IMG/VR virus record: IMGVR_UViG_3300020152_000026
Location: 1-59,905 of that record
Direction: 5' to 3' (one strand)
Origin: a virus
Lineage: Duplodnaviria; Caudoviricetes
Length of the DNA: 59,905 nucleotides
The position numbers were made by a program, and so were the translations under genes. A model generated the notes under the pieces. That model ran no database searches. It was not told where the DNA came from and saw nothing but the letters and a program-made list of their open reading frames with translations. Position 1 is the stretch's first letter. Each line of letters begins with the position of its first letter. Below, one piece after another: positions 1 through 59,905 of the stretch.

Positions 1-86
1 CAGAATATCCTGCCAAGAACAAAGGTTATATAGCTGGATTCTTAAAAAATAAACGCAGGTACTTTAAATCAAAATGCATCAAATAA
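1..86 (+). CDS. 3' end of a CDS, probably the C-terminus of the HTH protein starting at 59380 (circular junction)
   Basis: Frame open from base 3 (EYPAKNKGYIAGFLKNKRRYFKSKCIK) to TAA 84-86; joining the last base of the window to base 1 keeps the 59380 ORF in frame. Confidence 0.55.
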   Translation, partial: EYPAKNKGYIAGFLKNKRRYFKSKCIK

Positions 87-87
87 G

Positions 88-336
88 GTGGTGTCAATCA
101 TGGCACATACTATTAAATGGGTTCAAACAGGTAAATGCAAGGACTGTAAGCCAACTTTGCAGCAAATTCAAAATAGGCGAGCGTGTCATGGTTGCTGGAA
201 AGTGTACGACAAATCAGATCAGGACGAAGCAGAAGCAGTTAAGATACAATATAAACACGTTAGAAGTAAACCAAACAGCAAGAGCCGGAAGATGTGCGTT
301 GCTGAGATAATAGATCACTATAACGAAGGAAGGTGA
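88..336 (+). CDS. small Cys-rich (CxxC...CxxC) hypothetical protein; ATG at 100 is the likely start
   Basis: CKDC and CHGC motifs; tightly packed between the upstream stop and terS. Confidence 0.6.
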   Translation: MVSIMAHTIKWVQTGKCKDCKPTLQQIQNRRACHGCWKVYDKSDQDEAEAVKIQYKHVRSKPNSKSRKMCVAEIIDHYNEGR

Positions 337-340
337 GAAC

Positions 341-778
341 ATGGCAGAAATGAAACTGAAACATAAGTTGTTTGCTAATGAGTATATTAAGAATGGTCAG
401 AACGCTACTAAGGCTTATTTGAAAGCTTATCCTGATGTAGACAATCCTGAATCTGCAAAAGTGCTAGGTAGTAAATTATTAACGAATATTAACGTCCGTG
501 CGTATATAGACGAACAGCTTAAAAGTATCGAGGATAAGAGCATTTTAAGCCGTGATGAAATCCTTCGACTATTAGCGCAAGGTGCAAGGGGAGAAATGAA
601 GGAACAAAGACCAGTATTCAACCCTGCAAGTGGTTCAATAGAAAAAATAGAAGTCGATATTGCTCCAAGAGATAGAATGAAATCATTAGAATTAGCTGGA
701 AAAACAATGTCGCTATTCACTGATAAGGTAGATGTAACCGGAGATATAACAATATCAGTTGACCTTGACGACGATTAA
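341..778 (+). CDS. terS: terminase small subunit
   Basis: KHKLFANEYIKNGQNATKAYLKAY...RMKSLELAGK is typical of Terminase_2; RBS GGAAGGTG. Confidence 0.9.
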   Translation: MAEMKLKHKLFANEYIKNGQNATKAYLKAYPDVDNPESAKVLGSKLLTNINVRAYIDEQLKSIEDKSILSRDEILRLLAQGARGEMKEQRPVFNPASGSIEKIEVDIAPRDRMKSLELAGKTMSLFTDKVDVTGDITISVDLDDD

Positions 779-783
779 AAAAC

Positions 784-923
784 CGTACCATAAAACTACA
801 CATAAATGGAACACTATAAAAACACAAGAAAAAAGCCTGTAAATGGTAATAATAAGTCATATTTACCCTATAAAAGTGTGTCAGAGGTTTTACAACCTTT
901 TTGATACACTGTATAATTACAGT
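784..923. promoter_or_regulatory. putative res site (three palindromic subsites) and promoter of the resolvase
   Basis: GTACCAT..ATGGAAC (785-812), AGTGTGTCA..TGATACACT with inner AGGTT/AACCT (875-910) and ACTGTA-TAAT-TACAGT (908-923), directly upstream of a serine resolvase. Confidence 0.6.
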
Positions 924-951
924 ATAAAGTAATTATATTGGAGGGGTAAAA

Positions 952-1524
952 GTGAATTATGCCTATGAGAGGGTATCAACCATCAAACAAGACGAGAAAA
1001 GGCAGGAAATAAGCCTAGAATCGTACAAAATTGATAAAAGGTATATTGATAAGATTACAGGTAAGAACGCTGATAGACCGCAGTTAAATGCTTTAAAACT
1101 AGATTGTCGTAAAGGTGACAATATTTATTGTGAAAGCATTAGCAGGTTAGGAAGAAATGTTGACGATCTACGGCAGTTAGCTGAATACTTCAACGAAAAA
1201 GGTGTAACGGTACACTTTATAAAAGAGGGTTTCAACACAAACGGTAATATGTATAAATTTCTTTTAACGGTTCTTGGAGCAGTTGCAGAAATGGAAAGAG
1301 AATTAATAGTTGACAGGGTAAGAGAAGGAATGCAGAAAGCACAAATACACGGTACAAGGTCAGGAAAGCCAATCGGAAGACCTGAGCGAGATTTACCCAA
1401 AGACTTTGATAAATACTATAGAAGATGGAAAGCCGATGAGATAACAGCGGTTGAATTTGCTAGATTGTTAGAGATAAGCAGATCAACATTATACAGGTAC
1501 ATAGATTTAAAAGAGCAGCTGTGA
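952..1524 (+). CDS. small serine recombinase (resolvase/invertase, Tn3/Hin type) with C-terminal HTH
   Basis: YERVST catalytic motif, DRPQL, SISRLGRN, AEMERELIVDRVREG, GRP, ISRSTLYRY; 190 aa, too short for a serine integrase. Confidence 0.93.
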   Translation: MNYAYERVSTIKQDEKRQEISLESYKIDKRYIDKITGKNADRPQLNALKLDCRKGDNIYCESISRLGRNVDDLRQLAEYFNEKGVTVHFIKEGFNTNGNMYKFLLTVLGAVAEMERELIVDRVREGMQKAQIHGTRSGKPIGRPERDLPKDFDKYYRRWKADEITAVEFARLLEISRSTLYRYIDLKEQL

Positions 1525-1540
1525 AAGGCTGCTTTTTATT
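1514..1540 (+). terminator. intrinsic terminator after the resolvase
   Basis: AGCAGC-loop-GCTGCT followed by TTTTATT. Confidence 0.7.
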
Positions 1541-1993
1541 ATGTGTAAATATAAATGTGTGTGTTGCATGATTTAAGACCGAATTTTCAGCAGCACATTT
1601 TTTTAGATTACCTTTTCAAAATACACCATTTTTATTAAGCACCCTTTAAAATATGGCATGTTTTTTCGGACTGACTATTCGGGAAGGTGTGCCTGCATTA
1701 AATATGAGGGTGGGGGGTACCCGGGGTATGTGTGTAGGTGGGGGTGGCTTCTCCTGCCGCCATACTAAAAAATATCTGTAAACCCATATAGGCGAATGGA
1801 ATTTCAAGTCAAAATCAAATAGCCATAGACTCTAAAGAGATAGACCGGACAATGTTACAAGTCAGGATAGGCTTGGGAAAACCGGATAGTATATAGCGAT
1901 AGCCTGCAAACGGTTCAATTCCGCATTTTAATCTGGAAATATGTTGTGTATGCCTGTGGTTTTTAAATAATTACGATGTAAAGCGAAATAATT

Positions 1994-2023
1994 AAGCACT
2001 TTCTTAATTAAAGGTGCTTTTTT
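1994..2023 (+). terminator. intrinsic terminator upstream of terL
   Basis: AAGCACTT...AGGTGCTT plus T-run. Confidence 0.6.
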
Positions 2024-2053
2024 AGTGTAAAAAAAATGAAGGGTGGTGATGCC

Positions 2054-3534
2054 ATGCCGAATATACATCTTGATATAAAGCCTAAAGTGTTTAATGACGT
2101 GTATTATCCATATTTGAAAAAGAATTGGAGATATGAAGTATATTACGGCGGTGCGTAGGTTCTGGGAAATCAGTCTTTATTGCTCAAAAGCTAGTATATA
2201 AGCTGCTAACACAAAAAATGAACTTGTTAGTAGTCAGAGACACCGCCAACACCAATAGAGATTCAACATTCGCACTATTAAAGCAGATCATCAATAAATG
2301 GTGCGGTGATAAAGTTGATACACTGTTTACCATTCGTGAATCAGATATGAGGATTAAGTGCGTGAATGGTAATGAAGTAATATTCCGTGGATTAGATGAT
2401 TCTGAGAAGATCAAGTCAATTACATTTACAAATGGAGAATTGACAGACATATGGTGCGAAGAAGCATCTGAAATAGAAGAAGCTAGTTTTAATCAGTTAA
2501 TTACTAGGCTTAGAGGTGGAAAATCAGAAAAATCAATATTTGTATCCTTTAATCCTATTAATATAAACCATTGGCTCAAAAAAAGGTTTATGGATAATCC
2601 CCCTGAAGGTTGCATGGTGCTTCACACTACATATAAAGACAATAAGTTTTTAAGTGAAGAAGATAAGCAAAGGTTAGAATACTTTAAAAATACTGACCCT
2701 TATTACTATCAAGTGTACGCACTTGGGGAATGGGGCGTACTAGGTAAATCAATATTCCCGGCTGAAACAGTCCAAAATAGAATAAATGCATTAAGACAGA
2801 TAAAACCACTCAAAAAGGGCTTTTTTGCATTTCTATATGAAGATGAAAAGATTATTGAGGACAGTATTAAGTGGATTGATGACTTTGAAACTGGCTATAT
2901 AGTAATCTATGCTGATGTTAAACGGTATTTTCCTTATGTAATAGGTGGAGATACCGCTGGTGATGGCTCAGACTGGTTTATTGGTCAAGTATTAGATAAT
3001 ACTGACGGTTCGCAGGTAGCCAAACTAAAACATCAATTCGATGAAGATTTGTATGCAAGACAGATGTTTTGTCTTGGTAAGTATTACAATTACGCTTTAC
3101 TTGGTATAGAAACAAATTATTCTACTTATCCGGTAAAAGAATTAGCAAGACTAGGCTATTATAAGCAGTTTATGAGAGAAGTAGAGGATAAAGTTACAAA
3201 GCAGAGAGAGAAAAGGCATGGATTTCAGACTAATAAACTGACAAGACCTTTAATTATTGCTGATTTAGTTAAGGTTGTACGTGAAAGTCCCGAATTGTTT
3301 AACGATATAGGCACATTAGAAGAAATGTTAACCTTTATCCGAAACGAAAGAGGTAGGGCAGAAGCACAAAAAGGCTCACACGATGATGAAATCATGGCTA
3401 TGGCTATAGCACATTATATAAGAGCGCAGCAAACCAAAGAAATTAAATCTCCTGCAAGTGCTAAGACCATGATTCAAAAGCACAAGCAACACTTAGCAAG
3501 ACAGGCAAGAGGAAGATCAAAACGAATAATGTAG
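2054..3534 (+). CDS. terL: terminase large subunit (PBSX family), frameshifted within Walker A near 2156
   Basis: ATG 2054 with RBS GGGTGGTGA reads MPNIHLD...YYGGA then TAG; the adjacent frame continues GSGKSVFIAQK into ORF 2218-3534 (FRGLDD, WCEEASE, SFNP, GEWG, GSHDDEIMA). Confidence 0.85.
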
Positions 3535-3560
3535 TACGAAAAAAGAAAGGAGTTGTTTAG

Positions 3561-3884
3561 ATGTTCAAAGATGTAATATTCCACAATGCGGCTGAAGAAG
3601 CTGGGAACGGAAACGAAGTATTTGTTAACCGTTCGCACACCTTAACCGTTGAAATATTTGGCACAAGTGAAACAAGGACAGTTACATTTTACGGAAAAGG
3701 TCTTGGCGGTGAATTAAGAGCAATAGAAGGAGAAAAATTAGCTGCAAGTACAACAAAAGCAACATCAACTACTGGTAATGATGAATTTTGGAGATTTAAA
3801 GTCGTTGGGTTGGTTAGTGTTGTAATGGACTTGACCGCAGTAAGTGGCGGTAATGTTTCAGTAAAAGGGAGGTTGATTGAATAA
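3561..3884 (+). CDS. putative small virion/decoration protein (beta-rich)
   Basis: Strong RBS; G/V/T-rich beta-strand pattern; lies in the head region. Confidence 0.55.
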   Translation: MFKDVIFHNAAEEAGNGNEVFVNRSHTLTVEIFGTSETRTVTFYGKGLGGELRAIEGEKLAASTTKATSTTGNDEFWRFKVVGLVSVVMDLTAVSGGNVSVKGRLIE

Positions 3885-5503
3885 TGGTATTATCAAATTT
3901 TCAAAAGAGTTTGTTAAATAAAGAATCTTATGCAGCGTGGAACGTTAAGCTTGGTGATATGCTAGAAGCTTTAGAAAATGGTACAGCACAAAATACCGCA
4001 GACTTAGCAGAGAGTACGTCATTGATACAACAAAATTATAAACTTGTAAATGTAGACCCAAACGAAGCTATAAGCGTACCGTCACAAACAAAACTTAATA
4101 TTGAGACTTATACAGAAGGTACAGATGAAATTGTTCACCCATCAATATTATTTTTCCCTAACAAATGGAATGGATATAAGTATTGGTTAGGGTATACATG
4201 CTTTGATAATAAAGATGCTAAACTAGAAAATCCTTGTATTGCGGTGTCTAATGATAATGTAAACTGGACTGTTCCAGAAGGTTTAGTAAATCCAATAGAA
4301 CCAGCACCAGCAGGACTTGAATATTTAGCAGATATTAATTTATTTATGTCACCTGACGAAAAAACGATGTATATGGTATTTAAGGAAACGGCAGGAACGC
4401 AACGTCAGACTTGGTTACGTTCATCAACTAATGGTGTTAATTGGACACCAAAGGTATTATTATTCCAAAACACATTTGAAGATGTAAGTCCAGCAGTTCT
4501 ATGGGACGGAACGCAATATGTTATGTGGACAGTAAAACATGCTGATACACCAAATAATATTTATATGCGTACCGCACCAAAGGCAGAAGGTCCGTGGTCG
4601 GAACCTTTATTATGTACTTATGTATTGCCCGAAGGTCAAGAGCCATGGCATATGGACGTAAGAAAATTAGGGAATCAATATCATATGTTACTCCAAACTA
4701 CAGCAACAGAACCGTTATATTTCGGAGTATCAAATAATGGAATTGATTGGACTTTTGGTAAAAAACCTTTGTTTTTAAGGGGTACTGTACCAAGCACTTT
4801 GAATTATGGATATTATAAATCAACCATATTCCCTATGTTAACAGATGACGGATTGAAATATGGATTATGGTATGGCACTGCCGAACCATACTATATATGC
4901 TATACTGAGTTAACATTTGACAGAACAAAATTATTAATAGATGGTAATAACAATGTTGCACAAGCATCGTTAGGAATATCACCGTGGGTATTTTGTGATA
5001 CTTTTAACCGTGCAGATACTACAGAAGGGTTAGGAACTTCAACAACAGGTCAAGCATGGTCTAGTGTTTTGGGCGATCCAATGGGTATATCGTCAAATAA
5101 AGCTTATTTATCTACATCTAATAATTCAAGATCAGTTGTAGACATAGGAATATCTAATTTTTATTTTGAAGGTACAGTTTCAACTCTTGGTAATACATCG
5201 GCTTATTTACTTTTCAGGTATGTTGATGCAAATAATCTTTGGAGACTAGGACATGGTGAAACAAGTGGTGTGCTGCAAAAAATTGTTGGAGGTACACTTA
5301 CGGATTTTGCATTACCTTACCAAGTAAAAGCAGGTTATAGGTTAGGAGTTGAATGTAATGGCGATATTGTAAGAATATATATTAACGGAAAAATGTGTTT
5401 TGAATTAACAGACGATGATAACAATACAGGTACAAAAGTAGGTATAAACCTTAATAATACAACTGCAAGATTAGACAACTTAATTGCAAGGTCTATTCTT
5501 TAA
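3884..5503 (+). CDS. putative head-fibre protein: N-terminal anchor, beta-propeller glycoside-hydrolase-like domain and C-terminal lectin-like beta-sandwich
   Basis: HPSILFFPNKWNGYKYW..ENPCIAVSNDNVNW, SSTNGVNW and SNNGIDW blade repeats; DTFNRAD..LGT..GQAW start of the C-terminal domain. Confidence 0.6.
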   Translation: MVLSNFQKSLLNKESYAAWNVKLGDMLEALENGTAQNTADLAESTSLIQQNYKLVNVDPNEAISVPSQTKLNIETYTEGTDEIVHPSILFFPNKWNGYKYWLGYTCFDNKDAKLENPCIAVSNDNVNWTVPEGLVNPIEPAPAGLEYLADINLFMSPDEKTMYMVFKETAGTQRQTWLRSSTNGVNWTPKVLLFQNTFEDVSPAVLWDGTQYVMWTVKHADTPNNIYMRTAPKAEGPWSEPLLCTYVLPEGQEPWHMDVRKLGNQYHMLLQTTATEPLYFGVSNNGIDWTFGKKPLFLRGTVPSTLNYGYYKSTIFPMLTDDGLKYGLWYGTAEPYYICYTELTFDRTKLLIDGNNNVAQASLGISPWVFCDTFNRADTTEGLGTSTTGQAWSSVLGDPMGISSNKAYLSTSNNSRSVVDIGISNFYFEGTVSTLGNTSAYLLFRYVDANNLWRLGHGETSGVLQKIVGGTLTDFALPYQVKAGYRLGVECNGDIVRIYINGKMCFELTDDDNNTGTKVGINLNNTTARLDNLIARSIL

Positions 5504-5578
5504 AATACTAAGATAAAAATAGAGGATATTTTCTTTATATGTCGAATTATACTATATTTCCAATAATAGACTAACGAG

Positions 5579-6259
5579 GTGACGTATATGTTTAACAAAA
5601 TAAAGAAAATATTTCTATTTTTATTAGGTATGCCTAAAACAATATATTTTAATCTTAAATATTTTGATTTTGCTACTGCTATTAAACTTCCTGTTTTAGT
5701 ATCACATAGAGTTGTACTGTTAAATACAAGTGGGAAACTTATTATTAATGCTAACATTAGACCTGGGCTGATAAAGATTGGCTTCGGCAATGTTGGTATA
5801 TTTGATAAAAAAAGGTCACGTTCCATTTGGGAAGTAGATGGCAATATAATTTTTAATGGCAAATGTGAGATTGGCCATGGTTCAAAAATATGTGTTGGTG
5901 GCACATTAATATTTGGTAATAATTTTACAATAAGTGCAGAATCAACAATCTTATGCTATAAAAAAATAAGCTTTGGTGATAATTGCGTTTTAGCATGGGA
6001 GAATTTAATTATGGACACAGACCACCATAAGATTATTGATAAAAAAACAGGTAAAGTTATTAATGAAGATAAGGAAATATCAATAGGGAATGATGTTTGG
6101 ATAGGTTGCAGATGTACAATATTAAAAGGTGCTAGGATTGGCAATAACTGTGTTGTGGCTGCAAACTCAACAGTTACAAAAGAATTTCTAGGAGAAGAAC
6201 AAATAATAGGCGGTACACCTTGTAAAATATTAAGAAACGATATTTGTTGGGAAGTTTAA
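5579..6259 (+). CDS. hexapeptide-repeat (LbH) O-acetyltransferase
   Basis: IMDTDHH, ISIGNDVWIGCRCTILKGARIGNNCVVAANSTVTK, GGTPCK. Confidence 0.85.
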   Translation: MTYMFNKIKKIFLFLLGMPKTIYFNLKYFDFATAIKLPVLVSHRVVLLNTSGKLIINANIRPGLIKIGFGNVGIFDKKRSRSIWEVDGNIIFNGKCEIGHGSKICVGGTLIFGNNFTISAESTILCYKKISFGDNCVLAWENLIMDTDHHKIIDKKTGKVINEDKEISIGNDVWIGCRCTILKGARIGNNCVVAANSTVTKEFLGEEQIIGGTPCKILRNDICWEV

Positions 6260-6309
6260 TTGCAGACTTGGATAATATTATGCAGTTCATAAAATCGAAT
6301 AAACAATAA

Positions 6310-6348
6310 ATAAAACCCCTTTGGAATGGTACTCCATTGGGGTTTTAT
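6310..6348 (+). terminator. intrinsic terminator-like hairpin
   Basis: ATAAAACCCC...GGGGTTTTAT. Confidence 0.55.
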
Positions 6349-6423
6349 TACGCTTATCTATACGCTGAGATATAGACAAGTAACAACATAATAACACTCA
6401 GCACCAAATAAATCAAGAGGAAG

Positions 6424-6687
6424 TTGGTGTCATTGATGTATGATGTATGCAATGAAAAGCATAAGAGAATAGATGAAAGATTAGACCATCATGATAAATG
6501 GCTTGGAGAACATGAAGAAAAAATAGATAGGTTAGACCGTTCAGATGCAAAAAATACAAATGCAATTGAGAATTTATGCAGCCAATTGGCAGGTCAAACA
6601 AAAGCAATATGGGGGTTAGTTAGTATGGTAGCAGCAGCACTAATTAGCTTCTTTTTTTATGCAGTACAACAAGGAATATTTAAGTAG
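6424..6687 (+). CDS. XhlA-like haemolysin/holin
   Basis: Coiled-coil N-terminus (RLDHHDK..IDRLDRSDAK..AIENLC) and a single C-terminal TM helix. Confidence 0.75.
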   Translation: MVSLMYDVCNEKHKRIDERLDHHDKWLGEHEEKIDRLDRSDAKNTNAIENLCSQLAGQTKAIWGLVSMVAAALISFFFYAVQQGIFK

Positions 6688-6701
6688 TCGAAGGGAGGTA
6701 A

Positions 6702-6902
6702 ATGAGTATGCAAAACAGGTTCAAGTCAAAAGTAGGTTGGTTAGCAATAGCCGCATTGGTAGGCTTTATTCTTGGGAATTATGGACTGTATGATGTTGTC
6801 GGATTAACAAATGAATCTTACCAGATGTTAGTAGACCTTATATTTGCAATGTTAACAGCGTTTGGTGTTTGGAATAATCCTGCCGATAAAGATAACTTTT
6901 AG
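6702..6902 (+). CDS. phage holin
   Basis: QNRFKSKVGW, two TM helices and FGVWNNP..KDNF, typical of small Firmicute holins. Confidence 0.8.
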   Translation: MSMQNRFKSKVGWLAIAALVGFILGNYGLYDVVGLTNESYQMLVDLIFAMLTAFGVWNNPADKDNF

Positions 6903-6917
6903 AAAGTGGGTTGAATC

Positions 6918-7292
6918 ATGAGTAATATAACTATTAAAGATTACCCATACCGTACAGTGTGTGAATTTGAAGGTAAAGGCATGGCTAAACACAGTATAGG
7001 CATAGGTAATGAAGTGGCAGTTCTAAGAAAGTTAATTTGTGATGATTGCTTAAAAGGAATAATCACAGAAGGACTTAAAAGGCTGTCAGAGGAAGATAGA
7101 AACGAGATAATATCAGAATACGTTACGGTTACAGAAAAGTCTACAGAAAGTCAAAATAACTCTGTAGCAATTGAAGAATTATCAAGGCAAGAGTTAATTG
7201 ATATGGCGAAAGAAAAAGGCATACAAGGTAGCTTAAATTTTATGAAAACCGAAAAGTTAATTGAGGAATTGAAAAAGTTTGAAACCTCATAA
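6918..7292 (+). CDS. hypothetical protein with C-terminal Rho-N/HeH-like helical motif
   Basis: LSRQELIDMAKEKGIQG..MKTEKLIEELK. Confidence 0.55.
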   Translation: MSNITIKDYPYRTVCEFEGKGMAKHSIGIGNEVAVLRKLICDDCLKGIITEGLKRLSEEDRNEIISEYVTVTEKSTESQNNSVAIEELSRQELIDMAKEKGIQGSLNFMKTEKLIEELKKFETS

Positions 7293-7322
7293 TAGCGGTT
7301 ATTTTGTTTGGTGGTGGTTTAA

Positions 7323-7949
7323 TTGATAAGTGATTTTGACAAGTATTTGCTTAATAAAGATTCACCAGCTAATTTTAATATTAGGCTTGGAGATATTGTT
7401 CAGGATATGCATAATGGTTTTTTTAAAGGCAATCCAACATGGAATGATTTAAACTTTGAAGGTACAGCATTATCTACTGGCAATTCTGCACCCGACTTAA
7501 TAAGTTTGTTTGGCAGTGGTGGCATAATTGGAAGAGGTTTTGACGGTGGCAATACTACAGAACAACTATTTGGTGGAAGTGAGATATTGCATGATTACAA
7601 AGAAGGAACAGACATACACTTTCACTTGCATTGGATGCCGACAACAACAGGTTTAGGTAATGTCAAATGGCAATTAGAATATACTTGGCAGAATATAGAT
7701 GGGACATTTTCTACACCTGAAACTCTTGAGTTGATAAGTGCCGCCGGAGGTACAGCATGGAAACATAACAAAGGAGAGTTTGAACCAATTAACGGTACAG
7801 GAATGAAGATAGGTTCACATATTTTATTTAGGATATTCAGGATTCCAACTGATGAACAAGATACATATTCAGCAGATGCAGCATTATTAAGTGTAGGAAT
7901 ACACTATCAAATAAATAGCACAGGTTCAAGTGAAATATATAAAAAATAA
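7323..7949 (+). CDS. putative head decoration/fibre protein (shared N-terminal anchor plus beta-sandwich)
   Basis: N-terminus paralogous to 3884; HDYKEGTDIHFHLHW..NVKWQLEY. Confidence 0.55.
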   Translation: MISDFDKYLLNKDSPANFNIRLGDIVQDMHNGFFKGNPTWNDLNFEGTALSTGNSAPDLISLFGSGGIIGRGFDGGNTTEQLFGGSEILHDYKEGTDIHFHLHWMPTTTGLGNVKWQLEYTWQNIDGTFSTPETLELISAAGGTAWKHNKGEFEPINGTGMKIGSHILFRIFRIPTDEQDTYSADAALLSVGIHYQINSTGSSEIYKK

Positions 7950-7969
7950 AAATTAGGAGGTATTTAGTT

Positions 7970-8275
7970 ATGAAGTTAACATCATTTCAAAAAACATTAA
8001 TCAATAAGGAAAACAGGGCATTAGAATCAATAGGCGGTGAAGCATTTGACGGACTTTGCAAAGTTGCATTAGTAGCTGGGAAGAATGGAGCAGAAACAAC
8101 ATTTTCTGATTCTTCAGCAAAAGAGATTGTTTGCGTATTGGCTGTTACTACTGCTACAGGTGCAGTTGCTACAAAGTTTTTACTAGCAGCTACAACGGAT
8201 TATACTTTTGCTGATGGTGTTTTGTCATGTGTTGGAGATAAGAGTGCAGTTACTTTGATAGTAGTGTATAAATAA
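7970..8275 (+). CDS. putative head decoration protein (shared N-terminal anchor)
   Basis: MKLTSFQKTLINKE resembles the 3884 and 7323 N-termini; strong RBS AGGAGG. Confidence 0.55.
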   Translation: MKLTSFQKTLINKENRALESIGGEAFDGLCKVALVAGKNGAETTFSDSSAKEIVCVLAVTTATGAVATKFLLAATTDYTFADGVLSCVGDKSAVTLIVVYK

Positions 8276-8290
8276 TATGGAGGTTTTGTT

Positions 8291-8488
8291 ATGGAATACA
8301 CTATTATTATTCTGTTATTAGCGGCCAGTATATATCGTGAACATATGCACCATAAAGAGCGTCAAGACTTATACAATCGAATAATGGCTAATAGCTATAC
8401 AGAATATCACAAGATAGATAAACCTCCACCCAAAGCACCACAGAGTAAATTTATAAAGGTACTTCACCCAGAGAAAGAAGGTGAGTAA
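8291..8488 (+). CDS. small membrane-anchored protein preceding the portal
   Basis: N-terminal hydrophobic segment, ERQDLYNRIMA motif; RBS GGAGG. Confidence 0.6.
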   Translation: MEYTIIILLLAASIYREHMHHKERQDLYNRIMANSYTEYHKIDKPPPKAPQSKFIKVLHPEKEGE

Positions 8489-8491
8489 AAC

Positions 8492-10555
8492 TTGGGAATC
8501 TTTAATAAAGTATTGTCTTTCATGGGATTTAATAAAGAAAGTGATAAGATAGACTATGACTTTAAAAATGAAAAATGGCTGAATAAAGATGCAATAATAT
8601 CAGTTGTGTTAGAGGATTTGCAGCGCAGGAAAGAGGAAAAGGCACCTATTGAATTAATGTGGCGGCTTATATCCAATTATATCACTGGTGATCAATATTG
8701 TGATATAGACCCTATAACAATGCAGATAGTTGACATTCCAAAAACCTTTGAATGGCTTCAGCGTGAAACATTTAACAGAATGGCTCCGATATATGAAGCA
8801 AGATTATCAAAATTAAGCAGGATTAGACCTTCAATGAGATGCAGACCTGCCACTAATGAAATAGATGATATTGCAAAAGCCAAAACCTCAACTGCAATAC
8901 TGAAAGGTACGCAGGTAAAACAGAGTTTTTACGATAAATTAGACACCGCCAATGCATGGTGTGACATGCTTGGTACGGTGTTTTTTTTGAATGGCTGGAA
9001 CGCACAAGGCGGCAAGTTGATTCATAGGGAAGAGATTGAGGTTATAACAGATGAAGGAGTAAAGCAACAAATCAATGAAACCTATCAAGGTGATTTGAGT
9101 TTTGGCATTCTTACACCTTTTGAAGTATTCCCTGACAGTATCCTTAATCAAGAGTTATCAGATTGCCGTTCAATTATCCTTGAACAGGTCATGCCTGTAG
9201 ATAAAATTTATGATATGTACGGTGTGAGAGTACCTGGAAAGAACATAGATACATATACGATCGCACCAACTATGGTAAGCGGTGGTTTAGGTTATATGTC
9301 ATGCATAAATACATTGTCGATTCAGCAAAGGAAGGATTCAGAGAAGGTTGTTACCTATATGGAATTACCTTCAAAGGATTATCCTGATGGCAAACTTATT
9401 ATTATTATCGGTGACACGCATTTGCAACATTACGGACCTCTTAGCTTTCCTGTTGGCGAAGATGATAAACCGTTTTATCCGTTGGTTAAAATGGTGTCTA
9501 TTAAAAAAGTTGGCTGTTTCTTTGGCGGTACAGTGTATGAAAGAATGTTACCTGTACAAAGGGCTTACAATGCAATTAAAAACCGTAAGCATGACTTTCT
9601 TAATAGGTGCGTTATTGAAGCATATACCTATGAGGAAGATAGCATAGACGAAGAAAGATTGCAGGAAGAAGGTATTTCACCCGGTAGCTTATGGCCAAGG
9701 CAACCAGGAACAGCACCGCCTGAACCAATCAAAAATGGTAACCTTCCTGGAGAGTATATCGAGGAAGAAAACAAGCTTATTCGAGAGTTTGAATATTACT
9801 CTAGCATATCAGAAATGGCGGTAATAAGTGGCGCACCTACTGGCTTACGTTCAGGTAATGCACTTGAAAGTTTGAAACAGTCTGACGATGAAAGATTGTC
9901 AAGGCCGGGAGAGCAAATCAGAAGTGCGGCTATTGAAATCAGTAAACAGTGGCTAAGACTATTCAAAAAATATGCGGCAACACCGAGAGTTATTCAGTTT
10001 ACAGGCAAGAATGAGATCGCAAATGTAATATGGTGGACTAATTCAGATGTTACTACTTATGACATTATCCATGAAACTGAAAACGAGTTAAATGATACAC
10101 TTGAACAAAGAAGGAGTTTTGTACTTCAATTGCTTCAAATGGGCGCACTCAATAATGAAAACGGTGTAATTGATAAGAGAATGAAAAGTAAATTGTTTGA
10201 AATGATGAAGTTTGGTAATTGGGAAGATGCAATTGACATTGACGAACTTCATGTTGCAAGGGCGCAAAGAGAAAATGCATACTTCCAAGCCGGAATAATG
10301 CCACAGATTGAACCTTACGACAATCACGAAGTCCACGCACAAGAACATGATAGACTTATTCTTTCGACTGACTTTGAAGTGCTTAAACAAACAAGGCCGG
10401 AGTTAGCGCAGATATTTATTGCTCACAGAATGGAGCATGAAGCAGTATTGCAACAACAGGCTTTGGATATGCAGCAACAGCAAGTATTACAGATGAAGAA
10501 GATGGGGCAAGAACAATTTATTAAAAATATGAAACAAAATGCAATAGAAGGATAG
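8492..10555 (+). CDS. portal protein (P22/podovirus-like)
   Basis: 687 aa; FNRMAPIYEARLSKL, VQRAYNAIKNR, SGNALESL and Q-rich C-terminus; lies before scaffold and capsid. Confidence 0.85.
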   Translation: MGIFNKVLSFMGFNKESDKIDYDFKNEKWLNKDAIISVVLEDLQRRKEEKAPIELMWRLISNYITGDQYCDIDPITMQIVDIPKTFEWLQRETFNRMAPIYEARLSKLSRIRPSMRCRPATNEIDDIAKAKTSTAILKGTQVKQSFYDKLDTANAWCDMLGTVFFLNGWNAQGGKLIHREEIEVITDEGVKQQINETYQGDLSFGILTPFEVFPDSILNQELSDCRSIILEQVMPVDKIYDMYGVRVPGKNIDTYTIAPTMVSGGLGYMSCINTLSIQQRKDSEKVVTYMELPSKDYPDGKLIIIIGDTHLQHYGPLSFPVGEDDKPFYPLVKMVSIKKVGCFFGGTVYERMLPVQRAYNAIKNRKHDFLNRCVIEAYTYEEDSIDEERLQEEGISPGSLWPRQPGTAPPEPIKNGNLPGEYIEEENKLIREFEYYSSISEMAVISGAPTGLRSGNALESLKQSDDERLSRPGEQIRSAAIEISKQWLRLFKKYAATPRVIQFTGKNEIANVIWWTNSDVTTYDIIHETENELNDTLEQRRSFVLQLLQMGALNNENGVIDKRMKSKLFEMMKFGNWEDAIDIDELHVARAQRENAYFQAGIMPQIEPYDNHEVHAQEHDRLILSTDFEVLKQTRPELAQIFIAHRMEHEAVLQQQALDMQQQQVLQMKKMGQEQFIKNMKQNAIEG

Positions 10556-10578
10556 CACCTATTAGGGTGTTTTTTTAT
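10554..10578 (+). terminator. intrinsic terminator
   Basis: AGCACC-TATTAG-GGTGTT plus T-run. Confidence 0.55.
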
Positions 10579-10609
10579 TGCCTAAAAACAAGGGAGGATT
10601 TGATTTTAT

Positions 10610-11614
10610 ATGTTAATCAAGCAAGACAAGCAACCTTTTAAGGTTAATATTCAGCTATTTGCAGAAGGTGACGAACCTGTCAATTATAACGGTGTAGAGG
10701 GTGACGTGCTTGCAATGTTACAGGCAGAAGGTAATGAGCCGCTTGTACAACCGACAGATGAACAACCTATACAGCCTATTACAGAACCGCAGGTGCAGGA
10801 ACCACAAGAACCGTCTACACAGCCTACAGAGCCAATACAACAACCTGTAGAACCTGTACAACCGCAACCACCACAGCCTAGCCAAAATGAATTATTGCTT
10901 ATGCAGCAACTACAACAGATGCAACAGGCTATGGCACAACAGCAACAGCAATTTCAACAGTTTATGCAGCAACAAACAATGCCACAACAACCGCCACAGG
11001 TGCAGAAAACACCTGAAGAAATGGAAGCAGAAAGACAGGCAATAGTAGACGAGTTACTACAAGACCCTATGGGAGTATTAAACAGAGTTGTACAACAGGC
11101 AGTTAACCCACTACAACAGGAGATCGAAGGATATAAGCAAAAGGAAGTATGGGGAACTGCTAAGTCACGTTTTGCAAAGATGGTTGATGAAACAACAGGA
11201 CAGCCATTACACCCTGATTATGAATCTGTTGCTGAAAGAATGGAACAGATTATGCAGGAAAGACCAGGAATTGCTATGGCAGATAAACCGTTATGGGCTT
11301 TGAAAAATGCTTATGACATTGCAATGGCTGAAAAGTATAGAAGTCAACCGCCTGTAGTACAGCAACCGCCTGTAAGTATTGTTGATCAATTAAAAGACCC
11401 AAACAACATTAAGCAATTAATAAGCAATCCCGACATTATGAAAGCACTTGCAGCGGCACAGGCACAGCAGCAAGCACAACTTAATCAGCAAGTGCCACCT
11501 ATAGCACCCAGCTCCGGGGCAGCTAATGCGGCACCTTATATACAACCAAAACCACAATCTTACAACGACCTTGACAGTGAAGTCTTAAACGCACTGAAGC
11601 AAGGAATCGTTTAA
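10610..11614 (+). CDS. capsid scaffolding protein
   Basis: NIQLFAEG leader (Prp-type cleavage motif), Q/P-rich low complexity, directly upstream of the capsid gene. Confidence 0.75.
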   Translation: MLIKQDKQPFKVNIQLFAEGDEPVNYNGVEGDVLAMLQAEGNEPLVQPTDEQPIQPITEPQVQEPQEPSTQPTEPIQQPVEPVQPQPPQPSQNELLLMQQLQQMQQAMAQQQQQFQQFMQQQTMPQQPPQVQKTPEEMEAERQAIVDELLQDPMGVLNRVVQQAVNPLQQEIEGYKQKEVWGTAKSRFAKMVDETTGQPLHPDYESVAERMEQIMQERPGIAMADKPLWALKNAYDIAMAEKYRSQPPVVQQPPVSIVDQLKDPNNIKQLISNPDIMKALAAAQAQQQAQLNQQVPPIAPSSGAANAAPYIQPKPQSYNDLDSEVLNALKQGIV

Positions 11615-11633
11615 AAAAGGGAGGAATTTTATC

Positions 11634-12851
11634 ATGTATTCAATGACAACAGCAGCAAAGTATTTAAAGATCAAGTACGGTCCGTTTTTGGCGAACCAAG
11701 TAAGCGAAGATACTTCACCGTTCTTCAAAGAAATCGAAAAGACTTCCAAATATGCAGTAGGCGGCAGTAAGTTTGTTATGGCTGCACCTATCGGTATTAA
11801 TGGAGGTATTGGAGCAATATCGGAAACAGGGGCATTGCCTACAGCCGGTATTCAAAAAGTAGAGAACTTTGAAACAACCCAAAAGACATTGACAGGGGTT
11901 TTAAAAATCACTGATAAGGCATGGAAAGCAGCACAGAATAATGAACAGGCATTTGTAAACCTATTGACTAATTCTACTCAAACAACTGAAAGAGGGTTGA
12001 AGTGGGATTTGAATAGGCAAACATGGGGCAATGGTAGTGGTGTAATGGGTAAGCTTGCAGCACTAGGTTCAGCAGGTAATACCTTTACAGTAACTTCCGG
12101 TATTGCTAATTTCATTGAAGGTCAGATAGTTGACATTTACGACTATTCCGGTGCTTCTAGTGCATTAGCTAAGAAAGCTTCACAAAGAATGATTACCGCA
12201 GTAGTTAATAAGCCGGGTGGAACTTACACAATTACTGTTGATGGTACGGCCGTAACTCTCGTTGCAGATGGTGATAATGTTCCATATGTAACTATGCAGG
12301 GGGTTACTACAGGTCTTGAAATCACAGGTATTGAAGCGTTGCATGATTCTTCAATAACCTCACTGTATGGTGTAACAAAAGCTACTAACCCTTGGATGGT
12401 TCCTTACAGCCTAAGTGTTGCTAATAATATCAGTGATGATAAAATACTGAAAATGATCAATTACCTCAAAAATTATTTTGGATCCAAATCCAATATGATT
12501 ATTGCAGGTGACGGAGCATATGAAGGATATAGCACATACCTTGAAGCAACAAAGAGAAATGTTAACATGAAAGACCTTGCAGGTGGATTCAGCTCAATTT
12601 CTTACGGTGACAAACCTATCGTTAATGATAGATTCGCACCTTCCGGGAATATGGAGTTTGTTGATACTACAAAATGGCACTTCCACCAGTTGGGAGATTG
12701 GGAATGGATTCCTGGAACAACTGGGGATAACAACATTCTTTCACAGGTTCCGGGCTATGCATACTATCAAGCAACAATGATTAAACATTGCGAATTGATG
12801 TGTGAACACCCGGGAGGACAAGGCAGACTTACAAACTGCAACTTGGCATAA
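11634..12851 (+). CDS. major capsid protein
   Basis: 405 aa; DLNRQTWGNGSG, AGGFSSISY..PIVNDRFAP, ELMCEHPGGQGRL; followed by a strong terminator. Confidence 0.85.
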   Translation: MYSMTTAAKYLKIKYGPFLANQVSEDTSPFFKEIEKTSKYAVGGSKFVMAAPIGINGGIGAISETGALPTAGIQKVENFETTQKTLTGVLKITDKAWKAAQNNEQAFVNLLTNSTQTTERGLKWDLNRQTWGNGSGVMGKLAALGSAGNTFTVTSGIANFIEGQIVDIYDYSGASSALAKKASQRMITAVVNKPGGTYTITVDGTAVTLVADGDNVPYVTMQGVTTGLEITGIEALHDSSITSLYGVTKATNPWMVPYSLSVANNISDDKILKMINYLKNYFGSKSNMIIAGDGAYEGYSTYLEATKRNVNMKDLAGGFSSISYGDKPIVNDRFAPSGNMEFVDTTKWHFHQLGDWEWIPGTTGDNNILSQVPGYAYYQATMIKHCELMCEHPGGQGRLTNCNLA

Positions 12852-12866
12852 GTAATAAATAATAGG

Positions 12867-12904
12867 TAGCCGGATTGATTAATTTCAGTCCGGCTATTTG
12901 TTTA
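12867..12904 (+). terminator. intrinsic terminator after the capsid gene
   Basis: TAGCCGGATTGA..TCAGTCCGGCTA plus TTTGTTT. Confidence 0.8.
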
Positions 12905-12964
12905 ATAAAGTGGTACTTGCTGAACCAAATGGAGCAATCTTTCTATAAGGAGTGATAAGTTAGA

Positions 12965-13375
12965 ATGTGGATTGATGAAGCTAGGGAAATAGTAACCAGT
13001 TATGCTACTGGAATTATAGATGAAATAAAAAGAATTGATAAAGATTATTTTGTTGTAAGAAACCATGAGGACGGAGTATTTGAGATACATCATGGTACAC
13101 CATGTATAGGACGAGGAATGGCAACATGGCAATTAACCATTCCATATCCTGAGTTAGATCAAAGAACAATTGATTATATACATAAGACTAAGATAGAAAA
13201 CATCAAGGAAGTTATGTCCGAGATTGAAGAAAAGAATGAGAAGGTAGTAAAAAACGCTAGAAAGAAAAAAGCTGAACGTGATAAGGAAATAGCAAAAGAT
13301 ATTGCAAGATACACAGAAAATCACTTCAGTAAAGATGATGTTGACGATAAGGCATATACAACCCGATTCATATAA
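12965..13375 (+). CDS. conserved phage hypothetical protein
   Basis: RBS AAGGAG; IPYPELDQRTIDY motif; morphogenesis operon. Confidence 0.6.
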   Translation: MWIDEAREIVTSYATGIIDEIKRIDKDYFVVRNHEDGVFEIHHGTPCIGRGMATWQLTIPYPELDQRTIDYIHKTKIENIKEVMSEIEEKNEKVVKNARKKKAERDKEIAKDIARYTENHFSKDDVDDKAYTTRFI

Positions 13376-13390
13376 GGGTAGGTGTGATGA

Positions 13391-14059
13391 ATGGATATAA
13401 AGAAAGTGTACGACCAAGTATTGACCGAAATACCGTCAATAGAAATGCGGTCATTCATTAATAGATTTAATCAAGCAGTAAACGACCTTTCAATGAGGTA
13501 TCCTCTTTCTATGCCGATAATTGAAACAGAAATTGATACCTCTTATGACTATACATTGTTTACTTGTGATGATTTTGATAACGCAGATTTTACTTGTAAT
13601 GAGTTGGATAACCTTGATAATACTTGTGATGAATTTGACGAGGGGGAAGGGTTATATACGGTTACTGCCAAAACAAGAGGTATATTCCCTTATATTTATC
13701 CTTTGCCTGAAGATTGCGCAAGTGTGTTTAGAGTGTATAGAAAATGTCCTGAATACAAGTATGAGGTTAGAGATTACACAGTAGACACCGCAGGAATACA
13801 ATTCCCATGTGAAGGAATATTTGAAATTCACTACTACAAGAAAAATGAAATACAATCTCTTAAAGATACTGTCATAATACCGTGGCAGTTTTTTAATGCG
13901 ATTGTTTATTTTATTGTCGGTAATGAGTTAATGGACACCAATGAGAAAAAAGCAGTATTAAATATGCAACGGTATGAAGATTCTGCTAAAAATGCAAGTA
14001 AGAATTTGAAATCTCAAAAGTCAAGAAACATGAGAATCAAACAACAAGTTTGGAGATAG
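13391..14059 (+). CDS. putative head-tail adaptor / tail tubular protein
   Basis: FINRFNQAVNDL N-terminus, YPLPEDC, IPWQFFNAIVYF C-terminal motif of adaptor-like proteins. Confidence 0.55.
   Translation: MDIKKVYDQVLTEIPSIEMRSFINRFNQAVNDLSMRYPLSMPIIETEIDTSYDYTLFTCDDFDNADFTCNELDNLDNTCDEFDEGEGLYTVTAKTRGIFPYIYPLPEDCASVFRVYRKCPEYKYEVRDYTVDTAGIQFPCEGIFEIHYYKKNEIQSLKDTVIIPWQFFNAIVYFIVGNELMDTNEKKAVLNMQRYEDSAKNASKNLKSQKSRNMRIKQQVWR
13561..13640 (+). repeat. 30-bp tandem repeat (about 2.7 copies) encoding TC(D/N)(D/E)(F/L)D units
   Basis: tacttgtgatgattttgata / tacttgtaatgagttggata / tacttgtgatgaatttgacg at 30-nt period. Confidence 0.75.
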
Positions 14060-14071
14060 GAAGGTGATTAT

Positions 14072-14944
14072 ATGCCACATACAAATAAAACACCTAACCT
14101 TGAATTACCTCAATGGTTAGGCACCGATAAAAGAAAAACCGCTGATGATAACGCAGCTTATTTGAAGATAGATACAGCAATCCAGGCTGTACAAGACGAT
14201 GTTACTAGTACAAAAGAAGATATAACCGGAATCAATAACGCTTTATCAGTTACTGATGGAAATGTTTCTACTATTCAAGGTAATATTGATTCTATAATTA
14301 ATCCTAATATAGCCGCAACGTATTATGTGCGTGCAGATGGTAACGATGAAAATGATGGGCTAACTAATACAGCAGGAGGAGCATTTGCAACTATACAACA
14401 TGCCATAAATATTCTACCTAAGATGCTACCACATGATGTTATAATACGATGTGCAGCAGGAACATATGACGAAGTTGTTACTATCTCAGGATTTTTTGGA
14501 AATGGAAGTATAGGAATAATCGGTAATGAAGTTGGGAATCCAGTGGTTACAGCCTCTTATAAGATAAAACAAATACAAGCACTAAGGAATCAAATAAGAA
14601 TTGGAATTATTGGATTTTCAATCACTAGCACAGAAGCAGATGCAATCACTGTTGATGAAAGTTGGTATGCATATTTAAGATTTGTTTTAATTACGGCTAG
14701 TGCGTCTAAAATTGGCGTCAATGTAACAGATTCGTCAAATGTATACATTTCAACTGTAGAGATAAGCAATAAGTCTACAGCTATAAAATGCGCAGACATG
14801 TCAAGGGTGTTTAGTTCTATCGTTATGGGTAGTGGTAATACAACAGGGCTACATGCTTTGTACGGTAGCGAAATAATCAAAAACAGCACACAACCTACAG
14901 CTACAACAGGAGAACTGGCGGAATATGGTGGATTAATAAGATAG
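14072..14944 (+). CDS. tail spike/fibre protein with pectin-lyase-like beta-helix
   Basis: KTPNLELPQW head, coiled coil, YYVRADGNDENDGL..AFATIQHAI..AAGTYDE. Confidence 0.7.
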   Translation: MPHTNKTPNLELPQWLGTDKRKTADDNAAYLKIDTAIQAVQDDVTSTKEDITGINNALSVTDGNVSTIQGNIDSIINPNIAATYYVRADGNDENDGLTNTAGGAFATIQHAINILPKMLPHDVIIRCAAGTYDEVVTISGFFGNGSIGIIGNEVGNPVVTASYKIKQIQALRNQIRIGIIGFSITSTEADAITVDESWYAYLRFVLITASASKIGVNVTDSSNVYISTVEISNKSTAIKCADMSRVFSSIVMGSGNTTGLHALYGSEIIKNSTQPTATTGELAEYGGLIR

Positions 14945-14962
14945 TAAAGGAGATGATTATCA

Positions 14963-15559
14963 ATGTTTATTTCAACTAAAACAGTTCAAGACTTCATTGC
15001 TGATCTTGATGCAATGAAACCAAATAAATATAGTCCTGCCATAAAAGTTGGTTGGATAAATGAAATTGAACAGAGTTTATATACAAAAATTATTGACGAA
15101 TACAAAAAGGATTCAACAACCTATGCAACGGCAAACTTAGCTGCTTTTCCTTTAGCTATAGGTACAGCCCCATCGATTCAATTTGAAGATATAAGAAAGG
15201 TTTATGTTGGTGGGGTGGAATACAGCAAAACAACATTAGCTTACGACACTACGGCAGGGGTCTATTTTAAGAACACTGATAAACTAGACATTAATCCAAG
15301 ACCTGTTGCTCCTGCTACCGTTGCAGTTACAATTGTATACAGGGAAAGACCAGTTATTAAAACCGTTCCATTGGTTGCGTCTCAATATATCAGTCTTCCA
15401 GATGCTTTCATTAAGATAGTTACATATTACTGTTTCCAGCAAATTCACTTACTCCAAAAGGAATATGCAGAAGCGCAAAACTGGATGGCAATGTATAACG
15501 ATGCAGTTGCAGATTTTGTAGATTGGTACGGTGAACGCAAAGCACAATTCGGAAATTAA
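14963..15559 (+). CDS. putative adaptor / tail tubular protein A-like
   Basis: KPNKYS..KVGWINEIE, LPDAFIKIVTYY..MYNDA. Confidence 0.55.
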   Translation: MFISTKTVQDFIADLDAMKPNKYSPAIKVGWINEIEQSLYTKIIDEYKKDSTTYATANLAAFPLAIGTAPSIQFEDIRKVYVGGVEYSKTTLAYDTTAGVYFKNTDKLDINPRPVAPATVAVTIVYRERPVIKTVPLVASQYISLPDAFIKIVTYYCFQQIHLLQKEYAEAQNWMAMYNDAVADFVDWYGERKAQFGN

Positions 15560-15571
15560 GGGGGCTATTTT

Positions 15572-17233
15572 ATGGCTTCAAAAGATAATAAACCAAAAAG
15601 AATGTTTATGCAAGTATCATCGTTGCCGTTCACTGAAAACAAAGTAAATGATTCGGGCAGTAGCAATACTGCTCGTATTACTTTACCTTATGCTGAGAAT
15701 GTAAAAGTTGATAACAGTGATACTAAAAAAGTTATAAACATTCCATTTGCCGAAAATATAAAGCCAGTGGAAAGAGATACTATAACAAGCAAAACATTAC
15801 CGTATGCTGAAAACATTGGTGAAAAGTTAAATGGTGATGAAGTTAAAAGCAATGTTCAATTCATGTCTATTCCACCAATTGAAAATAAAGCAGGTGCAGA
15901 CTTCGGGGAACCTGTATGGAAAAAGGTTGAGTGGGGAGGATTAAACCTCCGCAACACTATTGATAGTGGCGAATTGTCTTATGCGAAAAACCTTTCTACT
16001 GATGAATTTCCTTACTTAATTCCAAGAGCTTCAAGAGGTGAATATGAAACAGGAATTGTTGAACCACAGGCTTTATTTGCGGTAGAAAATGCTTTAATGT
16101 GGATAGGTAACGATGCTTCAGATAATGAAACACTTTTTTATGATGATGGTAGTGGAACAGTAAAAGAGTTTATTTTGCAAACCTTTTCTAATGCATTAAT
16201 GGTTCCTAGAAGCATTGTAGCTTTTGAAGATAAGATATTGATATTCCCTGACAAAAAATATATCAATCGTGACGGTTCCGGCAGTATCGGAAATATTGGA
16301 ACAGGAACATACCCGGCAGATGGCAGTTGTCCTGACATTGATTACGCTTGTGTATATGGCGGTATCGGTAGAATATTTGGTGTAAAAGGAAATGAGATAT
16401 ACGCTAATGAATACGGAAAGTTCAACGAATGGACTACATTTGAAGGTATAGAATCTGATTCATGGGGTGTAAAAGTAACTTCTGATGGTGATTTTGCAGG
16501 AGTAGCACTATATAAAAATCATGTAGTTGCATTTAAACCTAACTTTACTCATGAGCAATGGGGAACAAGACCACCGTTTAGAATACAAGATATATTCGCA
16601 GTAGGGACTATTGATAATCGTTCAATCAAAGAAGTTAACGGACGATTATTCTTTTGTAGTCGTGACGGTGTATATATTTATACAAGTGGTGAACAGAAAC
16701 ATATATCTTTAAAACTTGATAAGAAATATGTTCAAGCTAGAGCAGGAACGGACGGACGTAAATATTATCTCAGTATGTACGATGGTTCTGTATGGGATTT
16801 ATTTGTTTATGACACATGGTTTGATTTATGGACAAGGGAAGATGATTTAAATGTCATAGACTTTGCGTACTGGAAAAATTACTTATATGCTCTTACTTTT
16901 GATGGGAAAATATTAAAGTTTAATAGTGGCACTGAAACCGTTGAATGGGAAGCTATTACAGAATATTTTGCAGGTGATATAATTAACAAGTATGTGCATG
17001 AGATAAAGTTAAGATTTGATATTGCAAATGGTTCAACTATGGCTATTGCTATTCAGTATGACAATGGCAGTTTTGAAGAAGTACAGTCATATATAGGAAC
17101 ATCAAATAATATGCAAACTTTAAAATGCTCTATTACCCCTAAACAATCCGATAGATATAGGATTAAATTCTCAGGCACAGGCTATGTAAAACTACACGCT
17201 ATGGAAGTATTAATGAGTGTTGGCGGTGATTAA
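15572..17233 (+). CDS. tail tubular protein B / P22 gp10-like nozzle protein
   Basis: WGGLNL..GELSYAKNLSTDEFPYLIPR, beta-propeller W/D-rich repeats, RYRIKFSGTG C-terminus. Confidence 0.7.
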   Translation: MASKDNKPKRMFMQVSSLPFTENKVNDSGSSNTARITLPYAENVKVDNSDTKKVINIPFAENIKPVERDTITSKTLPYAENIGEKLNGDEVKSNVQFMSIPPIENKAGADFGEPVWKKVEWGGLNLRNTIDSGELSYAKNLSTDEFPYLIPRASRGEYETGIVEPQALFAVENALMWIGNDASDNETLFYDDGSGTVKEFILQTFSNALMVPRSIVAFEDKILIFPDKKYINRDGSGSIGNIGTGTYPADGSCPDIDYACVYGGIGRIFGVKGNEIYANEYGKFNEWTTFEGIESDSWGVKVTSDGDFAGVALYKNHVVAFKPNFTHEQWGTRPPFRIQDIFAVGTIDNRSIKEVNGRLFFCSRDGVYIYTSGEQKHISLKLDKKYVQARAGTDGRKYYLSMYDGSVWDLFVYDTWFDLWTREDDLNVIDFAYWKNYLYALTFDGKILKFNSGTETVEWEAITEYFAGDIINKYVHEIKLRFDIANGSTMAIAIQYDNGSFEEVQSYIGTSNNMQTLKCSITPKQSDRYRIKFSGTGYVKLHAMEVLMSVGGD

Positions 17234-18336
17234 TGATGGGCAGTAACCAATTATATTATGACTTAGTAGAAAAAATTGATAAGCTTGAAAAGAAAATAGT
17301 ATCACTTGAACAGAATAACGAAAGTCTTAAAAATAAACTAATTTACAGAGATAAAGAACTGTACGACACACTGTACAACCTTAATAATGATAATTTTTCT
17401 ACTGTTGCACTTTCGGCAGATAAGTATATCCGGGTAGGCAAAGAAGGATATAGGGCAGGGATTGAAGGGGCTAACAGTGCCGATGATATTGTTTTTTGGG
17501 CGGGGCAAAGTAAACCTTCTACAGACTGTCCTTATTATGTGTTGGCTGATGGTACTCTGCACGCTACAAACGCTATTCTAGGGACTAATGGCACTAATGC
17601 TGATGATATGATTGACAACACTTATTTTGAAGCATGGGTAAGTGGCAATAGCGACTATGGCACAGCAGCACAGTTACAATCAAGTGGTGGCAATCTTCTT
17701 CTTAATAATCCAACTTACTATTTATATGCCGCAAATGATTTAGGACAAGGATTCTATGTAAAAAAAGATGGCTCTGCGTATATTTCTAGCGGTGTTACTA
17801 TCGGTGCAGGTGGCTCAGTTATAGCTTCTGAGAGTTATGCTTTTGGTGTAGCTGACGATGCTTACGATGATGCAACGAGTTATGCTGATAATTACGCTGA
17901 TGGAACATATTCAATGATAGGCGCAAAGTTAAAGTCTACAGATGGAAATCTTGTTATTAATAGTACAGTAAGTGGAACGCTTTATTATTTGTATGCTGTA
18001 AAAAATGGTAAAGGCTTTTATATAGACACCAGTGGAAATGCTTTGTTCACAGGTGACATTACAGGCAGTAAACTTTATGGGCTTGGAACGAATAGCGCAT
18101 ATATAATGGTAGGCAACACTGGTTCAAATGCTGACTTATCAGTGTACAAAAATAGCGGAACATATCCAACATTTAGAGTATATGATGGTAGCACATTTAT
18201 AGCACTACAAGCTGGAACTAATGCTGCAATTGCTCCATCAACATTTTTAGAATTGACAAATACAACAGCAATACCACAAGGAACATGGGATTTTCAAGAT
18301 TGTACAGTGACTAACTTATATGCAAAGTACGCATAA
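17233..18336 (+). CDS. tail fibre/needle-like protein
   Basis: Coiled coil, YNLNNDNF, FWAG..PYYVLADGTLHATNA, G/S/T-rich beta repeats, GTWDF. Confidence 0.6.
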   Translation: MMGSNQLYYDLVEKIDKLEKKIVSLEQNNESLKNKLIYRDKELYDTLYNLNNDNFSTVALSADKYIRVGKEGYRAGIEGANSADDIVFWAGQSKPSTDCPYYVLADGTLHATNAILGTNGTNADDMIDNTYFEAWVSGNSDYGTAAQLQSSGGNLLLNNPTYYLYAANDLGQGFYVKKDGSAYISSGVTIGAGGSVIASESYAFGVADDAYDDATSYADNYADGTYSMIGAKLKSTDGNLVINSTVSGTLYYLYAVKNGKGFYIDTSGNALFTGDITGSKLYGLGTNSAYIMVGNTGSNADLSVYKNSGTYPTFRVYDGSTFIALQAGTNAAIAPSTFLELTNTTAIPQGTWDFQDCTVTNLYAKYA

Positions 18337-18348
18337 GGAGTTGATTTT

Positions 18349-19047
18349 ATGGCTATAACATTAGAACAAACTGACAGAACTCCAAACAGCGTTACTTTTA
18401 GCGTTAGTGGAATTACTGATAATAGAAGCACTCTAATCTGGCATGTATTAAACCAAGAATGGATTACACTTACAGAAGCATACGACACGCTATACATTAG
18501 GAATTATTCTACTTCTGGCGGTGATAACGGTACAATAACAGTCGTGTTTTGGGACACTAGAGTTGGATTGAATGATTATGACAATGAATTATATTGGTAT
18601 GATAGTGATTACAATTTAAAGTGTTGGGATTTTGCAGTAGTAAATGTTTCAGGTGGAGTAAATACCGATGTTGAATACATTACCACAATAGTTGAATTAT
18701 TTTGGGATAATACTTCAACAAAGTTAACGGATGGTGATTTTGATATGACGTTAGCGGATCAAATACGTTTCCAATGGTTTGCTTGTTATATGCAGGCGTG
18801 GATAGGGCTTATTGATAATGTATGGTCAATATATACTGATATATTATACGGCGAAGATATGCGAGAAGCAGCACAAAAAATATATGATACTGCTTATGGC
18901 TTATCATCTACAAAACTACCAAATAGGAGTACGGTGTTAAGTAATATGGGAGATATACTTGACGAAGCATATAAAGATACTTCTGTCTATTCAACCCATT
19001 TAAATGGTATTAAGAACGCAATAAACAATTTTAATTTGAAACAATAA
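18349..19047 (+). CDS. putative tail-associated protein
   Basis: In the tail operon; beta-rich N-terminus; RBS AAGGAG. Confidence 0.5.
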   Translation: MAITLEQTDRTPNSVTFSVSGITDNRSTLIWHVLNQEWITLTEAYDTLYIRNYSTSGGDNGTITVVFWDTRVGLNDYDNELYWYDSDYNLKCWDFAVVNVSGGVNTDVEYITTIVELFWDNTSTKLTDGDFDMTLADQIRFQWFACYMQAWIGLIDNVWSIYTDILYGEDMREAAQKIYDTAYGLSSTKLPNRSTVLSNMGDILDEAYKDTSVYSTHLNGIKNAINNFNLKQ

Positions 19048-19064
19048 GAAAGGGTGATTAACAC

Positions 19065-19328
19065 ATGGAAATTAAGATAAATAGTAAAAATGTTCGTGCA
19101 GCAGGAAACAAGATAATCATTACAAAACAGCAAGAGGAAGTTTTAACATTAGAAGATTTAGAGAATGCAAAGGTAAATTTACAGCGGCAAAACAAACAGA
19201 TTGTACAGCAAATGAACAGGCTTAAAGAACAATACGATTCTTTTTGTACTCAAATTGTAGATGTTGATGATATGATTAAAAAGTTGTCAAGCGAAGAAGA
19301 AATATTACCGGAAATACCAAAAGAATAG
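19065..19328 (+). CDS. small coiled-coil protein (possible fibre chaperone)
   Basis: Heptad pattern; follows the fibre genes. Confidence 0.5.
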   Translation: MEIKINSKNVRAAGNKIIITKQQEEVLTLEDLENAKVNLQRQNKQIVQQMNRLKEQYDSFCTQIVDVDDMIKKLSSEEEILPEIPKE

Positions 19329-19335
19329 CAGGAGT

Positions 19336-19953
19336 CTAATTCTCCTGCTTTTTTAATAATTGTAGTATGGTGTTTTTGAAATATTCATACTCAATATAAA
19401 ATCTATTGGATATATGTTTATTTGGGATATTATCAAAACTTTCTTTATATATTACAACTGGTTGTTCTTTTTTATCTTTGTTGTAATGCGTTATAATTAA
19501 AGTATTTGAACTGGTATCATAATCTATTTGAAAAGGGTACTCACTAGTACAAAACTTATTTATTTCTACAATCTCAATATGCTCTATACCATCAATATCT
19601 ACAAGCATTACACCATCTTTTTCATAAGGTATTGGTATAGTTTGTTTTGGCTTATTATTGCTACTGTTTGAATTTTGAACTGATGTTTTTACTATTTCTG
19701 CTTGATTTAACTTTGCATTCCAGTTAAGCTGAACTCCTAAAATATCAGACACTTTGCGAAGTGGTATATAGGTACTACCTTGATAATTTAGTAATGGCTG
19801 TTCGGTATCATTGTATTCTGTGCCATCTACTAATAGCTTATAGTCAGCTAATTGCAATACATACTCTTTAACCTCTGCATAAATCGGTACTACTGTAAAA
19901 ACTAATGCGCCAAGGATAAAACCAATTAATAATTGTTTGCTTTTGTAAAACAT
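19336..19953 (-). CDS. secreted copper-amine-oxidase N-terminal (stalk) domain protein; moron
   Basis: Signal peptide; LLNYQGSTYIPLRKVSDILGVQLNWN; opposite strand inside the late operon. Confidence 0.8.
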   Translation of the reverse strand: MFYKSKQLLIGFILGALVFTVVPIYAEVKEYVLQLADYKLLVDGTEYNDTEQPLLNYQGSTYIPLRKVSDILGVQLNWNAKLNQAEIVKTSVQNSNSSNNKPKQTIPIPYEKDGVMLVDIDGIEHIEIVEINKFCTSEYPFQIDYDTSSNTLIITHYNKDKKEQPVVIYKESFDNIPNKHISNRFYIEYEYFKNTILQLLKKQEN

Positions 19954-20028
19954 AACAAGACCTCCAACAATAAATTTTGTTATTCGATATTATACACCAA
20001 AATGTAAAATAAATACAGTGTTTTTTAC

Positions 20029-20058
20029 AGCACTCTTAATAGGGTGCTTTTTTATTTT
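20029..20058 (+). terminator. intrinsic terminator
   Basis: AGCACTCT-TAAT-AGGGTGCT plus T-run. Confidence 0.7.
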
Positions 20059-20075
20059 GAAAGGAGTGATTCATA

Positions 20076-21698
20076 ATGGCAAAATCTCCATACGATAGCA
20101 TGTCACTTGATGAATTAAGTATGTATATTGGCAATAAGAATAAGGCAAAAGACATTTATAGTAGCACAGGTGGTTGGGATAGTGACGAGCAAAAGAAGTT
20201 GTCACAAGATAACGCAGCAATAAGAAATAAATACGGTCTATCTGATGATCTCGACATCGGAACATTGAACAATATGTTTAGTAATAGGGTAAATTCTTAT
20301 GACCCGAAAAGCAATCAAATATCTTCTTACGATAGCTTTAAAAGTGGCGGCAATAACTCTTTTAGCAATACGTTAAGCAAAAGCACAAACGGAGTTGGCG
20401 GCGGTGGATTTACCGGGGCAAACTTTCAAGTAAAGAATGAACCTGTTAAAACCGAATGGAACGCACAACTTCACAGAGGAATGGATGGAAGGGAAAAAGC
20501 AATATTTGATGATGATTTTGTCAATGGCATTACAAACAATCCTCTTGTAAAAGGTATGCAGCAAAACTACTATGACCAAGGCGAAAAGGCTTATAAGTCA
20601 AATATGGCAGGAATTAATTCATACACTGGCGGTAAAAATACATGGTCAGAGAGAATTGCAGCTGATTCAAGAAATGACTATAATAAACAGGCTGCTAATG
20701 TTGTTCCAATGTACGCACAAATGGGATTAGATGCAATGCGTGACTTTACAACTGACACAGCAGGACTTGATTCAGAATATTATAACAGATATACAGGGCA
20801 ACAGGCTAGAAATGATGCTCTTGACCAACAAAAATTCATGAATGACCTTGCAGTATCAGAGTTAATGGGCGGTGCTACTTACGGATTAAGGGCAAGTCAA
20901 AACCCATATTTAAATGCTGATGGTACAGTAAAAGGCAGTTATATAGATCAAGACTTTGGCACGATGATTGCTAATCTTAACCCTAATGATTCAGCTTATG
21001 ACCAAAGAAAATATCAACTCGAACAGGCTAGATTTGCTAAAGTGCAAGACCCAAGATATTCACAATTTGCAAATGGTGTTGTTGCTCCTGTTTCTGCTGC
21101 TCCTATATATGCGGCTAATCCAGAAAACCCCGATAACCAATTAAAGTTAATAACTAATGCGTTAACAAAAGAATACGGACCGCAAGAATATCAAGCTAAG
21201 ATTGCAGCGCAGAACATAGCAAACGAGGGCGGCACATTGCAAAATGAATGGTATCCTAAATTAACACAAGCTGAAATTGATACAGCCTACGGTGATTTAG
21301 CTGTCAAGAAACAAAATGCCAATACTGCTTCATATAGTGCGAGAAAGTCAGGTAGTGGCGGTGGAAGTAGCGGATTAACTCCATATCAACAATTACAATT
21401 CAATGAAAAACAATTAGCAGCAAGAGATAAGAAAGTTGGCAGTTATGTAGATCAGATGGAAAAGTTATTTGTTAAAAAGGGAATGGCAAAGAATGAATTT
21501 ACCGGAGAATATGAACCTACTGGTGAAATGGTTGTAGATAATGCAGGAGCTGAAAGATATGTACAAAACCTATATGACAAAGGATTGATAACAGGTGATG
21601 AAGCAACATATTTAGCAGGCGCATATAACCTTGACATACGAGGCGAAACGGATATTGGACCTTCAGGATATGATAATCAAATTCTTGCAGGACACTAA
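20076..21698 (+). CDS. internal virion (ejection) protein
   Basis: G/N/Q/A-rich helical protein with SGSGGGSSG linker, upstream of the giant internal protein as in podoviruses. Confidence 0.6.
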   Translation: MAKSPYDSMSLDELSMYIGNKNKAKDIYSSTGGWDSDEQKKLSQDNAAIRNKYGLSDDLDIGTLNNMFSNRVNSYDPKSNQISSYDSFKSGGNNSFSNTLSKSTNGVGGGGFTGANFQVKNEPVKTEWNAQLHRGMDGREKAIFDDDFVNGITNNPLVKGMQQNYYDQGEKAYKSNMAGINSYTGGKNTWSERIAADSRNDYNKQAANVVPMYAQMGLDAMRDFTTDTAGLDSEYYNRYTGQQARNDALDQQKFMNDLAVSELMGGATYGLRASQNPYLNADGTVKGSYIDQDFGTMIANLNPNDSAYDQRKYQLEQARFAKVQDPRYSQFANGVVAPVSAAPIYAANPENPDNQLKLITNALTKEYGPQEYQAKIAAQNIANEGGTLQNEWYPKLTQAEIDTAYGDLAVKKQNANTASYSARKSGSGGGSSGLTPYQQLQFNEKQLAARDKKVGSYVDQMEKLFVKKGMAKNEFTGEYEPTGEMVVDNAGAERYVQNLYDKGLITGDEATYLAGAYNLDIRGETDIGPSGYDNQILAGH

Positions 21699-21710
21699 GG
21701 AGATGGTGAG

Positions 21711-24700
21711 ATGGCTATTATATTAAGAAATAGCAATATATCTAAATCGGAAGAATCTCGCAGAAGAAAAGAAGCGCAACAAAGAGAAGTTGAAGCTATA
21801 AATAGACAAAGGGCTGCCGAAGAAAAATCTGTTCAACCTGCAACTGAAGGGTTCGGAGATTTTAGAAGTGTAGAAAGACAGATCAAGCCTAAACCTGTAC
21901 TTACTAAGCCCATAGAACCGCAACCGTTAATAAAGCCGGACATTGTTCCGGCTTCTTCTAATAGTGTAGGCTTTGGAGATTTTAGACAATCTGAAAGACA
22001 AGCACCTTCTGTTTATGATATTCCTATAAGCGAGTTGATGAACAAGAAAGTTGATTTATCACAATTGCCTGGCAAACAACAACCGACAAGACCAATACAA
22101 TTCACAGAATCGGATATAAAAAATCCTGCTTTATATACTTTGGCAAAAGCACTTCAAGGCGGTATGCAAACAGGTTACGGAATACTAGGCGCACAAGAAG
22201 CATTAAAAGATACTGTACAGGACATTGCTTCAAGAGTAACAGGCATTAAACCACAGCCGGTAAACAATCAATTTAAACTGTATCCCGATGCAAATGATTT
22301 GATGAAAACAACTGAAGAATACAATCAGAATCTTGCAAAAGCAGAAGATCAATATGCTTCGGGTGGTCAAAAACTTTACGGAAATATTGTGAGTGGTACA
22401 ACTGCAATGATACCTACACTTGCTATGTCAGCAGTAAACCCAGCCGCAGGATTAGCTTCAACTGGAATAACAGCAGGTGGGGCAGGTGCAAGACAAGCTA
22501 AAAATGAAGGTGCTAACCCATATCAAGCACTTGCGTACGGTGCTTTAACAGGTGCAAAAGAAGCAGCAACAGAAAAGCTATTCGGCTTAAATATGCCATT
22601 CATGAAAGGTTCTCTTGATAATGTAATCGAGGGCGCAATTAAAGGCGGTATTAAATCACAAGCAGGACAAGCACTTACTAAGTATGTTACTGGTATGGTA
22701 GGCGAAGGTTCGGAAGAAGTTATTTCAAGTTTGGTAGAACCATGGTTGCAAAAAATGACTTATAATCCTAATGCAAAAGTTGATTATAGCGGATTGTTAA
22801 ATGATTTCCTTGTCGGTGCTGGCGTATCTGGAGTATTAGGCGCACCTGGTACGGTTATTGATGTAGCAAATAGTAGACAACAATCTACACCTACAGTAAA
22901 TGCACAACCAACCATTCAGCGGCCTACGGAACAACAACCAACACCGCAACAGCCTATTATTAAATCACCTGTACAGAATGTACAGCCTACAAAACAACAA
23001 TCTACGGTTGGTATAGTTGGAAAGTCTACCCCTGTAAATGCTGAATCACGAATTAATAAGGCTATAGAAAATCAACAGAGAGTTATCGAGGACTTGCAGA
23101 ATCAGAATCTTACTTATGGTATTGATGTAACCCAAAGAATGGATTTAGCAAACCGTAACTTATCAAGGTTAAATAATCTGCTTCAACAGGAACAGAAAAG
23201 AAAAGAACAGGCAAAAGTTGATATGCAAAACCGCATAAAGGAATCGGAAGAATATAATCGTTTTGTCAATGGTGGATTGCCTAATGTAATTGAGAACACA
23301 AATGTTAACGTGCAAAACAAACCTATTCCACAAGTTAATATAAAGCCTACAGAACAATTTGAACCTTCCAAACCTGTAACTGTGTTACCTTCAACAAAAA
23401 GTCAGGCACAGGACAAAATAATAACTTCTGATGATACTATGATTCCTTCTAGAATAACAAATCAAGGTGGATTAATAACCGTTGAAAAATCAGACAATCC
23501 ATTATTTTATACCAAAAATAATAGTAACAATGAAATTGAGTTGTACCCCGACAAAATTATTTCTGATGTTCGTATGGAACCGCAGTTTACGGAATGGTTT
23601 GATATTTCAAGGAATGATAATTCTGATAAAGTCAGCGTTGTTTCGCCTGCTATTTTAAAATACAATCCTGCTACAAGGCAATATGAGTTTATTAATAAGG
23701 GTAAAATTGCAATAGGTGAGAATACAAATACTAAGCCTACGCAGCAAATTAAACTTTCTGAACAAACAAACATACTGCCTGTTACTGAAAATCAAGCAGA
23801 AGGGCAAATAAACGCTTCTGAAACGATCAATGTTCAAATGCAACAACCAATACCACAACAGCCAACCAAAATACAGCAACCACCAATGATTAATGCTAAA
23901 ACAGAGCAGCCTAGGAAAATTAAAAACTATAAATCCATTGCAAATCCTATTCAAAGAATATCAGAGTTTAGTAGTGATGTTTCAAAAGGCGAGTTGGTTG
24001 ATGTTGATACAGTTGTACAGGAATCTAATTATGTAATGGACAACGAAGAACCTATAAAATCCGAATTGAGTAAATTAAAGGTTGCCGAGCTGTCCAAAAT
24101 GATTCCTGTTATGCAGAGGTCATATTTAACCAAGAAAGATGAATTTGTTAATAAGATATATGATAATATGTTATCACGGTTATATTATAATGCTTCTGGT
24201 GAAAACTCTATCACTTATGGTTTTGGTAGTGGTTCCTATTCTGATGTTGTAAGAAATAAAATTAAAACTTCTTTAACAGAATTGACACCTGAGAAACTTA
24301 ATAATATTTTGAGTAATAACAACGCTGAGTATAGCGAAATGCAAAATAGAAAAACTTCATATTTTGAAGGTCTAAAGAACCCTAAAACACTCGAAGATTT
24401 TCAAAATAAAAAGCGAGTTTTAAAACTCACTCAGGAAGAACAAGACGTATACGAAAACCTTCTTGCTGATAGAAATAAAAAAGAACGTGAAGCAAAATCA
24501 GTCAAAGATAAAGAGCGCAAGGCTGAAAAAGCTTCACAAGTTGTTGGCGATACCGATAAATATAATATTGAAAAATCAACACACAGCAAAACAGGTGAAG
24601 ATGTTTGGGTGGTTACTCTTAATGATAGAATTGACAAAGACGAATGGACAAGTATTAACAGTGCAATGAAATCTTTAGGTGGTAATTATTGGCGAGGTAA

Positions 24701-27700
24701 CAAAGGGTGGAATTTCAAGGTTGACCCTACAGACAAATTGCAAGGCAATATTAAAACTCAACTTGAAGAAAAGCAGGAACTTACAAAAGAAAAAAGAGTT
24801 GAGAAGCTTAGGCAAGTAGCTGAAAATATGCAGGACACTATTGATGATAAATTTTCCGACAGATTGGTTAATACAGCTAGAAGGGCAAGAATGGCGGCAA
24901 GCGCAGAAGCAGATGGGGAATATTTGCAGCGTATACAACAAACTCTTCATAATATTGCTGATGCTATAGAATCAGGAGAAGTTAAACTGCTTGATAACAT
25001 TGATTCTAAGGCACAAGTTGAAACACTTGAGCATACTTTGTCTACTGCTAAGTACACAAGAATCCAAGCTGAACAAAAGAAAATGCGTGAAGAAAAGATT
25101 AATGATTATACCATTAGCGAATATTATCAAGAGCAAAAAAGCAAACCATATTCAAATGATGATATTCGACACGCTTCATTGCCACTTACTGAAATTAATG
25201 TTGATACTCTCAAACGCTTTATTCAAGAAATTAAAGGTAAAAAAGGATTTGTACTAATTGCAAATCGTTTATCAAAATTGGTTACCAAAGCAGATAAAGA
25301 CGGATATGTAGATGTTACTGAATACATTGACGAGATTGAAAAGATTATAAAAAATTCAAATGATGTTGCTAGTTATTGGGAAAGCACATTAGCCGAAAGA
25401 AAACGTTTAGCGAGAATGGGGATTGAATCAGACGAAGAATTAAGGGCATATTTAAGAGAGTATTTGCAGTATAGAGCAGGGAAAAGACAAAAGACTAGTG
25501 ACGAGATTGTAAAAGAAAAACAAAGGCAATTGATTGGCAGAAAGATTGAAGGTTACTTCCCTACCCCTGCAAAAGTGATTAATAAAATGCTTGAATATGC
25601 TGATATTAAAGAATCTGATACCGTATTAGAACCTTCGGCAGGACAGGGACATATTGTTGACGAAGTAAGAAAGGTTAGTCAAAATATAGATGTTGCAGAG
25701 TTTGACCCTTCTAACCGTGAAATATTAGAAATTAAAAAGTATAATGTTGTTGGCAATGATGCACTTTCTATTGACAAGCAATACAATAAAATTGTTATGA
25801 ATCCACCGTTTGAAAAGAATCAAGATATAAAGCACGTTCGTTATGCTTATGATAATAATCTTAAATCTGGTGGGCGATTAGTTGCTATTATGAGTGAACA
25901 TCCGTTTTTTGCTAACGACAAAGAATCTATTGCTTTTCGTGAATGGTTGGAAAGTGTTGGCGGTACTTCTGAAAAGTTACCGGAAGGAAGCTTTAAAGAA
26001 TCTGATAGGTCAACAGGAGTAAATACAAGGTTGGTCGTTATAGATAAACAGACACAACAAGCTGAAAGTACCGAACAAGCAACAGAACAAACTAACCAAA
26101 CTATACCGATTGACGATAGAAATTTTGATAATGTCGGCAGCAGAAAGGTTACGGCAATTCAACATGAGAATCCAGAACTAAAGCCATATATTCAAACTGA
26201 AGCTAAAAGGCTTTTGACTGAACTCAAAAATACTATAAAAGGCGAAAAAACAATTGGTGAGAATGAACAAGGCGAAACTACTTATCAAGGCGGTGTTAAA
26301 AGGCAAACATCAAAATCAATAGAAAGAATACTGGAATTAGAATCAAAACCGAGCTATGCAGAGATTGAAGATTCGCTTAATAGATTGCTTCATAATCAAG
26401 GTCAAGAAAACATTGCACTTGCAAAAAGGATTGAATTGGTTATTGATGATAATTTAAGTGAAGGCACTGTATCGCTTGAAGGTGTAGAAATTAAGCCGAA
26501 CAATGAGTATGTTTCTTTAAAAGGAAAAACAGCAGAAGAACCGACACTTACAGATGATGATTTACCTGTGATTGATAATTTTGTTAAACCACGCACACAA
26601 TCAAAAGGTTCTGTAGCTTTCAAAGGATTATCAGAATGGAAACAAGCTAGGAAAGAAGGTAAAATAGATCAAATAGAAAGACCTTCAGATATTATAAAAG
26701 AAATAGAGAAATTTTTGAAAGTACCAATAAGCAAAGGAAAAGTAACCAAGAGAAATGCATTAGGTATATTTAAAGTTCACCCTGAAACTGTCAGAATAAA
26801 ATTAACCAATGACCTTCCTGTTGTTTCGCATGAAGTCGGACACTATCTTGACAAACAATTCAAGCTGCAAAAAGCTTCCAATATCAATGAGGTTATTGGT
26901 TTGTTGCCTGATGATTTTGCTAGTTTGTATAAAGATTCAGAGATACCGGGTGAAGCTGTTGCTGAATTTGTCAGAATGTATTTACTTGATAAAGATAATG
27001 CCCAGCAGCAAGCACCGATGTTCTATTATGAATTTATAAATGCTCTTGATTCACAGACATTAAAATTCATTGACATAGCAGCTAACAGTATACAAAGTTA
27101 TATGAGTGCATCAAATATTGAGAAAAGTAAATCATTTATTAAATCGAGGACTGAAACTAATAAAAACAATAGTGTATCGGATATGTTTGATAAAATCTAT
27201 ACTAGAGTATTTGATGATCTAAACCCCATACAACTATTTGCAAAAGCCGTAGAAATGAAAAAAGATAATAAATTGACAGGAGCAAATAACCCTTATATCA
27301 TGGCTTTAAATAGTCGAGGTTCCGACATAATCGCTAATACTATTGCTACAGAAAGATTCATTGATTCAAAAGGTAATGTTATAGGAAAGTCGTTAAAAGA
27401 AATATTAGAGCCTATTCAAAATAAGAAATATAAAGACTTTACTAATTACCTTGTCAATAAACATGCGGTTGAATGGCTGACACCTGATGAAAACGGAAAT
27501 ACAAAAAGAGTATTTGCTGATAATACACTGAATAATTTAGAATCTGTACAAGAATCTGTGAAGTATTACGAAGAAAACTATCCAGAATTTATTGCTGTAG
27601 CAAATGAACTATACGAATATCAAAATAACTTACTTGATAAATGGTTAGTTGAAACTGGACTTTTACCAAAAGATGTAGCCGACACGCTGAAAGAAAAATA

Positions 27701-29657
27701 TAAGTATTATGTTCCGTTCTATCGTGACATTGAAGGGCAAGGTTCAAAAGCAAAAAGTAGCTTTGCTAATCAAACAGACCAAATAAAAAGTGCTAAAGGT
27801 TCAGGAGCAGATATTCTTGACCCTGTTGAAAGTATAATTGTAAACACAGAAAGATTTGTTAATGCTGCTAAGAGAAATGAAGTAATGCAGATTATTGACA
27901 GACATTACAAGTCAACTGATGGACTAGGTTATTTTCTTGAAAGAGTACCGCCAAACATGATGCCGCAAAGAACAGATATGACACAACTGAAAGCAAAACT
28001 ATCTAAGGCAGCAGAAGAAGCAGGAATAGAAAACATAGACGAATTAATTGATGATGTAATAAATGATACGCTGTTAACTTTTAGACCTGATATGAGCGGT
28101 AGAAAAGATATGGTTACAGTCTTTGTTAATGGTGAAAAGAAAATGTATCAAGTACATGACAAGGAATTTTTAAATGCTATTACTGCATTATCTCCGCAAA
28201 CTGCAAATTGGGTAGTAAATTCAGTAGGACAATTAACAAGGGTAATGAAGAATCTAACAACTGGTATAAATCCTATATTTGGTGTTGCACGAAACGTATG
28301 GAAGGATATTCCCACAACATTTATTTACAAGCGTTCAAAAGGCTTTAATTATCTTGTGCATATTGGAGATATTATGAAAGCTTTTGTTGATGTTATGAGG
28401 AATACTGAAGCATACAAAGAATATCATGCTGCCGGAGGTGGTCATTCATCTTCAATATCTGCCAATCGAAACTTGCTAAATGAAACGCTGAATGAAATTG
28501 TACCTGGTAGAAAAACGTCAAATGTTTTAAGAACCGGAGAATACTTATTGTCATTAGTTGAGCAGTTTAACAATGCTATTGAAAGTGCGCCGAGATTTGC
28601 TGAGTATAAAAAAACTGGTGGCAATACAGGAGCTTATTCAGATAAGATGCAGGCAATATTTGAATCACAAGATATATCTGTAAACTTTAAACGTCATGGC
28701 AAGTGGACTAAAGATGCCGATGCATTTATTCCTTATCTCAATGCAGCTATGCAAGGGCTTGACAAACTAGGCAGGACAGCAAAAGAATCACCCGGGAAGT
28801 TTATTATTAAGATGTTTATTTCTACTGTGCTACCAACTATCGTATTATATGCTATCAATAATGATGATGAAGATTACGAAAACTTATCAAGCTACATGAA
28901 GGACAACCATTTTAATATTAAACTTAATAACGGTAAGTTTTGGAGAATACCAAAGCCTAGAGAATTAGGTGTAATAGCTTCAGGCACAGAAAGAATATTG
29001 GAATATTGGAAAACAGATGATCCTGATGCTTTTTATGGATTTATTGATTATATTAAAACTAATTTCTTGCCACCTTTACCAATACCATTTATACAGCATG
29101 GAAGAACAATATTCGCACCATTAAATGATTTAAGAGCAAATAAAAACTTTGCTGATATTCCAATAGTTCCTAGAGAACTTGAAAAGTTACCTAACGAATA
29201 CCAATATGATAATAAAACATCTGCTATTGCTAAAGGATTAGGTTCTGCATTCGATATGTCACCTAAACAGATTGATTATATCATTGACAGTTATACTGGA
29301 ATTATAGGAAAGTTAAACCGTTCTTTGACAGCAGACAAGAAAGATTTTGCCGTTGGCATAGGTAACACGATTACAGCGGACCCGAATTATTCAACTGATG
29401 TATTCAATAAATTCTATGATGAAATTGATAAAATGGAGAAAATGAAACAAGAAAGCAAAATAAACAAAAAGTTGGTTGAAGGGTTTAATCCGGGTAAACT
29501 AAAAGCCTATAACCAAGTTGCTGATGTATTGTCAGATATGCGAAACAATATTAAAGCAATAGAAAAAGGTAAATTATCTGATGCTAAGAAAAAGGAACAC
29601 ACGGATAGAATCAGAAAGCAAATGATAGAAGTTACAAAAAAAGCATTACAAAAGTGA
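21711..29657 (+). CDS. giant polyvalent ejection protein: membrane-inserting N-terminus, N6-adenine DNA methyltransferase, HExxH motif, LPD38-like C-terminus
   Basis: A/G-rich hydrophobic helices (EAATEK..GEGSEE); YFPTP..VLEPSAGQG..IVMNPPF; SHEVGH; FIPYLNAAMQGLDK..WRIPKPRELG..NKNFADIPIVP..SPKQIDYIIDSYTG. Confidence 0.8.
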   Translation: MAIILRNSNISKSEESRRRKEAQQREVEAINRQRAAEEKSVQPATEGFGDFRSVERQIKPKPVLTKPIEPQPLIKPDIVPASSNSVGFGDFRQSERQAPSVYDIPISELMNKKVDLSQLPGKQQPTRPIQFTESDIKNPALYTLAKALQGGMQTGYGILGAQEALKDTVQDIASRVTGIKPQPVNNQFKLYPDANDLMKTTEEYNQNLAKAEDQYASGGQKLYGNIVSGTTAMIPTLAMSAVNPAAGLASTGITAGGAGARQAKNEGANPYQALAYGALTGAKEAATEKLFGLNMPFMKGSLDNVIEGAIKGGIKSQAGQALTKYVTGMVGEGSEEVISSLVEPWLQKMTYNPNAKVDYSGLLNDFLVGAGVSGVLGAPGTVIDVANSRQQSTPTVNAQPTIQRPTEQQPTPQQPIIKSPVQNVQPTKQQSTVGIVGKSTPVNAESRINKAIENQQRVIEDLQNQNLTYGIDVTQRMDLANRNLSRLNNLLQQEQKRKEQAKVDMQNRIKESEEYNRFVNGGLPNVIENTNVNVQNKPIPQVNIKPTEQFEPSKPVTVLPSTKSQAQDKIITSDDTMIPSRITNQGGLITVEKSDNPLFYTKNNSNNEIELYPDKIISDVRMEPQFTEWFDISRNDNSDKVSVVSPAILKYNPATRQYEFINKGKIAIGENTNTKPTQQIKLSEQTNILPVTENQAEGQINASETINVQMQQPIPQQPTKIQQPPMINAKTEQPRKIKNYKSIANPIQRISEFSSDVSKGELVDVDTVVQESNYVMDNEEPIKSELSKLKVAELSKMIPVMQRSYLTKKDEFVNKIYDNMLSRLYYNASGENSITYGFGSGSYSDVVRNKIKTSLTELTPEKLNNILSNNNAEYSEMQNRKTSYFEGLKNPKTLEDFQNKKRVLKLTQEEQDVYENLLADRNKKEREAKSVKDKERKAEKASQVVGDTDKYNIEKSTHSKTGEDVWVVTLNDRIDKDEWTSINSAMKSLGGNYWRGNKGWNFKVDPTDKLQGNIKTQLEEKQELTKEKRVEKLRQVAENMQDTIDDKFSDRLVNTARRARMAASAEADGEYLQRIQQTLHNIADAIESGEVKLLDNIDSKAQVETLEHTLSTAKYTRIQAEQKKMREEKINDYTISEYYQEQKSKPYSNDDIRHASLPLTEINVDTLKRFIQEIKGKKGFVLIANRLSKLVTKADKDGYVDVTEYIDEIEKIIKNSNDVASYWESTLAERKRLARMGIESDEELRAYLREYLQYRAGKRQKTSDEIVKEKQRQLIGRKIEGYFPTPAKVINKMLEYADIKESDTVLEPSAGQGHIVDEVRKVSQNIDVAEFDPSNREILEIKKYNVVGNDALSIDKQYNKIVMNPPFEKNQDIKHVRYAYDNNLKSGGRLVAIMSEHPFFANDKESIAFREWLESVGGTSEKLPEGSFKESDRSTGVNTRLVVIDKQTQQAESTEQATEQTNQTIPIDDRNFDNVGSRKVTAIQHENPELKPYIQTEAKRLLTELKNTIKGEKTIGENEQGETTYQGGVKRQTSKSIERILELESKPSYAEIEDSLNRLLHNQGQENIALAKRIELVIDDNLSEGTVSLEGVEIKPNNEYVSLKGKTAEEPTLTDDDLPVIDNFVKPRTQSKGSVAFKGLSEWKQARKEGKIDQIERPSDIIKEIEKFLKVPISKGKVTKRNALGIFKVHPETVRIKLTNDLPVVSHEVGHYLDKQFKLQKASNINEVIGLLPDDFASLYKDSEIPGEAVAEFVRMYLLDKDNAQQQAPMFYYEFINALDSQTLKFIDIAANSIQSYMSASNIEKSKSFIKSRTETNKNNSVSDMFDKIYTRVFDDLNPIQLFAKAVEMKKDNKLTGANNPYIMALNSRGSDIIANTIATERFIDSKGNVIGKSLKEILEPIQNKKYKDFTNYLVNKHAVEWLTPDENGNTKRVFADNTLNNLESVQESVKYYEENYPEFIAVANELYEYQNNLLDKWLVETGLLPKDVADTLKEKYKYYVPFYRDIEGQGSKAKSSFANQTDQIKSAKGSGADILDPVESIIVNTERFVNAAKRNEVMQIIDRHYKSTDGLGYFLERVPPNMMPQRTDMTQLKAKLSKAAEEAGIENIDELIDDVINDTLLTFRPDMSGRKDMVTVFVNGEKKMYQVHDKEFLNAITALSPQTANWVVNSVGQLTRVMKNLTTGINPIFGVARNVWKDIPTTFIYKRSKGFNYLVHIGDIMKAFVDVMRNTEAYKEYHAAGGGHSSSISANRNLLNETLNEIVPGRKTSNVLRTGEYLLSLVEQFNNAIESAPRFAEYKKTGGNTGAYSDKMQAIFESQDISVNFKRHGKWTKDADAFIPYLNAAMQGLDKLGRTAKESPGKFIIKMFISTVLPTIVLYAINNDDEDYENLSSYMKDNHFNIKLNNGKFWRIPKPRELGVIASGTERILEYWKTDDPDAFYGFIDYIKTNFLPPLPIPFIQHGRTIFAPLNDLRANKNFADIPIVPRELEKLPNEYQYDNKTSAIAKGLGSAFDMSPKQIDYIIDSYTGIIGKLNRSLTADKKDFAVGIGNTITADPNYSTDVFNKFYDEIDKMEKMKQESKINKKLVEGFNPGKLKAYNQVADVLSDMRNNIKAIEKGKLSDAKKKEHTDRIRKQMIEVTKKALQK

Positions 29658-29687
29658 GAGAGTCTAAAAACTCTCTCTTTCTTTTTT
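29655..29687 (+). terminator. intrinsic terminator
   Basis: GAGAGAG-TCTAAAAA-CTCTCTC plus T-rich tail. Confidence 0.75.
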
Positions 29688-29732
29688 AAAAAGGAGTTGA
29701 TGTTATGTTTTTAGTAGGGTTAGACGATTGGA

Positions 29733-30251
29733 GTGATTTTTATTATTAATCCTGAGAACTGGGAAGAAAGAATATGTATAGAGTGCGGCAAAAGCTTTAT
29801 GGTTAGAAAATGCTATACAAAAAGAGGGCAAGGAAAATATTGTTCTGTTTCGTGTCAAAGAACATATATTAACAAAACAAATAATCCTGCATGGCGTGAA
29901 GAAGTTAGAAAAAAGATAAGCAAAAATCACGCAGATGTATCAGGTAAAAATAATCCAATGTATGGACGCATTGGGGAAGAAGCACCTACTTATATAGATG
30001 GAAGGAGTAAGTATAAAGGAAGAACTTACAGGAAAATAGCCTTAGCAAATAACAAAGAAAGAAAATGCAAATGTTGTGGAGAAACAAATTTAAAAAAGTT
30101 ACATGTACATCATAAAGATGGTAATCGCTCAAACAATGAGTTAGATAACCTTCTTTTTTTATGTTCAAAATGCCACCAAACGAAAGCACATATATACATG
30201 CGAGACTTAAAAGGACGATTTGTAACGTCAGTTTTAAATAAAGCAATATGA
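29733..30251 (+). CDS. HNH homing endonuclease with NUMOD-type DNA-binding segment
   Basis: CIECGK..YCSVSC, GKNNPMYG, CKCCG..LHVHHKDGNRSNNELDNLLFLCSKCH. Confidence 0.85.
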   Translation: MIFIINPENWEERICIECGKSFMVRKCYTKRGQGKYCSVSCQRTYINKTNNPAWREEVRKKISKNHADVSGKNNPMYGRIGEEAPTYIDGRSKYKGRTYRKIALANNKERKCKCCGETNLKKLHVHHKDGNRSNNELDNLLFLCSKCHQTKAHIYMRDLKGRFVTSVLNKAI

Positions 30252-30266
30252 AGGGAATGATACTTT

Positions 30267-30977
30267 ATGCCTATACAAAATGGAATTGCACAAGACAATA
30301 ATATATTTGGAACACCTTTTAAAGTTGATTTAATCCCAGTATCAAATAAAACCGCAAGACCACAAATAAAAATGACACCTAAATATGTTACCGTACATAA
30401 CACAGGCAATCGTGCCAAAGGTGCTACTGCTGAAAATAATTCGGAGTATGTTGATAATAATACAGGTTATGTTTCGTGGCACTTTACCGTTGATGATAAG
30501 CAGATCATACAAGAATTGCCTATCAATGAAACAGCGTGGCACGCAGGAGACGGCAGAGGACAAGGCAATATGACAACTATCGGTGTTGAAATATGCGAAT
30601 ATGAAGGTATTAACTGGGCGAAAGCGAAAGAGAATTTCTTTAAGTTAGCTATGTTCCTAAAAGCGAATGTACCTTCTCTTAACAGAGATTTTCTTGTACC
30701 GCATCAAAAATGGAGTGGTAAGTATTGCCCTCATCGAATACTAGATGAAGGTTGGAGTAAGTTTTTAATTGAATACCATACATACGAAACTAGACCAATC
30801 ATAAAAGAACCTACAGAAGAAGAAAGAGTAAGCGCACTTTCGAGAGAATTAGCAGCACATAAGATTTATAACGATGTAGATTACTGGACAAATGTATTTC
30901 TAGGGAAAGAGCCAGCTAATCCAACATTCTTACGGATGGCTTTTTCAAATGTACTCGATAGAATAAAAGGGATTTAA
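30267..30977 (+). CDS. endolysin, N-acetylmuramoyl-L-alanine amidase (Amidase_2, XlyA-like)
   Basis: YVTVHNTGN, VSWHFTVDD, AWHAGDG..GN..IGVEIC, PHQKWSGKYCP. Confidence 0.92.
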   Translation: MPIQNGIAQDNNIFGTPFKVDLIPVSNKTARPQIKMTPKYVTVHNTGNRAKGATAENNSEYVDNNTGYVSWHFTVDDKQIIQELPINETAWHAGDGRGQGNMTTIGVEICEYEGINWAKAKENFFKLAMFLKANVPSLNRDFLVPHQKWSGKYCPHRILDEGWSKFLIEYHTYETRPIIKEPTEEERVSALSRELAAHKIYNDVDYWTNVFLGKEPANPTFLRMAFSNVLDRIKGI

Positions 30978-30983
30978 TAGACA

Positions 30984-31018
30984 AAGCCGGATTTATAACT
31001 TATAGGTTATATCCGGCT
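30984..31018. terminator. bidirectional terminator between the late operon and the minus-strand module
   Basis: AGCCGGAT..ATAAC-TTATAG-GTTAT-ATCCGGCT between convergent genes. Confidence 0.7.
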
Positions 31019-31371
31019 TATTTTTTGTTGAAAGGATAAAATAGATACTTGCATTTTGCAGGAGTAAAATTATCTGCAAGTAAATGAAGTGTGAATCCCC
31101 AGCCTACTCCAAGACCAAATTGAAAGTTAATAATACAGGCTAAACTTGTAAAAATTAGAGCTGCTAACATACTGTGAATGTGTTTCCTGTGTTTGAAGAA
31201 TATCCATAACGGACATATAAATGATGCAGGACTTCCGAATATGTCACTATCGGGTAATAAGCTTCCTGCCGCCAATCCTATCCAAAATGCTAGTTGTGGT
31301 AGTGGACGGAAAAATATTATCACTAAAATTGTTGCTATCAACATGTGTTGTTTTCCGCTGAAATCGTCCAA
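31018..31371 (-). CDS. YdjM-like membrane metal-dependent hydrolase
   Basis: GKQH, GSLLPDSD, HRKHIHS, HLLADNFTP..LFYPF. Confidence 0.8.
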   Translation of the reverse strand: MDDFSGKQHMLIATILVIIFFRPLPQLAFWIGLAAGSLLPDSDIFGSPASFICPLWIFFKHRKHIHSMLAALIFTSLACIINFQFGLGVGWGFTLHLLADNFTPAKCKYLFYPFNKK

Positions 31372-31420
31372 CTCCCTTCGTTTTTTCTTTAGTATTTTAT
31401 TTGTGTCGATATAATATGTA

Positions 31421-31744
31421 CTATGACCAAGGCGTTAGTTTATCCATCCATTCAGCGAATCCTTGAATACCATTGCTTATCTTTGTAACTGTACTGATAA
31501 AAGGGGTTACCCCTTGATAAGAAAGCTTTAGTAATTTAACCATTGATACACCAGCAATGCTCCAACCTACAAAGTTAACCATATCTGAAGCATCACGATT
31601 TATTGTTTGTGTTATTCTTTTAGCTATGAAGGTTATTCCTCTGATTGTAATGATTGCGGTTACTAGTTGTGTTGTTTGCTTTGGGTCGGCTCCAAGTGCT
31701 AATATGATTACTGTACCGCAGCCTACTACTGTTATTGTTAGCAT
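31421..31744 (-). CDS. small membrane protein
   Basis: 2-3 hydrophobic helices; RBS GGCGGTG. Confidence 0.65.
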   Translation of the reverse strand: MLTITVVGCGTVIILALGADPKQTTQLVTAIITIRGITFIAKRITQTINRDASDMVNFVGWSIAGVSMVKLLKLSYQGVTPFISTVTKISNGIQGFAEWMDKLTPWS

Positions 31745-31756
31745 ATGACCACCGCC

Positions 31757-31948
31757 TTAAAAGCTACTTAGAGCTTTGATAACCTGTGCGAATATAGTTA
31801 AACATGTTACAGCCAAACCCGATTTTGTCGCAAGGTCGAGGTATTGTGCTTCAATTTGCTTACCTACTGAAGTAAATATACCCTGAGTGATTGCGCTCGC
31901 CACCGTTGCGGTTGCCATTCCAATTACTACTACTGTACCACCTGACAT
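31757..31948 (-). CDS. small two-helix membrane protein, SpoIIIAC-like
   Basis: TM-(GK..EA)-TM pattern: VASAITQGIFTSVGKQIEAQYLDLATKSGL resembles SpoIIIAC; RBS AGGAGG. Confidence 0.55.
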   Translation of the reverse strand: MSGGTVVVIGMATATVASAITQGIFTSVGKQIEAQYLDLATKSGLAVTCLTIFAQVIKALSSF

Positions 31949-32036
31949 AAATACAACCTCCTAAATTTTAATTAATATTTTTATTTTATATTGGTTATAC
32001 TAAGGTTAAGGCAGGAGAGCAGAAGCCCTCCGAACC

Positions 32037-32285
32037 TCATTTTGCCTTTCGGCTTTTGAACTCAACTACATTGTGCTGTGACGGTGTAGTTGGGTTCGCT
32101 GCTTTTTGTGCTTTAATAATACGGTCTAATCTCCTGTGAATTTTGTTAGATACTATCCATGTAACTTTGCCTGTTATGCTTTTTCTTCCGTGCTTTCCTC
32201 TATGCGGCATAAAGAACCTTATAGCCTTATAGATAACGATAGCAAATAAATACATTTCAGCTAGGTTAATAATAAATTTAATCAT
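32037..32285 (-). CDS. membrane-anchored basic protein
   Basis: N-terminal TM, K/R-rich tail ending NVVEFK; RBS AAGGAG. Confidence 0.6.
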   Translation of the reverse strand: MIKFIINLAEMYLFAIVIYKAIRFFMPHRGKHGRKSITGKVTWIVSNKIHRRLDRIIKAQKAANPTTPSQHNVVEFKSRKAK

Positions 32286-32733
32286 GTGTAAATCGCTCCT
32301 TTTTCTTATAGTTTTTATATGAACAGGTCACCAATTAAAACAAAAAGATAAACCGATTACCGTACCGACCAACACACCAATACCATATCAATTCAAGTCC
32401 GTACATTATCAGTTGCTACAAAATCACAATCGTTACATAGGAAAATGATTTAACATTGACCCTCTGATTAGTTGTGGAGTTGTTGCAAAAGACATATACA
32501 AAAATGAATTAATACAATATCAATGCATCAATTAGTGCATTAATCAATTTATCTTTTGTAATTTCGGCTTTCTGTTATATATGTAATTGGGTATGTAATA
32601 GAATAATTTATTTTATAATTGCATTATGTTTTTAGATTATACTGTCTAAAACATTGATATAAAAGTGTTTTAAAGTCAATTGATATTATCGAACGAATAA
32701 TATAATGAGTGAGAGAATATCCTGCTGCTGATT

Positions 32734-33327
32734 TCACAGCAGGACTTTTGAAAATGCTTCAAGCTTAGTATTAAGCAATATTACTTGTGTATGCTTCAGT
32801 TCAACTTTTGAATAGTTTTTATCAGTAACTAATACAATTCGAGGGAAATGGTCTTTGTTAAGATAGTTCTGTACCTCCCATGTTTCGTACAAGGTATCAT
32901 ACTTCTCTAAGTTATGGTTATGGTTAGATAACTGAATTTCAAAAAACAAGTGGTATCTTCTATTTTGGAATACGAATATTGCAAATGCATCGGACCGTAT
33001 TTCTCTATCACACCAATTCTTATCCATTTGGAATAATTCAATCTGACAATCATTACGGTACAGTTCAGCGAGTACGTCTAAGGTAATCATGCGGTGTAGG
33101 CTGGGAGGTTTTATCTTTTCATCATTCCATATATAGATATTCCTGTTTGTGGCTGAATCTCTTAACGCCTTAATATATCCGGCTTCTTTTAATCTTTCCA
33201 ATCTCTTTCTAGCAATGCCATAGCTTGATTGTTGATTCTTAAAAAATATCTTCTGTAACTGCTCTATAGTGGCATACTTATATTGTTCAAAATATCTGAT
33301 TATCTGTTTATCCCTATCAGTAATCAA
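32734..33327 (-). CDS. replication-relaxation (Replic_Relax) family protein
   Basis: MITDRDKQII wHTH, ARKRLERL, IRSDAF..FFEIQLS..EKY..FPRIV (PD-(D/E)xK-like). Confidence 0.8.
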   Translation of the reverse strand: MITDRDKQIIRYFEQYKYATIEQLQKIFFKNQQSSYGIARKRLERLKEAGYIKALRDSATNRNIYIWNDEKIKPPSLHRMITLDVLAELYRNDCQIELFQMDKNWCDREIRSDAFAIFVFQNRRYHLFFEIQLSNHNHNLEKYDTLYETWEVQNYLNKDHFPRIVLVTDKNYSKVELKHTQVILLNTKLEAFSKVLL

Positions 33328-34672
33328 TTAAATCGTCCTCCTTCTTAATATAACTTATAGGTTTTATATCTTCTATTTGGTTTCTTGTCTTAGATGTGTC
33401 TATCAATGGATAAGGTGAATTGTTATTTATTTGCCTTGTGTGAGGTTTTTGATGTATCTTACGTGTTTTCATATTGATGATTGTACTTTGTTCGTTCTGA
33501 CTTAATTCTGATTCAATATTAACCTTCTTATGCTGTCTATCTATGTGCGGTTTTAATAGTTCGTTTAGTCTTTCTGTTGAGAGGTTGGGACTGAATAAGT
33601 AATCTCTTTTGTCGCCACCATTGAGTGAATATATTGCGTACCTATCAGCTATTCCTACAGCTGAATTGTTACCCAATATCACTTCACTTGATATAGAATC
33701 ATTCGCCCTAAATGAGATTCTAACAGCACTCATATTTTTAACTATGCTAGGCAATTCATCTTTTACGGTTTTTTGTGTGCAGATAATAGCGAATATGCCT
33801 AAACTTCTGCCGATTTTTTCAACTCTTTTTATTACGTCAAGTATTTCTTCTTTCAGTTGTTTTTCTTCTTTGCCATCCGATTTATCCGGCATAAGTATAC
33901 TAAATTCATCTATAAGTATGTACATATATGACATTTTCATTTTAGGGTTTTGTTTGTTGTATTCTTCAATGTTAGTAGCAAGGCCTTTGTCACGATACCA
34001 GCCTATTGTTTTCTTTCTCTTTTCTATTTGCAGCTTGATATACTTCATCATTTTGCTGAGTTCTTCAAGTTCACTGGCATAACATTTAACATGCTTGACG
34101 TATTTGAAATTAATATATTCATCTTTGGCTATATCAGATATGTACAATTCAACTTCTTCAGGACTACATTTTAATATCCAACTTAAAAGTATCTGATAAA
34201 TGAACCTTGTTTTTCCGGCTCCTGTTGCTCCTGCAATCAAGAACATACAATTCTTATTATTGTTATTCTTGATAATGTTTAAAGCTAAGTCCAATCCTAA
34301 GTACATTTCGTGCGGTCTTATGCATGGGTTTTCGTATGGTGTTAACCTATCAAGTGATAATGTCACAATCTTTACCTCCCCATAATCTTTTAATTTCTCT
34401 GTTTTCATTACCCAAAGACAATTCAAACCTTCTTCAATTAAACAAACCTTTTTTTCTAATTCTGAAAAATAAACCCCAGGAACTAAATATACTTTTGCGA
34501 AAAACCCGTATGAAGTTTTATTAAGTACCTGTAAATAGTAAGTCTTATTGAATTTATTGTATAGATCAAGTTCAAACATGAGCCTATAGAATTTACTTTC
34601 CAGTTCTGTTATTTCTTTTTGTAGTTGAAGCTTTTCATTGCTCTGGCTTAATATTGATAACAATAGCACCAC
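33317..34672 (-). CDS. FtsK/SpoIIIE-family ATPase (DNA translocase / coupling-protein-like)
   Basis: LIAGATGAGKT Walker A, ILIDEFS Walker B, GRSLGIFAIICTQK, RISFRAND..SEVILG. Confidence 0.9.
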   Translation of the reverse strand: MVLLLSILSQSNEKLQLQKEITELESKFYRLMFELDLYNKFNKTYYLQVLNKTSYGFFAKVYLVPGVYFSELEKKVCLIEEGLNCLWVMKTEKLKDYGEVKIVTLSLDRLTPYENPCIRPHEMYLGLDLALNIIKNNNNKNCMFLIAGATGAGKTRFIYQILLSWILKCSPEEVELYISDIAKDEYINFKYVKHVKCYASELEELSKMMKYIKLQIEKRKKTIGWYRDKGLATNIEEYNKQNPKMKMSYMYILIDEFSILMPDKSDGKEEKQLKEEILDVIKRVEKIGRSLGIFAIICTQKTVKDELPSIVKNMSAVRISFRANDSISSEVILGNNSAVGIADRYAIYSLNGGDKRDYLFSPNLSTERLNELLKPHIDRQHKKVNIESELSQNEQSTIINMKTRKIHQKPHTRQINNNSPYPLIDTSKTRNQIEDIKPISYIKKEDDLIDY

Positions 34673-34676
34673 CCTC

Positions 34677-34871
34677 TTAAAACAATTTTGATTTAGTTCT
34701 TTTGTTAAGAGATTCTTTTTGTCTGTTTAGATTTATCATAAGTGGTGTCAAATCATTTTTATTACTTCCTTTGAAATTCTTCATCTTGTGAACGAATAAA
34801 ATAGATGCTGGCAATCCTATGCCTCCTACAAACCATTCAAGATGATTCCATACAAAGTTTACAATCTCCAT
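34677..34871 (-). CDS. small membrane protein
   Basis: One TM helix and a basic tail; RBS GGAGG. Confidence 0.6.
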   Translation of the reverse strand: MEIVNFVWNHLEWFVGGIGLPASILFVHKMKNFKGSNKNDLTPLMINLNRQKESLNKRTKSKLF

Positions 34872-34880
34872 ATGTACCTC

Positions 34881-35036
34881 CTATCTAAGTTTTACATGAT
34901 TAATTTTAGTCATTCCTTTAATGTGGTCGTTTCCACTGTTGAAAGTTACTAATTCATTCCGAGTGTCATAATAAAATTCAACTCCGGCATTAGTAAGATT
35001 TGTTAGAACTATTTTTGCAAATTCATTATTAGTCAT
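34881..35036 (-). CDS. small hypothetical protein, first gene of the FtsK operon
   Basis: ATG at 35036 after AAGGAGG (MTNNEFAKIV...). Confidence 0.55.
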   Translation of the reverse strand: MTNNEFAKIVLTNLTNAGVEFYYDTRNELVTFNSGNDHIKGMTKINHVKLR

Positions 35037-35145
35037 ATGAAAACCTCCTTTTTTATTGTCTATGGTATATGATATTAAGTAGTTGCATATATGTTGCGTG
35101 TCCAAATAAAAAAAAATTACAAAAAAATAAAAGGCTTTTCAGCCT

Positions 35146-35667
35146 TCATTTATTCTGATCTATATTTGCAAAAAATAACTTTAAACTTTCATTTACAATA
35201 TCACTCTTATCTATATTAAATTTCTTTGATAATCTATCTATTTTTTTTATTAAATCATTTTCTATGTAATATGCCCTTTGTTTCCGTTCTTCCAAGTATT
35301 TAAGCCTTTTTTGTATGGTAATTTCATTAGTATTTAGATTAGTACTAAGTATAGTTTCAACTTTAGTAATCTTATTAGTTTCAATACTGCTATTTTTATT
35401 ACTATCCGTATTAGTATTGTTATTGCTATTCATGTTACTATTATTAGTAGTATCTGTATCAGTACTGTTACTAGTATCTGTATCAATTTTTCTACTGCTT
35501 GTCCTATTGTTATCTGTATTAATTTCCGTATTATCATTTATACTAGTTGGTGTATTAGTGTTTGTCCTATCTTCTGTACTAGTATCTTTAGTAGTAATAA
35601 AAAATTGGTCTGCTGCGCTGTCTACTTGTTTTAATCCTCTATCTGCCAAACTAACACGCTTTGCCAT
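35146..35667 (-). CDS. ParA partner (type Ib ParB-like, C-terminal ribbon-helix-helix)
   Basis: Overlaps the parA end; long T/N/S disordered linker; QRAYYIENDLIKKIDRLS..DKSDIVNESLKLFF. Confidence 0.7.
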   Translation of the reverse strand: MAKRVSLADRGLKQVDSAADQFFITTKDTSTEDRTNTNTPTSINDNTEINTDNNRTSSRKIDTDTSNSTDTDTTNNSNMNSNNNTNTDSNKNSSIETNKITKVETILSTNLNTNEITIQKRLKYLEERKQRAYYIENDLIKKIDRLSKKFNIDKSDIVNESLKLFFANIDQNK

Positions 35668-36394
35668 AGTTAATAACCTCCTGCGCTAACTGATTATAGT
35701 ATTCTGCTATTTCCTTATCAAACTCATTCATTCCTACACCAGCAAGAATACAATCGGAAAACTTAATACTGCGTTTTATAATTGTGCTAAACACTTTATG
35801 ATTAGAGCGAAGTTCTTCTAATATCTCCTTATGATGTATTGTGTTCTGGTACATTGTAGGAAGGACACCCATGATTTCTATTTTAGGATTTAACCTCGAT
35901 ACTTTTTTAATAGTGTTCTGAAGCAAATTATAACCCCTTAAAGCCAAGTATTCGCATGCCATAGGTATGATAACATAGTCAGATGCTACAAATGCATTTA
36001 CGGACAATAAACCAAGCGAAGGAGGGCAGTCTATTAATACATAATCATATTCGTTTTTGATTGGTTCAAGTGCATCTTTTAGTTTTGATTCCCTGCCGAT
36101 CTCTGATACTAATTCTAATTCTGCTGCTGCAAGGTCTATATTTGATGGTAGAAAGAAAAACTTATCTCTATCGGCAAGGATAGCTGTTTTTATATTTTCT
36201 TCCTTCAGGACATTATAAATTGTTTTGTTAAGTGTATGCGGTTCCAGTTGAATTGATATTGTCAAGCTTGCTTGTGGGTCCAAGTCAATAAATAATACTT
36301 TGTACCCCTGTTCAATTAGTGCCATACCAAGATTGAGCGTTGTAGTAGTTTTACCTACACCGCCCTTTTGATTGGCAACGCTAATGATTTTCAT
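35651..36394 (-). CDS. parA: ParA/Soj partition ATPase
   Basis: NQKGGVGKTTT, IDLDPQASLT, DYVLIDCPPSLG. Confidence 0.93.
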   Translation of the reverse strand: MKIISVANQKGGVGKTTTTLNLGMALIEQGYKVLFIDLDPQASLTISIQLEPHTLNKTIYNVLKEENIKTAILADRDKFFFLPSNIDLAAAELELVSEIGRESKLKDALEPIKNEYDYVLIDCPPSLGLLSVNAFVASDYVIIPMACEYLALRGYNLLQNTIKKVSRLNPKIEIMGVLPTMYQNTIHHKEILEELRSNHKVFSTIIKRSIKFSDCILAGVGMNEFDKEIAEYYNQLAQEVINYGKAC

Positions 36395-36410
36395 TTGTAC
36401 ATTTCCCCCT

Positions 36411-37271
36411 TTAATATGGATTAGTTATGTTATGACTTTGATATTCTGCTATTGAGTTATATATAACAACTGCCAAATAGTTAACGCTATTTGTAACCTT
36501 TTCAGCATGATTGTTCTTCAGTTTATCTATTGCATAGGTTATTATGCTAGAATTAAGCCTTTTTAAATTCTTTCTCACAATAGACTGTGGGATCTCTATG
36601 TCTTTACACTTAAACGTATTACTAAAATATAATTGTTCTATTGCCATTTCAATACTTTCCATAAACTCCGGCTTAAATACTTCTAATTCACAATTGGTTA
36701 TGATTTCTTCAAGTTCAGTCTGTCCTTCTGTATTACTGATTGATTGATTAGTAGAATCAGTATTAGTATAATCATTTATTAGTAGGCTGTCATTTCCTTC
36801 ATGTAGATTACCTACTTGTAGGTTTTGGGAACGTAGGTCAATCCCTTTAGTATCAACTACTTGCCTGTTTTGGGAATGTAGGTTTTTATAAATTATTTCT
36901 TCACTTATAATCTCGCCATCATCAGTGCATCTAATTTTAATACATTGGATAATTTTATCGTTAGGATATGGTTCTTCACTCAATACACTTTCCCAATAAT
37001 CAACTTTACCATTTACATATATCGGATAACGTTGTAAATACTTTTTATCTTTTAGTTCATTAAGACCACTTCTGACAGACTTTTCACCATCAACAGAGTT
37101 ATTAACAAGGTCACATATTAAAATAGACCAATCGTCAGGCTTTGAAAGTATGTATGCTGCTATTCCTCTAGCTTTATATGATAATGACGAATCATTTAAT
37201 AATCGTTTATAAATTTGTGCGTATGGGTTCTCACGGTTTCGTTCTTTGCGGATAATATTTTTTTGTGCCAT
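36411..37271 (-). CDS. replication initiator (wHTH), likely for the plasmid state
   Basis: ENPYAQI..LSYKARGIAAYILSKPDDW..DGEKSVRSGLNELK..YL; C-terminal NYLAVVIYN; ATG 37271 after AGGGGTG; adjacent to parA. Confidence 0.75.
   Translation of the reverse strand: MAQKNIIRKERNRENPYAQIYKRLLNDSSLSYKARGIAAYILSKPDDWSILICDLVNNSVDGEKSVRSGLNELKDKKYLQRYPIYVNGKVDYWESVLSEEPYPNDKIIQCIKIRCTDDGEIISEEIIYKNLHSQNRQVVDTKGIDLRSQNLQVGNLHEGNDSLLINDYTNTDSTNQSISNTEGQTELEEIITNCELEVFKPEFMESIEMAIEQLYFSNTFKCKDIEIPQSIVRKNLKRLNSSIITYAIDKLKNNHAEKVTNSVNYLAVVIYNSIAEYQSHNITNPY
36812..36883. repeat. iteron-like 27-bp direct repeats inside rep (putative origin)
   Basis: ctacttgtaggttttgggaacgtaggt (36812) and ctacttgcctgttttgggaatgtaggt (36857). 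Confidence 0.65.
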
Positions 37272-37499
37272 TAAAAAAACACCCCTTTGCAGTTTCCCAA
37301 AAACAAACTTGCAAAAGAGTGTAATGTTCAAAATTTTCCTATTGCAAAATAGGTATACTTATTGTATAATAAGCATAAATTGAATATTACAAAGCACTTT
37401 GTGTTTTGTTTTTGGAGCTTTAAGGAACGAAAATCTTGGCGGGTTGACGTTCCTTTTTGCTTGTCTAAAATTATATACTATATATAATAAAAATTCAAT

Positions 37500-37688
37500 T
37501 TATTTTTCATAGTCCTTAAAATATTTCTTGTACTTTGCGAATAATAGTAACAAGGCTTCGTCTAATAGTTCAGACTGTTTTATTTTAGATTTTTTTGAAA
37601 GATACTCTAGTTTTTCTTTTAATTCAATTTTAACCGCATTTGATATAGGTTTCCTGTACACTAATCCTTTATTTCCTGTTTCAGCCAT
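37500..37688 (-). CDS. ribbon-helix-helix DNA-binding protein
   Basis: GLVYRKPISNAVKIELKEKLEYLSKKSKIKQSELLDEAL. Confidence 0.75.
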   Translation of the reverse strand: MAETGNKGLVYRKPISNAVKIELKEKLEYLSKKSKIKQSELLDEALLLLFAKYKKYFKDYEK

Positions 37689-37825
37689 AACTACATCTGC
37701 CCCTTCTAAGTTGTTTTATGAACATTATAGCATTGAGGTAGCATTAATGTAATTCCTTGCAGTTCCTAGCAGTTCCATGCACCTATTGATGTATATGCAA
37801 TTGCAAGCAAATATATGATTAAAAC

Positions 37826-37865
37826 AAACATATGTTTTCGACTTATTATGTCGAATTATGTCGAA
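37826..37865. promoter_or_regulatory. tandem Spo0A boxes plus a LexA-like box
   Basis: TGTCGAA at 37849 and 37859, inverted near-match TTCGACT at 37837, AAAC-ATAT-GTTT at 37826. Confidence 0.6.
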
Positions 37866-38066
37866 GCTTGTAATTATTTTTGGATTGAATATATATAAAG
37901 TTGGTGATAAAATAAAACATGTCTTGAAAATGATTGATGACGAAGGGGGTGGTTTTATGTTTTGTGCATAAAAAAAGAGGGTAAACAATACCCCCGAAAA
38001 TAGTATAAATTACCTATTAAAAAATCAATTAATATAGTACCATACTACCAGGAAAAAATATAGATA

Positions 38067-38078
38067 GAACATTTGTTT
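38067..38078. promoter_or_regulatory. Firmicute SOS (LexA) box
   Basis: GAAC-ATTT-GTTT matches GAAC-N4-GTTY, just upstream of an RBS and small ORF. Confidence 0.55.
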
Positions 38079-38099
38079 GTATGGTATTGAAGGAGGAAC

Positions 38100-38189
38100 A
38101 TGATTATCGTAGTATTGGATTCAGATGACATTCAGAGTATTGACATAACTAATCATACAGATAAAGAAAATTCGGATAATGATAAATAA
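38100..38189 (+). CDS. 29-aa acidic peptide
   Basis: AGGAGG RBS; MIIVVLDSDDIQSIDITNHTDKENSDNDK. Confidence 0.5.
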   Translation: MIIVVLDSDDIQSIDITNHTDKENSDNDK

Positions 38190-38215
38190 TACAATAAAAA
38201 GGCTTCAACTTTTAA

Positions 38216-38638
38216 TTAGTTGGAGCCTTTTATTTCTTTCTCTTTTTTTACTTTTTCTCTTATACTTTTAGCAATTAGAAGTATTTCATCATCGGATAAA
38301 TCTTTCTCATCTAGCATCTTAGCAAATATAATATACGGTTTGTTCTCCTGATCTTTTATCCAGTCTATTTCTTCTTTATTTAAATTCTGCATTACTTCGT
38401 TTATATCTTCAATGTTTTCTTGATAGCTATCTGACGTTAAAAATGTTATTGGAACGTCTAGTGCTTTTGCGAATATATCAGCATTTTTGTTTGTTAATTT
38501 TTTTGTTCCAGATTCTATTTTCTTAATCAGGCTTACACTTAGATTAATCTTTTCTGCCAATTCTTCAACTGACATTCTTAATTCTTTTCTTCTTAATTGA
38601 ATTTTCTGCCCTTCACTTACATTTAACATTTTAAACAA
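38216..38638 (-). CDS. XRE-family HTH repressor (CI-like, no peptidase domain)
   Basis: GQKIQLRRKELRMSVEELAEKINLSVSLIKKIESG; divergent from the cro-like gene. Confidence 0.85.
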   Translation of the reverse strand: MFKMLNVSEGQKIQLRRKELRMSVEELAEKINLSVSLIKKIESGTKKLTNKNADIFAKALDVPITFLTSDSYQENIEDINEVMQNLNKEEIDWIKDQENKPYIIFAKMLDEKDLSDDEILLIAKSIREKVKKEKEIKGSN

Positions 38639-38710
38639 CTCCTTGCATTATATAACAATAAATTACATGCTTTAATAAACATAACGATTAATAGTATAAC
38701 ATAAGATTCA

Positions 38711-38843
38711 AAATAGTGCAATAGTTTTCACTATTTATTTTAGAAAATATCTATATTTGGTGAAATTGCACAAAACAAAAGTGATTATTAGTGCATTATA
38801 ATTTTATAAAACTCTTGAAAAGTGTTCTAAAGTACACTATAAT
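38711..38843 (+). promoter_or_regulatory. lysis/lysogeny switch: three operators and a rightward sigmaA promoter
   Basis: AGTG-N10-CA(C/T)T at 38715, 38780 and 38821; TTGAAA(38815)-N17-TATAAT(38838) with the third operator filling the spacer. Confidence 0.75.
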
Positions 38844-38872
38844 ATACATATAAAGTGAAAGGCGGTGAACAA

Positions 38873-39076
38873 ATGGTCAAAGGTCTAGGCGAAAAAATAA
38901 AAGCACTTCGCAAAGCAAAAAACATTTCTCAAGAACAACTCTCAAAAATGTGCAATGTCAGCAGAAGAACAGTTATAAATGCTGAAACAAGCAAAAAGAT
39001 TCCAACATTAAGTACCTTAGAAAAACTTGCATCAGGATTAGACACAACGATTGACAACTTGATAACTAATAATTAA
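38873..39076 (+). CDS. Cro-like XRE HTH protein
   Basis: LGEKIKALRKAKNISQEQLSKMCNVSRRTVINAE..PTLSTLEKLA. Confidence 0.85.
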   Translation: MVKGLGEKIKALRKAKNISQEQLSKMCNVSRRTVINAETSKKIPTLSTLEKLASGLDTTIDNLITNN

Positions 39077-39091
39077 ACGGAGGGGTATTAT

Positions 39092-39184
39092 ATGTTACAA
39101 ATGATAGTCATTGATGAAGAAGTAACAACCCAAGAGCAGGAATCAATTTTAAACGGAAGTAATGAAAACACTTCCCCAGTATGA
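39092..39184 (+). CDS. 30-aa acidic peptide
   Basis: GGAGGGG RBS; MLQMIVIDEEVTTQEQESILNGSNENTSPV. Confidence 0.45.
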   Translation: MLQMIVIDEEVTTQEQESILNGSNENTSPV

Positions 39185-39241
39185 AGTATATCCAAAAAGT
39201 TAGACTTTTAGAACATAAATTTTTTAAAAGTGAGGTGAAAA

Positions 39242-39424
39242 ATGATGAAAGAGAATAATAAAAATTCAAATTTAGTATCAGCCAAAACAATAGTTGTAGG
39301 TGATATTGATCTTGTTGAAATATTAAAAAGAGTTGAAGAATTAGAAAAAAAAGTAGCTGAACTTGAAGGCAATCAAGAACAGCCTAAGAAAAGTGATTTG
39401 CAATTTGCTACTGTTAAATTTTAG
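39242..39424 (+). CDS. small coiled-coil hypothetical protein
   Basis: RBS GAGGTG; KRVEELEKKVAELEG. Confidence 0.55.
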   Translation: MMKENNKNSNLVSAKTIVVGDIDLVEILKRVEELEKKVAELEGNQEQPKKSDLQFATVKF

Positions 39425-39630
39425 TTAGACTTACTTTTCATAAAGATCATTTTACAATCTGAACAATGATAAGTGTCTATTAACAGTACTTGAGTTCCGT
39501 TGCTTTGTTGTAAGTTAGCGTTTACAGTTGGCAACACAAAAGATTTTGTTCCTTGTGGTGGTTCTACTTCTGAAACATTATGCTTACCACAAAAAGGGCA
39601 TTCGCGTTCTTTGAGTTTTTGGTCAATCAA
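39421..39630 (-). CDS. small Zn-ribbon protein on the opposite strand
   Basis: TTG at 39630 after AGGGAGGTGA; CPFCG..HCSDC; TGTCGAA box upstream. Confidence 0.65.
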   Translation of the reverse strand: MIDQKLKERECPFCGKHNVSEVEPPQGTKSFVLPTVNANLQQSNGTQVLLIDTYHCSDCKMIFMKSKSN

Positions 39631-39697
39631 TGTAATCACCTCCCTTCGACAAAATTTTACCATTGTTGAGGGAGAATGTAAACAAAGGAGGGTAACG

Positions 39698-40432
39698 ATG
39701 TCAAGTCTAATTCAAATCAACAACGATTCGGAAAGACAAACAACAAGTGCAAGGTCGTTATGGGAGTTTTTGGACAAGCCGTATGATAAATTTACAAAAT
39801 GGTTTGATAAGTTTAAGGAATATGGCTTTGGTGAAAACGAAGATTTTAGAGAAGTGTGTACAAAAATCCACACATCTAATGGAGCAGAACATGATGCAGT
39901 TGATTATGAAATAACTATTGATATGGCAAAAGAATTATCAATGCTGCAGAGGTCGGAAAAAGGCAAACAAGCAAGACAATATTTCATTGAACTTGAAAAG
40001 CAATGGAATACACCAGAAGCAATTTTTGCAAGAGCATTGAAGATGGCAAACAATAAACTGCTTGAAATGAAGAATGTCGTTATTAATCTTGAAACTAAGA
40101 TTGAAGAACAAAAGCCATTAGTACTATTCGCTGAAACATGTATAGCTTCAAATGACAGTTTGCTAGTCCGTGAGGTTGCAAAGTTAGCAAGTAAGAAAGG
40201 AATTAACATCGGCGAAAAAAGGTTATGGAAGAAGCTAAGAGAGTGGGAAGTAGTGAATGGTCATAACGAGCCATACCAAAGAGCTTTTGATGCTGGGTGG
40301 TTTGAAACAAGGCAAGGTTCATATAGCACACCTTATGGTACAGAAACATATCGCACATACAAGGTTACACCAAAAGGGCAGATATACATAATCGAAAGGT
40401 TAAGGAAAGAAATGGAATACATTTCAGCATAA
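39698..40432 (+). CDS. phage antirepressor (AntA/AntB plus KilAC domains)
   Basis: SARSLWEFL..ITIDMAKELSMLQRSEKGKQARQYFIELEKQWN; KPLVLFAE..IGEKRLW..VTPKGQIYI; ATG 39698 after GGAGGG. Confidence 0.9.
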   Translation: MSSLIQINNDSERQTTSARSLWEFLDKPYDKFTKWFDKFKEYGFGENEDFREVCTKIHTSNGAEHDAVDYEITIDMAKELSMLQRSEKGKQARQYFIELEKQWNTPEAIFARALKMANNKLLEMKNVVINLETKIEEQKPLVLFAETCIASNDSLLVREVAKLASKKGINIGEKRLWKKLREWEVVNGHNEPYQRAFDAGWFETRQGSYSTPYGTETYRTYKVTPKGQIYIIERLRKEMEYISA

Positions 40433-40445
40433 GGAGGGGCAAGCC

Positions 40446-40712
40446 ATGAAGCGAATATTTAACGGTGTAGCAATATTTTTAACCTGCGTTGCACTCTGTA
40501 TAGCATTTACATCTGTAGACTTCTACAAAAGGCAATGCGGCTCACTACAGAGCGAATACGAAGCAGCAAAGGCGAGGGTAATGAGTTTAGCTGTGCATAA
40601 TGAGGACTTGGAGAAAGAGAACGTTCAGTTGCGGAATGATCTTAAAGAAACATCGGACAGGCTTACATATCTACAAGAGCAGTATGAGCCGTTTATAAAA
40701 ATATTAAAGTGA
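40446..40712 (+). CDS. membrane-anchored coiled-coil protein
   Basis: N-terminal hydrophobic helix followed by a coiled coil. Confidence 0.6.
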   Translation: MKRIFNGVAIFLTCVALCIAFTSVDFYKRQCGSLQSEYEAAKARVMSLAVHNEDLEKENVQLRNDLKETSDRLTYLQEQYEPFIKILK

Positions 40713-40718
40713 GGTGGT

Positions 40719-41108
40719 TTGATGGGACATGGTAGAGAAAAGTCGGAACCAGTAATTAATATTCATGGCATCGAATATGTACACTCTGACATAGCAGTTG
40801 AAAGTTTGTTCACAAATAGAAATACGCTTTTGAAATACACTAAACTTGGAATGCCATTTATAAAGATTAAGGGTAGAAATTACTTCGATATTAACCAATG
40901 TCAACAATGGATAGAAAGGAGAGATAATATGCCGGACGAAATGAAGCAATGGGAAGATGTCAGTAGAATAATAGATAATCTTCTTAAAAAGTCAAAAGCA
41001 GAAGTACATGCAAAGGCTGTAGATGCACTAGAAGCTATTGCAGCAGAGAATGATATTACAATGGTTAAGAAATTGGCAAAGCACTACATAGAAGAATTTA
41101 AGAGATAA
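40719..41108 (+). CDS. excisionase-like (HTH_17) protein with C-terminal extension
   Basis: RNTLLKYTKLGMPFIKIKGRNYFDINQCQQWIE. Confidence 0.55.
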   Translation: MMGHGREKSEPVINIHGIEYVHSDIAVESLFTNRNTLLKYTKLGMPFIKIKGRNYFDINQCQQWIERRDNMPDEMKQWEDVSRIIDNLLKKSKAEVHAKAVDALEAIAAENDITMVKKLAKHYIEEFKR

Positions 41109-41182
41109 AAAAAGTGCCATATTAAAAGGCACAAATAAAATTATTGTTACTTGAATTATAAATCAGAGAGGGGTAAAAGTCA

Positions 41183-41980
41183 ATGGATAAAGGTTATAAG
41201 GTTTTTAATCCAAATTGGACATGTCAAGGATACCAATATGAGGTTGGCAAAACGTTTGAAATAGCTGGTAAATTAGAAATATGTTCAAACGGATTTCATT
41301 TCTGTAATAAAGCAAGTGATTGCTTTAATTATTATAGTTTTGATAGCAAAAATAAGGTTGCTGAAATAATTGCACATGGCGAAGTTATAACAGATGGCAA
41401 TAAGTCATGTACAAGCAAAATTGAGATTGTGAGAGAAATACCATGGCATGAGTTACTAACGATTGTTAATGAAGGATCAGATAATACAGGACTTTGTAAC
41501 ACTGGCAACTGTAACACTGGCAACTGGAACACTGGCAACTGTAACACTGGCAACCGGAACACTGGCAACTGTAACACTGGCGACTGGAACACTGGCAACC
41601 GGAACACTGGCGACTGTAACACTGGCGACTGGAACACAACAAATTTTTCAAGCGGTGTATTTTGCACAGAAGAAGCAAAGGCATTATTTTTTGATAAAGA
41701 ATCAGATATTAAACTTAACGATTGGTTTAGTCATGATGCAAGATACATATTAAATCGTATACAAACTGTGTTTTGGTGTTGTTCTGAAGATATGACAGAA
41801 CAAGAAAAAGAATTACATCCTGAACATGAAATAACAGGAGGTTTTTTGAAAACCGTTAACCATGTAGAAGCTGCTGAAAAGTGGGTTAGTGAGTTAGAAG
41901 AATACGAGAAAGAGATAATTAAATCAATACCTAACTATGATGCAGAAAAGTTTTTTAATATAGTTGGTGTTAGGTTATAA
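41183..41980 (+). CDS. pentapeptide (NTGxx)-repeat protein of Firmicute phages
   Basis: GYKVFNPNWTC..YEVGKTF..GFHFC N-domain, about 10 NTG(N/D)(C/W/R) units, HEITGGFLK..IPNYDAEKF. Confidence 0.85.
   Translation: MDKGYKVFNPNWTCQGYQYEVGKTFEIAGKLEICSNGFHFCNKASDCFNYYSFDSKNKVAEIIAHGEVITDGNKSCTSKIEIVREIPWHELLTIVNEGSDNTGLCNTGNCNTGNWNTGNCNTGNRNTGNCNTGDWNTGNRNTGDCNTGDWNTTNFSSGVFCTEEAKALFFDKESDIKLNDWFSHDARYILNRIQTVFWCCSEDMTEQEKELHPEHEITGGFLKTVNHVEAAEKWVSELEEYEKEIIKSIPNYDAEKFFNIVGVRL
41483..41637 (+). repeat. 15-bp tandem repeat (about 10 units)
   Basis: aacactggc(a/g)ac(tgt/tgg/cgg) repeated. Confidence 0.9.
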
Positions 41981-41997
41981 GAAAGTCAAGGGAGGTT

Positions 41998-42312
41998 TTG
42001 AAATTGCAATTCAATAATTCAAGTATAAGCATTGGTGACACTGACATAATCGAAGCAAAGTTTGAACCGTTGAAGGATAACGGAACAATAACCATTATTG
42101 ATAAAAATTATTGTAGTATAACATTTGAAATGAGCAGGGAACAAGCCGAGAATCTTTATAAATCTATTGATAATCAGTTGTATGATGAATCTTATGTGAA
42201 GATGGAGGACAGGCTCACAAGGCAAATAATAGCGTTAGAAACAAAATTGGAAGAAGTCAAAGGACAATTAGAACTTGCAACAATGACACCAGCAGAAAGG
42301 TGCGGTTTTTAA
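41998..42312 (+). CDS. hypothetical protein
   Basis: RBS GGGAGG; early operon. Confidence 0.55.
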   Translation: MKLQFNNSSISIGDTDIIEAKFEPLKDNGTITIIDKNYCSITFEMSREQAENLYKSIDNQLYDESYVKMEDRLTRQIIALETKLEEVKGQLELATMTPAERCGF

Positions 42313-42515
42313 TGGACGTTACAAAATTATCTAATGACGGTTTAATGTTTTTCTATTTCAGCAATAAAAAGCAAATGGACTTACTTTATAAGCAACAGAA
42401 AGATATTGAATCAGAGATAGCAAGCCGTATTGATAATATGAGAATTAAGGCACAAAAGGGAGAATTAATCATTAAGGAGAGTGATGATATTGAATCTATT
42501 CCAAAAGCTGATTGA
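42312..42515 (+). CDS. hypothetical protein
   Basis: ATG overlapping the upstream TAA. Confidence 0.5.
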   Translation: MDVTKLSNDGLMFFYFSNKKQMDLLYKQQKDIESEIASRIDNMRIKAQKGELIIKESDDIESIPKAD

Positions 42516-43128
42516 GGTCAGAAAGGTTGTTCCATATCTACAAAAAGAAAATGCAGGTAACCAATACAAATATGTTAGCAGCTCTCAGGTATTAGCAAAT
42601 GTAAGAGCAATGATGGACGAATTAGGTTTGTTGTTAGTACCTTCTGTAGAAGATCACAAGGTGTCAACCGAAACAATAGAGTACATGGAAAAAGAAAAGC
42701 CTAAAAAGACTACTACATATTTTACTGAATTGGTTATGACAATGACTTGGATTAATGCTGAAAAGCCGGAAGAAAAAATATCTTGTAACTGGTACGGTCA
42801 AGGTGTAGACATAGCAGGTGAAAAGGGAGTTGGCAAGGCACTAACATACGCTGAGAAGTATTTCATGCTTAAATTCTTTAACATTGCTACGGATAAAGAT
42901 GATCCCGATACATTCCAGGAGAAGCATGAGCCTGAAGTAAAAATAGACCAAACTAAAGTCAATGCATTAATGGCTATGGCAACACAAAAGGGTGCTTCTG
43001 ATGATTGGATTAAAAAGAATATTAAAGCTAGGTACGGTCACGATAGCAAAAAAGACTTAACAACATCACAGTTCAAGGAGTTAATGGACTATCTCGCAAC
43101 ATTACATGATAAGAAGAAGGGAGAATAA
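42481..43128 (+). CDS. ERF-family single-strand annealing protein
   Basis: LFQKLIEVRK..YKYVSSSQV..GEKGVGKALTYAEKYFMLKFFNIAT..DDPD. Confidence 0.88.
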   Translation: MMILNLFQKLIEVRKVVPYLQKENAGNQYKYVSSSQVLANVRAMMDELGLLLVPSVEDHKVSTETIEYMEKEKPKKTTTYFTELVMTMTWINAEKPEEKISCNWYGQGVDIAGEKGVGKALTYAEKYFMLKFFNIATDKDDPDTFQEKHEPEVKIDQTKVNALMAMATQKGASDDWIKKNIKARYGHDSKKDLTTSQFKELMDYLATLHDKKKGE

Positions 43129-43129
43129 C

Positions 43130-43483
43130 ATGATTAATATTAAAGAAGGTCAAAAAGCAACAGTATTTTCAGTAGAAGATAAAGGAACATACATAAAGGC
43201 GAAGTTAAGCACATCTAGGAAGGATAAGCAAAAAGATGAATGGGTTAATTCTAGTTGGTTTACAAGGTTTGTCGGTAAGGCAAAGGATATGGCTAAAGGG
43301 TTGCAGGATAAGGACAAGATCACTCTTGTAAATGCAGCTATTGAAAATGTATATGACAAGGATAAAAAGCAATCGTTTCTATCTCTTGTAGTGTTTAAGT
43401 TTGAATGTGAAGGTGGAAGTAAACCAAATGAAACACCAAGCGGATTTATTCCAATAGATGACGATTCTGACCTTCCGTTCTGA
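43130..43483 (+). CDS. ssb: single-stranded DNA-binding protein
   Basis: OB-fold-like, FTRFVGKA, acidic C-terminus DDDSDLPF; follows ERF. Confidence 0.8.
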   Translation: MINIKEGQKATVFSVEDKGTYIKAKLSTSRKDKQKDEWVNSSWFTRFVGKAKDMAKGLQDKDKITLVNAAIENVYDKDKKQSFLSLVVFKFECEGGSKPNETPSGFIPIDDDSDLPF

Positions 43484-43550
43484 TAAAACAGTCTTCATTA
43501 ACAACAATGTACCAACAACTATATAAATCTGCTAGTAAAGGGGTGAGAGA

Positions 43551-44249
43551 GTGGCAGAAACAAAAAGCTATTATGCAATTATACCTGCAAATGTAAGATA
43601 TGATGAAGAATTAACGGCTAATGCTAAATTGTTGTATGGTGAAATTACAGCATTATGTAATGAACAAGGCTATTGCTGGGCAACAAATGAATACTTTTCA
43701 CAACTATACAATGTTAGCAAGGTTTCAGTATCAAAATGGATTAACCAATTAGCAGATAAAGGATATATAAAATCAGACATTAACTACAAAAAAGGTACTA
43801 AAGAAATCTTAAATAGGTATTTAAGAATTGTTAATGACCCTATTAAAGAAAAGTTTAATACCCCTATTAAAGAAAACTTTAAAGATAATATTACATTACT
43901 TAATAATACATCTAATAACATATCTCTACAAATTAAAAATTTGCGTAAAAGGTATCCTGATTCTCAACTAAAAACCATTGATGAATATTTATGTATTTTA
44001 AGATGGACTAGGCAGAATGGCAAAATCGCAGATAGCGTTATATTAAAAATATATCAAGAGTGGGAGAAGTTCAAACCTGATAAAGTTATCTATGCATTGG
44101 AAATTTATATTAATAATCCTAAATATCATGATAAAAAAGAAAACTATTGTTATGGGATTATGAGAAATGCAAAGGATAGCGAAGTTTATCAAGAAGAACG
44201 TGAAGATACAAACGGAAAGATAGTCGATGGTAAGTACATTTATATTTAG
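43551..44249 (+). CDS. phage replication initiator (HTH_36-like)
   Basis: YYAIIPANVRYD..LTANAKLLYGEITALCN..GYCWATNEYF. Confidence 0.88.
   Translation: MAETKSYYAIIPANVRYDEELTANAKLLYGEITALCNEQGYCWATNEYFSQLYNVSKVSVSKWINQLADKGYIKSDINYKKGTKEILNRYLRIVNDPIKEKFNTPIKENFKDNITLLNNTSNNISLQIKNLRKRYPDSQLKTIDEYLCILRWTRQNGKIADSVILKIYQEWEKFKPDKVIYALEIYINNPKYHDKKENYCYGIMRNAKDSEVYQEEREDTNGKIVDGKYIYI
43838..43883 (+). repeat. direct repeats inside the initiator gene (putative lytic origin)
   Basis: ccctattaaagaaaa(g/c)tttaa twice, 24 bp apart, in an AT-rich context. Confidence 0.6.
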
Positions 44250-44255
44250 TGAGGG

Positions 44256-46262
44256 GTGAGTACCTTGTTGGAAACATTAAAACTATTCTATCAAGATGGT
44301 GACATCATAGAAGTAAGAGTAATAGGCAAGGTTACTTCATCGGGTTACTTCAACAGTATAGAAAAGGCTGCAACAGAAGCGAAAAGATATGACGGTAAAG
44401 TCAATGTTTACTTTGTACTTAATAAAATCAATCCAGCTTGTTATCACAGGGAAAACAGAGACAAGATAATTGATAAGGCGGCCAGTACATCTGACAATGA
44501 TATAGAACGTAGACAATGGATATTATTAGACTTTGACCCAAAGAGAGCAAGCAAAACAAGTTCTACAGATGCAGAAAAGCAATTATCAGAAGAAGTAATG
44601 AAACAAGCCGGAGCATATTTGAGAAGTAAAGGATTTAAAAAGCCTGTGATAGCTGATAGCGGTAACGGTTGGCATTTGCTGTATAGAATTGATATGCCGA
44701 ACGATAATGACAGTAAAAAGATCGTTGAAAATTTCTTAAAAGCCTGTGACATGCTATTCTCCACTGAAAAGGTTGAAGTTGATATATCAGTATTTAATGC
44801 TTCGAGGATAACAAAATTGTACGGTACTATGGCGGTAAAAGGTGCAGATACAAAAGAAAGACCACACAGGAGAAGCAAAATAACATACAAACCTGACATT
44901 ATAGAGGTAACAGAAACATCTAAAATAAAGGCAATAGCTGATATGCTACCGAAGCCAAAGCGAATCGATACAGAATTTAGCATTGATGATTTTATCAGTA
45001 AACACGGTATAAAGGTCAAAAAAATTTCAAGTTGGACAGGCGGTAGAAAGTTTGTATTAGAACAATGTCCTTTTGATTCTGCACATGGCAAAGATAGCGC
45101 AATAATTCAATTAAGTTCAGGTGCATTAGTGTTTCACTGCTTCCATAACGGTTGTGCATATAACGGTTGGAAAGAGTTAAGGGAGTTATATGAGCCTGAA
45201 TCTGAACGGTCAGAATATAAGCAGCAGGACCGAAAAGAATACAAACCAAAGCCGGAAGTAAATTTATCTCCAACAGTATCTAAAACACTAGACGAAAAAA
45301 CAATTGCAATTCTAAACAAAGCTAATCCAGTAAAGGATATTAAGCCATTTGACCGCAAAAACATTGAAGTCTTTTCGCTAGGCATTGATAGCCTTGATTC
45401 ACAGCTTGAAATTATATTCGGTAAGTTGATTGTCGTAACAGGTGTAAATGGTTCTGGTAAATCAACAGTATTAGGACAGATAATGCTTGAATCACTAGAA
45501 CAAGGGCATAACCCATTTGTATATTCAGGAGAGTTAAAAGCTGACGAATTTCAATACTGGGTAGACTTGCAAGCTGCCGGAAGTGATAACCTCATAAAGA
45601 AAATCAGTAAAAAAGGCAAGGAATACTATGAGATTAATAAACAAGCAAGAGATAAAATCCATGAATGGTATGCCGATAGGTTCTATCTATATAACAACGA
45701 AGAAAGCATGAAATATCAAGATATGTTACTAACAATCGAAGCATACGTTGAACACAGAAATTGCCGAGTAATATTTTTAGACAATTATATGACACTTGAT
45801 ATATCAAGCCTAGCAGATAAAGAACTTGAAGCACAGACAAAATTTATATGGAGCCTTGTACAGTATGCAAAGAAAAAGAACGTATTAATATTCCTTGTTA
45901 TTCACCCAAGAAAGATTTACGAGGGTATATGCACTAAGCAAGATGTATTGGGTACTGGTAACTTCTCTAATGCCATTGATTATATGTTGATAGTACATAG
46001 GGTTAATGAAGCATTCAGAAATCATTTAGAAAAACGGAAGATATCAAAAGACCTAAAGGAAGTATTTAAAAGTTCAAGTAACATTATTGAAATTGGCAAA
46101 GACCGTTGGAGTGGTAGAGAAGGCTTAAATATCCCATTGAAATACTGTGAAGATAACAAAAGGTTAATTGATATTTATGATCCTGAAAGCAGATATAAGC
46201 AGTATAGTTGGGATAAATCAGACTTTAAAGAAGTGCCAATTACAAAAGATATGCCATTTTAA
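44256..46262 (+). CDS. primase-helicase fusion (AEP-like primase, Zn finger, SF4 helicase)
   Basis: LLDFD, DSGNGWHL, CPF..CFHNGC, TGVNGSGKST, IFLDN, VIHPRK, KDRWSG. Confidence 0.85.
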   Translation: MSTLLETLKLFYQDGDIIEVRVIGKVTSSGYFNSIEKAATEAKRYDGKVNVYFVLNKINPACYHRENRDKIIDKAASTSDNDIERRQWILLDFDPKRASKTSSTDAEKQLSEEVMKQAGAYLRSKGFKKPVIADSGNGWHLLYRIDMPNDNDSKKIVENFLKACDMLFSTEKVEVDISVFNASRITKLYGTMAVKGADTKERPHRRSKITYKPDIIEVTETSKIKAIADMLPKPKRIDTEFSIDDFISKHGIKVKKISSWTGGRKFVLEQCPFDSAHGKDSAIIQLSSGALVFHCFHNGCAYNGWKELRELYEPESERSEYKQQDRKEYKPKPEVNLSPTVSKTLDEKTIAILNKANPVKDIKPFDRKNIEVFSLGIDSLDSQLEIIFGKLIVVTGVNGSGKSTVLGQIMLESLEQGHNPFVYSGELKADEFQYWVDLQAAGSDNLIKKISKKGKEYYEINKQARDKIHEWYADRFYLYNNEESMKYQDMLLTIEAYVEHRNCRVIFLDNYMTLDISSLADKELEAQTKFIWSLVQYAKKKNVLIFLVIHPRKIYEGICTKQDVLGTGNFSNAIDYMLIVHRVNEAFRNHLEKRKISKDLKEVFKSSSNIIEIGKDRWSGREGLNIPLKYCEDNKRLIDIYDPESRYKQYSWDKSDFKEVPITKDMPF

Positions 46263-46276
46263 GGTGAGGTGTTTAG

Positions 46277-46627
46277 ATGGTTATGGTAGGAGGTTTGGAA
46301 GTATCTGAGGAAGATGCAGAACGATTAAAAAAATTAGTTAAGGACAGGGCGAAAGCTACAGCTTATGAGATTAAACAAAAGGCTTATGATTTGTCTCTTG
46401 CAGGTTTTAAAAACGGATTTGGCAAGGAATGGTGCATAGAGTTTATAAAATCATTTGCAGAAGGTACGGAGCAAGAACAGTTATATTTATTCGATGATCT
46501 GATTGACTTGTATTGCAGATATGAATTGAAGTTGTACACGCTTGACGAGTGCAAAGTAAAGGTTAATGAGTACATACAGAAGTTTATAACAAAAATGTAC
46601 ATGAAGGAGGTAGGCAATAGTGAGTGA
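46277..46627 (+). CDS. hypothetical protein
   Basis: RBS GAGGTG; in operon. Confidence 0.55.
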   Translation: MVMVGGLEVSEEDAERLKKLVKDRAKATAYEIKQKAYDLSLAGFKNGFGKEWCIEFIKSFAEGTEQEQLYLFDDLIDLYCRYELKLYTLDECKVKVNEYIQKFITKMYMKEVGNSE

Positions 46628-46781
46628 TCTTGAAAAGCAATTGAGAGATTTGAGAAATCAGATTATTAAAAAGTCGATGGAAGTAGAAGCATTTGCTAAA
46701 AGGCTTACAGATTTACGTGATGAACATACAAGCCTAATGAATGAGATTGCAGCATTAGAAGCATTGGGGGCGGTGAAATGA
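46620..46781 (+). CDS. small coiled-coil protein (53 aa)
   Basis: GTG after AGGAGG; MSDLEKQLRDLRNQ..; overlaps the recU start. Confidence 0.5.
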   Translation: MSDLEKQLRDLRNQIIKKSMEVEAFAKRLTDLRDEHTSLMNEIAALEALGAVK

Positions 46782-47281
46782 ATTCCGGAAAGTTATTTGA
46801 AAGAGACTTTAAAGACAGCATACCAAAAGAATTATTTTTCTACAGGCTGCGTGACGGTACGGCAAGTTTTGGCGGCAGCAGCGATAATGTACGATTCCAA
46901 GCGTCCAATATTTGTGATTGCGTACTGTTTGATAATCGGACACAGAACAGAAAATTATTATTACTAGAGTTGAAGTCGCACAAAGGTAAGTCAATACCGT
47001 TAAGCTGCATACGTCCTAACCAAATGATTGAATTAGCAAAAGCGAATATGTGCAAGGGTGTTTATCCTGGGATAATATTTAACTTCCGTGATGCTGCAGA
47101 AACATACTTTGTAATGATTGATGAAATTGCAAGTTTCACAGCACTAACAGAAAGAAAGTCAATCCCTATTAATTGGATTAGAGAAAAAGGAATACACATA
47201 CCGCAACAGTTAAAGAAAGTTCGATACAGGTATGACATTGAAACATTCTTAGAAAGATTGGAGAGTGTGCATCGTGAATAA
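46778..47281 (+). CDS. recU: RecU-like Holliday junction resolvase
   Basis: NSGKLFERDF..YRLRD..NICD..LELKS..RKSIP. Confidence 0.8.
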   Translation: MNSGKLFERDFKDSIPKELFFYRLRDGTASFGGSSDNVRFQASNICDCVLFDNRTQNRKLLLLELKSHKGKSIPLSCIRPNQMIELAKANMCKGVYPGIIFNFRDAAETYFVMIDEIASFTALTERKSIPINWIREKGIHIPQQLKKVRYRYDIETFLERLESVHRE

Positions 47282-47468
47282 AGCCGAGGTAGTTATAACG
47301 ATTTTCTTTGTGGTGTTCTCAATAGCATATTACATATGGTGCAAAAAAGAGAATCAAAAGTGATTTAAACGCTCTGTGTTCGATTTTAGTAATGAGCAAT
47401 ATAACTTGTCCAAAGTAAAATAAAAATTGAATGTATGAGGAAACAATTAACAAATCGGGGGTGTTTTA

Positions 47469-47654
47469 TTGGAGGTATTCGAGTATGCAGTACAAGTAAG
47501 GATTTATTTCGAAATGGGTAAGCAAGTCGTACTAGATCACATAAAGAAACAAGGCAGCAAAGGAAACATGGCAATATATGAAGATTACAACGGTAAGCAA
47601 TATCTTGTTATGTTGGACAAGGTAACAATGATAGAAATGGCAGGCGAGAGCTAA
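47469..47654 (+). CDS. hypothetical protein
   Basis: ORF with RBS GGGGGTG. Confidence 0.45.
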   Translation: MEVFEYAVQVRIYFEMGKQVVLDHIKKQGSKGNMAIYEDYNGKQYLVMLDKVTMIEMAGES

Positions 47655-47697
47655 ATATGGGATTAGCGAAAATTTACAGTAAGGGGGTTACGGTTAA

Positions 47698-48036
47698 ATG
47701 AGGAAGTATAATTTTGAGAAAGCAAAGCAAATTATTGAATTAGAGAAGGAAACCATAGAAAGTGTATCAATGGGTATGCATGAAGATTGGTTCTGGACTG
47801 CCGAAACTGTATATGAAAATGGTGAGTATACAAAGTTACTGGAACCTAATACCAACATAGGCGGTATACAAGGTTCTGTGTGGGCAACACCTTGTATGAG
47901 GATAAGCTATATAGATGGTACTGAAAAATGTATAAGTTGCTACCAAGGTGAAAAAGAAAGTGCAAAACCATCGTATTTAGAATTAGGGTGCTTATCAAGC
48001 CCATGTCAAGATAATATGCCGGATATAATTGATTAA
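47698..48036 (+). CDS. hypothetical protein
   Basis: GMHEDWFWTAETV..GSVWATP motif; RBS. Confidence 0.6.
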   Translation: MRKYNFEKAKQIIELEKETIESVSMGMHEDWFWTAETVYENGEYTKLLEPNTNIGGIQGSVWATPCMRISYIDGTEKCISCYQGEKESAKPSYLELGCLSSPCQDNMPDIID

Positions 48037-48060
48037 ACAAATGTTTAGTGAGGTGTGAAG

Positions 48061-48231
48061 ATGAAAGAATTGAAAGGCTGGGAAGGTTGGAAGACGGAAG
48101 AAGACAAGGAAAACATATTAAGAAACATTGTTCGTTGCGTTGTAACTCATGGCGGTGATAGTTATTCGGAATGTGCAAGAATGATTATTAAAGAGTTGGT
48201 CAAAGAAAATATTTGTAAGTACGGGGAATAA
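48061..48231 (+). CDS. hypothetical protein (56 aa)
   Basis: GAGGTG RBS; MKELKGWEGWKTEEDK.. Confidence 0.5.
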   Translation: MKELKGWEGWKTEEDKENILRNIVRCVVTHGGDSYSECARMIIKELVKENICKYGE

Positions 48232-48356
48232 ACCATAAGTTAGGAATCATTTAAAAGCCTGTAGAACGATTTTATATCGAAAACGATAAATTATACCAAA
48301 ACAAAATAAAGAATACACCATGAAAGCGTGAGGTAGTAAATAACTATATTTAAAAA

Positions 48357-48638
48357 GTGAAGGGGGATAGGCAAGTGGAGATAAAGATTAATGATAAGTA
48401 CAGTATCACAACAGACCCAATGAATGTAATCTTGCAGGAAAATAAAACATTTGGTTCTGAAAGCAAGAACGCAGGGGAGGAATACAAAGACACTATAGGA
48501 TACTTTGCGAATCTTCAGCAAGCGCATAAAAAGCTTTTAGACTATGAAATAATGACAAGTGATTTGTCGGACGTAAAAGAAATATGTGATTGTATGGAAC
48601 GGTTGCATGAGGATTTTAAGCAGGCATTTAATAAATAA
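48357..48638 (+). CDS. DUF5405-like phage protein
   Basis: IKINDKYSITTDPMNVIL..GYFANLQQA. Confidence 0.6.
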   Translation: MKGDRQVEIKINDKYSITTDPMNVILQENKTFGSESKNAGEEYKDTIGYFANLQQAHKKLLDYEIMTSDLSDVKEICDCMERLHEDFKQAFNK

Positions 48639-48677
48639 ATCATTAGCGTAAGTCAGAAATATGGGAAGTTGTTTGCA

Positions 48678-48797
48678 ATGTTTTTAAAGAAAATATTTTG
48701 TAGACACCAATATGAATACATTGGTAAAGACAAAAAATATTTTTTTTACAGATGTAAAAAATGTGGAAAGTTTAAAGATGCTTTAATAGTTTGGTAG
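48678..48797 (+). CDS. small Zn-binding protein (FCRH..CxxCG)
   Basis: MFLKKIFCRHQYEY..YRCKKCGK. Confidence 0.5.
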   Translation: MFLKKIFCRHQYEYIGKDKKYFFYRCKKCGKFKDALIVW

Positions 48798-49735
48798 GTA
48801 TATTTGTAAATGGGGTGGATAAAGTGGAACTGTGGCAGCTTAGACAAAGACAATCATTACCTTTGCAAGTAAAAATAATAATGTCTTTACTGAGAATACA
48901 GAAATGGTATGAAGCTTGGGACGGTGATGTATATGTTAGTTTCTCAGGCGGTAAAGATAGCACAGTTCTCCTTCACTTAGTAAGAACATTATATCCTAGA
49001 GTTAAAGCAGTATTTATTGATACAGGGCTTGAATATCCAGAAATAAGAGCATTTGTAAAAACAATAGATAATGTAGTATGGATTAAACCGGATATGCATT
49101 ACACAGATGTAATTAACAAACATGGTTATCCTGTTGTAAGTAAAGAAGTTAGCGAAACAATAGACCAAGTACGAAAAGGATATAAAAGCAGATTCAAAAA
49201 ACTAGATACAAATTACACAGGTAGATACAGTTGTTTAAAATGGAAATTCCTTTTGGACGCACCTTTTAAAATATCAAATCTTTGCTGTAATGAGATGAAA
49301 AAGAAGCCTGTAAAGAAATATGAAAAGCTGCATAAAGTAAAGCCATTTGTCGGAACTATGGCAGACGAAAGTAGTTTAAGAACTCAATCATGGTTAAAAA
49401 GTGGGTGCAATGCATTTGATAACAGCAGGCCAATAAGCTCACCATTAAGTTTTTGGAAGGAATCAGATATATGGGAGTATTTGAAAACTTATAATGTTCC
49501 TTATAGCAAGATATATGATATGGGCGAAACAAGAACAGGGTGCATGTTTTGTATGTTTGGTTGCCATCTCGAAGAATATCCTAATAGATTTCAAAGAATG
49601 GCAAGCACACACCCAAAACAATTTGATTACTGCATTAACAAATTAGGGATAGGTAAAGTTCTGGATTATATTAATGTGCCTTACATGCCAAACGAGGTAA
49701 GAGATGGCGAGAATATTCAAATATGCATGATGTGA
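48791..49735 (+). CDS. phosphoadenosine phosphosulfate reductase-family protein (phage type); GTG near 48815 is the likely start
   Basis: VSFSGGKDSTVL, DTGLEYPE, CCNEMKK, RTGCMFC. Confidence 0.88.
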   Translation: MVGIFVNGVDKVELWQLRQRQSLPLQVKIIMSLLRIQKWYEAWDGDVYVSFSGGKDSTVLLHLVRTLYPRVKAVFIDTGLEYPEIRAFVKTIDNVVWIKPDMHYTDVINKHGYPVVSKEVSETIDQVRKGYKSRFKKLDTNYTGRYSCLKWKFLLDAPFKISNLCCNEMKKKPVKKYEKLHKVKPFVGTMADESSLRTQSWLKSGCNAFDNSRPISSPLSFWKESDIWEYLKTYNVPYSKIYDMGETRTGCMFCMFGCHLEEYPNRFQRMASTHPKQFDYCINKLGIGKVLDYINVPYMPNEVRDGENIQICMM

Positions 49736-49744
49736 TTTGGAGGA

Positions 49745-49927
49745 TTGAATTTTATGGAACTTGTAAAAGAAATACCAAAACAGTATGAGATTAAAGTTAC
49801 TCATGAAGAAATGGAATGTATGTTAAATGTGCTTAATAATTCGCTAAAACCATTTAATCATGATAATGATGCAGAAAAAATAGTAAGGGGAATGGTCAAT
49901 AAAATGAACGCTATCTTGAATAAATGA
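49745..49927 (+). CDS. hypothetical protein
   Basis: RBS GGAGG. Confidence 0.5.
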   Translation: MNFMELVKEIPKQYEIKVTHEEMECMLNVLNNSLKPFNHDNDAEKIVRGMVNKMNAILNK

Positions 49928-49966
49928 GTTGCGTATAATGCGAGTACGGCGAATGGGGGTGGTGAT

Positions 49967-50407
49967 TTGCCTTATAACAGATATGGAAAAAGACAATGGT
50001 TGTCTCTATATAAATATTTGGAACTGTATCCTGATGATGATATATTTCATGCTATGCCTGACTATAGGACGGAACCGTATACATGTAAATGGTGCGGAGG
50101 AAAACTTAAAAATAAAAGGCAACAAAGCTTTTGTTGCAAAGAATGTAGTCAGAGATTCAATAATCACACAGTATGGGGAAGAAAAACAGCCCCTTTACCA
50201 TACAGGATATTATGCAGAGATAATTTTACTTGTAGTGAATGCGGAGAATTTAAAGCACTAAAAAATGAGTATGGAATATATATACCGGTTGATGTTGGTT
50301 TGGAAGTACATCACATTATACATGTTAGTAATGGTGGAGAAGATCATCAAAGTAATTTGAAAACATTATGTGAGGATTGCCATAAGGCGGCACATGGAAG
50401 TAAATGA
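49967..50407 (+). CDS. HNH endonuclease
   Basis: CKWCG..CCKEC, RDNFTCSECG, LEVHHI..GGEDHQSNLKTLCEDCH. Confidence 0.85.
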   Translation: MPYNRYGKRQWLSLYKYLELYPDDDIFHAMPDYRTEPYTCKWCGGKLKNKRQQSFCCKECSQRFNNHTVWGRKTAPLPYRILCRDNFTCSECGEFKALKNEYGIYIPVDVGLEVHHIIHVSNGGEDHQSNLKTLCEDCHKAAHGSK

Positions 50408-50434
50408 GATTTTAGCGTAAAGGAGTGAATTGAT

Positions 50435-50749
50435 TTGTCAAAACAAGCAGACAAAAGGGTTATTAAAATTAGCGTTAATGAAATAGAAGGGCTGGAAGAA
50501 TTAAGGGATTATTGCGAAGAAGCAATGGATAATGTGACAGGGGATAAGTATTACTTCTTTCATAACTCATTCATCACATTAAATTCAATCATTGATAGGG
50601 CAGAAAATATCAAAGTGGATGAAAGTGATAAAGGGTGCTGCGGGACTGATTGTCCGTTCAAGGAAAATAAATTCTGTAATTTGCATAGCCAAGAATTGCA
50701 TGGCACTTTTGAAAATCCTACTAGATGCCCGCAATGCAACAGCTATTAA
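50435..50749 (+). CDS. hypothetical protein with Cys-rich C-terminus
   Basis: RBS AAGGAG; CCGTDCPF..RCPQC. Confidence 0.55.
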   Translation: MSKQADKRVIKISVNEIEGLEELRDYCEEAMDNVTGDKYYFFHNSFITLNSIIDRAENIKVDESDKGCCGTDCPFKENKFCNLHSQELHGTFENPTRCPQCNSY

Positions 50750-50787
50750 TTGTACGGTTAGCGAATAAGAGAAAGTGAGGGAATTTA

Positions 50788-50976
50788 ATGAAAACTTTAA
50801 AAGCAATTAAGGTAGGTTCTGTGCCAGTAGTATTTTTCATGTTGATTGCATGTATACCAATGATGGCAATATGTTCAATCACACTATTCCGGATGGGATA
50901 TATAGAAGGTGGAATATTAAATAGCATTATTGCAATAGGTAGTTTCTTATATGTTTCCTATAAAATCGGAGAGTAG
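50788..50976 (+). CDS. small membrane protein
   Basis: Two hydrophobic helices. Confidence 0.55.
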   Translation: MKTLKAIKVGSVPVVFFMLIACIPMMAICSITLFRMGYIEGGILNSIIAIGSFLYVSYKIGE

Positions 50977-51014
50977 CAGCATACGTTAAATTAAAGATTT
51001 GAAAGGGTGATAGT

Positions 51015-51197
51015 GTGCCAAAGTATAGTTTTGATTATCCAGTAGAGATTACACATTGTTTGAAGTGTCCTCTGCTTATGGAAGATGATTTATGTGGGTT
51101 ACAAGATGAAAGTAATTATAAGAATTGGGAGAAACAAAAAGCAAATTGCCCACTGAAAAATGAACCTGAAAAACTAGGCTGCACATTTGATGAATAG
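51015..51197 (+). CDS. small Cys-rich protein
   Basis: CLKCPL..C..NCPL. Confidence 0.55.
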   Translation: MPKYSFDYPVEITHCLKCPLLMEDDLCGLQDESNYKNWEKQKANCPLKNEPEKLGCTFDE

Positions 51198-51394
51198 TTA
51201 GTTAACTGCTCCTGCTTGAGCAGATAAACAATCCAAGGCTACCAAAATAAAAAATAAATAATAAAAGGAGTGTGAGTCACTCCCCACTCTATATTGTGTA
51301 TCGGTAGCCTGGATATCTTTAAATCAACCCATAACGGTTGCGTTTGAGAAAAGCAATCAAAAATGGTTGCAATATAGCAGATTTGAAGTGATCA

Positions 51395-51425
51395 TTGACA
51401 ACTGAATATTGGTTAGTGGTATAAT
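51395..51425 (+). promoter_or_regulatory. sigmaA promoter
   Basis: TTGACA(51395), 19-nt spacer, extended TGn-TATAAT(51420). Confidence 0.6.
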
Positions 51426-51437
51426 AAGCGAAGGAGT

Positions 51438-51644
51438 GTGATGAGCATGAACTTGCCGAAGTTAAATGGTCGTGTTGACACTGAAACGATTGCTGACATG
51501 ATCGTATCCTGTATTTTAGCAAAAGGAATGGCAAATCTCACAGTTAGAACTGATACACAAACTGTGCGTGAGCTTGAACACTGGACTGAAGAAGTCTTGA
51601 AAGAGGTTATTAAAGAAACAATTAAGAAAACCACTAACCAATAA
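51438..51644 (+). CDS. small hypothetical protein with its own promoter and terminator (moron)
   Basis: RBS AAGGAG; flanked by a promoter and a hairpin. Confidence 0.6.
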   Translation: MMSMNLPKLNGRVDTETIADMIVSCILAKGMANLTVRTDTQTVRELEHWTEEVLKEVIKETIKKTTNQ

Positions 51645-51666
51645 ACGGTTAGTGGTTTTTATTTTT
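51627..51666 (+). terminator. intrinsic terminator
   Basis: AAAACCACTAACC-AATAAAC-GGTTAGTGGTTTT plus TATTTTT. Confidence 0.8.
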
Positions 51667-51708
51667 GTAATAGTTTAGTAGTTTAACGATTGAAAGGAGT
51701 AGATTGAA

Positions 51709-51978
51709 TTGTTTGGAAAATCAACAGGATTAAAAGATGCACATGGAATTGATATTTGTGTTGGACATATTATAACAACTGGATTAACAATAAATTCAGA
51801 AGATAAATACACTGGTAGATTTATAAGAAAAGTAGTTTATTGGAATGAAGAATATCAAGAATTTTGGGTAAAAGAAGTTTCGCATGGACTTAATTTGGCG
51901 TTTCCAATATCTGATGTTGCAAAAAAGATTTTAGAAATAGTTGGAGATACTGAAAACAATCCAGAACTTATGCACTAA
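51709..51978 (+). CDS. YopX-like protein
   Basis: STGLKDAHGIDICVGHII..LEIVGDTENNPEL. Confidence 0.75.
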   Translation: MFGKSTGLKDAHGIDICVGHIITTGLTINSEDKYTGRFIRKVVYWNEEYQEFWVKEVSHGLNLAFPISDVAKKILEIVGDTENNPELMH

Positions 51979-52007
51979 ATAATGTTTAAGCGAAAGGAAG
52001 TGTTAGT

Positions 52008-52304
52008 TTGGTTAACGATTGTAAAAAATGTATTCACTATTCAGAGTGTCTTAAAAGTAAAGATAAACCATGCAGATTTTATTGGGAAGAAAAGAGGTAT
52101 GAAATGAGCAAAGATACTGTTGATTGCAATAACTGTAAACATCTTAATATAACTGAATTTGAGCAGGAACTAATGAAGAAAAAGTCAAAAGATGTACTGA
52201 CTCATTGTTGCGACAAACATTTAAAAAATCTAGGTCATTTTGGAAACCATCCTAAATTGATTCCGTGCTTTTGGTGCAATGGGAAAGACTTTGAACAACG
52301 ATAA
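52008..52304 (+). CDS. Cys-rich hypothetical protein
   Basis: Multiple CxxC motifs. Confidence 0.5.
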   Translation: MVNDCKKCIHYSECLKSKDKPCRFYWEEKRYEMSKDTVDCNNCKHLNITEFEQELMKKKSKDVLTHCCDKHLKNLGHFGNHPKLIPCFWCNGKDFEQR

Positions 52305-52333
52305 TGACAGTTTTAACGAATAGGAGGGATTGT

Positions 52334-52588
52334 ATGTCTGGTTTTATTGTAAAGCAACCAAATGGATTATATTGCAGATTTTCAACGACTGTGGATTGTC
52401 CTACACATTGGAATATGACAAAAGAAGAGTATGTCAATATGATTATGGAAAAAGCAAAAGCAGAAGCAGAAGAAATTTTAGAAAAGTATCTTAAACCGTT
52501 TGAAGCACTTAATGAATGGTTTATTCCAAACAATATGACTCAGGAAGAGTTTGATAAATTGTTAAAAGAAATGAGTAAAATGCCATAA
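52334..52588 (+). CDS. conserved phage hypothetical protein
   Basis: MSGFIVKQPNGLYCRFSTTVDCPTHWNMT; RBS AGGAGG. Confidence 0.65.
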   Translation: MSGFIVKQPNGLYCRFSTTVDCPTHWNMTKEEYVNMIMEKAKAEAEEILEKYLKPFEALNEWFIPNNMTQEEFDKLLKEMSKMP

Positions 52589-52629
52589 AGGACAGTTTAA
52601 CGAACAATTTGAAGGGAGATAAAAATTTT

Positions 52630-53053
52630 ATGACAAAAGCAGATTGCATAAAAGAAACAAAACAGCATGTGGTAAAGGTAGCAACATGTATAGATAAAGT
52701 CATTGAAGAACTTATGATTAGGAGAGCATTTCATGATTCTTCTAAAATGCAAGAACCTGAACTTGCCATATTCACAGAGTTTATATAAAGGATTTTTAAA
52801 AGAAATGGGTGTAGCATTGCAACATCACTATGAAAACAATCCTCATCACCCTGAACATTTTGAGAACGGAATAAAAGGAATGACACTGGTTGATATAGTT
52901 GAAATGTTCTGTGATTGGAAAGCAGCTACGCTCAGGCATGATAACGGAGATATTTATAAAAGTATTGAGTTTAATAAAAATCGTTTCGGTTATTCAGATG
53001 ATTTGGAGCAGATTTTTATAAATACTGCTCAGTTATTTGATGATGTAAGATAG
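52630..53053 (+). pseudogene. DUF5662-like (HD-type) gene broken by an internal deletion/frameshift
   Basis: MTKADCIKETKQHV..HDSSK..AIFTEFI stops at 52788; another frame resumes YKGFLKEM..HHY..HHPEHF..EMFCDW. Confidence 0.7.
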
Positions 53054-53061
53054 GAGGGCAT

Positions 53062-53337
53062 ATGCTTAAAATATTTACAGTAAGAAATAACAAAGAAAAA
53101 GATAAGATTATGGATTATTTAAATAGTGTTGCAAAAGATTGCTACGATACTGAGAAGGAAAGAGTATTATCACTGCTTGAAAATGATTTACAGAAGGTTA
53201 TTTACCTTGATTGGTGGAATAGTGGACATCTTTGGAAAGGCGAAGAAAGAGCTGAAAGATATAAACACGTAAATGACCATGATTGGGAAATGGCGAGAGG
53301 ATATATCATGGAAACAATTAGTAGAGGTATGGGTTGA
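53062..53337 (+). CDS. hypothetical protein
   Basis: RBS AGGAGG. Confidence 0.55.
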   Translation: MLKIFTVRNNKEKDKIMDYLNSVAKDCYDTEKERVLSLLENDLQKVIYLDWWNSGHLWKGEERAERYKHVNDHDWEMARGYIMETISRGMG

Positions 53338-53371
53338 CATACGTTAAAGCTAGATTTAGAAAGGGGATAGG

Positions 53372-53707
53372 TTGATGGATAGAATAACAAATAGGAATGT
53401 AGATGTCGAGGATAAAAGAAAGTGTCTTGATGTAAGTCCTCCTGAAAGAACATTGAATTTAATTCTTAATGGTCCAACTCTGAACAGTGTAAATAAGGAC
53501 TATTTAAGAATGTATATCAGAACTCTTTATAAATCGCTTAAAAAATATGAAGATATGAAAGAAAAGAATGACGAAGATGAAAGGTGTCAAAAAGCTGAAT
53601 GGATTGATTATCAAACATGCAAAGGCTATCAAAAATCTGATACAGACGATGAGCCTGCAGAACGGTGTAAAGAATGCATGTATTTAGAATTAAATAAGGA
53701 GGGGTAA
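53372..53707 (+). CDS. hypothetical protein
   Basis: MDRITN..LKKYED N-terminal part, Cys-rich C-terminal part. Confidence 0.55.
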   Translation: MMDRITNRNVDVEDKRKCLDVSPPERTLNLILNGPTLNSVNKDYLRMYIRTLYKSLKKYEDMKEKNDEDERCQKAEWIDYQTCKGYQKSDTDDEPAERCKECMYLELNKEG

Positions 53708-53710
53708 ACG

Positions 53711-54199
53711 GTGGTAGATCGGTATAAGTGTCCTAAATGTGGAGCGTTATTCCCGGGCGGTTTTGCAATGTATCAAGAGTTTGAATGCCATGTGTGTAAA
53801 ACAAAATTGTTTTTCTATGATGGTCAATTAATCGAAAATGAGAAGTATTATCCTGTTGGTATAGCAGAATGTATTGATGAGCAATTAAAGAAAGAAAACG
53901 CACAATTAAAGGCTGATTTAGCGAACATGCAGCAGGAGAATGATGAGCTTGTTAAAACAAATAGAAGATTGGTTTGCATTAATGAGCGAAACAGAAAAGA
54001 AGATCAACAAAAAGATATTGAACAGTTGCAACAGGATAAGGCTGAGTTGGTTGCAGCATTAAGAAGATTGCATGCGGTATATGATTTCGAAGAGTTATAC
54101 GGGCATAATGAATGCAGTTGCTTTGATGACCCTACGGAAGTTAATGATGCATTTGTGTATGCTTATGAATTATTAAAAAAGCATAGTGATAAATCATAA
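53711..54199 (+). CDS. Zn-ribbon plus coiled-coil hypothetical protein
   Basis: CPKCG..CHVC, heptads. Confidence 0.55.
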   Translation: MVDRYKCPKCGALFPGGFAMYQEFECHVCKTKLFFYDGQLIENEKYYPVGIAECIDEQLKKENAQLKADLANMQQENDELVKTNRRLVCINERNRKEDQQKDIEQLQQDKAELVAALRRLHAVYDFEELYGHNECSCFDDPTEVNDAFVYAYELLKKHSDKS

Positions 54200-54208
54200 A
54201 TTTAACGA

Positions 54209-54496
54209 ATGGAGGAATTGAGGATGGATATAAAAACTTATGACAACGAACGGCAACCAAAATATGATATTGACGAAATAAGTAAATATATCGATGAGTG
54301 TCATCGGTTTCAAGAAACAGAAAAAACCATTGCGGTTATTAAAGCAGAATCTTATTTAGCTGGATATAAACAAGGGATTTATGATTTTAAAAGAGCATTA
54401 GAATTAATGAATTATAGAGTAATTGAACCAAAGACTACCGAACAATTTATTGATGAATTTATTGCAGACTCTAAGGCATCGGAGGTGTCGGAATGA
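54209..54496 (+). CDS. hypothetical protein
   Basis: ORF in array. Confidence 0.5.
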   Translation: MEELRMDIKTYDNERQPKYDIDEISKYIDECHRFQETEKTIAVIKAESYLAGYKQGIYDFKRALELMNYRVIEPKTTEQFIDEFIADSKASEVSE

Positions 54497-54909
54497 AACA
54501 GCATATAACATTAAAACAACTGCTTGATGCAAAGTTTAGCTGCCGCCAAATGGAAGAATTATTAAATGCAATAGGAGTAGATAAAACACTAGATGACTAT
54601 TTAGCTGAGCATCAAGATTATTGGAGTATGGGAAAAGGTGAAGGAAATACAATTAAAGTTAATTGGCCAAAGTGGGAAAAAGTAAGAGCGGATTTTTACA
54701 AGCCTATTGTTAAGTTAATCACGATAGGTAAGATGATTGAGATATTACATCAAAACGCAAATGATTTTAAGTTAGCGGTAAATTGGGGAGTGCAAAGCGG
54801 ATATATTCTTGGAATAAAATACAAGAAAAAAGAGATGTTTTATATAAAAGATGAACCATGCGATTGTTTATGGGAAGCAGTAAAAGAAGTATTGGAGGGG
54901 TCGGAGTGA
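54493..54909 (+). CDS. conserved phage hypothetical protein
   Basis: MKQHIT..ITIGKMIEIL..CDCLWEAVKEVL. Confidence 0.6.
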   Translation: MKQHITLKQLLDAKFSCRQMEELLNAIGVDKTLDDYLAEHQDYWSMGKGEGNTIKVNWPKWEKVRADFYKPIVKLITIGKMIEILHQNANDFKLAVNWGVQSGYILGIKYKKKEMFYIKDEPCDCLWEAVKEVLEGSE

Positions 54910-55103
54910 AACAATTAAACTTTGATATAGTACAAGAATCTAATAATGTTATAAATGATTATATTAAAAAAACACAACCTCTATGGAAGAAGCCAAAGAA
55001 ATGGTATCAAAAAATAGATTGGGCTGAAGCAATTACAAATATGCTATTTGCTACTGGTGTAATTATGTTTATGGTATTACTAGCTCAAAGTATTATTAAA
55101 TAA
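54906..55103 (+). CDS. small membrane protein
   Basis: GTG overlapping the upstream TGA; C-terminal TM. Confidence 0.5.
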   Translation: MKQLNFDIVQESNNVINDYIKKTQPLWKKPKKWYQKIDWAEAITNMLFATGVIMFMVLLAQSIIK

Positions 55104-55138
55104 TCAGCATTTTAACGAATAATTAAAGGGGTGATAAA

Positions 55139-55510
55139 GTGGATTGGATATTATCAGCAATATCAATGGTAATGATGTACATGATGGGAAACAAAAATAG
55201 ATTTGCTCCAGTGGTTGGGATTGCCTGTCAAATACTTTGGATTTACTATGCAATATCTCTTAAGCAGTATGGTTTATTGATTGGCACAATAGGTTATTTA
55301 GTTATTCACATTATCAATACTTTTAAGTGGAACAAAGAGCATATTTCAAAGTTATTATGTTTAAATCCTTGTGAAAAAGATGCACACAATTACAAATGTG
55401 TTAATAGCAAATTATATATTGTTGGCGATGGTCTTTGGGGTGATCAGTGGGAAAACAAATACAAATGTAATAAGTGCGGTCATACATATTACAAAGTTGA
55501 AGGTGAGTGA
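55139..55510 (+). CDS. PnuC-like three-helix membrane protein with C-terminal Zn-ribbon
   Basis: MDWILSAIS..GNK..QILWIYYA..QYGLL..KW, then HNY..YKCNKCG. Confidence 0.55.
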   Translation: MDWILSAISMVMMYMMGNKNRFAPVVGIACQILWIYYAISLKQYGLLIGTIGYLVIHIINTFKWNKEHISKLLCLNPCEKDAHNYKCVNSKLYIVGDGLWGDQWENKYKCNKCGHTYYKVEGE

Positions 55511-55514
55511 GGTC

Positions 55515-56468
55515 TTGAAAATAGGATTAGTTGATGTTGACGGTCATAATTTCCCAAACATAGCCTTAATGAAAATATCTGCATGGCATAAAGGAAAAGG
55601 TGATGATGTTGATTTTATAAATGCATTTCTGAAATATGACAAAGTTTATATGAGCAAAGTATTTGATTTCACTCCTGATTTTGAAACGGTAATCCATGCA
55701 GATGAAATTATAAAAGGCGGCAGAGCATATGATAAAAAATCAAAGTTGCCAGCAGAAGTTGAATGCATGTATCCTGATTACAGCTTATACAATATCAACA
55801 ATGAAGCATACGGATATTTAACACGTGGGTGTCCTCGTGGGTGTGAATTCTGTGATGTAGTAAACATAGAAGGAAAGAAGTCATATAAAGTTGCTGATTT
55901 AAGTCAATTTTGGAAAGGGCAAAAGCAAATAAAACTTTTAGATCCAAACCTGTTAGCGTGTAAAGATAGAATTGAATTACTTCAGCAATTAGCAGATAGC
56001 AAAGCATGGATTGATTTTACACAGGGGTTAGATGCAAGGCTGCTAAATGATGATGTTATTAACCTGATTAAGCAAACCAAAATTAAAATGATTCACTTCG
56101 CATGGGATTCAATGAAAAACAGCAATAGAATCATAAAGCAGCTTATAAATTTCAAACAGCAAACAAATTATGATTGCAGAAAATTAAGAGTTTACGTTCT
56201 TACAAATTTCGGGACAACCACAGAAGAAGATTTATATAGAGTTTATAAGCTTAAAGAGTTAGGATATGACCCTTATGTAATGATATATGATAAGCAAAAA
56301 TATGTTGATTCAAATAATAGGCTTCGTCCAAGACAGGAACTATTAAAAGAATTTACAGAAAGTCAGATACAGCATTTCATAGTTTGTTGGAAAATGCAAC
56401 GGTGGGTTGATAACAAGTTTATATTTAGGAGTTGTGAACGGTTTGAGGATTATCAGAAAACAAGTTGA
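55515..56468 (+). CDS. radical SAM protein (phage type)
   Basis: KIGLVDVDGHNFPNIALMK, TRGCPRGCEFC (CxxxCxxC), DFTQGLDARL, FAWD. Confidence 0.88.
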   Translation: MKIGLVDVDGHNFPNIALMKISAWHKGKGDDVDFINAFLKYDKVYMSKVFDFTPDFETVIHADEIIKGGRAYDKKSKLPAEVECMYPDYSLYNINNEAYGYLTRGCPRGCEFCDVVNIEGKKSYKVADLSQFWKGQKQIKLLDPNLLACKDRIELLQQLADSKAWIDFTQGLDARLLNDDVINLIKQTKIKMIHFAWDSMKNSNRIIKQLINFKQQTNYDCRKLRVYVLTNFGTTTEEDLYRVYKLKELGYDPYVMIYDKQKYVDSNNRLRPRQELLKEFTESQIQHFIVCWKMQRWVDNKFIFRSCERFEDYQKTS

Positions 56469-56513
56469 TATGCGAATAGGAAAGGTTTAGCGTAAGTAAA
56501 GGAGGCGGATTAA

Positions 56514-56828
56514 TTGAAGTGGGTTACTGACCCTGTTGCATATTGTAGGCTGCATAGGTTTCATATGACAGTACATAGCATGAAAAAAGCTAACTGCATA
56601 AATAAAAAATGCAAGCATTTTAAAAAGTTTAAAGAACATAGATTTTGGGGAGTAAAAGAAGCTGACATAACAAGTAAAAAAGTCTTAAAGGATTATATCA
56701 AAAATAAAGAGTATTACCACCTAACAAGTGATGATAAAAGAAAGTATAAATTGTGCATAACATGTGGTAATTATCACCGAATAGAGACTTATAAATATTG
56801 TCCATGTATGAATTACGGAAGGTATTAG
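56514..56828 (+). CDS. Cys/His-rich hypothetical protein
   Basis: PVAYCRLH..CINKKCKHF. Confidence 0.55.
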   Translation: MKWVTDPVAYCRLHRFHMTVHSMKKANCINKKCKHFKKFKEHRFWGVKEADITSKKVLKDYIKNKEYYHLTSDDKRKYKLCITCGNYHRIETYKYCPCMNYGRY

Positions 56829-56874
56829 ACGTGTGGGAAAGGATTAACTTAGGACAACGAGAGGGGGAAACAGT

Positions 56875-57126
56875 ATGGAAAACGTACATAGAAAACAGGC
56901 TTATGCAGAATTAAATTATGCACAACGTCAGGTGTATCTTGCAATAAAGAAATATATACGTGATAACGGTTATTCACCTACATATCGGGAATTGTGCGAA
57001 TTAACAAATTATAGTTCTGTTAGTACAGTATCAAAATATATAGATGTTTTAGTTAAGTTGGACTTAATTACTGCGGAAGAAGGCAAGCCACGAACAATTA
57101 AGGTTTTGCCATTTTTAAAGGGGTGA
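56875..57126 (+). CDS. LexA-like winged-helix DNA-binding domain (no protease domain)
   Basis: QRQVYLAIKKYIRDNGYSPTYRELC..SSVSTV..L..PRTIKV. Confidence 0.85.
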   Translation: MENVHRKQAYAELNYAQRQVYLAIKKYIRDNGYSPTYRELCELTNYSSVSTVSKYIDVLVKLDLITAEEGKPRTIKVLPFLKG

Positions 57127-57134
57127 GAAAATAA

Positions 57135-57740
57135 ATGGGCGGTCAAAGATACAACAAAGGCATGACAGATCAGAAACTGAGCGAACAAATGAAATATCTA
57201 TTTGAAATTGAAGGTATGACACTTAGCAAAATTAGGGACAAAATGCATTTGACTTCTGAGAGGTTCAAGCAATTACGAAACATGACAGAGTTAAAACGTG
57301 AATGTAAAAAGTGCGGTAAAAAGTTTGTATTTGAGATTTCACAACGATTTTGTCCTGCATGTGTTGCAGCAGATCCTAAAATAGCAGATAAGAGAAAGAG
57401 AAACAAGGCACATTCTGACAGAAACCGTAGGTTTGAGGATAAGGTAGAAGTTATCGAAGCGAAGAAGCCAAAGTATCACAAAGTTCCTGAATTACATATT
57501 GGTGATGTTATAAATATCAAGCTTAAAAAAGATAAACGGAATCGTGGCATATACGAAAGCCCTAGCGATTATCATATTGAAAATGGAACGGTCACAGAAA
57601 TGTATCATCATGGTTTTTTAGTAGTCAGTGACAATAACGTGAGAGATTTTATAAGCTTCACAGAGGTAAAAATAGGCAAGTATATGATAAGTATAGCCGG
57701 GCAAGCAATAAATGAATACAGGGCGGTTGTGAACGTGTGA
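57135..57740 (+). CDS. hypothetical protein with HTH-like and Zn-finger motifs
   Basis: CKKCGK..FCPAC. Confidence 0.55.
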   Translation: MGGQRYNKGMTDQKLSEQMKYLFEIEGMTLSKIRDKMHLTSERFKQLRNMTELKRECKKCGKKFVFEISQRFCPACVAADPKIADKRKRNKAHSDRNRRFEDKVEVIEAKKPKYHKVPELHIGDVINIKLKKDKRNRGIYESPSDYHIENGTVTEMYHHGFLVVSDNNVRDFISFTEVKIGKYMISIAGQAINEYRAVVNV

Positions 57741-57755
57741 GAGGGGATAATATAA

Positions 57756-57893
57756 ATGAATCTTAAATTAAGAATAAGTTTTAAAGATTTAGTGAGATTA
57801 TTTTTTGGACAAAGTATATTAATCATGTGTCCATACAATCAAACGATATATAGAATTGCAAAAGGTGATTCGACTTACATCTGTAAGCATTAA
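57756..57893 (+). CDS. small hypothetical protein (45 aa)
   Basis: GAGGGG RBS; MNLKLRISFKDLVRLFFG. Confidence 0.4.
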   Translation: MNLKLRISFKDLVRLFFGQSILIMCPYNQTIYRIAKGDSTYICKH

Positions 57894-57905
57894 GGGGGTG
57901 CGTGA

Positions 57906-58445
57906 ATGGATAAAACAGTAAAGGAACTATTAATATCATATAGGCATAACAAAAGCAGGGTAGAAGTGTTAAATGTTCGTATTGATGAACTAAATAAGCA
58001 GATAGAATATAATAAGAAAATGTTTATCGAGGACGAACACGAAGCAATTGAAGGTTTAGCAACTCCGGCAGCATTGATTGACGATATGCCTAAGTCTATA
58101 ACAAATCTGAATAGTGATCCTACGTCACGAATAGCAATAGCATATGCAAAAGACTTAGTTTGCACTAATGAAATTGACCTGCTAGATGCCAAGATAGAGA
58201 TTGCAGAAAAGAAAGAGGAAAAAGAGCGGCTTGATACAGAAATTAAGCTAGTAGATGCGCTTTTAACTTCGCTCAGTGCAGAGCAAAAGTTAGTTGTAGA
58301 CAAGTTTTATATTGAGGGCATGATTTGGCGGTATGTCGGCAAAGAATATGAGAAAAAATTTGGAGAGTTTAGACATAACGAAACACTAAAAGAAATAAGA
58401 GATTGTGCAATACTAGAAATGGAAAATGTAAAAGCAGGGGTCTAA
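57906..58445 (+). CDS. RinA/ArpU-like late transcription activator
   Basis: VKELLISYR..DPTSRIA..LSAEQKLVVDKFYIEGMIW; last gene of the early operon. Confidence 0.75.
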   Translation: MDKTVKELLISYRHNKSRVEVLNVRIDELNKQIEYNKKMFIEDEHEAIEGLATPAALIDDMPKSITNLNSDPTSRIAIAYAKDLVCTNEIDLLDAKIEIAEKKEEKERLDTEIKLVDALLTSLSAEQKLVVDKFYIEGMIWRYVGKEYEKKFGEFRHNETLKEIRDCAILEMENVKAGV

Positions 58446-58460
58446 TTACCCTTGCTTTTT
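58431..58460 (+). terminator. intrinsic terminator
   Basis: AAAGCAGGG..CCCTTGCTTT plus T-run. Confidence 0.65.
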
Positions 58461-58474
58461 ATTTTAAATATAAG

Positions 58475-58503
58475 CACTGCGGAAACACTGCGGAAACACT
58501 GCG
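58475..58503 (+). repeat. 11-bp tandem repeats, likely late-activator binding site
   Basis: CACTGCGGAAA-CACTGCGGAAA-CACTGCG right after the activator gene and before TATAAT boxes. Confidence 0.7.
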
Positions 58504-58589
58504 ATTTTGACCTCTTTTGCATATATAATAGATGTAGTATAATATAATCAGGCAATTGAATAAGACCTCACAAAATACATTTTAACAGA

Positions 58590-58627
58590 AAAATAACGCT
58601 GTTTGACCCCCGCAGCGTTATTTTTTT
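58590..58627 (+). terminator. hairpin/terminator in the late leader
   Basis: AAAATAACGCTG..CAGCGTTATTTT plus T-run. Confidence 0.6.
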
Positions 58628-58742
58628 ATGCAATCATTTTTTCATTTTACCCTCCTTTATTTGCCTTAGCTGATTGCTGGGGCATTGGTATTTACTGCAA
58701 TTGCAGATAATATATAATTTAATAAAGAAAGGCGGTTTTGAT

Positions 58743-59390
58743 ATGCCGGCTAAAATTACAACGTATGCACAAGCATTTGAATTGCTTGGGATTACGAACA
58801 ATGAAAAAATGCAACAAACAATCGAAAGGTTAACAAAAGAAGGGCATTCTGAAAAGGGAATTTGCTTTTCTATATGGAGATCGCAAGATAAGTTACTTAA
58901 ATTCAAAGGAGATCAAAGATTTTATTCTGTACTTGAAAACGAAGTGAGAAAATATTCATGGCCTAAAGATGACCCAAGATGGCAGGCTTATGTAATAAAT
59001 AAGGCTAAAGAAGAAATTTTAAATGCAGAAATAGAAGAAAATAAAAAGAAACTTGCTGAAAAACTCAAAATAATTGAATATCAGAAAGCATTAAGAAAAA
59101 AGCCCAATGGAAATGAAAAGGGCTTTATTTATTTTGTGCAAGGTGAAAACGGTGGCGCAATAAAAATTGGATACACAAAAGACGTAGAAAGCAGATTAAA
59201 AGCATTGCAAACAGGTTATCCGGACACATTGAAAGTTATTTGTTTGCTGCCTGGTAACGAAAAAAAAGAAAAAGCTTTGCATTATAAATATCGTAATATT
59301 CAATTAAGGGGCGAATGGTTCAAGCCTGATAATATTTTGCTGAATGATATAGCAAAATGGACTAAGGAAGTGAGCCATTTTGAATTATAA
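58743..59390 (+). CDS. GIY-YIG / T5orf172-family nuclease
   Basis: GFIYFVQ..IKIGYTKDVESRLKALQTG..EKALH..RGEWF. Confidence 0.85.
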   Translation: MPAKITTYAQAFELLGITNNEKMQQTIERLTKEGHSEKGICFSIWRSQDKLLKFKGDQRFYSVLENEVRKYSWPKDDPRWQAYVINKAKEEILNAEIEENKKKLAEKLKIIEYQKALRKKPNGNEKGFIYFVQGENGGAIKIGYTKDVESRLKALQTGYPDTLKVICLLPGNEKKEKALHYKYRNIQLRGEWFKPDNILLNDIAKWTKEVSHFEL

Positions 59391-59905
59391 CAAATTAATA
59401 AGAGAAGTGCCTTATTTTCAAGCACCAAATAGTATATTTGATATAAATCTCAATTCATTTGAAATAACAATATATTTGTATTTATGTAGATGTTCCAACA
59501 ATGCAGAATCAGCATTTCCTAGTTACAATACAATATCAAAAAAAAGTGGAATATGCAAAAGAAAAGTCATTGACACTATAAAATCACTTGAAAGTAAACA
59601 GTTAATCAGAAAAATAGTGCGGAAGAAAAGCAATTGCGATAATGAGAGTAATGTATATGAAATTATAATACCTAGTGCACAACATGCACTACCTAGTGAA
59701 CAAGATGCACCCAATAAAGAACCAACTATAAACGATAAATTTAGTTTAAAAGATATAGATGGATTTGCTGCAGAATACTCAAAAATATTTAAGCAATATA
59801 CAGGCAAATATCACCCGAGAGTATCAGCAGAGCAAAAAGATATTATATTAGCCGAAATGGTCGCTCTTGCGTGTAATGGTGTCAATTTAGAGCAGTTTAT
59901 ATCAG
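59380..59905 (+). CDS. HTH_36-like replication-initiator-type protein, running off the window end
   Basis: TTG 59380: YFQAPNSIFD..IYLYLCRCSNN..AFPSYNTISKKSGICKRKVIDTIKSLE..SNVY; open to the end. Confidence 0.75.
   Translation, partial: MNYNKLIREVPYFQAPNSIFDINLNSFEITIYLYLCRCSNNAESAFPSYNTISKKSGICKRKVIDTIKSLESKQLIRKIVRKKSNCDNESNVYEIIIPSAQHALPSEQDAPNKEPTINDKFSLKDIDGFAAEYSKIFKQYTGKYHPRVSAEQKDIILAEMVALACNGVNLEQFIS

Follow-up and report, generated by a model that had tools for sequence, protein, structure and literature searches.

The window analysed here, a 59,905-nucleotide stretch of viral DNA, carries on its minus strand, after rep-parA, a co-oriented block of genes whose coordinates and main features are collected in Table 1. 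As the initial annotation had described, the ORF calls place an ATPase gene in this block in overlap with a Replic_Relax gene, the shared segment being 11 nt long. Started at the TTG at 35105, the first small ORF (35105-34881) would be 74 aa long, but the ATG at 35036 is its likely start. Four small membrane proteins had also been counted in the block. Under a strict hydropathy test (19-aa window, KD ≥ 1.6), the 82-, 63- and 107-aa proteins passed, with one segment, two segments and one strong N-terminal segment, respectively, but the 64-aa protein fell below the threshold; YdjM contained at least two segments. When 55 ORFs of the window were scanned against Pfam and PHROGs, no VirB4 or other T4SS family was found among them, in agreement with the earlier statement. 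The PHROGs matches in the block included phrog_9996 at 6.6e-40.

Table 1. Features of the block and of its surroundings, in window coordinates.
Feature	Position	Strand	Remarks
51-aa ORF	34881..35036	-	first small ORF of operon; ATG 35036 behind AAGGAGG; soluble
64-aa protein	34677..34871	-	Gly-rich hydrophobic N-terminus, NDLT motif, basic tail
FtsK/SpoIIIE/TcpA-type P-loop DNA translocase, 451 aa	33317..34672	-	PF01580, phrog_1358, PDB/Foldseek matches
Replic_Relax (MOBC-like) protein, 197 aa	32734..33327	-	winged helix and PD-(D/E)XK nuclease domain
AT-rich non-coding stretch, 448 bp	32286..32733	.	candidate cis site; promoter
82-aa protein	32037..32285	-	one N-terminal TM helix; basic helix; NVV.FK
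63-aa protein	31757..31948	-	two-TM hairpin, G-K-x-x-E-A loop; SpoIIIAC/SpoIIIAD (PF06686)-like
107-aa membrane protein	31421..31744	-	N-terminal TM; conserved GWS.AG segment
Short YdjM-family membrane hydrolase, 117 aa	31018..31371	-	PF04307 profile
Terminator-like hairpin	35130..35147	-	between par RHH gene and module leader
Two perfect Spo0A boxes (TGTCGAA)	37849..37865	+	non-coding, upstream of RHH-rep-parA operon

The ATPase, first described as FtsK/SpoIIIE, was identified as an FtsK/TcpA-type motor by Pfam (FtsK_SpoIIIE, 48.8 bits for a cut-off of 24), by PHROGs (FtsK/SpoIIIE-like phrog_1358, 5.8e-55), by PDB sequence comparison (TcpA 6o1w, 4.6e-12, followed by EccC and FtsK) and by Foldseek (TcpA, 1.4e-14; FtsK motor, 7e-13). 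TcpA of pCW3 is its closest solved relative by both sequence and fold, the TcpA and FtsK scores being nearly equal. Across 7 sequences, neither the Walker residues nor the C-terminal DY vary, the protein ending in a conserved acidic tail (..DDLIDY-COOH), and neither a TM segment nor a gamma domain was found in it. A TTG at 34663 is a possible start. The 64-aa gene lies directly upstream of the ATPase gene, a position conserved in relatives, and residues 13-28 of its product are Gly-rich and moderately hydrophobic, this copy staying below KD 1.6. The related ATPases of Riggi, Gamma, LPCPA58 and pMU3262 carry a fused N-terminal hydrophobic helix, whereas the ATPase of the window has the separate 64-aa protein instead. 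We propose that the latter is a tail-anchor-like, trans-acting membrane anchor of the ATPase.

Taken alone, the Replic_Relax protein of the window is sub-threshold against PF13814 (17.5 bits for a cut-off of 25.3), but 19 of the 28 aligned family members match it at E ≤ 0.01. In its AF2 model (pLDDT 94.3), residues 1-73 form a winged helix according to structure comparison (Z 9.5), while the remainder gave weak Foldseek matches, nearly all to PD-(D/E)XK nucleases; D113, E130 and K142 are invariant in the alignment. The earlier naming of a Replic_Relax nuclease is hence upheld, as a wHTH-nuclease. PF13814 is the MOBC relaxase family, whose restriction-endonuclease-like prototypes are TraX of pAD1 and MobC of CloDF13 (PMC5357655, including its Table 1; PMC12857230; PMC3424549), which makes conjugative mobilisation, absent from the initial annotation, a serious rival explanation. 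The non-coding stretch adjoining the nuclease gene contains a promoter and the repeat ATATCAAT(T/G) in four copies, of which two are direct and two inverted. The window, c-st and the loci L003, L006, L042 and L044 all have a gap at this place, 360-625 bp long; sequence conservation is restricted to L005, and no Rfam match was obtained in 32286-32733. This stretch may represent an oriT-, clt- or loading-site-like cis site.

A SpoIIIAC-like pattern had been noticed in one of the small proteins, and reciprocal profile searches did pick out the 63-aa protein whereas reversed and shuffled controls failed. With an HMM of the 63-aa family, all 25 curated SpoIIIAC ORFs ranked inside the top 32 of 488 spoIIIA-locus ORFs, the median for real sequences being 13.2 bits, against at most 2.7 bits for reversed sequences and at most 7.3 bits for 249 shuffles. 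The reciprocal search and a SpoIIIAD HMM likewise separated real from control sequences, and hhalign aligned the family with SpoIIIAC at P 5.2e-5 (probability 67%); no comparable signal appeared against 581 ORFs from T4SS-pilin/TrbC loci. The SpoIIIAC HMM ranked the relatives in L005, c-st and L003 first to third, but the protein of the window only 12th of 650 ORFs (E 4.2). The profile comparisons with controls support the 63-aa protein as a real distant relative, or mimic, of SpoIIIAC/SpoIIIAD. The likeness did not extend to the 107-, 82- and 64-aa proteins, which are not SpoIIIA-like, the 107-aa protein having no order-dependent resemblance to SpoIIIAC/AD. The 107-aa gene always comes directly after the 63-aa gene, and only one exact copy of its product was retrieved in a word search of 5.8 billion proteins. 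The 82-aa protein has a basic helix, KSI.GK..L.S.KIH.KLD, ahead of its C-terminal NVV.FK motif, and no match in Pfam, PHROGs, PADLOC and other family scans.

Wherever a related locus has sufficient length, the genes for the 64-, 451-, 197-, 82-, 63- and 107-aa proteins follow one another in this order. The full order was found beside partition genes in the window, c-st, L003, L005, L006, L042 and L044, and partial copies in L004, L043, L045 and L046. The block forms a conserved unit and not a chance neighbourhood. It always adjoins a partition system, ParA, ParM or TubZ, and partition genes of three kinds beside it suggest a role in the inheritance of the element. YdjM, which matches PF04307 at 53.9 bits (cut-off 29; profile positions 3-121 of 176), was detected by blastp in 0 of 11 related loci; its initial inclusion in the module was therefore abandoned. 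The 51/74-aa ORF was also absent from the 11 loci by blastp and had no family match, and its membership is doubtful.

A divergent Thermoanaerobacterium plasmid, pMU3262, is an independent case joining a SpoIIIAC/AD gene, FtsK, Replic_Relax, Spo0E and YdjM. There, the order is a PF06686 protein, a 120-aa protein, FtsK, Replic_Relax (30.3 bits, cut-off 25.3) and a Spo0E-like protein, followed by YdjM 2 kb downstream of the FtsK-Replic_Relax pair. YdjM is thus an accessory gene outside the conserved core, yet it recurs near this module. The PF06686 protein of pMU3262 is a bona fide SpoIIIAC/AD (49.8 bits, cut-off 24), whereas the Pfam SpoIIIAC HMM does not reach the 63-aa protein of the window. 

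Plasmids carrying a relative of the nuclease (96 of 96) belong to endospore formers, namely Bacillus, Priestia, Clostridium, Thermoanaerobacterium or Clostridiaceae, and the four relatives in Clostridium phages all have endospore-forming hosts. The Gamma and Riggi nucleases each retrieved 105 phage records (97 Bacillus, 6 Geobacillus and 2 labelled Staphylococcus), 103 of them with an endospore-forming host, and FtsK was named beside the nuclease in most of the matches listed. These records agree with the remark that such pairs occur in other Firmicute phages. FtsK-like ATPases counted alone are also found in phages of Mycobacterium (52), Listeria (9), Staphylococcus (8) and Enterococcus (3). 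Both MAGs carrying the module possess spoIIIAC/AD. Phylogeny and the limited reach of tblastn confound the host-range pattern, and spoIIIAC is present in 30 of 41 sampled genomes of the class (about 73%) anyway. Restriction of the FtsK-Replic_Relax pair to integrase-less phages of spore-formers largely holds for the hosts, which are almost wholly endospore formers in these searches, but not for the integrase, since the Gamma pair adjoins a serine integrase. The pair also occurs in podophages and Andromedaviruses.

The tandem Spo0A boxes reported earlier were recovered by motif search as TGTCGAA at 37849-37855 and 37859-37865, 3 bp apart and followed by TTGTAA. A pair within 15 nt arose in only 2 of 300 shuffles of the window, and the same arrangement lies at 9862-9878 of the related locus L044. 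In the module leader (35040-35130), strict sigmaE and sigmaK consensus patterns did not match and no sigma-70-like site was called. The relaxed pattern ATA-N16-18-CATA[CT]A matched at 35092/35090, but it has 14 matches in the window over both strands, so that the CATA-type boxes are indeed, as first described, a weak match.

We tentatively favour, at somewhat under an even chance, a module by which an extrachromosomal (plasmid) prophage translocates its DNA and secures its inheritance in connection with sporulation. According to this reading, an FtsK/TcpA-like hexameric motor would sit at the membrane, held by the 64-aa protein in place of the fused N-terminal helix of its relatives. The winged helix of the Replic_Relax protein would bind a site of the element, probably the adjoining non-coding stretch, and its PD-(D/E)XK centre would nick or cut it before the DNA is passed to the motor. 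The three small membrane proteins could position or couple the motor where the membrane of the mother cell faces the forespore, with the SpoIIIAC-like hairpin as the obvious candidate link to the SpoIIIA-SpoIIQ complex, so that a copy of the element would reach the spore. Spo0A~P on the tandem boxes upstream of rep/par would tie maintenance and module expression to the entry into sporulation. If true, the module would help the DNA of this plasmid-like phage of a spore-former to enter spores, and it may also act in cell-to-cell transfer. The minimal translocation machine proposed at the outset is partly supported, in its conserved motor, nuclease and SpoIIIAC-like unit, but not in its YdjM and integrase-less limits, and its movement of DNA into the forespore or between cells is a hypothesis. 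On the opposing side stand the low rank of the 63-aa protein of the window and its lack of a Pfam match, the confounded host range and the FtsK-like ATPases in phages of other genera. In addition, we know of no route by which a closed circular plasmid not trapped in the septum would cross two membranes. Besides, FtsK-Replic_Relax plasmids of C. tetani and Clostridiaceae have no detectable 63-aa relative, and the FtsK gene of phage Fah is described as a delayed-early lytic gene (PMC4113786).

Conjugative mobilisation, which we judge unlikely, would have a TcpA-type coupling protein and a MOBC-type relaxase nicking an oriT in the adjoining stretch, the plasmid prophage travelling through the mating pore that a co-resident conjugative element provides, with the small membrane proteins as adaptors. 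The family identity of the nuclease, its conserved catalytic residues and wHTH, the non-coding stretch kept in position and the closeness of the ATPase to TcpA all speak for it, as does the gene order of Firmicute ICEs and IMEs, in which tcpA immediately precedes the relaxase gene (PMC5357655). However, Coluzzi et al. found MOBC relaxases together with VirD4 and never with TcpA (PMC5357655), the ATPase scores almost as well against FtsK, 78 of the 96 plasmids that have a relative are classed as non-mobilisable by MOB-suite, and a VirB4-like gene exceeded the cut-off in 0 of 2 host MAGs, which may be incomplete. Phages that are described as lytic, or as lacking plasmid or lysogeny genes, have the pair as well. 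Mobilisation does not account for the SpoIIIAC-like gene, the Spo0E of pMU3262 or the Spo0A boxes, nor for the almost complete lack of relatives outside spore formers.

An interference role appears improbable: either defence or superinfection exclusion by the ATPase, the PD-(D/E)XK nuclease and membrane effectors, or manipulation of sporulation, e.g., by a dominant-negative SpoIIIAC mimic blocking the SpoIIIA-SpoIIQ channel. HerA/FtsK-type ATPase and nuclease pairs are common in defence systems, and PADLOC gave generic matches of the ATPase to SspH, mads8 and HerA models, but no specific system match for the other seven proteins scanned. The Gamma pair lies between lysis and lysogeny genes, a usual site for accessory genes, and Spo0E, adjoining in pMU3262, belongs to a family of sporulation inhibitors. 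Mobile elements delaying sporulation are known (PMC8032392). The tight link to three kinds of partition genes points instead to inheritance of the element, and the nuclease wHTH looks sequence-specific and adjoins a conserved non-coding stretch. Least likely of all, in our view, is a replication module in which Replic_Relax is an origin-nicking initiator and the FtsK-like ATPase its motor or helicase. It draws on the database names "replication initiation protein" and "replication-relaxation", which are transferred annotations, on weak "replication initiation" matches (phrog_2190, 9e-6; phrog_9381, 1.6e-5), on a Pfam name derived partly from plasmid pUA140, on the annotation of the pair inside replication regions of Bacillus phages and on the delayed-early class of the Fah gene. 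The window, however, carries two sets of initiator genes already: one combines a rep-like wHTH protein and ParA, the other a DnaD-like initiator and a primase-helicase. The DnaD-like initiator and the primase-helicase form a lytic set together with Erf and a resolvase; with this set and the plasmid rep present, replication here does not depend on the FtsK-Replic_Relax pair. Such a module also leaves unexplained the four conserved small, mostly membrane, proteins, the fused ATPase helix of the relatives and the SpoIIIAC link.

Compared with known systems, the FtsK and nuclease genes of the module follow each other exactly as the genes for coupling protein and relaxase do in mobilisable elements of Firmicutes (PMC5357655), which counts against the favoured reading. 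For the favoured translocation into the spore, the precedent is phi29, whose genome is carried into the prespore with the help of Spo0J and Spo0A sites (PMC2731898). In the window and in L044 the two boxes are spaced by 3 bp, as they are in the Spo0A sites that footprinting has mapped in phi29 and Nf (PMC2731898).

The block of minus-strand genes at 31018..35110 was recovered with the genes and the order reported in the initial annotation. It comprises a 51-aa ORF (74 aa when read from a TTG), a 64-aa protein, a 451-aa FtsK-like ATPase, a 197-aa Replic_Relax-like protein (hereafter the nuclease) and 448 bp without ORFs, and continues after this gap with proteins of 82, 63 and 107 aa and a short YdjM protein. 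The nuclease and ATPase genes overlap by 11 nt. A plasmid-maintenance operon lies upstream on the same strand, as detailed in the table.

Coordinates of the plasmid-maintenance operon and of the central features of the block
Feature	Position	Strand	Remark
Small RHH gene	37688-37500	-	plasmid-maintenance operon
Rep-like winged-helix protein	37331-36411	-	plasmid-maintenance operon
ParA	36394-35651	-	AAA_31 1e-61
RHH protein	35667-35146	-	plasmid-maintenance operon
Terminator-like hairpin	35147-35130		directly before the block
ATPase	34672-33317	-	
Nuclease	33327-32734	-	
Gap	32733-32286		

The window is a complete IMG/VR virus record of 59,905 bases. It carries virion, lysis and switch genes (terminase, portal, major head proteins, amidase endolysin, CI/Cro-like switch and anti-repressor) together with a lytic replication set composed of an Erf-like annealing protein, a DnaD-like initiator, a primase/DnaB-like helicase and a Holliday-junction resolvase. 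The maintenance operon and the lack of a tyrosine integrase in the 55 window ORFs scanned make the element look like a plasmid prophage, in agreement with the initial assumption. The reported absence of VirB4/T4SS genes also held, no T4SS family being found among the 55 ORFs, and an Rfam search of 30900-39000 gave no match. Several genes outside the block were recorded as well. A small serine recombinase/invertase gene (952-1524, +) between the small and large terminase genes may encode a multimer resolvase of the plasmid form. Among the virion genes, a single ORF of 2648 aa (21711-29657, +), in which a SAM-methyltransferase-like stretch can be read mid-protein, may encode a giant virion-borne or injected protein. 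The amidase endolysin gene (30267-30977, +) has no recognisable holin gene adjoining it and is directly preceded by an HNH endonuclease gene (29733-30251). The early region encodes a radical-SAM protein (55371-56468, +), matched by phrog_9298 at 1e-111 and by no NCBIfam model, and a PAPS-reductase-like protein (48791-49735, +).

The ATPase scored 48.8 bits against PF01580 (cut-off 24), and the Walker A and B residues G148, A149, G153-K154-T155 and D255-E256 are invariant in the seven ATPase sequences aligned. Its solved relatives by sequence are TcpA (48.8 bits), EccC (47.4 bits) and FtsK (41.5 bits), TcpA coming first by a small margin. In Foldseek, both TcpA and the FtsK motor were matched with E-values between 1e-14 and 1e-12, TcpA having the lower one (1.4e-14 vs 7e-13) and FtsK the higher TM-score; the AF2 model has a pLDDT of 62 overall with a good core. 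No hydrophobic segment was found in the 451 residues, hence no multi-pass membrane domain as in cellular FtsK/SpoIIIE, and Ftsk_gamma, the KOPS/SRS-reading C-terminal wHTH, gave no match at E<=0.1. Because the relatives in Riggi, Gamma, Clostridium phage LPCPA58 and the Thermoanaerobacterium megaplasmid pMU3262 begin with a single hydrophobic helix, the separate 64-aa protein, whose hydrophobic stretch falls under a strict hydropathy threshold, plausibly supplies the membrane anchor in trans. At the C-terminus of the ATPase (33317-33480), residues 395-451 are modeled at pLDDT <50 and consist of a variable linker followed by a conserved acidic ..IDY tail; all seven aligned ATPases terminate in (D/E)(D/E)x(I/V/N)DY-COOH after such a linker, a motif that looks like a docking tail.

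The PF13814 family is described, in the sections available of three papers, as the MOBC relaxases, restriction-endonuclease-like proteins with TraX of pAD1 and MobC of CloDF13 as prototypes (PMC5357655, PMC12857230, PMC3424549). The nuclease scored 17.5 bits against this model, below the cut-off of 25.3, and was matched over residues 15-67 only; 19 of its 28 aligned relatives matched at E<=0.01 (best 7.8e-7). In the structural model (pLDDT 94.3), residues 1-73 form a winged helix (Z 9.5) and the remainder gave weak Foldseek matches, nearly all of them to PD-(D/E)XK nucleases. The residues D113, E130 and K142 are invariant in the 28 sequences, while a profile search of solved structures with the same alignment returned chance matches only. 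Alignment and model together show an HTH joined to a PD-(D/E)XK fold in which the catalytic residues are conserved; site- and strand-specific nicking at an oriT is a prediction only. The gap downstream of its gene is a candidate site for nicking, and contains four ATATCAAT(T/G) copies.

The nuclease has 52 relatives in a large protein collection, including the 28 that were aligned. Scans based on this alignment led to two genome loci, two viral loci and five metagenome loci, and tblastn to the Clostridium phages c-st, D-1873 and LPCPA58. Locus scans with the single nuclease sequence yielded no loci, and near-identity DNA searches of 30900-37400 in phage and plasmid collections yielded nothing. 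Gene order was then compared across 11 related loci, from blastp searches of all their ORFs and from position and alignment. A constant 5' part (a small tail-anchor-like protein, the ATPase, the nuclease and a non-coding gap of 360-625 bp) is followed by a constant 3' part, namely a protein of about 82 aa with a TM segment and a basic region, variable small ORFs, a hairpin protein of 60-63 aa and a membrane protein of 103-130 aa. This order is kept in the window, c-st and the related loci L003, L005, L006 and L044, and up to the contig ends in L042, L043, L004, L045 and L046; L042, L043 and L044 form a closely related group and are not independent. When the non-coding gaps were aligned, sequence was conserved only between the window and L005. 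None of the 11 loci has a blastp counterpart of the 51-aa ORF or of YdjM (53.9 bits against PF04307, cut-off 29, the match being limited to positions 3-121 of the 176 in the profile). The membership of YdjM in the module was accordingly not upheld, yet a YdjM gene recurs near the ATPase-nuclease pair of pMU3262, 2 kb further on.

A partition system is always found upstream of the module, and belongs to one of three types that are unrelated to each other. The window and L006 have ParA; L003, L004, L005, L042 and L044 have ParM with a small RHH-like gene; and c-st has, according to the annotation, TubZ/TubR-like genes adjoining the module. Because little or no gap separates the par genes from the module in several relatives, this spacing suggests that the module is expressed in the plasmid state.

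The initial annotation had seen a SpoIIIAC-like pattern in one of the small membrane proteins. Profile tests with controls bore this out for the 63-aa protein and not for the 107-, 82- and 64-aa proteins. The 63-aa protein has 23 matches among 1.84 billion representatives, and an alignment was built from it and 22 of these, one repetitive match of 1355 aa being dropped. The resulting HMM was searched against 488 ORFs from the spoIIIA loci of about 30 genomes, and all 25 curated SpoIIIAC ORFs were found in the top 32. The median score of real SpoIIIAC sequences was 13.2 bits, and at least 11 bits were reached by 22 of the 25, as against 0/25 reversed and 0/249 shuffled sequences (maxima of 2.7 and 7.3 bits, respectively). 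In the reverse search, at least 8 bits were obtained by 11 of 23 real family members vs 1/230 shuffled and 0/23 reversed ones, and a SpoIIIAD HMM likewise favours the real members (maximum 24.8 bits vs 8.9 for shuffled). With hhalign (probability 67%, P 5.2e-5, 42 columns), the two-TM hairpin is spanned and the G-K-x-x-E-A loop is paired with the SpoIIIAC G-R-x-E-x-A loop. The similarity to SpoIIIAC/SpoIIIAD, a two-TM hairpin with a G-[KR]-x-[ED]-x-A loop, is therefore one of profile and depends on residue order. It is a distant one: the Pfam PF06686 model did not match the window's protein at E<=0.1, nor anything in a six-frame search of the window, and also missed the copy in the host MAG of L003. 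A SpoIIIAC HMM run over 650 ORFs placed the copies of L005, c-st and L003 in ranks one to three and the window's copy only 12th. Plasmids and phages searched by tblastn with the 63-aa protein gave no match.

Other identities were considered for the small proteins. A SpoIIIAD-like identity of the 107-aa protein and a resemblance of the 82- and 64-aa proteins to SpoIIIA proteins were rejected, since scores did not differ between real sequences and their reversed or shuffled versions. A word-index search with the 107-aa protein returned only itself, and an Atlas search gave an uninformative result, i.e., a feature match of 0.76 and generic helical-bundle structure rows. A TrbC/VirB2 gene is named in Andromedaviruses, in the portion of the source available (PMC9658697). 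Neither the 63-aa nor the 107-aa HMM was enriched among 581 ORFs from PF18895/PF04956 (T4SS-pilin/TrbC) loci, and a T4SS pilin identity was rejected.

The plasmid pMU3262 extends the association to very distant versions of the module, since it has both the ATPase-nuclease pair and a SpoIIIAC-family protein. Its nuclease is only 30% identical to that of the window and scored 30.3 bits, above the PF13814 cut-off. The genes stand in a row encoding a 63-aa PF06686 protein, a 120-aa protein, an FtsK-family ATPase, Replic_Relax and a Spo0E-like phosphatase. The 63-aa protein scored 49.8 bits, above the Pfam SpoIIIAC cut-off, and 51.8 bits with TIGR02848, just below the equivalog cut-off. The phosphatase gene is located at 5826-6038 of the pMU3262 locus, immediately after the pair. 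On another plasmid, p2BKT015925, splB (spore photoproduct lyase) is annotated at 4235-5257 of the locus, 1.3 kb after the FtsK-nuclease pair; this is annotation only. The SpoIIIAC-like protein of pMU3262 also matched, by tblastn, seven faecal scaffolds labeled "UNVERIFIED Bacteriophage sp.". Two of them (MT835785.1 and MT835629.1) carry whole chromosomal spoIIIA operons, ligA etc. and no FtsK/nuclease genes; their origin is probably bacterial, and they were discarded as phage cases.

The tandem Spo0A boxes of the window are real. TGTCGAA occurs five times in the window vs 3.9 expected; two copies 3 bp apart (37849-37865) lie in the 500 bp of non-coding DNA that precede the RHH-rep-parA operon, and only 2 of 300 shuffles contain any such pair within 15 nt. 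The same arrangement (TGTCGAA, 3 nt, TGTCGAA, 2 nt, TTGTAA) recurs at 9862-9878 of L044, with different flanks and in non-coding DNA just after the module, and is absent from the other nine related and comparison loci inspected. The sigmaE/sigmaK-like boxes of the leader are present as a weak match only, to a consensus which we take to be that of these factors. Entry of phi29 into the prespore depends on host Spo0J and Spo0A sites. In the accessible text of one study, the footprinted Spo0A sites of phi29 and Nf consist of two boxes 3 bp apart, the lytic cycle is suppressed by Spo0A and genome entry into the prespore is aided by Spo0J (PMC2731898).

The host range was also considered. Both MAGs bearing the module have spoIIIAC/AD, the base rate of spoIIIAC in a sample of their class being 30/41. 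Members of the nuclease family are infrequent, occurring in 4 of 399 genomes in the sample (2 genomes unscored). Searched by tblastn, the window nuclease matched 96 plasmids, from Bacillus (48), Priestia (28), Clostridium (17), Thermoanaerobacterium (2) and Clostridiaceae (1); no FtsK gene is annotated next to the nuclease relative of the Priestia and Bacillus BS98 plasmids. With the nuclease of Gamma, and likewise with that of Riggi, 105 phage records were matched (Bacillus 97, Geobacillus 6, "Staphylococcus" 2), and most of the rows listed name FtsK as the neighbour of the nuclease. These phages include integrating ones, podophages (Pony) and Andromedaviruses; with a serine integrase near the pair in Gamma, the expected restriction to integrase-less phages does not hold. 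FtsK-like ATPases, looked for on their own, are also found in phages of non-spore-formers. A spread over Bacilli and Clostridia, not seen in heavily sequenced asporogenous Firmicutes, fits a link to sporulation; common descent and the limited reach of tblastn may also have shaped this pattern.

Taken together, the structure described initially was confirmed and its interpretation in part, the link of the module to sporulation being credible but unproven. Our preferred reading, held tentatively and at somewhat less than even chances, is that the module ensures inheritance of the extrachromosomal genome through sporulation by DNA translocation. It is proposed on account of the association with partition genes, of a SpoIIIAC relative that is bona fide in pMU3262 and accompanies Spo0E there, and of the Spo0A boxes taken together with the host range. 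The machine would consist of an FtsK/TcpA-type motor held at the membrane and loaded by the site-specific nuclease. A more specific version, which we regard as quite unlikely, is an intracellular conjugation in which the relaxase-like nuclease and the coupling motor, with the SpoIIIAC mimic docking on SpoIIIA-SpoIIQ, would send a genome copy from the mother cell to the forespore.

The main rival is conjugative mobilisation, because a coupling protein gene followed by a relaxase gene is exactly the order found in Firmicute elements. We consider it rather unlikely: a streptococcal survey, in the part available, pairs MOBC relaxases with VirD4, not with TcpA (PMC5357655), 78 of the 96 plasmids with a nuclease relative were typed as non-mobilisable, no mating-pore gene was seen among the scanned ORFs of the window, and AAA_10 (VirB4-like) was above cut-off in neither of the two host MAGs, which may be incomplete. 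Published speculation on the phage FtsK gene, as far as the accessible sections go, ranges from injection (PMC3853050) to translocation or sporulation control (PMC4113786) and to remnants of plasmid replication or segregation (PMC9658697, PMC9703825). A function in defence or in interference with sporulation appears improbable to us, and so does a replication module, replication functions being covered twice elsewhere in the window.

To our knowledge, the route by which low-copy plasmids and non-integrated phage genomes enter the small forespore is largely unsolved. A conserved element-encoded motor with a site-specific nuclease and a SpoIIIA look-alike, found almost only in phages and plasmids of spore-formers, is a concrete and easily tested candidate machine, and bears on what the SpoIIIA-SpoIIQ channel can transport. 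If inheritance through sporulation is its function, a role would be given to the FtsK/"replication-relaxation" pair of more than 100 Bacillus, Geobacillus and Clostridium phage records. Intracellular conjugation would imply vertical transmission, with DNA as a substrate of the A-Q channel, while mobilisation would make the element an unambiguous example of a tailed phage-plasmid with the means to be mobilised by conjugation. In the literature on Replic_Relax and SpoIIIAC/SpoIIIAD, as far as its text was available, we found no description of this module, and none of the titles listed concerns SpoIIIAC genes carried by a phage or plasmid. In a published inventory of the sporulation genes of gut phages, spoIIIE is included, and the main text, in the form available, does not contain "spoIIIA" (PMC10294663).

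Several known systems share parts of this architecture. The SpoIIIE/FtsK pumps and the SpoIIIA-SpoIIQ channel have in common with it the FtsK-family motor, the 63-aa two-TM SpoIIIAC/AD-like protein, the spore-forming hosts and the Spo0A boxes. However, the window's ATPase lacks the multi-pass membrane and gamma domains, a look-alike is encoded for only one of the eight SpoIIIA proteins, and the genes belong to a mobile element and are paired with a nuclease. Streptomyces TraB with Spd and clt, a dsDNA conjugation system which, in the available part of the source, needs no T4SS (PMC12857230), likewise combines an FtsK-like motor, several small membrane proteins and a nearby candidate cis site. 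In contrast to TraB, the window's ATPase scored 18.2 bits with NF041214 (cut-off 800) and has no C-terminal wHTH, so that DNA recognition would fall to the separate nuclease instead of the ATPase's own wHTH reading 8-bp clt repeats; in addition, the hosts are not mycelial.

The pairs of Bacillus and Geobacillus phages (Gamma/Wbeta, Andromedavirus, Pony-like podophages, Tyrovirus) have the same overlapping FtsK/"replication-relaxation" two-gene core, often with small hydrophobic ORFs and RHH/ParM genes nearby. They differ by an ATPase identity of 21-29% and by the TM helix fused to their ATPase, and searches of the Riggi and Gamma regions and of that of Clostridium phage LPCPA58 detected no homologue of the 82-, 63- or 107-aa protein. 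With the MOBC relaxases TraX and MobC, the nuclease shares a winged helix, a restriction-endonuclease-like fold and conserved acidic and lysine residues, whereas it falls under the Pfam cut-off, is short (197 aa) and is partnered by an ATPase of the FtsK and not the VirD4 type. In the TcpA-relaxase modules of pCW3, Tn916/ICEBs1/ICESt3 and streptococcal IMEs, an FtsK-like ATPase gene is located directly upstream of a gene for site-specific DNA processing, as in the window; in both, the two genes are coupled and belong to Firmicute mobile elements, and TcpA is, by a small margin, the best solved relative of the window's ATPase. Here, the partner is a Replic_Relax/MOBC-like PD-(D/E)XK protein rather than a Rep_trans or tyrosine-recombinase-like relaxase, the ATPase has no TM segment of its own, VirB4, VirB6 and VirB8 genes are absent, and the carrier is a tailed phage with plasmid maintenance genes and a linked SpoIIIAC-like gene. 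The module is a new, extended variant of the known modules that pair an FtsK-like ATPase with a relaxase-like nuclease.
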